From Eledone cirrhosa (taxonomy: Eukaryota): DNA of 64,000 nt. The position numbers and the translations under genes are program-made. The notes below the pieces were generated by a model. That model saw only the letters and a program-made list of their open reading frames with translations, searched no databases and had not been told where the DNA came from. This document shows positions 1 to 64,000 of this stretch, piece after piece; position 1 is the stretch's first letter; each line of letters opens with the position of its first letter. The DNA is taken from the NCBI GenBank assembly GCA_964016885.1, contig OZ024740.1:94364001-94428000 (forward strand). The letters run 5' to 3'.

Positions 1-574
1 AATGATCTGCGTTATAGTACAGAATATATCGATATGTACTGTACCATGTATCTAATGTCTATCAATATATACCATTTATGAATAACAGAACGTGTTTGCT
101 AAATATCTATCTGTGTGTAGTATAATAATCTTGTTCATATGTTACGTTTAGTAATTCATTATATTTTTAGTTCAAAATTTAAGGTGATACATCCGGTCTG
201 TTATATATGCAGGAATCGATGTATCACTACTAGATATTGAGGTTTAAATTAATATTTATCTGAATGAGAATAAGGCTCAATATATTGGCTTTAAAGTTTC
301 ATATGAACTAATGAGAATTGGCTTTAAGGTTTCATATGTAGTATTGAGAATCTAGTCAGAAACCTGGTGGGAATTGCAAGTATATAAGTGAAACAAATAT
401 TGAAAATACAATACCAGAAATTACAATTGCAAACGGTTGAGAGGTATTCAATAACCTTCCATTTCGTACTCTAATCATTTTGGATACCGGCAAGCCTAAA
501 TATATGTAAGCATTTCAAATGAAGTTACACAAATTTACAAAGGAATATATCATACTCTATCATCGAAATTATCA

Positions 575-2850
575 AAATATGTTCTCGCCGTCATGGACAG
601 AAACACCCTGAGCCACCAATTGACCTCAGACCCATATATCCCCCCAGAAACCCAACCCTGCCACGTGTGGCTACTGATGTAGATATCATTTCTGTCACCA
701 GGTCCTTCCCAACTAGCAGCTGCGGAGGTGTTGATGGTCTCCGACCAGGCTACCTTAGGGAGTTGACATTTCCCCTCTACGATGAGGCCGGGCGCCGCGT
801 TCTGAGTGCAAAGGTGGCGCTCCCAAATAGGATCATTCATGGTGCCCTCGACCCTTACGCCCGAGGTCTCTTTTCTTCGGCCAGCCTCACCGCTCTCAGG
901 AATAAAGAGGGTGGCATACGCCCCATTTCTGAGAGCAATGTCTTCCGGAGGCTAGCTGCCAAGGTGTTCTGCAAGTCCGTCACACACGAACTGGGTGAGG
1001 ATTTTAGTCCGGTGCAACTGGTGTCGGCGTGTCCGGTGGCTGTGAGGGATCCTCTCATGCAATCACGCAGCTCTTCAGCAGATTCCCATCGGTACCGGCA
1101 TCCAGGAACTCCAGGCATCTCATTGTCAAGCTTGACATGAGGAATGCCTTTAACTCTTTACGCCGGGATCATCTGCTCGAGGCCTGCCTCAGCCGAGCCC
1201 CATCTGCCTACCCGCTGGCCTACCTGTCATATGGAGCCCCGAGCATGCTCCTAGCTGCTGATACATTCATACCTTCGGCTACTGGGGTCCAACAGGGCGA
1301 CACTTTGGTACCCCTCCTGTTCACCCTTGGTATTGAACAGATCGCCCGGAGTATGACGGCCCCTCTCAACATTTGTTATATGGATGATGCTACGTTTGGC
1401 GGGCCTGTACGGACGGTCTGGTGGGAATCGGCCTCCAGGTCATCTCGGTCAAGTCGGAGGTGGTGAACGTCAGCCTCGATGCTGTGAGCTTTGCAGCCCC
1501 CGTCTTGGACGTGCTGTCCATTCTCCGCCAGGTTCAGGTGACCCCCAAAGAGGATGTCCTCATGCTCGGGTCACCGATCCACTCGCTCCACCATCAGCAC
1601 CATACTCTCACGAGCCGACTGGGCTTGATTGACGGCCACCCAGCTCTCTTTCTGCTGCGGAACTGCTTCGCCATGCCGAAGCTCCTCTATACACTCCGCA
1701 GCGCTCCATGCTACACCCAGACATTTCTCCTCGCTGACCTCGATACTTTTATTCGAGCAGCAGCCGAGGGGATATGGAACGTCAGGTTTGACGACATAGG
1801 GTGGCAACAGGCCACTTTACCGGTCAGATATGGCGGACTAGGCCTCGGGTCCCCGATCTCACTCTACTTTGCCGGCGTATCTTTCGTCGGTAACCTCGTA
1901 CCGCGTCCTCGTCAGCAGGGTTCTTCAAAACACAACATAACCCTCTGTGTTCAGAGAACGTGAGGCCGCCTGCGAGAGGTGGGACCGGCTGGGACTTAGC
2001 CCAGTAGACCTTCCTCCTCCTTCTACCCCTGATGACGGCAAGTCCCCCCAACGCACTTGGGATGCCATCCAGTGAAGCCTGGCCGCACGAAAACCGCCTT
2101 GCTTGTTTTCGTGCGGCCTCCAAACCCCACAGTGGTGCCTGTCTCGATGCTCTGCCCTACTTCTCAACTGGCACGCAGCTAGACAACCATAGCCTGCGAA
2201 TCGGCGTTTCCCTAAGGCTCGGCCTCCGAATCTGCCAGCCACACCAATGTCGCTGCGTTTCCTCCGTGGACTCTATCGGCCTCCACCCGCTTTCCTGTCG
2301 CCACAGAGCCGACCACATTCCACGCCGTACTGCCCTCAACGAGGTCATTAAGCATGGTTTGGACGCTGCAGGCTTCCCTTCCCAGCTTGAGCCGGTGGGG
2401 ATGGATCGAGGGGACGGCAAAACACCAGATGGCATGACCATCTTCCCGTTACTCGGTGGCAAACCCCTCGTCTGGGATGCCACTTGCACCGACACTTTCT
2501 CAAGCAGCAACCTGGTGCAATCTGCGACCGACCCAGGTTCTGCTGCACGTCGGGCTGAGGGGGCCAAACTCATCATATACCGGTCGCTCTCCGACAAGTT
2601 TGCGGTCGTTCCCCTGGCAGTTGAATCTACTGGTGTCCTCGGCCCCAGGGCTACCTCCTTACTCACCTCCATAGGCGCTGAGCTGGCCAGCCATAGGTGT
2701 GAACCACGCGAGTTGAAGTGGCTTTTCTAGCGCGTCTCCATTGGCGTCCTCTGGGGAAACGCCTTCTCCATTCTGTCCACCGGGGCTGTGGGTGGCCCCA
2801 TCGCGTACCATTACATTAGTTAAATACCATTCTTTCATTTCATACATATA
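575..2850 (+). mobile_element. Decayed CRE-clade non-LTR retrotransposon (RT + zinc motif + restriction-like endonuclease), frameshifted
   Basis: Successive ORFs 667-1140, 1029-1466, 1421-1963 and 2032-2730 carry GGIRPI, KLDMRNAFNSL, GVQQGD, YMDD, LPVRYGGLGL, CRC..H..SC, PDG and LVWDATC motifs. GC-rich island in AT-rich DNA; ends are approximate. Confidence 0.85.
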
Positions 2851-5800
2851 TATAACATATATATATAATATGATATACTGCTGTATTCACATTTAATATA
2901 GTCAGCTTCAACTGCCTTCTTTACTTCACCATCATCACCCACCACCACGACCATCTACCACCATTGTGACCCACAACCACCGTCACCCACCATTAAACAA
3001 ATTGAGTTCATATTCGATTGAAAATGGATATACCCTAAATCAGTGCATGTTGGTTTATCATAGCACATGTAACGCAATTCATTACCTCCCGTTATTCAGA
3101 ATAACTATGTCATATTGGAGGTTAAGTTATCTCTGATTAAAAAACATAATTATAACACTCTAGCCACATATCATTTCGTCATCGGTAAAGATCGGAAAAT
3201 GCCTTATGTCTAAATATGTCAGTGTATGGATTTATACGACAATGGTTAATCTTATTAAACAGGAGAATATTGAACGTACATTGCAGCTGCAAGCATTTTT
3301 TTTATTTTCGAATTAAATTGTCTAACTGCTAATTGCATAAAAATAAAATTAAACCACTTGTGATTTCTGTGTGATTGGTTCTTTCATATTTGGACCCTTC
3401 CTCGTAATGAGATAGAAGAGTATGTGTTTTAGGAGATTCAAACGAAATTGTTGAAAACACGACTCAAATTTGTTTGCTATTTTGATAGATTCAGTGAGAT
3501 GATCTTTTAATTGCTTATTTTCGTTTTGGAAGCAGTGAGTGGACAGTTCATTGCATGACTGATTATAAACTATTCATCTGTTTTGTATTCTTTATAATAT
3601 ATGGCTGCATATTTTGGTTAGTTAGAACTATATTCGTTGCAGCAGGTGAATATACCATCCATCACGTTGAATTTAATACAAATGTTTTGTGTTTTTTATT
3701 TGGTCACATTATGTTCATTTCGCGTCCTTTATTTTTCCTTCTATATACATTATAATTTTGATGAATTTCTGATTATCTTTTAATACACATTGTGCCACAT
3801 GCATGTCTATGAGTGTCCTAATTAAATCATGAAAGCTAATACACCCATTTTTTTGTTTTTTAGAGTTTCCCAGTGAAGTACTAGCTTTGGAATAGACGAA
3901 AGAAAATGGAGTATAATGTGAGAATGCAAATGTGGTTTTTGGTTTCATCGTAGGAGACTTTGAACATGATTCATGATGTGTAAAAACCTCCTATAAATAA
4001 ACAATCAAGCGTACATGGAACAGGGAAATTCCCTTTTGCATAGAATTCCGGGGATAGTGTATTCTTCTGGAATAAAAATTAGTCAAACGTCTCAATTTAA
4101 CCAAGGGCGGTCTTCAACAAGATCTACATATAAGTGCCGCGCGGGAAAGGCTATAATAAATGTTCTGATATTGACAGTACTAATTCTGTTGATCGGTGGG
4201 TGTTATGCAACATTTGTTTCCTGTCCTCAATTTAAAAGTAACAGTGTGGATGAGATTTATTTTTTGAATCGTCGAGGTTATTCTAGAGGTTTTGATTGTG
4301 TTCATCTTTATGCAAATATATTAAAATATATAACATACTATTTGTTCGTTATTTAGTCTGTAGAATTATTACGATTTTCAAACACCTTCACTTATCTCTA
4401 AACTGGTGGGGCTGTAGCAATTGCAACGAATGTTGAAGTATCATGTTTCTTGAGCAGATTCTACGTGATGTTTCAAAATGTTTGCATTTGTCGTGAACTG
4501 TAAATGGATGATTAGGAAAGGGACGAACTAATGATGTAGCTTCCGGATATTTAACCTCTCCTGTGCGGTGTTAACGTCTATGTCTACCACAATAAACGTG
4601 ATAATGGACACTGTTGGTTGCGAGCGTGTATATCGATTAGTTAAGTGAACAATTTGGTGTGATTTACAGTTGTTTCCATTTGCCTTCCTGCTAATTATTG
4701 TCTATTATTCTTTACATGTTCTTTTCATGTTTATGTAGTTCTAGGATTGAGATTGTTTCATGTCACATTGCTTTGTAGATTATTGTTAATGAATGATTGT
4801 AAAATACCTTTTTTTCTTACGTTGTTATTGTGAAATCGTCGACTTTTTTTTTTAAATGAAATCCATTACATTGTGTGTTTTCGAAATTTGTTTAACTGTG
4901 GTTTGCCGAATAGGTATTATGGGAATTACCAGTTAGCCCGAGGAATATATGTCGGAGGATTGATCAACAAGTCATTGCTGAGGCATGGTGAAATTAACGG
5001 AATAGGATGACAGACAAATTGATGATGCAGTTGATTTTGTGAGTTGTGCGATATTGTGTTAACTTTAGTTAGTGTAACTATTCGTAGCACAATGTTTGGT
5101 GTATGAAAGAAAGGGGAACATATAAGCCCATCCTGATAAAGTATAACGTCTTAGAAACTGTGATATTATATATTGTGTTCTACATGTAAACACGTCTATG
5201 TCTAAAGCCAGCATATAAGTCATGCATAGTTTTTTCGAAAATTAGTTGCTGATATGAGAAATAATCTAAGTTATCTGTTAATAGATGGCTTTTTAGAAAC
5301 ATGTCCGTGAAATAAACGAGAAATCTTTAGTAATGCAAATATACAATAACGGATTTAATCGTTTGTCCATTTCCTCTTTGTATTCGTGATGAAATCAAAA
5401 TTTTATAGTTAGGGAAGTCAACCCCCCCCCCCCCCAAAAAAAAAACCCGCGAAGAACAAGATTTCAAGGCGTCCTTCCATTCCTTATCGAAAACCTACGA
5501 CATGCATATAATTGATTAGAAAAAGAAATGCTACATTCAAAGTAATATCTCAGTAGTACCATAAAACATGGCATGGCATCTTTGTTATTCATTTAAAACC
5601 ATGCATTTCACTACACTAACAACCGAACCGAAATATACACACATAGGTAAATATATTTGGCCCTGTTTTACCATTACACAGACACACACACATACACACA
5701 TAAATACACTCACACATGTATGTATATGTGTGTCCATATGTGTATATTATACATGTATTATATTTTTTGTGGATCTAACGTCACTTAACATTTCCGAATT

Positions 5801-7535
5801 AAGCATTGCGACTCTGTCTACACAACATCCTCCTGGTGGACAATATATATGAAATATAAGATTTGGTAGAGGGAAACGGTTACACAAGAAGAACATCTGA
5901 ATAGAATTAAGGCAGTGTACATTTTTTTTTATTTCTTATTGCACGTAGCTTCTGAGCGATAATTTAAAAAATAAAATTCGAAGTGTCTCTTTTTACATTC
6001 AGGCATTTCGTGAGCTCTCTATGATTGAAATTTATTTTTCTCGATATTGAATATTTACAAACGAAAAGATGTGAATATTCAAATTATTATATGCTTTTAA
6101 CGTTTAATAATTAATTGAAATTAATGTTGCTAAATATTACATATGATTAATATTGTTTTTAGTTCTATGTTCCTCTATGATTTGGAAGAATTATGTGAGC
6201 TTTTATTCTCAGACAAGTTACTTTTTGTTACTAACGGTGCACTGTACGGCAATGGGGACGAGTGAATTCGTTCACCGAAAATCAAGTACATATAGACCAG
6301 TTGTTTTCTGATTAATATCTTACACACATCTGTTATTAATGCGCAGTATTTGATAGTCGATAATAGCCCAATTATCAACAAATTTAGGGAAATTGTTCAG
6401 CGACAATTTGCAAAACCTCGTTCTACACCACGTACACATATGTTCATCACAGAAATGAAATAAATCATTACCACTTCTTGTGTTTCTATATTTCTTAGTT
6501 GAATAGTATCAGTTCAAGGACGTAAATTTGAATTTCTTTGGTAGAAATTAAAAAAAATTCTGATGCTATTCTGATGTTTCACTCGAAGGAAAATAATATG
6601 TCTGACATATCTTAGGAAAGAATGTCATAATTACGTAGAATAAGATATTACAGAGAGGTTGGTAGGTATAGAGCGTATATTTTGAGTTCAAATATTACCT
6701 TATAAATCAATAGTACAATACCTGGAATGGCTATAACATAGGGAAACAAAATGGGCAGTGCAGCAGCAACATTATATTATACGGCGTAAAAGAAAGGAAC
6801 TTGGTGGTTTATTGCAGAAATTATTATTACTTCAATATATTTTGCAGTCATAATTGCATGTAAGAAAATTAAATATTTCTTTGTCATGATATATGAAAAG
6901 TTTATATAGAAAATAATTTGAGATTCGAATATGTGCAACGTGCCCTTTCTTAGAGAAGGAAAAAGCAATAGAAATTCACCAGGGCTCGAACACTTTCTAT
7001 TTTAATTATGAAATGTAGGTTATTACCATTAGCATGGGAAAATAAAATTGACAACTGTAAAAGTCGCCGTGTCTCCGAGGTTGAAGAATATTGACTGCTG
7101 TGAAGGTCATGCAATTTGTGAAAAGCATGTGGAATTTTCAATTAAGCATGGCTTCGCTGAGTTATGTATACTGTCTGTCCCAAGGAAACAACGTAATGCC
7201 CGAAGCTAAATACAAATCCCAGCTGGCATGTTAACTACACCACAACAATTACACTTTTATATATCAATATATGTTTTATATAATGTATTGCTTAGCAAAC
7301 AAATGCAATTACATTTTCTTTCCATTCTTTACAAGAATGTGGTAACCGGTTTTCAATTGAAACATTTAAGACAACACTAAGAACATTTGAAATTTAGTTC
7401 TTCAACTGACAGTAAGCATGTAAGACACACAGACACACAGACAAACACATATATATACAGATATACACTTACATACCCCCCATATGTATATATATATATA
7501 TTTATATATATATGTATATATACATACAAACAAGT

Positions 7536-7536
<1 letters not shown>

Positions 7537-7631
<95 letters not shown>
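7537..7631. repeat. (TG)n microsatellite
   Basis: Directly visible. Confidence 0.95.
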
Positions 7632-7632
<1 letters not shown>

Positions 7633-8609
7633 GCATTATGTTTTCGAATTGGAATTTCTAGAGATGACAAGGAAGAGAAGCGAAACATTAAATTGGTTTC
7701 TTTGTCAATATATCGAAGATGTACCTACCAATTCAATATTGATCGCATTAACGTGTTCATCATATATATTCTTTTTCATTTTCTTTTTCTTTCATGAGTT
7801 TACATTTTATTTTTCTCAGATTATATTGCAGCTACTGCAGCTTTGATGGGTTTGCAAATCTACATATAGAGATGAACTAGTGTACCACAATTAATATACA
7901 TGTATGACGATCATTGTACATATTTACAATCATTATTAGTTTGAAGCATGTTTTCTGGTATATAAATATTCAAAGGCAGTTTCAATAGACATTTTTAAGG
8001 AATCACATTAGCTTATATCCTTCTCTAAAAATATCCAAGAAATGTATCTTAAATTAATGAGATGACAAAATAAAAGAAAGCGTGCGAGAAATGTAGAGAA
8101 CAAACTGAAAGACAAAATTTATGAATTGATGCGAATCTCTCTCTCTCTCTCACTCACCCTCTCTCTCTCGAAATATATTTATATTTCTTTTCAGTGTGGT
8201 CTACCCTTTGTGGTTGGGTTCGTACCATAGATATGACTCAATGTAATCCTATATTGAGTAATCCACTTAAATCCATAGAAAAGTTCCTTGTTCACTGATT
8301 TAATTCCTTATATACAGAATCAGTTAGTAGGTATTAAATTAACAATTTTTTCTGGAGACGACAGTCAGATCGAACCTATATATGAGGTCTGTTAGTATAC
8401 AGTTATATGACTGCTCTAGATCATTCAACATGTCAATATGATCAACCCTTTGAAACGATCGTAAAACAATGATATGAATAGGGAAATAAGTTGACTTAGT
8501 TGGTTTTATTTTCATTGTTAATTTAATACCTACTATATATATATATATATATATACATATATAAGAAATAGATTTTCACAGAAGTAAACATCAGAATAAA
8601 TATAACATC

Positions 8610-8817
8610 AATTTCTATGTTTACTATGAGATCAGCAATTTGAACCTAGGGAGAAAATCGATTGAACAGAACCCACAGCCTTAAGGATACGATTCTTTAT
8701 CGACTCCAAAAGTGTGAACCAACTAACGTCGGTTGAACATGAACTTAGAACGTAAATGGATGTAGATCAATGTCGCAAAGCATGGCATCCAACGCTCTAA
8801 CGATACAGCCAATCCAA
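8610..8817 (-). mobile_element. Degenerate tRNA-derived SINE, same family as 37152-37340
   Basis: tttatcgac..., gaacttagaacgta..., aagcatggcatccaacgctctaacgatacagccaatcca align with the copy at 32461-32649. Confidence 0.6.
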
Positions 8818-9679
8818 ATATTAATAATGGGAAAATACGCGGAGTACCGTGAATTGATGTAATAGCAAGTGAAAGAGAAGAAAACTATTGTCACGAAGAA
8901 AATAATTCAATAAATTCAATTTTTTAAACATTACGTTTTTCTTACATGAAATAAAACTCCAAGCATGTTTATGCTTCATCGTCACCAACTATATACAAAG
9001 TTATGTATTGTTCGAGAATTCAAATATAAAATTAGTACAATATCAATGAACATTCTAACAATACTTGTGAATGCAATGAAGAATTTTGCAAACGAAACAA
9101 AACAGTATAAAATGCATGCAATTTAATTGGAAAGAGCTTATTATTCATTAGAGGTTGGGACAGTTTAGCCGTCTCTATTTTAATACCAACATTTGCCGTT
9201 TAATTTAAAGATGTAACGTTATAAAATGTAAGTCTTCATATTTTTAATGAGAAATTGTTCTCATAATTCTATTCAAAGTTCAAATGGTAAATGAATTATT
9301 ATTATTGGAAAATATGCTATAGTTTAAGCACATGTTGAAATATGAAGCCCCAATAAATATATAACGATTCAGAGCACTTTTCATTAGAAGAGTGTCAAGG
9401 TAAATCATCTCAGAGGGAGATGATGGAGAAAATTGTACAGTGTGATTAAGAAAGGAAATCCAATATGATGGCTATGATACGAAAACAATATTGAAAAATC
9501 TGTTGATAGTTACATTGCAATTTTGGAATATTTAAATGTCCAAGCGGCAAATATGAGTAGTGATCTAAAATCAAAACATTAACATAGCTTACCTATTGAA
9601 CATCAATCAATGCATTTTATCTGAAAATACACAATTTACAAATACAACATTACAATAGGCAATGTTTAGCCTTTTCTGA

Positions 9680-9723
<44 letters not shown>

Positions 9724-12614
9724 ACATAATATAGTGATAATGATGTGTTACGTGAGACAGTCCGGGTCAGGAATACTATTGATTCCTTCACAAGGCACTG
9801 AGACAAATAAGATTCAACCCTTCTGATGAAATGATTGAGGATGTCTGTTTTAATCATACATGCATACTTAAAGAAATGATAACGTAGAAAATATGTCACC
9901 ATTAATGTACACATTCTAAGAAATGGGATACATTTTACAATAATTTGGATAAGCAAAATGCCCCATTTATTCTTTCTTCGAAACGTGTGTCTCAGCTTCA
10001 AATATCATGTGCTTGTTAAACTGACATAAACATTAGGATTTTATTTATTGAATGATTTCAGGGATAAATATGTTAAGTATGTTTAGTCTTTTTGACAGAA
10101 ACCCAGCAAAATATCAATGGTTGGAGTAACATATGATATCGAATGAATAGAAGTAAACATGAACATACACACGCACACATACTCTCCATCTCCATCTCTC
10201 ACTATCATGAGCAAATGTGTTCACACCTGCCCCCCCCCCCCCCCGTCCTCACACAGACCCACCTGACAGAATATTGGTGAATTTCTGAAAAATATAACTG
10301 GCTTCATGTATCAAAAATAATGAATCACTGTCTAATTTAATATGTCTTAAAATGGTCTTAACATTTGAAATTATTCAATGAAATTAAAAACAAAAAAGTA
10401 TACTGATGGAAAAGTGAAAATTCTTAAAGATAACTTTCATGAACATATCTTATATGATTTATATACAGAGCTATTATGAATCCCTATATTTCAGTACTAA
10501 ACTTAATAATTCTATGTAATAAAGTTTGTAAACGATACAAAAGAGCACATGAATCAAATGTGTTATACGTAAAATATATATAATCTAAAGATTATAATTT
10601 CCTCAGTAACGAGTGCCAAACGCTCACTGATTATGAATAACAATTCTGTAACACTTATATATGACTGTTCCCATTGCTACTCAGTCAGGTGTGGCATGAT
10701 CGTAGATGAAGACATTCGTAGCAGAAATCTATTTCCCTTAATCATATATAGTATGAGGATGATAATTGAAGAGCATATAGATAAACAATTGAGGCTATAT
10801 TTACCGGGCTACAAAATAGTCAATACTGATTGTATGTAAAAAGGGAAGTTTCAATATATTCTACCTCTCGATTAATAGGAAACGAACAATTTATATTATT
10901 GTCAGTGGTTACTTCTCAAACATTGTAATGTATTTCATTTGATTATTGTCTAAATACGTTATTTCTCATTGTTTCAGTGAATGGTCTATCATAGGAATGA
11001 AGTAATCATGAAATGAACCGAAAATGAATGGAATGTTAATCTATATTAATGTTTAATTGGTTACTGAACTGAAAATTTGATAAACAGGTAAGTACTAAAT
11101 AGTAGATTTAGGTTTTACCATTCTCTAATTTCAATTTGTGGTGGAAATTTATTTTGGTATTGTTTTATAATTTTAATATTTATTTCTTCTGTTTCTTGAG
11201 CTACTGCTCATCGTGAATTATTTTTTCTGAAGAATGTGTCACATGACAAAAACAAGCAGGAATATTCAATTTGATGCATTAATAATATCATATCGTAAAG
11301 AACAACATATGCAAAAAAGTAAAAGCAGCAAAATTACCAAGAAATAAATATACGCTAAAATTCCACTACATAAACAGCACAGAAATAAAAATATCAATGA
11401 AACAATCATAAAATGCACACCAAAAAAAAAACTAATGGAAAATGCCATGCAAATTAAATCTATTAAAGTGAAATGAAAAAAATAATCAAAATGTAACACA
11501 AACACGTAAATACAGGACTGAAATCTTAATTGTAACAAAAACGTGTCTCTGACAAAGACAAGCAGGCCGAGGGACTCATTAATTATAGGCACCTCTTATA
11601 GCAATCTAAAAAGTGTTTCCAGCCGATGAATGAGGGTATAATATTTCGGTTTAACACCAATGCACCCAGCTACATGTGAAATATATACCACCATACTGCA
11701 CAAGCAACCTTTCCTGGTATTCCCAATAGGAATCACTGATTTATAACGGACAGAATATGTTTGTTTTATGTTTTCACGAAATCAAAACTTGAAATGTTTT
11801 TAAAGCGAATTCATATCAAAAAATTCATATCTTTATTTGATTATTAATAGGCATATATTTTGATATATAGATTTGTGACTACATTAAAGACAGTTTGGAA
11901 CAAATGAACATTTGTGTTAATCAGTTGTGTATGATTTCGTGGTACCTTATACAAATATGTATTCTATGAAACAACGGGCACATATTTGATATTCACTAAT
12001 GTTGCAAACTATTCCATGCATAACACGTCGACAAAAACTGCTCACTGGAAGATGATCTGAGAATGGGTATATTATTTAAAATTATTGGCATATTGAAAAT
12101 ATAAGATATACAAATATTATTTATGTTCACCCTAGTTCTGTTGTTTGTAGTAAAGTACATGCCTGCCACTTTAATACGTACCACTGCGAAGCATATATGT
12201 GACCGATTTCAAACAAAAAATATTACAATCGTTGTAAATAATATGTATTTCGTGTTTCCAAAATGTCGAAGGAGCGCAATTTCATATTTAAATAATAAAT
12301 GATGGAGGTATGTTCGATATATATAAGTATGTAATTGTATATCTGATTATGGCTTCAGTTAGGTTATAGTCGTAAAATTTAAAGAATAATCCTAAAATCA
12401 AATATATATATATACTGTTAAAAATATTCTATTTCTAGGGATTCGGAAACAGATGTCAACATCTTCAATTCATATAGTAATGGACATATGATTAGCGAAA
12501 TATAATGTTTTAAAGCCTACTTGATATGTTAGGTGGTGCGTTATATTAGATATATTTAATAACTATTGTTTTAATAAATTTACGTCGAGACCAACATATT
12601 AGAATAAATGAAAA

Positions 12615-12778
12615 GACGATTGAAATTACACCAGTACTGTATGGTACATTATTTTCTTCTCTCTAAAATAACTAAACGCAAATTTGTTCTGAACGGTATT
12701 TGAATCGTGAAATAATGATCCTGTAAAATTACAACAAAGCATTTTTTCCGATACACTAATGATACTGCCAATCCACCA
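12615..12778 (-). mobile_element. Highly degenerate SINE fragment, same family
   Basis: ccagtact..ggtac, atttgaatc, aagcat..tccgatacactaatgatactgccaatccacc. Confidence 0.5.
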
Positions 12779-14018
12779 TTCATATCATATAAAAAATATG
12801 ACACCAGTAAAGCGCCACGTGACAACATTTGAGATATTAAATGATGAACAAATCCCAGATGGTGTTTCAGTGAAAATGCGTATCTCTGTAAAATTTCACA
12901 GAAATCGGCCTTTCATTATATATCATGCATTATATATCAACGATGTCTCACCTTCGTTTTAAAATAAGGACCAATATGTCATGTTCTACCCAAAGTAGTT
13001 ATACAGCTTTATTAAATACTCATAATTACATTATTCTAATTATATCTAACTTACGATAATGTATATTTCATATCGTTAATTATGTTGGTTGTCTCTGATT
13101 TAAAATGTTATATAGATGTATATTATAAATAGGTCATCTCATTATCTCTATCGTTCATTTAATATTGTATACATATAATTTAAGTTTGTAATGTTATATA
13201 GTGATTTACAAATGCATTTAAATGTGTTTGCATGATTATTAATGAAAGAAGTGAATTCTTCGTAAATATTTCTGTGATGTTTACTCCTTCGAAACGTTCT
13301 GTTTCCAAACGGAATGAAATATTAATGAAACAGCCCTGATAATACATACACTACAGGTCTTCGAAATGCAACAATTCATTTCATTAATTAAACCTATTTA
13401 TATTGGATGTATATATAAACGTAACCGGCAAGAATGGAATGAATAATTATAGGTTTCATTGAATAGTACATGCCAAGTGTAAACTAAATATAGAAATAAC
13501 CCAAAGTCTAAAACATAATTTAAAATGAAGCAGCGGATGATAATATTAAGTCTGCAAGTAAATCGAGCAGGTGTAACTCCATAGATATAGTTATTAAACG
13601 TCTCGTGACGAACATTGCGTTTGTTCATGTTATACTAAACAGTAAAGTTATATTGACTATCATCTCTATATATGATTGTTTAGTTCATTCTCCGCTAGGC
13701 AATATTTGGAATTGAAGGAATTGTCTGTGAAGATGTATATTTTCTATCAGAAATTTCTAATGGGATCTCTATTTGAATCAGAGCCAATTATACATCCTAG
13801 TCGATGTTGAATAGTATTTAATAAAAATGATTGGCTTGTTGTCAAAATAGTATTGACATTGTCAGAAATCTTTCAGCTTTCACTAAAACTATATATATAT
13901 TTTCCATGGTATATTTATAAACACTTCTGTTTATTCCTCTCCAGTTATCACATTCACGCTATAGTTATTTCCCACACACTTGAACGTGTACACACACACA
14001 CACACATACAGGTACGTG

Positions 14019-14073
<55 letters not shown>

Positions 14074-14075
<2 letters not shown>

Positions 14076-14338
14076 TAGAAATTGGAATAAATGCTCTGAA
14101 ATAGCGATATATATGTGAATATAGACATAGAATATTCGAAAATATTCTGTATGTTTATAATAAACATTTTGAAGACTAATCGCTATAGAATAGAATACGT
14201 CACGTATTACAATTAGATTCTCGATAAAAGCAAGGGAAGTAATCTACGCGTTTCATTCTTGTTAGAAATCATCAGGACTACATATCCAGTGCTTTTATCG
14301 AGAATGACACAGCTAGAGACTTATAGAATACTTAGCTG

Positions 14339-14340
<2 letters not shown>
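14074..14340 (-). repeat. Inverted partial copy (~265 bp) of the 310-bp unit, directly abutting the array
   Basis: Reverse complement matches unit positions ~14507-14773 with one 1-bp deletion; bounded on the left by (TA)n. Confidence 0.95.
14217..14305 (-). ncRNA. Type I hammerhead ribozyme in the inverted copy
   Basis: Exact reverse complement of 14541-14629. Confidence 0.85.
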
Positions 14341-17061
<2,721 letters not shown>

Positions 17062-18162
17062 TGTATGAATATATCTATATATAACATTTAGGTGCAAAAT
17101 AGTTGTCACACATATTGATGCTTTGACAAACAGATGCTAATATATGTTCTACTCTCAAAAGGCATAGGACAACAATATGATTAATGATAGAACTTCTGTG
17201 AAATACATGAATATAGACGATGTAACATTACTGCAAGCATTAAAAAGGTTGAAATAAAATTCTACTTAAATTGTGTCAATCAACAAAAATCATAAATATA
17301 ACCGAAAACCTCATGGATTTGTTTACCATCTCAGGATTGGTTGGGCTAGGATATCTATGCCAACTTCTGGAAACAATTTTCGAAAGTAATTCAACATTGC
17401 ATGGCATAGAAACATAACATTGCCTCGTGTATACACTCGGATAGTAGTAACTTAAACATAGGAGAGTCCCATAATCATATAATGTTAGCTAGAAACAGCT
17501 TCATCCATAAAATATTTTGTATACATACATCACAACAAAGAATCATAAGGCACAATGTTTTCATTCCATACTCAACCAAGTGCCACTCTATGAGGTCACA
17601 TAATACAATGTAGGTCCTTGTACATTGGAAGTACCGTTCCCGAGTCTGCACATACGGACCGCGTGAGGAGGAGAGCTTCTTCTATTCTTCTATTCTTCTA
17701 TTAACAAACATATTGATAGATCCCACATCCAAGAAAGTGACGTAACCATAGGTGCGATAGAATGGAATGTGTTTAAGTTAAGAAAGAAATTGGACATTAT
17801 CATCATCAAGAATAAACAGCAACAACAAAAAACAGAGATAAATATTAAATTGGAAATAAAGGAAGGCAGTGCAAATATAACGACCCTATGTATGAGTATT
17901 TCAGATATGTAGTAAATTAAGGAAGACCCCATCGATCGTTCGCTTTTGTAGGAATAATTTGCCCCTTGTATAATCCTGTTGCAATGGCATCGATTTTTTT
18001 AATTTTATCTGTCATATATATGATTATTGAAATGTGTTATATTACCTATACAATGTCTCACACTTTCTCTTTATATATATATAGGTAAGTTATTCCCGGT
18101 TGAATCGGAGGTAACCACAGTAAGTATCGTACTCAATACATAGTAGAGTATGCAAGTGTTAA

Positions 18163-18437
18163 TATAGATGAGATTCTACATGACTAGAACTGTTTCATTC
18201 TTTAGAAATCATCAGGAATCTGGCCTTCCAAAAATAAATGTTGTGGTATTTATATATGTTCAGGTGGTAGGAGAGGGTGGGGATTGGGATGGGTGGAAGT
18301 CACTGGTTGAAAGAAAAGGGAATTCATTTAAAGCTCTTTCTTTTTGGCTATAATTTATATTTAGAGAGACACAGGCAGAAAGAATCCTATAAACAAGTTC
18401 AGAATGGAGTGCCACTCCTTATATTTAAGTTTCTCTT
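18163..18437 (-). mobile_element. PLE pseudo-LTR-like dispersed repeat; second copy at 23972-24248 (+)
   Basis: Colinear similarity over ~275 bp between the two loci; contains an HHR motif. Confidence 0.7.
18172..18220 (-). ncRNA. Type I hammerhead ribozyme motif, core intact
   Basis: Minus strand: gattc-CTGATGA-t-ttct-aa-agaa-t-GAA-Aca-gttctagtca-tgT-A-gaatc. Confidence 0.7.
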
Positions 18438-18444
18438 AAGCTAA

Positions 18445-18651
18445 CAATATACATATACACACATATATATACGCATATATATATATACATATACATATAT
18501 ATATTATAAATACATATGCATACATGTATATATATACACACACACAGACGCATACATAGACACATATACACACATATTCACATATACACATATATATATA
18601 TACATACACACACATATATATATATATATATACACACACAAATACACACAC

Positions 18652-18732
<81 letters not shown>

Positions 18733-18881
18733 TACATAAATATATATATATATAAATATATATATATACATATGTACACACATATATACATATATATACT
18801 TATATATACACATATATGCATATACTTACATATACATATACATATATATATACACACACACATGCACATACATATACAAGC

Positions 18882-18934
<53 letters not shown>

Positions 18935-18971
18935 CATACACACATATAGACATATACATATATATACACAT

Positions 18972-19052
<81 letters not shown>

Positions 19053-19056
19053 TATA

Positions 19057-19128
<72 letters not shown>

Positions 19129-19186
19129 CATATATGTATATATACATATACATACATATACATATACATACATACACACACACACA
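18445..19186. repeat. Long degenerate (TA)n/(CA)n microsatellite field
   Basis: Directly visible; source of the spurious IY/YI ORFs. Confidence 0.95.
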
Positions 19187-19380
19187 TTATCTAATTCTCT
19201 TTAATGTAGAGAAAACACATATGCTGTATCATGCTGCTATTTCTAGCAGCATGGAATATCAGTGAGTCTATAATTCCCGCTTTTTCTAACGGTCCAATAT
19301 GTGTGTGGGTCATGTTAACGGCTTGATTCATTCACTGGGCAGAGTGTAATATTTCTACATCTATCCGGACTTATGTCTAG

Positions 19381-19460
19381 TAGATCTGAAGAGCTATATC
19401 TTTCCATTGGAAATTCTCTGAATTTCCAATCTTTTGATAAGCAAAACCGTCGGTCATAGC
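19381..19460 (+). ncRNA. Degenerate long-stem-II hammerhead (GAAA>AAAA)
   Basis: CTGAAGA-gct...attggaaattc-tct-gaatttccaat...agc-AAAA-ccgtcgGTC; homologous to 24452 and 43412. Confidence 0.6.
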
Positions 19461-19559
19461 ACTAGAAGAGGTAAATATTTAAATCGTATTTTAATACATT
19501 TAAATAATTGTTTAATGTTTACTTGTTACGCTCATATATATATATATATATACATATAC

Positions 19560-20270
19560 ACATAAAGAACCACCGATGGGTCTCGGAAAACTTAAACTCG
19601 TTCTTCCGTAATCTAGTATTTAGTATAACTATAGAATCTAATATGACTAGGGCAAACCTTTTAGTTGTCACTCTCGACCTATATACGTCCTTCAATTAGC
19701 CATACATAAGACTCTCCTACTCCACCACACCTAAGCTTGCTAGGAATATAGCCGATCACAATTCTAAAAAAATTAAATAAGCCAACCACCTCCGATCCCA
19801 ATCCCCGGACTGACCTTGTGTACTTGCCTAAATAAGCAAGCCTGCCCACTTGAAAACAAATGCCTGAGAAATGATATCGTATACAAATGCGATGTCATCT
19901 CAGGCACCGATGATTGCCACAACAAAAAGACTTACATCGGCATGACTTCCAATAACTTTAAGACGACGTAGTATGCTCATGCCTACTCTTCAGAGGACCG
20001 GACAAATCAAAGCAGACAACACTCGCCTCCTATGTTTGGGACCTCAAGAGGAACTCCACCCCCTTCACGCTTAAATGGAAAACACTCCAGTAAGCGCGCT
20101 CATACAACGGAGGACACAATACTGCGATCTTTGTATCTCAGAAAGCTAAGAAATGTTATTCGCCAACGGCCCGCTACTGAACAAACTGTCTGAACACTGC
20201 CCGAACTGCATGCACAAACACTTTGTATCTTTCAAATACCTTAAGCGAGTGTTAATGCCCGATGGCTAAA
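19560..20270 (+). pseudogene. Penelope-like element fragment (RT thumb remnant + GIY-YIG endonuclease)
   Basis: Manual translation gives ITIESNMTRANLLVVTLDL, then CPLENKCLRNDIVYKCDV...KTYIGMTSNNFK...TTLASYVWDLK...CDLCISE, with stops and frameshifts. Confidence 0.8.
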
Positions 20271-20573
20271 AACGACTTCCCCTTTTCTTTTTTTTTTTAA
20301 ACGCCAGCTGACATAATACCCACTCTACCCCCTTCTCACTCCACCTCTACCCCTCCTCAACCTTAAACACGGCACTATGGTTATGTAAGTACCTCTTTCC
20401 TATGCGCATTTTATTTTCTGCTTGTAGAGCTGTTTTTTATGTGCCTATGTATATACGTATATTCATGAGTACATGTGTGTATGCATTTGTATGAGTGGCC
20501 GTTCGTTTGTATGCATATCGCTGTGTATACGTGCGTTCACATGTACCTGCACATGGGCAGGTTTGTGTATGTT

Positions 20574-20625
<52 letters not shown>

Positions 20626-20668
20626 TGTATGTATATGTATTTATATATATATATGTATGTCTATAAGT

Positions 20669-20707
<39 letters not shown>

Positions 20708-21112
20708 ATTTGAGTATATGTTGGTTGTATACCAACACCTCAGTATGCAGATTGGAGCACACGACGAAGTGCGCAGGTTGGTTTGGTTACTCCGGAGTAA
20801 TGTAAAATAAAATAAAATATATAAGTCAAATATGATTCCAGTTCCTCAGTGAAATAACAACCCAACCAGGAACCGGGCATATCAGAGTATTGACTATGTT
20901 ATACACCTCAACAACTTGTGTACTCGTCTCTACCACACTAATTCGGATGCCTGAACAGGTCACAACCAAAGATGGTTTTATAAATATAGTTTCCATTTAT
21001 TTAATATCGTATATATATATATATATATATATATGCGTGTGTGTGTGTATACATGTATGTATGTGTGTGTGTGTATGTGGAACCTACAACATACCGTGGA
21101 AATCTCTGTGTA

Positions 21113-21283
<171 letters not shown>

Positions 21284-21289
21284 ACGGCG

Positions 21290-22975
21290 ATGAATTAGTT
21301 TTGCGAGGTTCTTGATATGAAATCGTGTGTCGAAACAAATATTGTTATACATGGGTAGGGTCATATTTGTGTAATAATATTGCGAGAATTAATAATAGAA
21401 CACACTCACTGTTTGGTTGGTTTTCGGTTGTTTCTTTATATCGGTTAATTTTATTTATTCGATCCTCAACGTTGCCATTGAATGACCAACTGTCAAACAT
21501 AAAGATACAATATACACACAATACATATATATATTCTATCAAAGTTATTTCGTTGCGCATCTGCAACATCGTCGGTCTTGCTATTATGATTACTCCCGTT
21601 GCATTGTATGCTGATGCCACTTTTATTTAGTCTGTTTATTTATTTATTTATTTGTTTTGTTTGTTTGAATGTGTATTGGTTAATGTATTCTATCTTAGTT
21701 TACTAGTGTTTGTTTATATGTGTTTGTTGTTATTGTGCTTATGTAAGCATTTATTTATTTATTTACTTATCTATATTTCTCTTAGATCAGTATTGTTTGT
21801 TTGGGTGTTGTTGTTATCCCATTCATTTTTTCTGTTCAGCCTTGGCCTTCTCAGTTCTATTTCGCTGGCCTCTCTGATTTGCCTATCTGCTGGGTCATTT
21901 ATAAGTTTAGATATTATTCTAACTTCTATGTTATCTATGTTACCGTTGTGTTGTCTGGCATGTTCGTATAGTACTTAACCGTGTTTTTGTCCTTTTAGTT
22001 CCCCCCAGTGTTGGTTATACTCTGATGTATGGAATTAGTTATCTGCTGGATGCTTTCCAGTATGCTACGTTCTAAATCAAACTTGTTAGGGCTCTCTTGT
22101 GGGGATGTCCTTATTACTATATTGATGCCGTCTACGTAAGGAGAGAACATGATGAGGTCTATGGAGGTCTCATCAAGGAGATCTTTGAGTCTCCTTTCCC
22201 ATCATACCATAAAAAAGGTTGGCAACGTCACCAGCTATGTTGACGCCAATGGATGTTCCATCATTTTGGGTGTATATCTTCTCGTTGAACTTGAATATGT
22301 GGCCCTTTCAGGTAGGTTTGATACTAGCCCCTATTGCATGTGCGACCATTTTTCTTACCTGATCATTGTTTTGTGGGGTCCGTATAGTTTTGGTCCACCC
22401 AATCCACTTTCCCATGGGAGTCTTTTTTACCATTGAGGTTATGGTGGGGTTCTACCTCTTATGGGTCTACTGAGGCAGAAACGTCTAAGGTCATGGCTGT
22501 CTAGGTAGTCACTGTCGTAGGTAAGTCTAATTTAGAGGCCCAGTTCCTCTGTGTCGACGTCGCAGAACTCCACCTCACTTCTCAATGATCATCTCCACAC
22601 ATTTTTCCACAGCAAAATCAACGTTAATGTATGGGTAGTGTGATATCACATCCATACTGCCTATTATGCAGTTGGATAGGTTCCTGTTTTTGTTGCACTC
22701 ACTGATTCTGCTGTGGAGGCCCTCTGTACTGTTACATACATCTGGTGACATCTTGATTATGGGGCGTATAACCATTGAGAGGAATTAGGAGATCCTGTAG
22801 TTGATAGCTATATTTGCTCCGCATACAGGTCTTGTTGGTGGTCTTGTTGTCGGGTCGTCGACTGTCTTGTGGCATGCCATTGTTGGACGCCTGGAAGTTG
22901 TTGGCAGTGCGTCTGCTTGGCTTTAGCATGTCGGTCCACATCATAATGTGAGCGTTGAGGATTTTGTGTCTTCTA
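21290..22975 (-). mobile_element. Decayed Penelope-like element (second family): RT, end of GIY-YIG, 3' pseudo-LTR
   Basis: ORF 22575-22775 has IIGSMDVISHYPYI (RT motif A); YVDGIN near 22140 (motif C remnant); IREASEIELRRPRLN near 21850. The terminal part matches 27367-27935 and 40955-41480. Confidence 0.72.
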
Positions 22976-23139
22976 TCATGTATTTGCTGTTTACTATTCC
23001 CCTACCACAATCATCAAATCTCTCACTGGTACTGCTAAACTATAGAAACGTTTAATATGTGGGACGGAATACTAAATACGAGATTGTATTGAAATAATTT
23101 TATGAGTTAGTAGTAATCGCCCAAATCTATCTTACAGTG

Positions 23140-23312
23140 ACAGGTCAACAAGTTGGGGCCAACATTTTCATTTAGTCCAGAATAAGCCGTCGAAACGGCT
23201 TGAGCTCAGCCGTCGGGGTCCTACTGGTGCCTATTACCCACTCTACTACCCTAAGTATTGAGTACTTCGGTGTGATATGTCCATCAGGTTCCTTACCACA
23301 TTTCCTTTGCTA
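23140..23312 (+). mobile_element. Terminal fragment of the PLE family seen at 28188-30488
   Basis: cgaaacggcttgagctc..gtcggggtc..ccactctact..cctaagt.ttgagtact..ggttccttaccaca matches the reverse complement of 28190-28330. Confidence 0.75.
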
Positions 23313-23328
23313 TATATATATACATATA

Positions 23329-23812
<484 letters not shown>

Positions 23813-23971
23813 CCCAATATTTTGACGGGTTTATAGAATTCTTTTGGCATTTGTCACTCTAAGTAGAGCTTTAAAGAATTAGATTTTAGAGAATTTCCGT
23901 TTTCTTTATATCCATCAAACATGACCGACCCCAAACATCTTATAGACATCCGAAATATAGGCATTTTTAGG

Positions 23972-24248
23972 TTAAGAGAAACTTAAAAATAAGGTGTTGC
24001 ACCGCATTCTGAACTTGTTAATAGAATTATTTCTGCCTTTGTCACTCTAAATATAAATTATAGCCTTAAAGAATTAGCTTTTAATGAATTCCCTTTGCTT
24101 TCAACCAATGACATCCACCCATCCCACTCCCCAACATCTCCTACCACATGAAAGGTTATAAATACCACAACATTTACTTTTGGAAGGCCTAATTCCGGAT
24201 GATGTCTAAAGAATGAAACAGTTCTACTCCTGTTGAATCACATCTATA
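23972..24248 (+). mobile_element. pLTR-like repeat with a mutated HHR core (CGGATGA)
   Basis: Homologous to 18163-18437; aattc-CGGATGA-tgtctaaagaat-GAAACAGttctactcCTGT-T-gaatc. Confidence 0.7.
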
Positions 24249-24451
24249 AGAACAAAATATTATCTCACAGAGAGAAATTAAAAAGCCCTTGGAAGATAAT
24301 AGATAATTTAAAATCTTTAAAATTAAAAGTTAATGAGGTTTATGCATGAAGAAAAAGGAATTAAGAATAGTATTACATTGAGCGCATGCGTTAGGCAGGG
24401 AGCAAAATATTTACTTGCTATGGGGCTTGCAACATTATGGCGTGGAAATAG

Positions 24452-24532
24452 GGTGTCTGAAGATTCATTTCTTTCCATTAGAAATTCTCTGGATTTCCAA
24501 TCTTTTGGAATGATGAAACCGTCGGTAACAGC
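24452..24532 (+). ncRNA. Long-stem-II type I hammerhead, core intact
   Basis: tgt-CTGAAGA-t-tcatttc...gaatga-t-GAAACCgtcGGTA-aca. Confidence 0.68.
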
Positions 24533-24615
24533 AATGTAATAGGTGATTATTTAAATCGTTTTTTAATTTATTTAGAGAATTGTTTAATAACCGCTTGCTT
24601 CGCTACTTTTATATC

Positions 24616-24663
<48 letters not shown>

Positions 24664-25588
24664 ACTTTGAACTTGTAAAGATGAAATATACGAAAGGAGA
24701 AGAATACAGTAGACTGATTAGTGAAATAGTTTAACGCTTGTTTATAGTTGGGAGATAGTCTTTAAATTTAGAGCTGGAACTTTATCGCATGAAAAAGAAA
24801 AAAATGTAGTTTATTTTTCAGAAATATGAGGATAAATGAAGATAGATTAACAATATAATAAAAACAAAAGCCCTAACCCCCAAACCCAAAAAAGAAAAAA
24901 AAACGAAAAAGGAAAATAAGTGAAACATCGAGAATTGAGGTAAAAGTAAAATCATATGTATTGTTTAGTGAATGGCATAGAGAATGCAATTTTTCACAGA
25001 GAGATTAGAGCGTATAAAATATATGGAAAATGTGAGGAGTATTAACTGATGTAGAAACATGTTTGTTAATGAATGAAATAATCCAGAGTGTTTAAAGTGT
25101 CTGATGTGTCTTTAACTGTCTATGATTTTGAATGTGCACGCAAGAGCTAATCCGCATGCGACGCTGAGAGCCTTGTGATATGATGAATATCTCGGTATGT
25201 TTGACAACATACATATGTTTTTGTTATCCTATATTTAGCGCATACCTGAACAGTCATTCAATACAATATAATTTAGAAGACTTGTTTATATACACACATA
25301 AAGAGACACAAATTCACACTTCAAATATAGAATAGGAATGTCACCATCCATTCGCACGCACCGTCTCAAAGCCCGGAGCAGAAATTAGATAAATATCACA
25401 CACGCACACACACAGACATACGCATACACACGCAGATATACATACACACATACACACATACACACGCATACAGACACACACACGCACACATGCACACACA
25501 CGCATGCACACACACACACACACACACATACACACACGCATGCACACACACACACACACGCACACCCATGCACACACACACCCACACA

Positions 25589-25627
<39 letters not shown>

Positions 25628-26060
25628 AGAAGGAAACGCTAATGGGATTTTCTTATAGAATAACAGAATAATATTTATTTAAAAAAAATAATTTATCGTA
25701 CCGGCTTCAGCTAAAGAATATTTAGGATTGTTCAGCCTACAGGAAATATGATTCTAAGTACATAATGCAGTTTATAATAGAGCTAAGGTGTATAATAATT
25801 AGATGAGTGTGAACACAAATATGGTTTGCGTACATAGAAATAAGTTTACATTTTTGTTTATTGCATTCTCTTTCTCTCTCCTCCTTTGTGGTTTGAAAAA
25901 GAAGGCGGTTTTTGCCTGTTACTGTCTGACTAGTGTTTTCTATAACTGCAGTATTAGTAGTAGCAGAGGAAGAAGAACATGCTTTATTAGTCAGCTGGTT
26001 CATCGTTTGTTTCCGACTATTTTTGACCACATGAGCAGTAGTAGTGTTGGTAGTAGTAGG

Positions 26061-26230
26061 GAAGAAGAAGAAGAAGAAGAAGAAGAAGAAGAAGAAGAAG
26101 AAGAAGAAGAAGAAGAAGAATGGGAGGATGAGGAGGATGAGGTGGATGAGGAAGAGGAGGAGGAAGATGAAGAAGCAGTGGAGGAAGGGGAAGAGGGGGA
26201 AGACGAAAAAAAAAAGAAAAAGGTGATGAA
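26061..26230. repeat. (GAA)n and purine-rich low-complexity tract
   Basis: Directly visible. Confidence 0.9.
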
Positions 26231-27235
26231 AAATGAGGAGGTGTGGTAATAAAAATAGGGCTTAGGCAAACAAGGAAGGGAAAGAAGAAGTAGGGTTAGG
26301 TGAAGCGGAAGCAGTCGATTGGAAGGTGTGATAGTAATAGTATCACTATTATTAATAGTAAAGGAAGCTGTCCGTGGTACTGTCCTAAACGGTAGAGTGA
26401 CCTTTACGTTGACTGAGGGTAAGATTGTTTCTAAATATATCAATCATTCATAAATTTTCCGTAGGAAATGCTGATTTTCTTAATTTGTCAATTGGTTCTA
26501 ATGTTGAATGCTATTTGCAGTTTCGTATGTAGTGGATGCATTTAAACGGGGTTCGTATTTAGTGATACAGTATTATTATTTGCCATTGCATTGAATATAT
26601 GAAGATAAAAACAAACATACAAGCATGCACAATCCAAACAAAAAAACATTGTGCCAGGAGGAGGAACATCTACAACCCAACTTCAGCACACGACATAGAG
26701 TCCACAGAAATTTAAGATTGAATAAATAGAATACGAAAATGGAAATGACAGGCAGATTGGAGCAGGTGACAAGTGTGTAAAGAGAAAGATTTGAGAGTTG
26801 CATATGGCAACTTGAACGTCCTCCGGTGGTGAATTTGTGGATAAAGAGATAATTGTCTCAACATGACTTTGCTAAGCTATATATTGGAAAGAGGTGAATT
26901 TATGCTGTGAATTCATTCATTCTAAATCATATGCGATCGTTCCTTTCAGAAAACATCACCAAATTTCAGCACTGGGTATATCACAAAATCGATATCTCAG
27001 AAATAAGCTTTATTCCATCGTTATGTTTTTCTGTTCATGTTCAAATTCTAGCTCTTTGATGAGGTCGTATCTGTTGCATAATTGATATCATTGAAATATA
27101 TATAACAGCAACTATGGTTAAACGAGGTTAATTTTAATCTGTTGACTTACACTTCTTTAAATAGTATTATATAGTCTTAGCAATTTGAAAGACTAAAGGA
27201 AACTTTGTTTCCTCGGTCCGATTTGACGAAAGTAG

Positions 27236-27267
<32 letters not shown>

Positions 27268-27329
27268 CAAGACCATCCGTATATATATATATGTGTGTGT
27301 ATATATGTATATATATATATACATATATA

Positions 27330-27366
<37 letters not shown>

Positions 27367-27932
27367 GTTCTGCGAGGTTTTTGACATGAAATCGTGTGTC
27401 GAATAAATATTGTTCTACTTGGGAGGGTCATATTGTTGCAAGAATATTGCCAGAATTGATAACAGAACACACTCACCGTTTGGTTGGTTTTTGTTTCCGT
27501 ATATTTTATATCAGTTCATTTATTCGGTCATCAATGTTTACCATTGACTGAACAGCGGTCAAAAATCCATATATAATATAGACTCAAACACATCTAACAA
27601 AGTTCTTTCGTTGCACATCTGCATATTAAATAAACATCTGCATATTAAATAAAGATGGCGTAGACAAAAAATACAACAGAAGGAAACATAATAGCACAAC
27701 TGACGATGCTGCAAATGTGCAACGAAAGAACTTTGTTAGACTATATATATATATGTTTGTTTCAATATTATATCTGTATTTTTGACCGTTGGTCATTCAA
27801 TGCTAAACATTGAGGGCCGAATAAATTAACTTATATGAAATATACAGAAGCGAAAACTAACCAAACAGTGTGTGTGTTCTGTTATTAATTCTGCCAATAT
27901 AATTACAACAACATGACCCTCCCCAAGTATTA

Positions 27933-27935
<3 letters not shown>
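27367..27935. mobile_element. Inverted pair of PLE pseudo-LTR fragments (family of 21290-22975) with a degenerate HHR at ~27696-27737
   Basis: 27405-27623 is the imperfect reverse complement of 27710-27935; acaa-CTGACGA-tgctgcaaatgtgcaac-GAAA; flanked by (TA)n. Confidence 0.75.
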
Positions 27936-27993
<58 letters not shown>

Positions 27994-28153
27994 TATATGT
28001 GTGTGTGTGTGTATGTGTGTGCGCGTGTGCGTATAACTATATATCTAAATGTATGTATGTATGTATGTAGGTATGTATGTATATGAGTCTGTGTCTATTT
28101 TCCTTTGCTTTTTCTTCGGCGTTACCTATTACACGCACGCACGCACACACACA

Positions 28154-28187
<34 letters not shown>

Positions 28188-28188
<1 letters not shown>

Positions 28189-30488
28189 CAAAGGAATTGT
28201 GGTAAGGAACCAGATGGACCATTACGCAGCAGAGTACTCAACACTTAGGATAGTAGAGTGGGGAATAGGAGAAAATATGACCCCGACGACAGAGCTCAAG
28301 CCGTTTCGAGTGCTATTGCCGAAGTAAATTAGGATGTTTTTCCTGGTGAATAAATAGCCGAACTTTTAAAGGGGGCATTTCATATATGGGAAGATTGTAG
28401 TTGTCAAGGGGATTGGTTAACATTTGTCGCAAACACAAATAAGTATATCATGGTATTTGGTGGGAGGTAGGGGTGGCTTAACTTGCCTGTAGAACAATAG
28501 GCGAGTGAGTGGAGCGGTCAAGCGTTGAAAGTGATATGTATACAGCAGATTCTAAGGATAGTGAATGAAGTGGAGGTGGGGGGTTATCGAATAGGTAAGT
28601 CGAATGAGAGTAGGAGACAATAAAAGCTAATAGAAAGAAAACACATATATATAAAATTAGATAGTGAGGAATGAAGAAACAAAATCACAACACTATCTTA
28701 CACTTACAGGTTAATAAGTTGAGAATAGAAAAAAACTTGTAGAAATTGAGTAGTAACAGAACTAATACAGAATTAAAGGGGTTTAACACGTCTGCTATAA
28801 CTAGTTAGTAAAACGTATTCGGCCAGTTCTTTCATAAAATTACATGAGTGGTGGAACTGATGCTACAGAGGCCCGATGGGCTGAATCAGGTTAGGCGAAG
28901 TGGAAAAGCAGACCAGGAAGAAAATAAAGGGTGGAATGATATGATAGGATGAGACAGGGGGAAGAAGAAGGCAGACGAAAAGAAAAGAAAAGAGATACCT
29001 CTACCTAAGTAAGCTGGGGTTTCCCCTAACTTATTCGGCAAATAAGGGGTATCAGCCCTTCTCTACCCACTCGAGTCGTTATGGTGTTTGAGGGCGAGGT
29101 AAGTCCTACGCAATCTGTGTTTGAATGCGGTTACCAGTTACTCTTTCTTGTTTTGTTGTTGGTCCTTCGTCAAATTCCTGGATGTTACACTTAAACTTGA
29201 AAATGATCTGTACTACCCATACAGTAAACCAAACGCCAACCTGCACTACATCCACCGCCGCACTAACCATCCTAGAAATATCACAAATAACCTTGTTAAA
29301 AACATCTCCCTCCGCATATCTCGTTTGTCCGCTAATGAGCGGATATTCGACGAACACGTACCTCATTACAGCCAGGCCCTCAAGCGGAGTGACTTCCGGG
29401 AGGATATATCCTTTTATCCAGCTTCCCTTAGCGGATCCAGCAGGCGACACCGACGCTCACCCAACGTACCGTGGTTCAATCTTCAACATATTGCTGAGGT
29501 GGCAACACCTATCGGGAAAATCTTCTTTAGACTCCTCGAAAAACAATTCCCACTACAACACGGTTACCACAACATAATAAACAAAAACACCATCAAACTC
29601 TCCTGCAGCACCACTCCTAACTTCGCACAAAACTTCGTCTCCTCCCACAATAAAAAACTCAACCCCTATGGAAGAAATAAACGAGACATCAGTGGAGACC
29701 GACCAGGAAGTGTAACTGCCCTGATAGATCCGTGCCACCTCAACAACAAATGCCGAGAACGTAACGTGGTCTATCAGTGCAACGTGAAGACGGACACCTC
29801 CAACAAAGCTTATATAGGATTAACCGCGTGTGACTTCAAGGCCCGGCTGTACCAACACCGACATACTTTCCGATGCAGCCCATCGGGCCTCTGTAGTATC
29901 AGTTCCCCCACCCCTGTAATGTTAAGCTAGAATTGGCCGAATATGTTTTACTAACTACTTATAGCAGACGTGTTAAACCCCTTTAATTCTGTATCACTTC
30001 TGGTAATACTCAATGTCTACAAGTTTTTCTCTATTCTCAACTTATTAACCTGTAATTGTAAGATAGCATTGTTAATTTTTTTTTCAATCCTCACTATCTA
30101 ATTTTATACATTTTTCTTTCTTTCTATTATCTGTTATTGTCTCCTACTCTCATTCGATTTAGCTATTCTATAACCTTCCTCCTCCACTTTATTCACTATC
30201 CTTAGAATCTGCTATATACATATCACTTTTAACGCTTGACCGCTAACTACTCCCCTAATGTTCTACAGGCAAGTTCAACCACCCCTACCGCCCACCAAAT
30301 GCCATGATAGACTTATTTGTGTTTACAACAAATGTTAACCAATCCCCTTGACAACTACAATCTTCCCATATAAGGAAGTACCACTTTGAACAGTTCGGCT
30401 ATTTATTCACCAGGCTAAAATGTTTAATTTAGTCCAGAAATAGCCACCGAAACGGCTTGAGCTCTGCCGTCCGGGTCATACTTTCTCA
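28188..30488 (+). mobile_element. Penelope-like element with an inverted copy of its 3' end placed upstream
   Basis: Arms 28268-28887 and 29872-30488 are imperfect inverted repeats of ~620 bp enclosing PLE coding sequence; (TA)n on both sides. Confidence 0.85.
29167..29870 (+). pseudogene. PLE RT-thumb, linker and N-terminal half of GIY-YIG endonuclease
   Basis: ORF 29121-29930: FLDVTL..YPYSKPN..YIH..NHP, PWFN, IGKIFFRLLEKQFP, NVVYQC..AYIGLT..FKARLYQHRHTF. Confidence 0.88.
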
Positions 30489-31375
30489 TATATATATATA
30501 TGTCTGTATAAATATACGATACGAAAAGAAAAGAGGATATGAGAGATGCTATGACTAAGTGTGTGATATTTAGAATGTTTCTGTTTTTATGTTCCAATTA
30601 ATTTGAGGATTATTTATCTATTAAGGGTTCCGGCTGTGTTTACAGCGTTTTCAATAATATTTTATTTGACTACAAACAAGAGCGTATAAATACAGACTGT
30701 CTGAAATTAAAATAACATCAGAGAGGCTATTATTCAATACGCTGTATAAAATTCATAAAAATGAAATTAGGTTAGTTAGCTTCTGCACTTTTGCTGTTGG
30801 CGAGGCCTCATACGTTTAAATCTCATTTTAACAAAGCTACACATATAGTAATGTAATTTTCTAAAGTTATGTATTTTTGAACGTCTCATTTATGTATAAA
30901 GAGACACACATTCGTAGGCACATACACATACACATACACACACATACATTAACTCAATTACGCAAACGCAGACACAGGCACCTGCACATATATATACATA
31001 TTTGATGATTATGGTGAAGATAATAATGATGATGATGTAATTAGAATAAGTAAATTAAACATAGGTTACATTTTTATTCCAGTTTATGACATGAAAAATA
31101 TAAACCAACGGACATAGTGTCAATGAAAATATTCTAATGGATCAAAAGTTGTCCTCATATATAAACTAGTGTCTAATAAGATATAGGACACCAACACTAA
31201 ATTGTATTATTGTAAATATTTTGCAATTTATATATCTAAAGAATGACAATTCGAGGGTATGTATTGTCATCGTCTTTCTACTCTCAAGTCAATATTATAG
31301 AGATAGGGAAATGTATACAACTCACTATATATATATGGGCGCAACCTGATGTCTAGAGCAGTTAAAATGGCAAAA

Positions 31376-32000
<625 letters not shown>

Positions 32001-32354
32001 ATTTCACAATGTGAGGAAATAATAGACCAGTTTTTTTCTTCAACGTCCCGACTGCAGTTTCGACGATCCGTGTAGAACGATTTCTCTCGGCGATGATGCA
32101 GTTTTATATTGTAGAAATCCTTGCGCACCGATCCACGAAGCTGCAGTTGGACTTTGAAGAAAAAATAGGTATACACTTGTCTATTATTTACTCATAATTT
32201 GTAATTTGCTAGATTGCTCTGATTATGGGGTTAATATAATTATTTTTATTATTTGGTCTCTTTCGGTCATCGATAAAAACTTGCTTGTCAAGGCGGACAC
32301 TACACAGATACATATATCTATGAATATGTGTGACTATTTCATTACTATCATTAT

Positions 32355-32396
<42 letters not shown>

Positions 32397-32460
32397 AATA
32401 TATATATATATTTATATATATATATAGAGTGAGAGAGATAGAGAGCGAAAGATAATAGAG

Positions 32461-32649
32461 ATAATTGTTTCTACTTTAGGCACAATGCCAGCAATTACCC
32501 AGTGCATTACTGGTACTTTATTTTATCGACCCCGTAAGGATGAAATGCAAAGTCAACCTCGGCAGGATTTGAACTCAGATCGTATAGGGACGTAACTATG
32601 ATGGAAAGCATGGCGTCCGCCCCTCTACCGATACTACCAATCCACCGCC
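32461..32649 (-). mobile_element. tRNA-derived SINE
   Basis: Reverse complement of 37152-37340 with high similarity; A and B boxes present. Confidence 0.8.
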
Positions 32650-33419
32650 CTGGAAAGATAATAGAGATAATGAAAGATGGATAAAGACGGTGATAACTAT
32701 AAAGAATATACTTCTCGTATTGAAATAACTCTTAGTATTCCAAGAAACTGTAAATACAAATTAAAGGCGTGATTTTAGTTGTACAGTCGTCATGGAAATA
32801 AATCATAGTCAAATGATGCCAGCCTTTCGATTTCACAATTATTAGAATGATAGCACTTGCGATGAAGCTGATGACGATTATGGTGGAAAATTTGAAAATA
32901 ATATTCAAAATATTGATGAGGAAGAGCTTCACTGTTTTACAGGTGATGGTGACAGTGCTGTTGATTTTAACGCCGGTAGTGTTATACATGGTGATGGTGA
33001 AAATGAGGATGATGATGTTGATAATTATGATGGTGATGATGATGGTGATGTTGACGATGATGATGTTGGTGATGACGATGATGATGATGAAGATGATGAC
33101 GATTGTGAGGGTGATGATTGAGATTGTTTATGATGAGATGAACTCAGATAGAAATCACTTGCGATGCAATCAGGCATATTTGGCACTGGCTGAATAAAAC
33201 GTACCTCACAGCAAGTGATAAGGCAGTTTGCCAAACTTAATTATTTAGCTTTTGAAAAACCAAATCAGATTGCCAATAAAATATGAGATAGTAATTCATT
33301 AATGAGATTTGCGACTGTATTGGCACTAACATACCACATATTTTAGATCTTCTCGAATGAACAAAATTGACTAGGATATCTATGAATGTATTTACAACAA
33401 ATATATACACATGAATCGA

Positions 33420-37137
<3,718 letters not shown>

Positions 37138-37151
37138 ATAAATATATGTGT

Positions 37152-37340
37152 GGCAGTGGATTGGCAGTATCGGTAGAGGGTCGGACGCCATGCTTTCCAG
37201 CATAGTTACGTCCCTTTACGATCTGAGTTCAAATCCCGCCGAGGTTGACTTTGCCTTTCTTCCTTACGGGGTCGATAAAATAAAGTACCAGTAATGCACT
37301 GGGTAATCGGTGGCCTTGTGCCTAAAGTAGAAACAATTAT
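37152..37340 (+). mobile_element. tRNA-derived SINE resembling the common Octopus SINE
   Basis: A box tggcagtatcgg, B box gagttcaaatccc, body ggggtcgataaaataaagtaccagt, tail ggccttgtgcctaaagtagaaac; family assignment from memory. Confidence 0.8.
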
Positions 37341-37412
37341 ATATATATGTGTGTGTATGCATATATAATGACGAAACATAAGTAAATTGCATGAACTCAT
37401 AATTCTTTATTT

Positions 37413-37467
37413 ACTGCTATATATATTCCGATGATGGCCATTGAATGGCTATGACCTCATCAGGCAG
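37413..37467 (-). ncRNA. Type I hammerhead with one core mutation (GAAA>GGAA)
   Basis: Minus strand: actgc-CTGATGA-ggtcatagcca-ttcaa-tggccatcatc-GGAA-tatata-TA-gcagt; stem II pairs at 9 of 11 positions. Confidence 0.65.
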
Positions 37468-37663
37468 TTAGTAAGTTCTTCGATATGTCAGCTCTATGTG
37501 TATAGTGTTGATGGTATCAGAGCCTTGGGACATATGAGATTGTTAGGAATATTTTGATGTTGTCAGCAGGAATAGTCATGATTCCCATTGGTCAGTTTGA
37601 AGATGGTAGTAGGTTGGTATTTGACCTCAAAGAGGCAAGAAGTTCTGTAGGGTTCAAACCATC

Positions 37664-37705
<42 letters not shown>

Positions 37706-38029
37706 AATGAATAATAACAGGTAGACATCATAAAAAGGTAGTTTATTCCGTGTGCTTACAAGTGTTTCCACGGTGGTACTGCAGCCTAGTTCCGCTACGT
37801 GCAAATTCACAAGTATTTGCAGAACTCGAATATCCAATGCTGTGACCACTGTTTCCTCAGAGCAGAATGGTAAATATACAATGTAAAAACCCTTAAGTGG
37901 GGTTGTTGGGGAAGATAGAGTGGAACAGGAAGAGAGAAAATTAGGGAAGATGGAGAGAGAAGGAAAGATATGCAGGGGTTGGAGAAGTAGTAATTAACCA
38001 TCACTGCATCTTGGATAATCCTATACCTA

Positions 38030-38062
<33 letters not shown>

Positions 38063-39479
38063 AATAACTAGTATATCTAGTAACATATATATACACAGAT
38101 GCATACTTATGTTAGCAAATATATAGGTTTTGTCTTAGTAACTATGTGGTTCAATGCATGGGGTTGCAGAACAATAATATGGGAGATGTAATATAAGAAA
38201 ATTATAAAATTAACTTACTTAAATTTCACTCCCAACTTATTAGATTCTGAAAGGGATCAAACGTACTATCCGAAGAGAGCACGGAGAAGCCTTTCGTCGT
38301 CAGGGAACTCTATTCTCAGCTAAGTTTCCAGGCAATTCGTGGACACAGGGAACTTATACAAAAATAATTCAGTGGATGGAAAATGTGCGGCAGATTGTTA
38401 CATGTAAAACATGCAGTCAAAGCAGCAAATCAATAGCATCATGGAGGCTGTACTGGTAAAGCATTTTTCACACACACCTGTACGATATAGAAGCCCGTGT
38501 GTAGAGAAACACCAAATATATCAAAAGTGTTACAAATGAGAAGCAAAACAGCACCACTGTCCTCGCACACACCACCACTCTCACTATCCAGGAAACGCAA
38601 TTTATAGACTGCATGTCCATCACACAATCCACGACGATTCAACATTGGGTGCCTGGTGAACCATGCTAGAACATCACAGCTTGTCGTTCTCTAATTCGAT
38701 TCTATAGAGCAGGTTGTTTTTGTTGTGAGAGTTGACATCGTATTATATTCCGGAATATAATACGATGTCAAATTCTTCATTGACGATACCTTAGTTAGCT
38801 AGTAGTGGCACTTTTCCCTACTGATTCTAGTAGTATTGGCAGTTGTGATACTATACAATAAATAATGTGTAGTACAATATCGTTTAGTCGACAATTATTG
38901 TTGATACATAAGAACGATAACAGAGAATAATACTGAATAAAGTTAAATTAAGTAAAATAAGTTTGGATGTAGATGACCATTAAATAAACAAGAGATATAA
39001 CACCAGCGCAAAGTGAACGGTACATAAGTAGAAATAATAGTCAGGAAAATTACCAATATAAGTCTATGCTAACGCCTTATATAAGTCACAAGATATATAG
39101 TCCCCCAGATATATTGAATATGCTAATATACGTATACAATTGAATATGCAAGGAGTAATTACAAAGAACAATTGTGAGGCAAAGCGTGAGTCGCTCTACG
39201 GGTGAGGATGGCGCTGGGATGCATTCAGAGATTAATAGAGACACACTAATATAGAAGCAAGAAAGTGCAGATGGAGTGGATAATTTGTAACCCCAAAAGG
39301 CATGATTGCAGAGATATAGCGTGAAACATTTTCCGTCCTTATAAGTGGATAGGCACCTAGTAAATCAACACTTCTATTGAATAGTTGCGACTTTCCCCTG
39401 AATATGCCAACGGTATCACCCAGAGAGAGGCTACACGTGCCTGAGCTTATTTCGTGTGTTGGTACCTGAAGAAACCTGC

Positions 39480-40300
39480 GCCTAACCAAAGAGTATATAA
39501 TGTGTCGAAACTAAGTTTTCAGTTCACTTCGGGAGGAGCGTTTCCGATTAATAAACCTATTAAAGGAATGGCGAAGAATGTATAACCTGTCCTCGAAGCT
39601 CGTCAACGTCCGGATATCTAACTGTACGTAGCGTTGGGAGTAGTGACCATAGATTGGTAAATTTGATTTTTCACCAGGCATTTCTTTTCATGTAGCACTT
39701 GTTGGGGTTACAGCATTTACATAAGGTGTTCGACACATGTGTTTTTTTCTGCTGGGCTTCCAATGGGTAGGTCGGAGCGCTAGTCACTGTCATTTAAATA
39801 GTCTCCCTAAGGAGGTTAGAGTTTCCCCGCGCAATCAGTGGCCTATTTTTATCCTGCCAGGAATATTTTGGGTTCCTCCAGAATTCGTCTGTCCCTATCT
39901 GGAGTTTCTAAACCTCCGATTATCTTTGCTTGCTATGTTCTGGAAAACGTTGAATGTGGCGGATTATGAAAGCTTCAACACGAGCCTATTGAAAAACTAA
40001 TGGTACCTCCGTGTGTTCAGGACACACTAAATAATTACTTGGACAGGCTGGGAAGTAGTTGCTCAGAATGCGTTGTGTTGTACCAGTTTATTATTCTATG
40101 TCTAGTTCTACAGTTAGTTGGGTTAGTATCGCTTCAGACATTCGCGAGATAAAGGTGTCCTACTAATTTGAGCATGGCTTATGTGCCCATGCCTGGTGAA
40201 GCTTTTTACGCTGCCCGGTCTCCGTCAGTAGGCGATAATGGCCAGCAGCAGTGTTTCACTCGCTAACCTAATTAATGTGATCGGTGACGCACAGGCATGT
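39480..40300 (-). pseudogene. Very decayed Penelope-like coding remnant
   Basis: Manual minus-strand reading gives CCNPNKC..CLVKNQIYQSMVTTP..SFEDRLYILRHSFN (GIY-YIG-like) and DLPIGS; 39868-39945 also matches 41680-41752 inverted. Confidence 0.5.
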
Positions 40301-40809
40301 GTAGTTTGCAGCAGCATTTCTCCCATCACGTAAATTGTGTTTTTTCAGAGAATTGTGGGGTTCATGGCGGGCACCTGCAAGCATAATGGGGCCACACCCT
40401 ATTACAAATTCATCCATAGAACTTTATGTTTTTGGTAACTATCTGTGATGTGCCACTCTTTTAATAGGATTGATAAATGGAAAAGCTTCGCCGTACCGAA
40501 CTTGTAGGGAATCGACTGCTAGACAACACACAATACATTTCTTTTAGACTACTAGCTGTCTGATGGTGTCATTATTATTACTTAAAAGGTATCACCGAAA
40601 TATGAACACATTAAATGAATTCTAACCTGTTGACTTGTACTTCCTTTTTGACAACTGACCACTTATCTGTCTGTTCTTGAGGCATATTTGCCTATTGTTG
40701 TCTTTGACAGCATTTAGGTGGTTTAATGGAAATTTTTGCGTCGATTTTTCTCATTTTTATATGAATTCAAATACACCCTTGCTTCGTCTCGAACAGAGAC
40801 AACATTGTT

Positions 40810-40858
<49 letters not shown>

Positions 40859-40954
40859 CACACACACATACATACACACCACACACAGACATATATATAT
40901 ATATATATATATATGTATATGTGTGTTGGGGGGGGGGGGGGTATGCGTGTGTGT

Positions 40955-41480
40955 AGGCAAATCAGTGAAGCAACTGAGATAGAACTGAGAGAACCAAAGT
41001 TGAAGAGTAAGATCGAATGGAATAACAGCAACAAGAATACCCAAGCAAACAATACTGCTCTAAGTGAAACATAAACAAATAAATAATCATACACACAAGA
41101 AAATAAAAACAAACACATATAAACACACACTAGTGAACAAAGATAGAATAGAAAAACATGTACAATCAAACACGAATACAACAAACGCATTCGCAAAGAG
41201 AAACAGAGACAATAATAAATAAATAAAATAAAAGTGGCGTAGGCATTACAATTCAACGTAAGGAAACATAATAATACCACTGATGTTTGGGGAAATAACT
41301 CTGAGACACCTGTCTTTTTAACCGTTTGTCAATCAATGATAAACATTGATTGCCAGATAAATTAACTCTGGAGATATAAAAGATACATAAATTAAAACCA
41401 ACCCAAACCAAAGGGTGAGTGTGTTATATTATTATTTCTGGCAAAATTATAACAGTATGATCATCCCCAAAGAAAACAAT
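40955..41480 (+). mobile_element. 3' fragment of the PLE family at 21290-22975
   Basis: QISEATEIELREPKL..EW followed by UTR matching the reverse complement of 21340-21890. Confidence 0.75.
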
Positions 41481-41850
41481 ATATATATATGTTGGCTGCA
41501 AACTCTGCTAAGAATATTTAGAACGCTTGCCAGATTACAGAAAAAGGTGCAGATTTAGGCTACGGCCAGCCACACGAGCCTGTAACCTAACCCTTTTTAA
41601 GTGGGGAAAGGCACTCCGTCCGACCAATCCTACTATCTGAGAAACAAAAACACTAACTGAAAAGGAGAACTGGTTGGCCAGAACATAGCAAGCATCAATA
41701 ATAATAGGTTTAGACCCTCAAGACAGGTACAGATTAGTTCTGGCGGCACCCAATATATATATATATATACATATATACATACACACACACACACACACAT
41801 ACACACACACACATATACACAGACACACACACACACACACACATACACAT

Positions 41851-41982
<132 letters not shown>

Positions 41983-42267
41983 AGTGAGTGTGAAATCAAA
42001 TTTCCGCAAAAACTTTGATTGCACTGTTTTGTTTACACTCATGTATTGTTTGAAAATATTATTCATTCATTATACAAATTAAATGATAGCGTTCTTTATG
42101 TAGGTGGTCCCCCTTCATTTGGCAACCAATATTTGTATACCTTGTACGCTACTGTGTATATATACAAAAAATATATATAGGAATATGGTTATCCCAAATC
42201 ATAGTAGACTCAAATATCACATATATATATATATAGAGAGAGAGAAGTGGGGGATGAGAGAGAGGGA

Positions 42268-42315
<48 letters not shown>

Positions 42316-42359
42316 TATATATATATAGAGAGAGAGATAGAGAGAGAGAGAGTATGATC

Positions 42360-42850
42360 CACCGAAATGGGTTAGAAGTCGACCTTAATTTGGAGCAAGA
42401 ACATTAAGATAGTCATGAACGACACCAAAACACATTGTTTTTAACATGTTGAAACTATGTTTTTATATATGAATTTTCCTAACACTTTCGTAGTTGTCTC
42501 TGTGGCCTAGCGGTAGGTACTAGAGACGGTGGAGGTCTAGGTTTTCGGTTCACTCCTGGTCTAGATGTACACGTGTGCTTTTTCATTCTTTAATTTACAA
42601 CCCATAACCAAAAATTGAAAAGGTTTACCGGGAGCCCTACACGCGGCCAGGTTCGAACTTCAGACCAGGATAAGCACCATCTACGATTCCTCCAACTAGG
42701 CCACCGAGACACCTAGCAAATTATAATAAAAAAAATTATAATTATAAACCTACTTTCAAAATCAAAGTTAAAAAACGTGGTGTCGTTTATGGTTTTCCCA
42801 GTGTCATTAGTAATATTTAGGGTCGAGTTGTCAATCCTCTGGCCCTATGG
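42360..42850. mobile_element. Fold-back (MITE-like) element with two convergent tRNA-like heads
   Basis: Inverted pairs tcgacctta/tagggtcga, atgaacgacacca/tggtgtcgtttat and tgtctctgtggcctag/ctaggccaccgagaca; A- and B-box-like motifs on each arm. Confidence 0.55.
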
Positions 42851-42920
42851 TAACAACCTATTATTCCTATGTCTGTTTAACTGTTGAATTAATGTAATTC
42901 GATTATTTTAGCAAACAAAT

Positions 42921-42964
<44 letters not shown>

Positions 42965-43411
42965 TGCAAAATAATTAGTGAATGAAAGTGTTACAAGTTC
43001 GTTAAAGCATATCTTTATAACATGTTTTAACGGCTTGTAACTCTTTAATTCACTAATACTTTTGCTTATTACAGCTCTCCTTAACCTATACACTAAATAT
43101 TAACTTTCTCTATTATTTAACCCTGATATCCCAAGCATTGAACACTTACGCATGAGCTTTTGCCATGTAATATTCTGTATTGCACATCTTTATACCTCTT
43201 ATATATATAAATATTTAAAGGAGATCAATATTGCCACATATACTAAGTACCCCTGGAAATCTATAGGGTGTCTATGGTACAGTTGTTGTTCTATGGTATA
43301 CATTTGACAAACAAGAACTATAACATTGAGATGAGCGGAGTAAGTAAGATTGAAACACTTTTTTTTTTATAAATAAAAAATTAATATTTAAATATTTAAC
43401 CTTTCTATTTG

Positions 43412-43489
43412 CTCTTACCGACGGTTTCGCCTCACACAAAATTGGAAGTCCGATGGACTTCCAATGGAAATGCTTGGTTCTTCAGAAAG
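43412..43489 (-). ncRNA. Long-stem-II type I hammerhead, core intact
   Basis: Minus strand: cttt-CTGAAGA-acc...attggaagtcc-atc-ggacttccaat...ggc-GAAACCgtcGGTA-agag. Confidence 0.7.
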
Positions 43490-43901
43490 TATTTTCCCCT
43501 ACATAGGACGAACGCCCCAGAAACGGCAACATATATTGCATTCTGCCAGCTAGTGCAGGATCGAATGAGACCGTAAACTTGACCTACACATAAATTAGCC
43601 CTAAATATAAGCGGAAGTAAACATAGACGTGTTGTCTATCACGTCACTAAAAACAGAAACTAGGTAAAACAACAGATTTTTGTCTCTACACATAGGAGAA
43701 TATATAAAAAGGAGATCAATATTGCCACAGGTACTAAGTACTCCTGGAAATATATAGAGTGTATACGGTACAGTTATTTTTTTAGGGTATCAAATGGAAT
43801 GGGTAAATATTTAAATTATATTTTTTAAATCATTTGAAAAAATTGTTTGAATCGTACTTATTCGGCTTATCTAAATATATATGTATATATATATATATAT
43901 A

Positions 43902-46281
43902 CTAGCAGAAGTACTCGGCGTTGCCCGGGTGTAAGTCGACCTTTCGTTTGTTGTTAAAATGTTTGAAAGTTGCTTCCCGCGCATCACAGGTGCAAAAACC
44001 TTCGAACCTCAAGGAAAAAAACAGAGGTTAGTATACGCAGGTATGTAATTGAGAATAAATAATGGATCAATTGTAGGTTCACAGTGTATCATTGAAATTG
44101 TTCTTTGCAAGACTGACGGAAGTCAAATTAACTTGAAATTGAATTTTCAGTTGATTTTTAAATCAGGGTGAAAAAGTCGATTTTTTTCAATTTATTTTTA
44201 TACAATTTTGGCGCTCACATGTGCAGAAGAAGAAATAAAAGGGACTTTATCTGATTCGAGGCTTAATGGACGAATCATTTGCGACAGTTTTCACGAAAAT
44301 CAGACGTTCCTGTAAAAAATTATCCCATCTGCAACTATGCCTTGTTTTTTGCGCAAAGTCGAACCCCGCTTCAGTTTTATTGATTTTTTACATGAATGCG
44401 TGACTTGGGAAGTAGATTTGAGTAGCGACAGACCTGTCCCGGTGAATTTGCTATATGTGAAAAAAAGTTGATCAAAATTGCGTCTAGGGTTATTGCCCTT
44501 TGCAACAGCCTCAAGAACATGTAATTAAAAAGATTTATCATGGACTATCGTGCACGTTGGTATTGTGTTTAGCCTGCGAAAATCGGTGATCAAATGATGC
44601 AACAATAAGCCATAATGATGACGTTTAAGCGAGTGGCAAGGAATTGATGCGACATAGATAGCCATGGGAGTCTTGAAGGAGGACAGAGGTCAGGCAAGAG
44701 AAATGGCCGAGGAGGGATGGTGGCTGACAGTGCATGGAGGCGGCATCCTGAGGCATGAATATGTAGTGGGGCGACGGCCAGCAGGCAAGGAAGAGGGCAG
44801 GGGTGGACGGTGGCAAGGATGCCGCATGGTGAGCGATGGAAGTCTTGAAGGAGCACTGCGGGCAGGAAAAAGAAAGGGCCAAGGAGGGGATGGCGGCTGA
44901 CAGAGCATTGATGCGGCATGGTGATGCATGACGATGCAGTGGGACGACGGCGTGCAGGGAAGGGAGATGGCCGGGATTGACGGTTGCAGGGATTCCGCAT
45001 GGTGAATCATGGCACTCGTGAAGGACTATGTCGTGCGGGTAAGGGAGAGGGAAGGGGAGGGCATGGTGGCTGACAGAGCATGGATGCGGCATGGTGAGGC
45101 ATGACGATGCAGTGGGACGACAGCGTGCAGGGAAGGGAGAAGGAAGGAATTGATGGTGGCAGGGATGCGGCTTAGTTAGGCAAGGTAGTATAGAAGGAGG
45201 ACGGCGGGCAGGCCAAAAATAAGGGCTGAGGAGGGAATGGTGGCCGACAGGGCAGTAATGCGGCATGGTGAGGCATGATGATGCAGTGGGACAACGGCGT
45301 GCAGGGAATGGAGAGGGCAGGGGTTGACGGTGGCAGGGATGCGGCTTTGACAGGCATGGAAGTCTTGAGCTCTCCCTGAGTGTAGGCAATGGAAATGGGC
45401 AGGCGTGGATGGTGGCATGGATTCGACATGTTGAGCCGTGGCAGTCCTTAGGGATCACGCAGGGCAGGCAATGGAAAGGGCCGGGTAATGAATTGCAGCT
45501 GACAATGCAGAGATGCGCATGGTGATGCACAACGATGCAGTAGGTCGACGGCGTGCAAGGAAGGGAGAGGGCAGAGTTTGACGGATGCCTCATTATGCTA
45601 CGGTAGTGGAACCACAGGAATGAAAGGCGCGCATGGAAGCTCGATGATCGCTTGAGAAGACTGGGTGCAATAGAGCATGATGCGCGGCGGTATAGTGTTG
45701 ATAGTAGTTATATAAGAAATGGAAGAATCGGCATAAAAGGTTTGCTGAATATGGTGAGCGTTAATTTAAATAGACTTACGTAGATAATCCTGATAGGTTG
45801 AACATTATTTGCATGGCGGGAGTGGCGACAAATGTAAGCAAGAACAATGGCGTTTTTCGGTTGCCACATTTTTTATTCTGGAGGTCCGATTATCGATTTT
45901 ATTTTTACAATTTCAAGTACCCCACGTTAATCCCCGCATGAAAATACTTACCTACGTTAAATTTCATTTGAATCGGACAAATTTCGTAACTATCGATTTT
46001 GGCCTCTGGTGATCCAATTATCGATTTTTCGAAAATTTAATGTAGCGCACGTTTATCCCCGGATCAAAATACACACTTGTGTCGAGTTTCATCGATATTT
46101 GAAAATATCGATTGTTGACTTCTCGGGTCCCGATTATGGATTTTTCGAAATTTTCACGTAGCCCATTCCACTCTACGCGTTGAATTTTATATATGTGTGA
46201 GGTTTCATGAAAATTGGATGAACGGTGTAGAATGCAAGTTCGGAACACCAAACAACGCCCATTTTCACTTTATATATAAGA
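43902..46281 (-). mobile_element. Non-autonomous Helitron (~2.4 kb)
   Basis: Minus strand starts A|TCttatatataaag and ends cccgggcaacgccgag-tacttctg-CTAG|T: 5' TC, subterminal GC hairpin, 3' CTAG, A/T target, no TSD. Confidence 0.8.
44660..45590. repeat. Diverged GC-rich tandem repeat (~173-bp period) inside the Helitron
   Basis: ggc(t/c)gacag...gcggcat..tgaggcatga.gatgcagtgggacga recurs near 44722, 44895, 45068 and 45242, with a further copy near 45498. Confidence 0.8.
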
Positions 46282-46319
46282 TATACATATATATATATAT
46301 ATCCATACATAAACACACC

Positions 46320-46440
<121 letters not shown>

Positions 46441-46446
46441 ACACAC

Positions 46447-46505
<59 letters not shown>

Positions 46506-47193
46506 TATACACATGCACACCCATACATATATGTATATATATATATATATGCATATATATACATACACGTGTATGTATGTATGTGTACGTGTATATGTAT
46601 ATATATATACATACATATACACGTACACATACCCACATACATACACACACACATGCCTACACACACACATACACAGATGCATACGTACTCACATATAAAA
46701 GGATACATATGCATACACACAAATAACAATACATAATCATAGTATACCGTCACATACAAATAAGAAAATAAAAAATAAGTATTAAGAAAATAAAAAAAAT
46801 GAAAAATATTATTAAGTAGACAGCGATACGAGACGGCAAAATTTAAAATTAAAATAAAAATGATAAAAATAATAATAATAATAATAATAAATGACCAAAC
46901 CCACGTAGTAAGCAACTGCACAAAAAAAATGTGGTTGCTTTCAAGAAACCACTGGTAAATGAAATAATTATATTATTTTGTTTATTACATAACTAATAAG
47001 CTCTGTAACTTACATGGAGCACTCTTTTTTCCTGGCCTTTTCCGACGGAATTACTTCATTTATACGGCTCCAACCGGGAATGATTGAAACCGGGATTGAT
47101 TGAAGCATATTCTATATTACATATATGATCGGCACCTTCCAGTCCGATAATTTGAGCACTCTACAGTATCTAGTAATTTAAGCAACATACACG

Positions 47194-48640
47194 ATGGACG
47201 TTTATGATTTGGATTATTCAATCAAAAATATACCTACTCCCTCCAACACGAATTATACCACATTGCTTATAGATAAAATCGAACAAGTGGTTAAAAGAAT
47301 GAGATGGAAGGCAATGATTTACGATGGACTATTCAGTGCTGATACAAATGATTGTTTTGACATACAATCTCGTAAATACCCACTTAGAATTAAAGACATG
47401 GTCAACTTCGTATTAGACCTTGTTAATTGAATTAGTGATATCAAATTTCGTATGTACAACAATAACTTTCAAGCTAAACTTTCTAACGATATCTCTTATC
47501 TTAAAAATTTTACAAACACATTTCTTCTTTCCGATAAAACTAAAAATCTCTTTGAAGTTAATACTATTTTGTTTAACCAACATTTAACCAATTGTATTAC
47601 CTACAAATATCAATTAAATAACAATAACATCTACAATACTATTAATAATGAAGCTAAAGTACTAGCTAGTTTTTTTTTTAAATAGACAACCGGATTGAAA
47701 CCCTAGCTAAACGTAAAGCTTATGTTACCCTTAAAGACCATACATTAGACTTTACTAATCGACCTAGTTGTAGACTGATTAACCCGGCTAAATCAGAAGT
47801 TGGCCTTGCAAGTAAAACAAAACAATCTTAAGAAAAATAATTTTCCAAATTATAACTAATACTGACTTATCACAATGGTTAAGTACATCCCATGTTAATT
47901 CTTGGTTTAAAAATAAGTGTAGATTTACCCAATTTCGATATTGTTGATTTTTACCCCTCTATTTCCTTATTAAAGAAAGCCTTAGATTTTGCAAGACCTT
48001 TTTCGAAATTAGACATATATAATACATTATTGTTCATGTTAGGAAACTCTACTCTTTACTAATGAAAGTATTTGGGTTAGAAAGTCAAGCCCTGAAAACG
48101 CTTTCGATATTGCAATGGGTTCATATGATAGTGCGGATATGTGTGACTTAGTAGGATTATTCCATCTCCACACCCTTAAAGGGAAATTTCCTTCCCATAA
48201 TATCGGTTTATACCGTGACGCTGGATGAATGCCCATTACAGGGCAAATGTAACACCGAATCCGTTGTATATGAGGCCAAATTAACACATTTGATTAACAA
48301 CTTGCCAGCCAGGAGTGAACGATATGTTGGTATGACTCAAGACAGGTTAAAACTAGGTTTATGCGCATGTCGCTTCTTTTAAACACTCTGATAAAACAAC
48401 AGCAACGGCCCTCACTAATAAGCTGTGGGATTTCAAAGATAACAACATCCTGTACTCTATCGATTGGTCTATTTTAGACCATTCGAGGGAATACCAAAGG
48501 GGCACAAAAATGGTTCTTTGTGTACCACTGAAGAATTTTGAATTCTACAGAATTTTAAAGCCACTTCAACTTGCTTTAACTCCAAGACCGAGATCTTCAG
48601 ATGTTGTCCTCAACTGAAATCACATCTGCTTCGTAACTGG
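47194..48640 (+). pseudogene. Penelope-like ORF from its N-terminus to GIY-YIG, internally deleted and frameshifted
   Basis: YSIKNIP..IEQVVKRMRWKA; SDKTKNL; [21 protein letters not shown]; FDIVDFYPSIS; FDIAMGSYDSADMCDLVG; GLYRDAG; CPLQGKCNTESVVYEA..YVGMT. Confidence 0.88.
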
Positions 48641-49012
48641 ATATACATTCCTACGATGACTCAAACACCTTGAACTTCTTCTTTGATACGATGACTTAAC
48701 CACATTGAACTTCTTCTTTGCTCTTTACGCCTTATATCTTCTACGACTTTTATTACTCTCAGAACTCACTTTCTGTACCCTTATTTTCCCTTTCTCCCTT
48801 ATCTCCTCTTATTCTTTAACTATTATTATGTTATTTATTTCCTTATTCCCACCTACTCTCTATCTTACCCTTTACATACCCTCCCCCTTTTGATTTTTAG
48901 ATATTAATTTTACGGGTATGTATGTTGTCGTGTATATGTGTATATAAGTGTATGTATATATATATATGTGTATATGTATGTATACATTTTATATATATAT
49001 GTGTATGTGTAT

Positions 49013-49742
49013 GCCGTTGCTCGCACCAACCGGAGTTATATGGTCTTTAAAGCAACGAAATACCAATGATGGTTGGAAGATCACTGATGAAGGACTAACT
49101 TTATTCATATGTAACCCATTAGCAACCCCGCAGCAGATTTAACTCATATTGACACATATTTTCCCCCCGCTGTTACACGTCTATTTCGTTCTTACTGCTT
49201 CCTCTTTCTCTGTATCTTTACCCTCTCTAGCAGTCACTCTCTCTGTTAGCCTCTTCCTCACCCTTCACTCACTCATTCTCTGTTACTACCTCTCCCCCTC
49301 CCCCTTCTTCCCGTTTGACCTGTGCGTAGTTCTTTCTTTCGCACCCTTGGTCTGGCAGGTCGCTTTTTTCTCTCTCTCTCGTCTACGATTTCACAGAACT
49401 TACGTTCACCGAAATCACAGACTAGATCCCTTATTCCTCCCGTTAGACATGTACGGAATTCCTTCCTTGCTTACATTCCAACCAGGTTTGATGGTATTTA
49501 TTCTCTCTCGTTGACAATTTCGCCGAATTTAAATTCATAGAAATTTGAGACTTGACTCCTTCTTCCTCACTTTTCGTTGCTTCACCATTTTTGTTTATTT
49601 ACACTCGTGTCCCTTTTATTTACGTGTCCCACCGACTTTGTTTAGCCGTTGCTCGCACCAACCGGAGGTATATGGTCTTCAAAGCGATGAAATACCAATG
49701 ATGGTTGGAAGATCACTGATGAAGGACTAACTTTATTCATAT
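49013..49742 (+). repeat. Direct ~98-bp repeats (49013-49110 and 49645-49742), tandem pseudo-LTR ends of the upstream PLE
   Basis: gccgttgctcgcaccaaccggag.tatatggtctt.aaagc..gaaataccaatgatggttggaagatcactgatgaaggactaactttattcatat occurs twice. Confidence 0.85.
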
Positions 49743-49841
49743 ATATATATGTATATGTGTGTGTGTGTATATATATATATTTTTTATATATACATATATT
49801 TAGGTTTATTTTGTGCATTTGATTACTACGTGCGTTTGGTC

Positions 49842-49887
<46 letters not shown>

Positions 49888-50102
49888 GGCGACCTACGTA
49901 CAAATCATATTATTGTGAGCTCCGCAAATGTTTGTTTTTTTCAGTTGTTTAAAATTGCCATTTATAGAAAAGTTTTATTGTTAATTCTATATAAGTGCAT
50001 ATACATTGATTTCTGAAAAGGACACTCAAAAACATTGTGGCCTTGAGCCCAAAATTTTATTTTTTTATAATTATCAAACAAAAATTATTTCTTTGGAAAA
50101 TC

Positions 50103-52005
50103 ATGGCCGACTCACAGCTGAACCTAGTAGCTGAAAGCCTTACTCACAAACTAACACCTCACACCGACACCACCATTGTAAATATTACTATGTTTGCCAA
50201 CACTAAAAATATAAGCAGTATCAATATTTTAATTTTGTCTGAGGCAGACATTCATTTCCCGCAAGTGTTAAAGCCGCCACCCCCACCACCACCACAGCGA
50301 CAACAGAAACAAAAGAAAAATATTAACTCGTGATATCGAAATGAATTCATCCAAAATGAACTCTTCCACACCGAACACCACTGACACCTACACCACCACA
50401 ACTGAAACTAAAATTAACAACAGCAACAATGACATTAAGAAAACCACCCTGAGTTTTGCCAGAGTACCAAAGCAGTGCGAAGCATTCCAGGTGACTCAGG
50501 AGGAATTAGAAGAAGCCAAAAAAATGGTAAAGAAAGATGGGTGCAGGGTCAGCCTGACCCCCAGCCCCACCACCACCTAATAAAATGGAGCATCGGCGCC
50601 TATGCACCGTGTATTATAGAACGATTAACATAAAATCGCGGCGAGTGGAACGGGCATCCGAGTCCCAAATCCAAAAATGTTGGGACATGTGTGGGCAAAA
50701 AAACCCCACATCAGACGTGGGCAGAAATATGGAACCGTGGACGTGTTCTTTGAAACACCACAGGAGGATAGAGAACATTCCAAGGCCCCATTAAGAAGTG
50801 ACGACTTCACACTTGTCCCAAGATATTGTGGCCAGAGACTGGTGAAGATCAGGTGACCCACGTTCCACCGGCCATCGAAATTCACTGGCTAATATCTGCC
50901 GTCCTCGCCGGAATCGTAGCCAACACCAAGATAATCGAAATAGCGAAAGAAAAGCAGGGGAACTGGTCCGGATCTGGGATGGAGCTCCTGATTCAAGCGG
51001 ACCAAAAAAGCATTGAGGAGATCCCAGAGGAAATAGACCTTAATGACGGCTGCCACCTCGCCGTAATCGTCGAGGGCAGAAGGCCTAGGTGTGTATTTTG
51101 TGGTGAAGGAACCCACCTAAGGGCTTTCTGCCCTCAGACTAAAAGTTTGAGGCCACCTCTCCTACCCATCTCAGTGATTCAACCATCAAAACCAGCAGCA
51201 GCAGAGATGGCAGCAACAACTGTAGCAGCAACAACAGAGGCAACTGTAACAGCAACAACAGAAGCAACTGTAACAGCAACAACCCCAGCAACAGTAGCAA
51301 AACCAACACCATCACCACCACCTCCCAACGCGCCAGAACTACCACCTGCGCCTACACCATACCACGCCACAACCAAAACCAACGCCTGTGGAGGATTTTC
51401 CACTCCCCAGCCTTTCACAACTGGAGACAGATTGTGACGATGAGGTTTGAAGAAAAAAGGTTTGAAGAAAAAAGATAAAAAGAAACAAAAAAAGAAAACA
51501 ATTCTCTTCCCTCCCCCTCCAAAAACAAAATACAGAGGGAAACAAATAAACTATCAAACAATAAAGTTAGGACAGATATGCCCCCATCCACACCAGCATC
51601 ACCAACCCCATCACCACAAACACCAACGCCATCAGCATCATTAACCACAACACCACCATCACCAACACCACAAAAGTCACCAAAAAGCGAAACCGAAACA
51701 AACCCACAACAAGCGCAAACAATCTAAACACCCAAAACGATACACACTACACAGCATTAAATTTGAACAACAACCAATTATTACACTACATCCAACACAA
51801 CACCAGCATCACAGAAAAAGACTACACAACCCAACAGTTCACACCACTTCCACACATACAAATCACTCGCATCACACAGAAAACGTACACGACACTAAAC
51901 CAAAAATTCCCCAAAGACATCGGAGACTTCCCAGAAACATTCTCCAGGAGGATTTATAAGGACATCCTTCCGGAGGAGGCCACAAGCAGTGAAAAGGATG
52001 GATAA
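50103..52005 (+). pseudogene. LINE ORF1 (gag-like) with CCHC zinc knuckle and Thr/Pro/Lys-rich tail, frameshifted
   Basis: ORF 50826-51437 contains GRRPRCVFCGEGTHLRAFCP; flanking fragments lie in the same orientation. Confidence 0.75.
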
Positions 52006-52069
52006 ACCATACCTCCTCAACGAGAAGTAAGGTAAGTGATCTTTCCCATCTTTTCCACTCCATTTCAAC

Positions 52070-55000
52070 ATGACTTCACTCAGAAGAGGCAGCATAAATG
52101 CGCGTGGCTTGGGGTCGTCATGGAAGTAGGGCCACCTGCTCAACGACCTCAGGTCACTAAACATAGCTGTAGTGGCCATCAGCGAGATCAGAATCTCCGA
52201 AGCATGAGCCTTCGCACCGATCTTCGGCGGCTACGATGTGTACGCATCTCCCAGCCGTCCGGAATCGGGGGGAGGAGTTGCTGTGCTTTTTCGGAGAGGT
52301 TTGGATCTTGCCAGACGGGCCATCTTCCTGGACCCAGAAGGTAAGTTGGTGGTGCTAGACGTGACCAGCGGAGACGGGCAAGCTTTCAGGCTAGTGGCCG
52401 TCTATGCTCCGACAGGAGCAGATTGGCCTGATTTATTCCGGCCTCTGGAGACCTTTCTTGGAACATCCATCTCTTTAGTGTTAGTGGGCGACTGGAACGG
52501 GATTTTTGATGCACGCTGGGACTGTGTGGGATCAGCGGATAGGGGAGGAGGGTGCAAGAGCCTCACCAACCTGCACAGGCGTGTTTAACTGTCTTACAGG
52601 TACCGATTGGATTTACCGAATGTGCCAATGTGGACTTGGACAAATCGTATAGGGTCAACCAGATCATATCTAGATAGAGTATTCTGTAGGGAAATACATA
52701 GATCTAGCATAGGCTGTCCACAATTCAAGATAGTCAGCTACCCGCACCACAAATTCGTGATCTGTGTGCTTGACTTATATAGGTTTCATAGACGAGGACC
52801 CGGCAACTGGAAGCTAAACGCGTCGTTACCAGTGCGCAAGGCCTACAGAGGGCGGATTAGCGAACTAGTTAAGTGGGCGTTGACGGGGGCCATCGTCAAC
52901 AACAAGTGGTGGTTTGCTCAGAAAAGAGCAATTAGAATAGTGTCCATTAGGTTTAGTAAGGGTTTAGCAATAGAGAAAAATAGAGCAGAGACAGAATTAG
53001 TTAGAACATTTGACGAGGCGTTTAGCAAAGGCATCGCGACCGACGTACTTGCGGCGAAATTAGCCCTTGACCAATTCTTCAATGCAAAGCACGAAGGCTG
53101 CGTTGTCAGAGCTAGTGTGCGTGCTCTCAGACACGAGGGGACGAAAGTCGTTCAATCGGCCCAAGTGGCAGAGTCGCGTCATGGCAAGAAAGCCACGATA
53201 CGGGACTTGGTGGACAACGAAGGGCGCATGGTACTCAATCCCGGGCAATATGGGAAGCTTTTTCAGCGACACTTCGCACAGCTGGTCGGGGGCAGCGGAA
53301 GGCCGGGTCGAGGGATGGACTGCCGTGGCTCTCGGGCATTGAGGCGGAGTGTTGCGAAAAGCCGATAACAGCCGCTGAAGTACGGGAGGCAATGACTGGC
53401 TGCACAAGGGGTAAATCGTCTGGTTTGGTGATCTGCCCTATGAACTTTACGTACAGATGCCATATTGTTCGGAGGCCTATTGGCGCACATCTACTGCAAC
53501 TGGCAACAGAACGGGAGAAATCCCAACTCTGTGAACCGAGGAGCTGCGGCGCTGCTGAGAAAGGATCCGAACAAGGGGGATAACATAGATAATTATAGGC
53601 GCATATCTCTGCTAAACACAGAGTTCAAGATTTTGGCGAACGTGCTAGCAAAGAGGTCGGCGCTTGTCGTTAGTGGTCTGGTGGGAGAGGCGCAGACATG
53701 CGCCATTCCCGACAGATCCATCCAAGACTACCTCCACCTCATGCGTTAGATCGTAGAGAATGTAGCTAGGGAACCTGTCACGGGTGGGTCCTTGATCAAT
53801 TTAGATCAGTCGAAAGCTTTCGATAGGGTCGACCATCGTTACCTAGCGGCCGTCCTGAGAGCGGCTGACTTTGGGCCCGTCTTCACAGGATGGATCGCTG
53901 CCATCCACAGCGACATCTGCTTGGTGGTGAGAGTGAACGGTTACCTTTCGGAACCGTTCAACATCATGCACTCGGTCCGCCAAGGATGTCCCCTCTCGTC
54001 CCTCTTGTACGTATTGACTCTCGAGCCATTACAGCACAAACTGGAGACTTTGAATTGGTCCCACGCGTACTAGTATGAGGAAGGTCCGTGTCAGCATATG
54101 CGCACGATGTCACCGTAGTGGTGTCGAACTTCAAACACATCGAGGCGATCGGCACTACACTAAGGGAATACGAAGCGGTGACAGGAGCAATGATCAACCA
54201 GGAAAAGTCAGTGGGCCTGCAGCTCGGCACCTGGAGAGGCAGGTCCATGCCGTCCAACAGCGACGTCGGCCGCTGGACGGACGGACCAGTTAAATTGCTC
54301 GGGGTCTGGTTCGGTCCGGATCTCCAGACGGACAAAAACTGGGACGAGGTGGCGAGCAGGGTGGCTTCTCTCACCCAGAAATGGGCCGAGAGGAAGCTAT
54401 CCCTGAAAGGTCAAGCGGAGGTGGCTAACGCGTATATCGCGTACGTCATCTACTACCGCCTGACCGTCGTACCTTGTCCTAAGCCCCGCCTGACTGCGCT
54501 GGAACGTTTGCTCTTCCGTTTCTGTGGAAGGGACGCGCTCCGATGGTCAGGCGTTATATCTGCTGTCAACACCAGCTACGTGGTGGGCTGAGAATGATGT
54601 GGCTGATGATGCGCAGACACGCGCTCAGGCTACGACATCTCCACCTCTTCCTCGACGGTGATCAGGTGTGGTCTCAGTTTGCTAGACACTCTTTCCCCAG
54701 CTCGTCCCCTTGACGGAGATGCAGTCCTGGGTCAAGCGAAGACCGAGAGGGAGCGCTTGGAGACTGGAATGTCTTAGGCGCTCACAGCCCTCGACCAATC
54801 GGGCAATGTGATCGGTGGAAACTACACCTTGACGTTCTATAGAGGATTAGTGGAGGGGAAGAGCAACGACGTAATTGGAGAAAATCTAGGCGTCAACGAA
54901 AATCAACTAGCTAATCTCTTAGGAAGGACTTTCGGGCCAGGGCCTATGGACAACTTCCAGAAATCCCTGGCCTGGCAGTGCTACCGGGGAGCTTTGCCAG

Positions 55001-55461
55001 TTCGGGTTAAACTCTACAGGCATGGAGGTGCCGTCAACCGGGCATGTCCGAGATGCGCGAAGGGCGAAGAAACCGTCCTGCACGCACTCGTCCATTGTCC
55101 GAGCATTGCTGACTTGTGGGATTATGTCGAACACCTGCTGTCACGTGTAGGACGGATCCAGCTATCAGCTGAGTCCATCGTGAGGATTGCCCCGCCCTCT
55201 TCCTTTAGCCGGGAAGGGCAGGCAGTTTTTATCTGTCTGGTGGCCATGGCGAAAGAGATAGTATGGTGGACACGTTTGAAAGGGCTGAAGACGAGCACTT
55301 ACCTCTTCGGTGATGCCCTGATTAACTTTTTCAAATTTCATTTGAAAAGGAAAATCAGGGTAGAGAGGGAAGTGTTCTCTTGCCAGCATTTTGTTGAAAG
55401 ATGGTTGAGAGAAGCAAGTATGGCGCGAGTGAATGGGCCTACTTTGAGTATATATCTGTAA
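52070..55461 (+). pseudogene. LINE ORF2 (APE-RT-zinc finger) with multiple stops and frameshifts
   Basis: Fragments align with the intact copy; YADD>YAHD; 24-bp deletion between ggact repeats near 53320. Confidence 0.92.
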
Positions 55462-55734
55462 ATTAAATGTGGAAAAGAGGGAGAGGGCATTTGCCCTGGT
55501 AGTCAGGGTCACTGTGGTGTTTTAATGGGCTTTCTCCACAAATGTCCCTCGGAAATCTCCCCCCTATTGGGGAATTTTTCTTTGTTATTTAATTACATCC
55601 TCTGTTTTTTTACACGCAGAATGCCCATTTGTACCGTCCTGTATTATCCTGTACTGTCCTTAATCTCTACTTTATGTAAACCCTTGTGGTTAATAAAGAA
55701 AACATTATTATTGTTATTATTATTATTATTATTA

Positions 55735-58412
55735 CAGTTGCATTTATCTTGCTTTATGTTCATACGAGTTATCACCAAGTCACAACCAGTGACCTCAAGA
55801 GACAACAAGGTCCGCCATGTTCAAGGAAGAACATACATACTCACACGTGCATCTTTAGTGTTTAGACTTGTGATGTACTTATATTGACAGAATCTTCCTT
55901 AGGGCAGTTCCTATTAGTACTATCTTTTGTATTTCTCCTATACGCGGGTCTCCTGGGATTTGCGATAAGTAATCATTAGAACGCTTAGGTATCATTCCCA
56001 GAGCGCCTACAACCACTGGTATTGTTTTAGTTCTCAATTTCCACATTTTTCCAATTTCTATCTCCAGGTCCTTATACTTGCACAATTTTTCAAATGTTTT
56101 TATAGATACATTCTTGTCTATTGAAACAGACATATCAATTAGCAGGCATACCCTCTTTTTAAAGTCCTTCAATATTATATCAGGTCTATTTGCATCTATT
56201 TTTCGGTCTGTTTGGATGCTAAAGTTCCACAAGATTGAGATGTGATCTTTTTCAAGTATGGGAGGTGGTTGATGCTCCCACCAATTCTTTTGATGGGGCA
56301 GGTCAAAATGCTTACACATTATCCAATCTATGTATTGTGCAGCTCTGTCATGCCTGTTTAGGTATTCGGTTGGAGCTATAGGACTGCACATTGAAATTAT
56401 ATGGTCAATGGTCTCTGGTTGTTTTTTGCATACACGGCATAATGGGCTGCATCCATTTTTTATTATGTTGGCTTGGTAATTTTTTGTTGGCAGACACTGA
56501 TCTTGTGCTGATATAATCAGTCCTTCAGTCTCCGATTTCAGTCCAGAGGATGCCAACCACTGATGGGTTAAAGTTTTGTCAACATCAGGATTGTTAGCTC
56601 ACTCTGGGTTTTTTCCATACAGAGGCTTTTCTTGCCATTTCTTAGCCAGTTTCTGTAGCAATTCTTTCTTTTCAGTTACTTTTACCTGCTTTGCTTTTTC
56701 TGTGTTTTCCATTTCAGCAGCAAAATAGGACTTCTGAAATGTGTAGTCCATTACTCTATCTTTGTGCATATTTTGTAATGGAATATGATCTTTTGATGCT
56801 TTCATGTTTCAAAACGAGTTTGATCATCCAATCATGTGATTCCCTTAGATATGTAGATAATCCAATTGTTGCAGTTTTCAACGCAATGTCTAACTCGATT
56901 AACCCACGTCCTCCTTCTTCCCTAGGGAGATATATTCTATCTGTATCTGCCTTAGGGTGATGCATTCTGTGCATGGTTAAGAATTTTCGAATTTTTGTAT
57001 AAAGGCTATGGATCTCTGTGCTTGACCAGTTGATGACATTGTAACTTTAGGTTACTACTGGTATGGCAAGCGTGTTTATGGCATCGATTCTATTCCTTGC
57101 ATTCAATTCCGTTCTTAAGATTGCTCTAATTCTGCGGTAACATTCCTTCCTTATCCTTTCCCTCATTGTCGAGTGCTTGATTCCGTCTCCTTCACAAACA
57201 CCTAGATATTTGTAAGTTTTTTCTTGATCAAGTTCTCTTATCACGTTCCCCCGATCAAGATTAATGTCTGAACTCTTCAGCAGCTTTCCTCTGGTGAACG
57301 TTGCTTTGGCGCATTTATCTAGTCCAAACTCCATTTTAATGTCATCACTGAACTGCTCCACAGTGGATAATAGCCCTTGCAATTGTTCATCATTTTTTGC
57401 AAATAGTTTCAGGTCATCCATGTAGAACGAGTGATTAATGGTTTTGTCATAGACTTCATATCCATGTTTTGTTTTATTGATCATTTTAATTAATGGTATA
57501 AGTGCGATGCAGAATAAAAGCGGTGATAAAGAGTCACCCTGAAAAATTCCACAATTAATAATAACTTCTCCAGCTTCCAGTGATTTTGTTTCACTATTCA
57601 AAAGGAGTGTCGTTTTCCATGCCTTCATACTAAATGACAAACATCTCCTGACAACGGGGGATATTTTGAAAATCTCTAAACATTTTTCAATCCAACTGTG
57701 TGTCAAACTATCGAATGCTTTTTTTATAACCTATCCAAGCAATTGGTAGATTTTTGTGTCTATTATGACCATCTTCCAGTATCATTTTGTTAACCAAATG
57801 CTGAACCTTACAGCCATATGAGCCTCGTTTACACCCTTTCTGCTCAATGGGAAATAGGTCATTTGTTATGAGATGGTCATATGTATATTCAGTTTGGACT
57901 GATGTTAACATTTTAAACATTGTGGTCAAGCAAGTTATCGGTCTGTAATGTTGGGGATTGTTTGTCTCATCATTCTTCGGAAGCAGGAATGTAATGCCGT
58001 TAACTAGCCATGATGGTATCTTTTCTGGCTCCTTAACTATTTCATTGTAAAGTTGGGCTAACAGCTCATGAGACTATGTGAAGGCATTTATCCAAAAATG
58101 TTATATTTTGGCTTTTCCTGGGGATTTCCTGGGTGTTTCTTAGAGCCAAACGCAACTGTTCAACTGTTATATTTTCGCATATTTGTTCCTCAAGGTGAGC
58201 TGTATATTTCATTTGTCTGTATATCCATGAGGCATGTATATTATGAAATTTTTCTTCGGCCCAGATATTTTCCCAGAATTCTTGCGCTTCCCCCTTGGGT
58301 GGTATTGGTTTAACAGTTGTTGTTGACTTACCAATTTTTCTGTAGAAGTTTCTTTGGTTGGATTTGAACATAGTATTGTACTTATAGAAACTAGATCGTT
58401 TTTTCAAAGCGC
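55735..58412 (-). mobile_element. 5'-truncated, disabled R4/Dong-like non-LTR retrotransposon (RT + CCHC + RLE), family A
   Basis: GIFQGDSLSPLLF, YMDDLKLFAK, LYLPR..GGRGL-like DRIYLPREEGGRGL, CRVC..ETIDHIISMC..RHD, NRPDII, IPVVVGALG; (TAA)n at both ends. Confidence 0.88.
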
Positions 58413-58434
58413 CTTATTATTATTATTATTATTA

Positions 58435-61400
58435 TACCAGACGATCAAGTGAAAAGGGATGTAAAAACCATCCCTCCTCTACCAAAAGTACGGTAAGTGG
58501 TCTTTCCCATCTTTTCCACTCTATTTTAAACATGACCTCACTCAGAATAGGCAGCATAAATGCGCGTGGCTTGGGGTCGTCATGGAAGCAGGGTCACCTG
58601 CTCAACGACCTCAGGTCACTAAACATAGATGTAGTGGCCATCAGCGAGACCAGAATCTCCGAAGCACGGGCCTTCGCACCGATCTTCGGCGGCTACGATG
58701 TGTACGCATCTCCCAGCCGTCCTGGATCGGGGGGAGGAGTTGCTGTGCTTTTTCGGAGAGGTTTGGATCTTGCCAGACGGGCCATCTTCCTGGACCCAGA
58801 AGGTAAGTTGGTGGTGCTAGACGTGACCAGCGGAGACTGGCAAGCTTTCAGGCTAGTGGCCGTCTATGCCCCGACAGGAGCAGGGCGGCCTGATTTCTTC
58901 CGGCGTCTGGAGACCTTTCTTGGAACGTCCCGCTCTTTAGTGTTAGTGGGCGACTGGAACGGGATCTTAGATGCACGCTGGGACTGTGTGGGATTAGCGG
59001 ATAGGGGTGGAGGGTGCAAGAGCCTCACCAACCTGCTCAGGCGTTTTGAACTGTCTGACAGGTACCGATTGGATTTCCCGAATGTGCCAATGTGGACTTG
59101 GACAAACCGCATTGGGTCATCCAGATCATATCTAGATAGAGTATTTTGTAGGGAAATAGATAGGTCTAGCATAGGCTGTCCACAATTCAAGATAGTCAGC
59201 TACACGGACCACAAATTCGTGACCTGTGGGCTTGACTTAGATAGGCTTCATAGACGAGGACCCGGCTACTGGAAGCTAAACGCGTCCTTACCAGCGCGCA
59301 AGGCCTACAGAGACCGGATTAGCGAACTAGTTAAGCGGGCGTTGACGGGGGCCATCGTCAACAACAAGTGGTGGTTTGCTCTGAAAAGAGCGATTAGAAT
59401 AGAATCGATTAGGTTTAGTAAGGCTTTAGCAATAGAGAAAAATAGAGCAGAGGGAGAACTAGTTAGAAAATTAGACGAGGCGCTTAGCAAAGGCATTGCG
59501 ACCGACGTGCTTGCGGCGAAATTGGCCCTTGACCAATTCTTCAATGCAAAGCACGAAGGCTGCGTTGTCAGAGCTAGGGTGCGTGCTCTCAGACACGAGG
59601 GGACGAAAGCCGTTCAATGGGCCCGAGTGGCGGAGGCGCGTCGTGGCAACAAAGCCACGATCCGGTCTTTGGTGGACCACGACGGGCGCATGCTACTCGA
59701 CCCCGGGCAAATGTGTGAAGCTTTTCAGCGACACTTCGCTCAGCTGTTCGGGGGCAGCGGGGGGCCGGGTAGAGGGATGGACTTTAGTGTCTACCTCGAC
59801 GGACTGCCGCGGCTCTCGGCCACTGAGGCGAAGTGTTGCGAAAAGCCGATAACAGCCGCTGAAGTACGGGAGGCAATGACTGGCTGCACAAGGGGTAAAT
59901 CGCCTGGTTTGGATGGTCTGCCCTATGAACTTTACGTACAGATGCCAGACTTGTTCGGAGGCCTCTTGGCGGACGTCTACTGCAACTGGCAACAGAACGG
60001 GAGAATTCCCAGTTCTGTGAGCCGAGGAGCGGTGGCACTGCTGAGAAAGGATCCGAACAAGGGGGATAACATAGACAATTTCCGGCCCATAACTCTGCTA
60101 AACACAGAGTTTAAGATTTTGGCCAAGGTGCTAGCAAAGAGGTTGGCGCTTGTCGTTGGTGGTCTGGTGGGAGAGGCGCAGACATGCGCCATTCCCGACA
60201 GATCCATCCACGACAACCTCCACCTCATGCGATACATCGTAGAGAGGGTAGCTAGGGAACCTGGCACGGGTGGGTCCTTGATCAATTTAGATCAGTCGAA
60301 AGCTTTCGATAGGGTCGACCATCGTTACCTAGCGGCAGTCCTGAGGGCGGCTGGCTTTGGGCCCGTCTTCAGAGGCTGGATCGCTGCCATGCACAGCGAC
60401 ATCTGCTCTGTGGTGAGAGTGAACGGTCACCTGTCGGAACCGTTCAACATCATGCGCTCGGTCCGCCAAGGATGTCCCCTCTCGTCCCTCTTGTACGTAT
60501 TGACTCTCGAGCCATTACTGCACAAACTGGAGACGTTGAGGGGAGTCCCGCGCGAACTAGGATGCGGAAGATCCGTGTCAGCATATGCGGACGATGTCAC
60601 CGTAGTGGTGTCGAACGCCAAACACATCGAGGCGATCGGCACTACACTAAGAGAATACGAAGCGGTGACAGGAGCAATGATCAACCAGGAAAAGTCAGTG
60701 GGCCTGCAGCTTGGCACCTGGAGAGGCAGGTCCATGCCGTCCAACAGCGTCGTCGGGCGCTGGACGGACGGACCGGTTAAATTGCTAGGGGTCTGGTTCG
60801 GTCCGGACCTCCAGACGGACAAAAACTGGGACGAGGTGACGAGCAGGGTGGCTTCTCTCACCCAGAAATGGGCGGAGAGGAAGCTATCCCTGAAAGGTCG
60901 AGCGGAGGTGGCTAACGCGTACATCGCGTCTGTCATCTGCTACCGCCTAACCGTCGTACCTTGTCCTAAGCCTCGCCTGACTGCGCTGGAGCGTTTGCTC
61001 TTTCGCTTTTTGTGGAAGGGACGTGCTCCGATGGTCAGGCGGTCCATCTGTTGTCAACACCCGCTACGTGGAGGGCTGGGCATGCCGTGGCTGATGATGC
61101 GCAGGCACGCGCTCAGGCTACGACATCTCCACCTCTTCCTCGACGGTGATCAGGTGTGGTCGCCGTTTGCTAGACGCGTTTTTCCCCAGCTCGTTTCCTT
61201 GACGGAGCTGCAGTCCTGGGTCAAGCGAAGACCGAGAGGGAGCGCCTGGAGACTGGAATGTCTTCAGGCGCTCACAGCCCTCGACCAATCGGGCAATGTG
61301 ATCGGTGGAAACTCCACCTCGGCGTTCTATAGAGGATTAGTGGAGGGGAAGAGCGACGACGTACTTGGGGAAACTCTAGGCGTCGACGAAAATCAACTAG

Positions 61401-62214
61401 CCAATCTCTTCGGAAGAACTTTCGGGCCAGGGCCTATGGACAACTTCCAGAAATCTCTGGCCTGGCAGTGCTACCGAGGAGCCTTGCCAGTTCGGGATAA
61501 ACTCTACAGGCATGGAGGTGCCGTCAGCCGGGCATGTCCGAGATGCGCGCAGGGCGACGAAACCGTCCTGCACGCACTCGTCCAGTGTCCGAAAATTGCT
61601 GACTTGTGGGTTTATGTCGAACACCTGCTGTCGCGTTTAGGACGGATCCAGCTATCATCTGAGTCTATCGTGAGGATTGCCCCGCCCTCCTCCTTTAGCC
61701 GGGAAGGGCAGGCAGTTTTTATCTGTCTGGTGGCCATGGCGAAAGAGATAGTATGGTGGACACGTTTGAAAGGGCTGAAGACGAGCACTTACCTCTTCGG
61801 TGATGCTCTGATTGACTTTTTCAAATTTCATTTGAAAAGGAAAATCAGAGTAGAGAAGGAAGTGCTCTCTTTCCAGCATTTTGTTGAAAGATGGGTGAGA
61901 GAAGCAAGAATGGCCCGAGTGAATGGGTCGACTCTGAGTATATATCTGTAAACTAAAGGTGGAAAACTGGGAGAGGGCACTTGCCTTGGTGGTCAGGGTC
62001 ATTGTGGCTTTTTACTGGGCTTTCTCCACAAATGTCCCTCCGAAGTCTCCCCCCTATTGGGGAATTTTTCATTGTTATTTTTTGTTACATCCTCTGTTTT
62101 TGTTTTTTGTTACATCCTCTGTTTTTGTTTTTTACACGCAGAAATGCCCATTTGTATTGTCCTGCACTGTCCTTAATGTCTACTTTATGTAAACCCTTGT
62201 GGTTAATAAAGAAA

Positions 62215-62280
<66 letters not shown>
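58435..62280 (+). mobile_element. 5'-truncated Tx1/L1-like LINE, copy 2, with intact ORF2
   Basis: Starts after (ATT)n at 58415-58434 about 100 bp before ORF2; ends in a (TTA)n tail at 62218-62280. Confidence 0.93.
58532..61951 (+). CDS. Intact ORF2 polyprotein, 1139 aa: apurinic-like endonuclease, reverse transcriptase, C-terminal zinc finger
   Basis: SINARGL, ISET, VYAP, GDWN, SYLDR, TDH (APE); KSPGLDGLP, FRPITLLN, LDQSKAFDRV, VRQGCPLS, YADD (RT); CPRC..ETVLHALVQC. Confidence 0.96.
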   Translation: MTSLRIGSINARGLGSSWKQGHLLNDLRSLNIDVVAISETRISEARAFAPIFGGYDVYASPSRPGSGGGVAVLFRRGLDLARRAIFLDPEGKLVVLDVTSGDWQAFRLVAVYAPTGAGRPDFFRRLETFLGTSRSLVLVGDWNGILDARWDCVGLADRGGGCKSLTNLLRRFELSDRYRLDFPNVPMWTWTNRIGSSRSYLDRVFCREIDRSSIGCPQFKIVSYTDHKFVTCGLDLDRLHRRGPGYWKLNASLPARKAYRDRISELVKRALTGAIVNNKWWFALKRAIRIESIRFSKALAIEKNRAEGELVRKLDEALSKGIATDVLAAKLALDQFFNAKHEGCVVRARVRALRHEGTKAVQWARVAEARRGNKATIRSLVDHDGRMLLDPGQMCEAFQRHFAQLFGGSGGPGRGMDFSVYLDGLPRLSATEAKCCEKPITAAEVREAMTGCTRGKSPGLDGLPYELYVQMPDLFGGLLADVYCNWQQNGRIPSSVSRGAVALLRKDPNKGDNIDNFRPITLLNTEFKILAKVLAKRLALVVGGLVGEAQTCAIPDRSIHDNLHLMRYIVERVAREPGTGGSLINLDQSKAFDRVDHRYLAAVLRAAGFGPVFRGWIAAMHSDICSVVRVNGHLSEPFNIMRSVRQGCPLSSLLYVLTLEPLLHKLETLRGVPRELGCGRSVSAYADDVTVVVSNAKHIEAIGTTLREYEAVTGAMINQEKSVGLQLGTWRGRSMPSNSVVGRWTDGPVKLLGVWFGPDLQTDKNWDEVTSRVASLTQKWAERKLSLKGRAEVANAYIASVICYRLTVVPCPKPRLTALERLLFRFLWKGRAPMVRRSICCQHPLRGGLGMPWLMMRRHALRLRHLHLFLDGDQVWSPFARRVFPQLVSLTELQSWVKRRPRGSAWRLECLQALTALDQSGNVIGGNSTSAFYRGLVEGKSDDVLGETLGVDENQLANLFGRTFGPGPMDNFQKSLAWQCYRGALPVRDKLYRHGGAVSRACPRCAQGDETVLHALVQCPKIADLWVYVEHLLSRLGRIQLSSESIVRIAPPSSFSREGQAVFICLVAMAKEIVWWTRLKGLKTSTYLFGDALIDFFKFHLKRKIRVEKEVLSFQHFVERWVREARMARVNGSTLSIYL

Positions 62281-62281
<1 letters not shown>

Positions 62282-62338
62282 GTTGGCTTGGTAATTTTTT
62301 GTTGGCAGACACTGATCTTGTGCTGATATAATCAGTCC

Positions 62339-62340
<2 letters not shown>
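62281..62340 (-). mobile_element. 60-bp internal fragment of R4/Dong family A embedded in (ATT)n
   Basis: Identical to 56466-56525. Confidence 0.92.
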
Positions 62341-62373
<33 letters not shown>

Positions 62374-62384
62374 GTTATTGTTAT

Positions 62385-64000
62385 TCCTTGAATCTCAGTC
62401 ATTGATGTTGGTCAACTGGAAAGTCCGTTGGATTGAATATCAAGCCACTACCTGCAGCCTCAGATATTCAGGACGTATCGGAGGGTTCTTGCCGTTCCAA
62501 GCAAGCATGCCTTTTGAAGCGTTCCAAAAAGCGTGAAGGGGCCGATTTTCTTTAACCATCCCTGGAAACCTTTGGAGATAGTCCCCAGTGCGCCTATGAC
62601 AATCGGGATCACTTTGACTTCATGGCAGTTCCAAATCCTTTTCACCTCCCACTTTAGGTCCTGGTATCGGTTAATTTTCTCCCTCTCCTTCTCTTGCACT
62701 CTCGTGTCGAACGGGCAGGCCACATCCACAATCAGGCACGATCTTTTTTCTTTGTCCACAACCACCAGGTCAGGTCTATTGTGTTCCAGTTTTTTGTCCG
62801 TCTGTATCCTAAAATCCCACAGCACCTTCACCTGACTGTTCTCCATCACCGCCTCTGGCCTATGCTCATACCATTTCTCAGAATGTGGTAGATTGTTTAC
62901 TTTGCACAGGTGCCAGTGGATCACCCTGCCCATCACATCGTGTCTCCAGCCCTTATAGTGGGTCTGGGCTAGGTGTTTACACTCGGACACAATGTGAGCC
63001 ACAGTCTCCTCTCTCTCTCCACAGATCCTGCACAGTGGGCTAGCCTCCTCCTTGTAGATATGGTGCTTCAACCACTTCGTTTTGAGGGCCTGCTCCTGCG
63101 CAGCCATTAGCATTCCTTCTGTAGCCTTTTTGAGGTCTCCTCTTCTCAACCAGTTCCATGTCTGTGGATCTCTAAATTCAGTTTTCTCAAAGAAGGTACT
63201 ATGAAGGGATTTTCCCTTAAGGCTGCTCTTCCTCCTTGATGTTATTTCCTCCTTGGGTATCCCCTGGCATACTGTCCCCTCCTTCAGTACAGCTCTGAGC
63301 ATTGGCTCCTTACTATAGGTCACGTATTTGTATAGGTTGTTTTTCTCTATCTGAACACAGTCCTCTATGCTGATAAGACCTCTTCCACCCTCAGATCTCC
63401 TTAGGTAGAGTCTATCGACATCACTCCTCTTGTGGAACATGTTGTAGATAGTCAATAGCTTCCTAGTCTTCCTATCCATTTCTTTTTGTTCAGCAACATT
63501 CCATCTCAGAATTCCCGCACTGTACCTAATAATAGACACAGCTCGGGAATTTACTGCGCTTATGGCATTTCTGCTGTTCAGATGTGACTTCAATACGCTC
63601 CTTACTCTCCGAATGTATTCAGTTCTTAACAATTCCTTCATTTTTTTGTTCTTTATGCCATCAGCCTCCACAACGCCCAAATACTTGTATCCTTCCTCAG
63701 AGTCAATTTCCTTTATCATCTCACCTGTTGGTATCTGCATTCCGTTACTTCTGCTCAACCTACCCCTCCTCATCACAATGACTCCACATTTACCAATACC
63801 AAACTGCATACATATATCACTGCTGAAAATACGGACAGTGTCAACAAGCACATCCAACTCCTTCTCACTTTTCCCGAAGAGCTTAAGATCGTCCATGAAG
63901 AGGAGGTGATTGATGGTAAGCTCTCCCCTTCCCAACTTGTATCCTGCTCTCACTTTTCGCAGCATAATGGTCAAGGGCATCAGGGCAAGGACAAACAACA
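62385..64000 (-). mobile_element. R4/Dong-like element, family B, 3' part (continues beyond the window)
   Basis: Open ORF, short 3' UTR and (TAA)n tail on the minus strand; clearly diverged from family A. Confidence 0.9.
62460..63998 (-). CDS. C-terminal 512 aa of an RT-CCHC-RLE protein, uninterrupted (5'-partial)
   Basis: NHLLFMDDLKLF, YKYLG, RLYLRRSEGGRGL, CRIC..ETVAHIVSEC..RHD, NRPDLV, DVACP, EKINRY, PIVIGALG. Confidence 0.92.
   Translation of the reverse strand: MFVLALMPLTIMLRKVRAGYKLGRGELTINHLLFMDDLKLFGKSEKELDVLVDTVRIFSSDICMQFGIGKCGVIVMRRGRLSRSNGMQIPTGEMIKEIDSEEGYKYLGVVEADGIKNKKMKELLRTEYIRRVRSVLKSHLNSRNAISAVNSRAVSIIRYSAGILRWNVAEQKEMDRKTRKLLTIYNMFHKRSDVDRLYLRRSEGGRGLISIEDCVQIEKNNLYKYVTYSKEPMLRAVLKEGTVCQGIPKEEITSRRKSSLKGKSLHSTFFEKTEFRDPQTWNWLRRGDLKKATEGMLMAAQEQALKTKWLKHHIYKEEASPLCRICGEREETVAHIVSECKHLAQTHYKGWRHDVMGRVIHWHLCKVNNLPHSEKWYEHRPEAVMENSQVKVLWDFRIQTDKKLEHNRPDLVVVDKEKRSCLIVDVACPFDTRVQEKEREKINRYQDLKWEVKRIWNCHEVKVIPIVIGALGTISKGFQGWLKKIGPFTLFGTLQKACLLGTARTLRYVLNI

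Follow-up and report, generated by a model that had tools for sequence, protein, structure and literature searches.

A tandem hammerhead-ribozyme array bearing the marks of Penelope-like element insertion between (TA)n tracts

How did a non-coding tandem array come to lie between two (TA)n tracts with an inverted copy of its own unit at its head? The question concerns insert A, which consists of a 310-bp repeat array (array A) and the inverted copy, and which lies in the window, i.e., the whole 64-kb stretch of DNA analysed here. The window is AT-rich animal DNA packed with microsatellites. It holds five families bearing a hammerhead ribozyme (HHR) and four remnants of Penelope-like elements (PLEs). 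The first-pass annotation proposed that PLE machinery inserted a non-coding ribozyme RNA at this site. Our analysis supports the proposal more strongly than was argued there, because of the tail-sized offset between the two ends, the same layout on PLE-derived sequence of the window, the four remnants, and a palindrome at the inversion junction. Insert A was probably copied in from RNA by PLE enzymes acting in trans, with (TA)n as the target. Coordinates are collected in Table 1, and published systems are described from the available parts of the cited sources.

Table 1 Features of insert A and of related elements in the window
Feature	Position	Strand	Basis
Left (TA)28.5 tract, likely half of the target microsatellite	14019..14075	.	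Repeat finder
Inverted 5'-truncated copy, 3' end towards left (TA)n	14074..14339	-	Self-alignment, 266/267
'Tail' of 31-43 nt, phases ~84/93-126, on the inverted arm only, not at the array 3' end	14074..14115	-	
HHR motif (type I) on the inverted arm; cut site predicted after 14245, intact and read through	14225..14290	-	
Inversion junction with GT overlap, inside a hairpin with 9-bp stem and 6-nt loop	14323..14346	+	
Direct array A, 8.3 x 310 bp	14338..16901	+	Repeat finder, periodicity
Type I HHR motif of unit 1, recurring every 310 bp, 8 times	14556..14621	+	
3' end of array A, phases 84-93, 9/10 in-register match to (TA)n	16901..16910	+	
Right compound tract (AT)46.5(AG)34.5; (AT)46.5 part at 16901-16993	16901..17061	.	
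Hydra-like broken PLE; coding 19580-20240	19580..21009		
Broken PLE, Neptune/Nematis type by motif	21283..22995	-	
Head-to-head family D pair, offset 41-44 nt, (TA)n on both sides	27368..27936	.	
PLE1: Hydra-like remnant (ORF 29103-29930) between (TA)n tracts; its inverted 3' copy spans 28188 to at least 28887	28188..30487	+	
Solo family B: one full unit with inverted tail-only ~30-nt arm (31848-31881, +), (TA)n on both sides	31428..31885	-	
Family B retrozyme array, unit of ~447 bp with six intact HHR motifs in all, 3' end abutting (TA)n	34133..37150	-	
Hydra-like broken PLE; coding 47194-48590	47194..48930		

Tandem Repeats Finder reports a 310-bp period in 8.3 copies at 14338-16910. The exact periodicity runs from 14338 to 16901, where it stops at unit phase 84. 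A single substitution (16249) is found among the eight full units, i.e., one in 2,564 bp, and the units show no higher-order variant pattern. The inverted copy described 5' of the array in the first-pass annotation is present as 266 bp at 14074-14339. Read in reverse complement, it covers unit phases 170->310->126 and is identical to the array unit at 266 of 267 positions, one base of a GG being missing near 14176. The two arms are positioned head-to-head, so that both outer ends are 3' ends, and they overlap by 126 nt. Insert A is made of unit sequence alone, which runs straight into (TA)n on both sides, in agreement with the earlier description of the flanks ((TA)28.5 on the left and (AT)46.5 on the right). 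The unit has a GC content of 34%, its longest stop-free frame is 59 codons, and it has no LTR structure. No ORF of at least 100 aa lies between 11595 and 17690, so insert A carries no PLE ORF for reverse transcriptase (RT) and GIY-YIG nuclease.

Near-identical tandem units between long microsatellites assemble poorly, and consensus polishing can homogenise units, so the inversion or the copy number might be an artefact of assembly or of chimeric reads. We consider such an artefact very improbable. The arms are not mirror images (there is a 139-nt spacer, a different end phase, and a private 1-bp deletion), the flanks of insert A are unique, and the same layout is found in older, diverged insertions. 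A mirror-image read artefact in particular is rejected, as the unique left flank matches nothing on the right side.

The unit carries a type I HHR motif with a CUGAUGA core at phase 234 (14571 in unit 1), GAAA, and U.U at the base of helix II. Helix III consists of 1 bp and is capped by a palindromic CGCG. The predicted cut falls after phase 264, which corresponds to 14601+310k in the array and to 14245 on the inverted arm. The motif is complete in all eight full units of array A and in the inverted arm, with five of five pairs in helix I. A pattern scan of the window finds 17 HHR cores (nine in A, six in array B, one in C, and one in E), compared with 0.025 per window and a maximum of one in 40 shuffled windows. 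Rfam gives no match at its gathering threshold. A narrow Rfam scan gives hammerhead HH9 below threshold (19.2 bits versus 52; E 0.073), and in an E-value scan of 13500-38000 the best 150 of 266 matches, those listed, are swamped by microsatellite matches. As a monomer, the RNA of unit A is predicted to be strongly self-paired (z -4.4), with none of 100 shuffles equally stable. The predicted energy of the CGCG palindrome is -9.5 kcal/mol as a self-duplex versus +6.0 kcal/mol as a monomer loop. Hammerheads with a weak helix III are reported to act as dimers (PMC4209133).

Non-LTR retrozymes are defined as head-to-tail repeats of ~150-450 bp with GC <45%, a type I HHR in at least two consecutive units, no coding capacity, and no LTR structure (PMC7229834). 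Insert A agrees with this definition in repeat size, GC content, consecutive HHR motifs, and in being non-coding and non-LTR. Because the definition fits, unit A can be assigned, on its motifs and layout, to this known class. Two other identities were considered and rejected. A tRNA-derived SINE is at odds with the tandem layout, and neither a tRNA nor a match to the Pol III A- and B-box patterns is found in unit A. Non-autonomous elements of the Helitron/Helentron type have core repeats between distinct terminal modules. Insert A has no distinct terminal modules and its unit abuts (TA)n, which argues against a Helitron/Helentron with an internal array.

The two 3' ends of insert A lie at different phases of the unit. 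The right end is at phase 83-93 and the left end at phase 124-126, giving an offset of 31-43 nt, the spread of which results from the overlap of the ends with (TA)n. The longer 3' end belongs to the inverted arm. On the left, insert A and (TA)n have 2 nt in common (phases 125-126). On the right, the genomic sequence is ...TTCA-TATATATAT, compared with ...TTCA-CATATATAT in the unit. The earlier remark that the unit itself reads acatatatat at the 3' end thus holds apart from one mismatch, and the 9/10 match at phases 84-93 is unique among the 310 windows of the unit. By simple arithmetic, an end offset of 28-45 nt is expected by chance in ~6% of cases (18/310). Tracts of (TA) with at least four repeats make up 5.2% of the window, and 869 of 119,384 non-microsatellite positions (0.7%) have (TA)4 within the 3 nt that come after them. 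A target-site duplication cannot be read inside (TA)n.

In PLE insertions, as described, a partial tandem is joined by a neighbouring inverted copy that is truncated at its 5' side, and one of the ends is longer by 30-40 bp (PMC8557442); a PLE tail of 31 bp is on record (PMC3846280). Insert A has the features of this type, namely the inverted head-to-head 5'-truncated copy, the tail at one end (31-43 nt), and the (TA)n target. The tail-sized offset, which was overlooked in the first-pass annotation, is the most specific PLE mark.

The layout is not confined to insert A. Four head-to-head insertions are found in the window (A, solo B, D, and PLE1), and all four have the tail layout, with the longer 3' end on the shorter arm in each pair. 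The direct arm of solo B is exactly one unit, ending at its own start point, and its end reads ...CCATTT/ATAT. The inverted arm corresponds to unit positions 2-31, with an offset of 32-39 nt; it forms a near-perfect palindrome with the direct arm and duplicates the start of that arm. The HHR core of solo B is mutated. Array B and solo B are ~20% diverged, yet their 3' ends fall at the same base. Array B contains internal (TA)n of variable length, and its 3' end ignores these internal TA runs. The first-pass annotation had counted a fixed linear position of all ends against PLE insertion; the expectation is the reverse, as PLE machinery predicts fixed 3' ends, which are seen in both independent insertions of family B (2/2). 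The PLE at 21283-22995 has family D as its 3' UTR, and further family D copies occur at 27368-27936 and 40954-41482. In PLE1 the end offset is 77-82 nt, and the long end recurs at 23311.

Among alignment-defined 3' ends, (TA)4 follows within 1 nt in 9 of 14 rows of the HHR and PLE families, compared with none of 15 comparison-repeat rows and with the background of 0.7%. Omitted from the count are rows in which C, D, E, F, PLE1, or PLE2 align to themselves, a row of A that marks a phase boundary inside the array, and microsatellite-only matches of PLE2. The 15 comparison rows include 6 self rows and 2 rows internal to the D element. By family, the ends at (TA)4 number 2/2 for A, 2/2 for B, 3/4 for D, 2/2 for PLE1, 0/1 for C, 0/2 for E, and 0/1 for F. 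Several points speak against the PLE reading. Only one insertion of family A is present in the window, the PLE1 offset of ~80 nt exceeds the published range of 30-40 bp, and none of the four alignment-defined ends of families C, E, and F is at (TA)4. The same side of the balance holds the lack of similarity of unit A to the PLE 3' regions of the window, the broken state of all four PLE remnants, the homology of the right end to its target where the PLE studied in vitro used non-homologous starts, the unreadable target-site duplication, the post hoc nature of the hairpin frequency, and the sub-threshold Rfam match.

Families C and E are short HHR-bearing repeats. Family C lies at 18085-18448 (-) and 23963-24254 (+); its HHR has 26 of 28 core and helix II bases as in A and a longer helix III, and its 3' part is weakly similar to the PLE1 tail (z 4.3). 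Family E lies at 19385-19534, 24456-24610, 43331-43486, and 43802-43899 and has an HHR-like motif with a long helix II; its copies stop at about one position, mostly close to (TA)n. A 101-bp direct repeat (95%) at 49013-49113 and 49645-49745 contains CTGATGA and ends TTTATTC/ATAT. The two copies bound ~530 bp and may be a pLTR pair.

The motif TTCCWWTT is located 0-11 nt before the (TA)n junction at 14087, 20991, 31435, and 34141. These four are 4 of 41 matches to the motif in the window at that distance from (TA)4, or 4 of 27 when the 14 internal array copies are subtracted, and the motif is absent from the ends of families D and E. It is common to A, B, and one Hydra remnant and is possibly a shared start signal, although it was chosen post hoc.

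All four PLE ORF remnants in the window are broken. The three Hydra-like ones match short RT/GIY-YIG proteins (best E 7e-42, 9e-45, and 2e-14). RWK and DKT are found at 47194-47670, CxCx5C at 19819, and CxxC and CxH at 20114-20245. On these motifs, the remnants at 19580-20240, 29103-29930, and 47194-48590 are assigned to the Hydra clade as likely members, the motifs being scattered over different remnants and the assignment being made by motif. In the remnant at 47194, a large internal deletion near 48225 appears to join RT motif C to the endonuclease linker. The Hydra clade, of which a record exists for Octopus bimaculoides, is reported to choose (TA)n for almost all of its insertions (PMC8557442). 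Relatives of the fourth remnant, at 21283-22995, have an RT, a Cx4CxxC linker, and a C-terminal endonuclease; a Naiad-like reading of its RT (21819-22995) is rejected, because the relatives carry the C-terminal endonuclease and the Cx4CxxC linker. For a degraded RT fragment at 22578-22784, the best relatives come from Octopus vulgaris (75% and 71% identity), which makes an octopod host likely. Pfam leaves the PLE fragments unrecognised, with RVT_1 below threshold in only one of five relatives, and an atlas search on the fragments returned no name.

No partner PLE for unit A emerges from the 3' regions of the four PLEs of the window, none of which is similar to it (z -0.9 to 1.5). Its sole matches to 15 other regions of the window are the HHR cores of B and C. 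Four short HHR motifs are absent from the available part of the PMC8557442 supplement.

The junction between the arms bears on how they were joined. The GT overlap at 14338-14339, cited as a microhomology in the first-pass annotation, is real, but an overlap of at least 2 nt occurs in 18.1% of 86,490 simulated junction pairs; as evidence it is at chance level and is rejected. The hairpin around the junction exists because the same 9-mer occurs at unit phases 1 and 178. Hairpins of at least 9 bp arise in 310 of the 86,490 simulated junctions (0.36%) and those of at least 8 bp in 0.97%, frequencies computed post hoc. The loop bases continue the left arm, and the simplest reading is therefore that the left cDNA would have folded back via GT:AC. 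Palindromes at PLE inversion junctions have been read as products of self-priming, possibly on an antisense template (PMC3846280). Self-priming of that kind remains an alternative route that could give the same junction product. No hairpin of note is seen at the family D junction, for which 79 of 200 shuffles are folded equally well; this junction carries a 19-bp duplication.

Further repeats are present in the window. An L1/Tx1-like LINE at 58388-61951 has an open 1187-aa ORF (endonuclease, RT, and zf-RVT), and a broken copy at 51988-55734 is 91% identical to it; both end in (TTA)n, and the minus strand of the interval between the two carries an RTE-like remnant. A SINE-like repeat, which seems to resemble octopus SINEs, is found at 32455-32649, 37152-37346, and 8740-8816, and one copy adjoins the 5' end of array B. 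A GC-rich broken non-LTR element at 523-2730 has an RT and a C-terminal cysteine/nuclease-like region. A GC-rich 173-bp tandem repeat at 44633-45588 has ~78% unit identity and is negative in the HHR pattern scan. Two ~56-bp copies at 23329-23386 and 23760-23812 face each other across a 375-bp (CA)/(TA)/(TG) microsatellite.

Inversions are not unique to PLEs, and polymerase-theta end joining produces junctions that resemble the fold-back. Insert A could accordingly have been made by twin priming of a LINE, for which an open L1/Tx1-like ORF with endonuclease and RT domains is at hand in the window, or by end joining that captured cDNA at a fragile (TA)n hairpin break. We regard a non-PLE origin of either sort as improbable. 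Both L1-like 3' ends in the window enter (TTA)n rather than (TA)n. Twin priming on one RNA yields adjacent, non-overlapping arms, but the arms of insert A overlap by 126 nt and the inverted arm of solo B duplicates the start of the direct arm. In addition, neither route predicts an offset of 30-40 nt or a fixed 3' end.

The sequence itself gives the geometry, the offsets, the hairpin, the read-through of cut sites, and the PLE remnants. PLE-mediated insertion could have proceeded in five steps. PLE protein would bind the RNA around phases 84-126, which are 130-172 nt past the ribozyme cut site. The GIY-YIG nuclease of the PLE would then cut both strands of the palindromic (TA)n. Each new 3' end would prime reverse transcription at one of two internal starts 31-43 nt apart, the right start being aided by the 9/10 pairing of the target with the only long AU run of the unit. 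The right cDNA would extend over 8.3 units and the left cDNA over 0.86 unit, both through intact cut sites, with a ligated circle or an uncleaved multimer as the template; otherwise a short insert would have been amplified later as DNA. The left cDNA would finally fold back (GT:AC) and copy 7 nt, gaining 9 nt of homology by which it would be joined head-to-head to the other cDNA. The 5' inversion and the tail would thus be two sides of one two-ended priming event. In vitro, a PLE tail is the gap between two RT starts, and both strands of the target are cut and extended (PMC11167929).

The template could be a circle or a linear RNA. Neither outer end nor the junction is at phase 264, so the first-pass annotation was right that the ends do not coincide with the HHR cleavage site. 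Its further argument, that such ends fit a circular template, has no weight, because linear PLEs also end past the cut and start reverse transcription internally. The ends of insert A lie 130-139 and 170-172 nt past the cut. By a count from the table in PMC8557442, the Hydra-clade consensus sequences whose HHR is on the 3' side terminate 30-355 nt past the cut in 24 of 24 cases (median 79); a family whose motif is 5'-located and a duplicate row on the minus strand are left out of this count. For a purified PLE, reverse transcription has been shown to begin at internal sites on RNA that is linear and uncleaved (PMC11167929). Intact cut sites are traversed by both arms (8 + 1). A cleaved linear monomer is excluded by this, and the template, if RNA was copied at full length, was a circle or an uncleaved multimer.

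On the sequence evidence, the chances of a circular RNA template for insert A are about even. The HHR type, which is expected to act as a dimer, the near-identical units, and the one-lap solo B point weakly in that direction. With a ribozyme activated by dimerisation, an 8-mer should be cut whereas a monomer circle should be spared. More specifically, and only tentatively, the whole footprint may be that of one PLE enzyme complex that cut both strands of (TA)n and primed both ends on one retrozyme circle, at starts ~35 nt from each other. A single event would then account for the 'tail' as well as for the inverted 5' copy. In solo B, exactly one lap would have been completed, with the second cDNA stopping at the first start. 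In array A, reverse transcription of the rolling-circle kind would have gone on for 8.3 laps, guided in part by the pairing of the AU run with the target.

The same PLE machinery could instead have worked on a long, uncleaved linear transcript from a source array that was young and homogeneous, with no circle involved, a possibility that we place well short of an even chance. The one PLE tested used mainly unprocessed RNA as its substrate, and its HHR mutants still inserted (PMC11167929); eight of nine Xenopus retrozyme dimers are uncleaved in vitro (bioRxiv 10.64898/2026.07.22.740005); and multimeric RNAs are found in axolotl (PMC7229834). Array B points the same way, with a two-unit variant pattern in which B2 and B4 differ at 7 columns and B3 and B5 at 8, compared with 12-22 for neighbours; alternating variants are impossible from one monomer circle. 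However, the HHR type of unit A is reported to cleave as a dimer, so that an 8-mer is predicted to cut itself whereas a monomer circle survives, and the direct arm of solo B is exactly one unit, with start and stop at the same point.

The two-unit periodicity of array B also fits local duplication, and expansion at the DNA level is proposed in the Discussion of bioRxiv 10.64898/2026.07.22.740005. A short PLE-style insertion, i.e., the inverted arm and one or two units, might accordingly have expanded in place, e.g., by unequal crossover, and the 8.3 units would then be uninformative on the RNA. We consider this rather unlikely for insert A, as one substitution in 2,564 bp and the lack of a higher-order pattern mean that expansion would have had to follow insertion almost immediately.

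Mobilisation of retrozymes by PLEs has been proposed since 2020 (PMC7229834), and the link was argued by phylogeny in 2026 (bioRxiv 10.64898/2026.07.22.740005). The earlier evidence comprises shared HHRs, co-occurrence, and pLTR phylogeny (PMC7229834; bioRxiv 10.64898/2026.07.22.740005), and the formation of inverted PLE structures has been called open (PMC8557442). A literature search that covered few subscription papers and incomplete supplements found no inverted copies, tails, or (TA)n targeting for retrozyme arrays. The words 'inversion' and 'tail' are absent from the available text of the 2026 preprint (bioRxiv 10.64898/2026.07.22.740005), and 'microsatellite' and 'target site' from that of PMC7229834. 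Insert A is a real case of a young retrozyme insertion that carries a complete PLE footprint; the class itself is known. An enzyme-specific footprint on such arrays is independent and more mechanistic evidence for mobilisation by PLEs. In a genome rich in short HHR insertions, both the retrozyme-PLE link and the origin of the inversions become testable by counting ends, and variant patterns within arrays can tell circular from linear templates.

Comparison with known systems places insert A between retrozymes and PLEs. Like unit A, animal non-LTR retrozymes are tandem, ~300-bp, non-coding repeats with GC <45%, one type I HHR per unit, and a strongly self-paired predicted RNA (Cervera & de la Pena 2020, PMC7229834; Li et al., bioRxiv 10.64898/2026.07.22.740005). 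Helix III of unit A is like that of axolotl HHR_Amex1, and the U.U at the base of helix II is like that of HHR_Amex2 (PMC7229834). Many Xenopus retrozyme families share homology with pLTRs (Li et al.), whereas unit A has no such homology within the window.

EN+ PLEs, especially those of the Hydra clade (Craig et al. 2021, PMC8557442), share with insert A the partial tandem, the inverted copy, the tail, and (TA)n. In both Hydra-clade PLEs and insert A the HHR lies within 30-355 nt of the 3' end. The T..T closing of helix II occurs in unit A and in 14 of 25 Hydra families and is not specific to them (PMC8557442). Unlike EN+ PLEs, insert A has no ORF, consists of one unit repeated 8.3 times, and gave no match to a PLE terminus. 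MRC1 of Chlamydomonas, like insert A, forms non-coding head-to-tail multicopy insertions, which are credited to PLE enzymes (PMC8557442). Non-autonomous PLEs of the MRC1 sort generally have 3' sequence in common with an autonomous family, whereas unit A has no such match in the window.

For Poseidon PAc of Anolis, work in vitro (Frangieh et al. 2024, PMC11167929) shows cleavage and extension of each of the two strands in AT-rich DNA. PAc starts on RNA lacking homology with its target, whereas the right end of insert A pairs 9/10 with (TA)n. As in the route proposed for insert A, two internal RT starts define the PAc tail, and the ends lie off the HHR cut.
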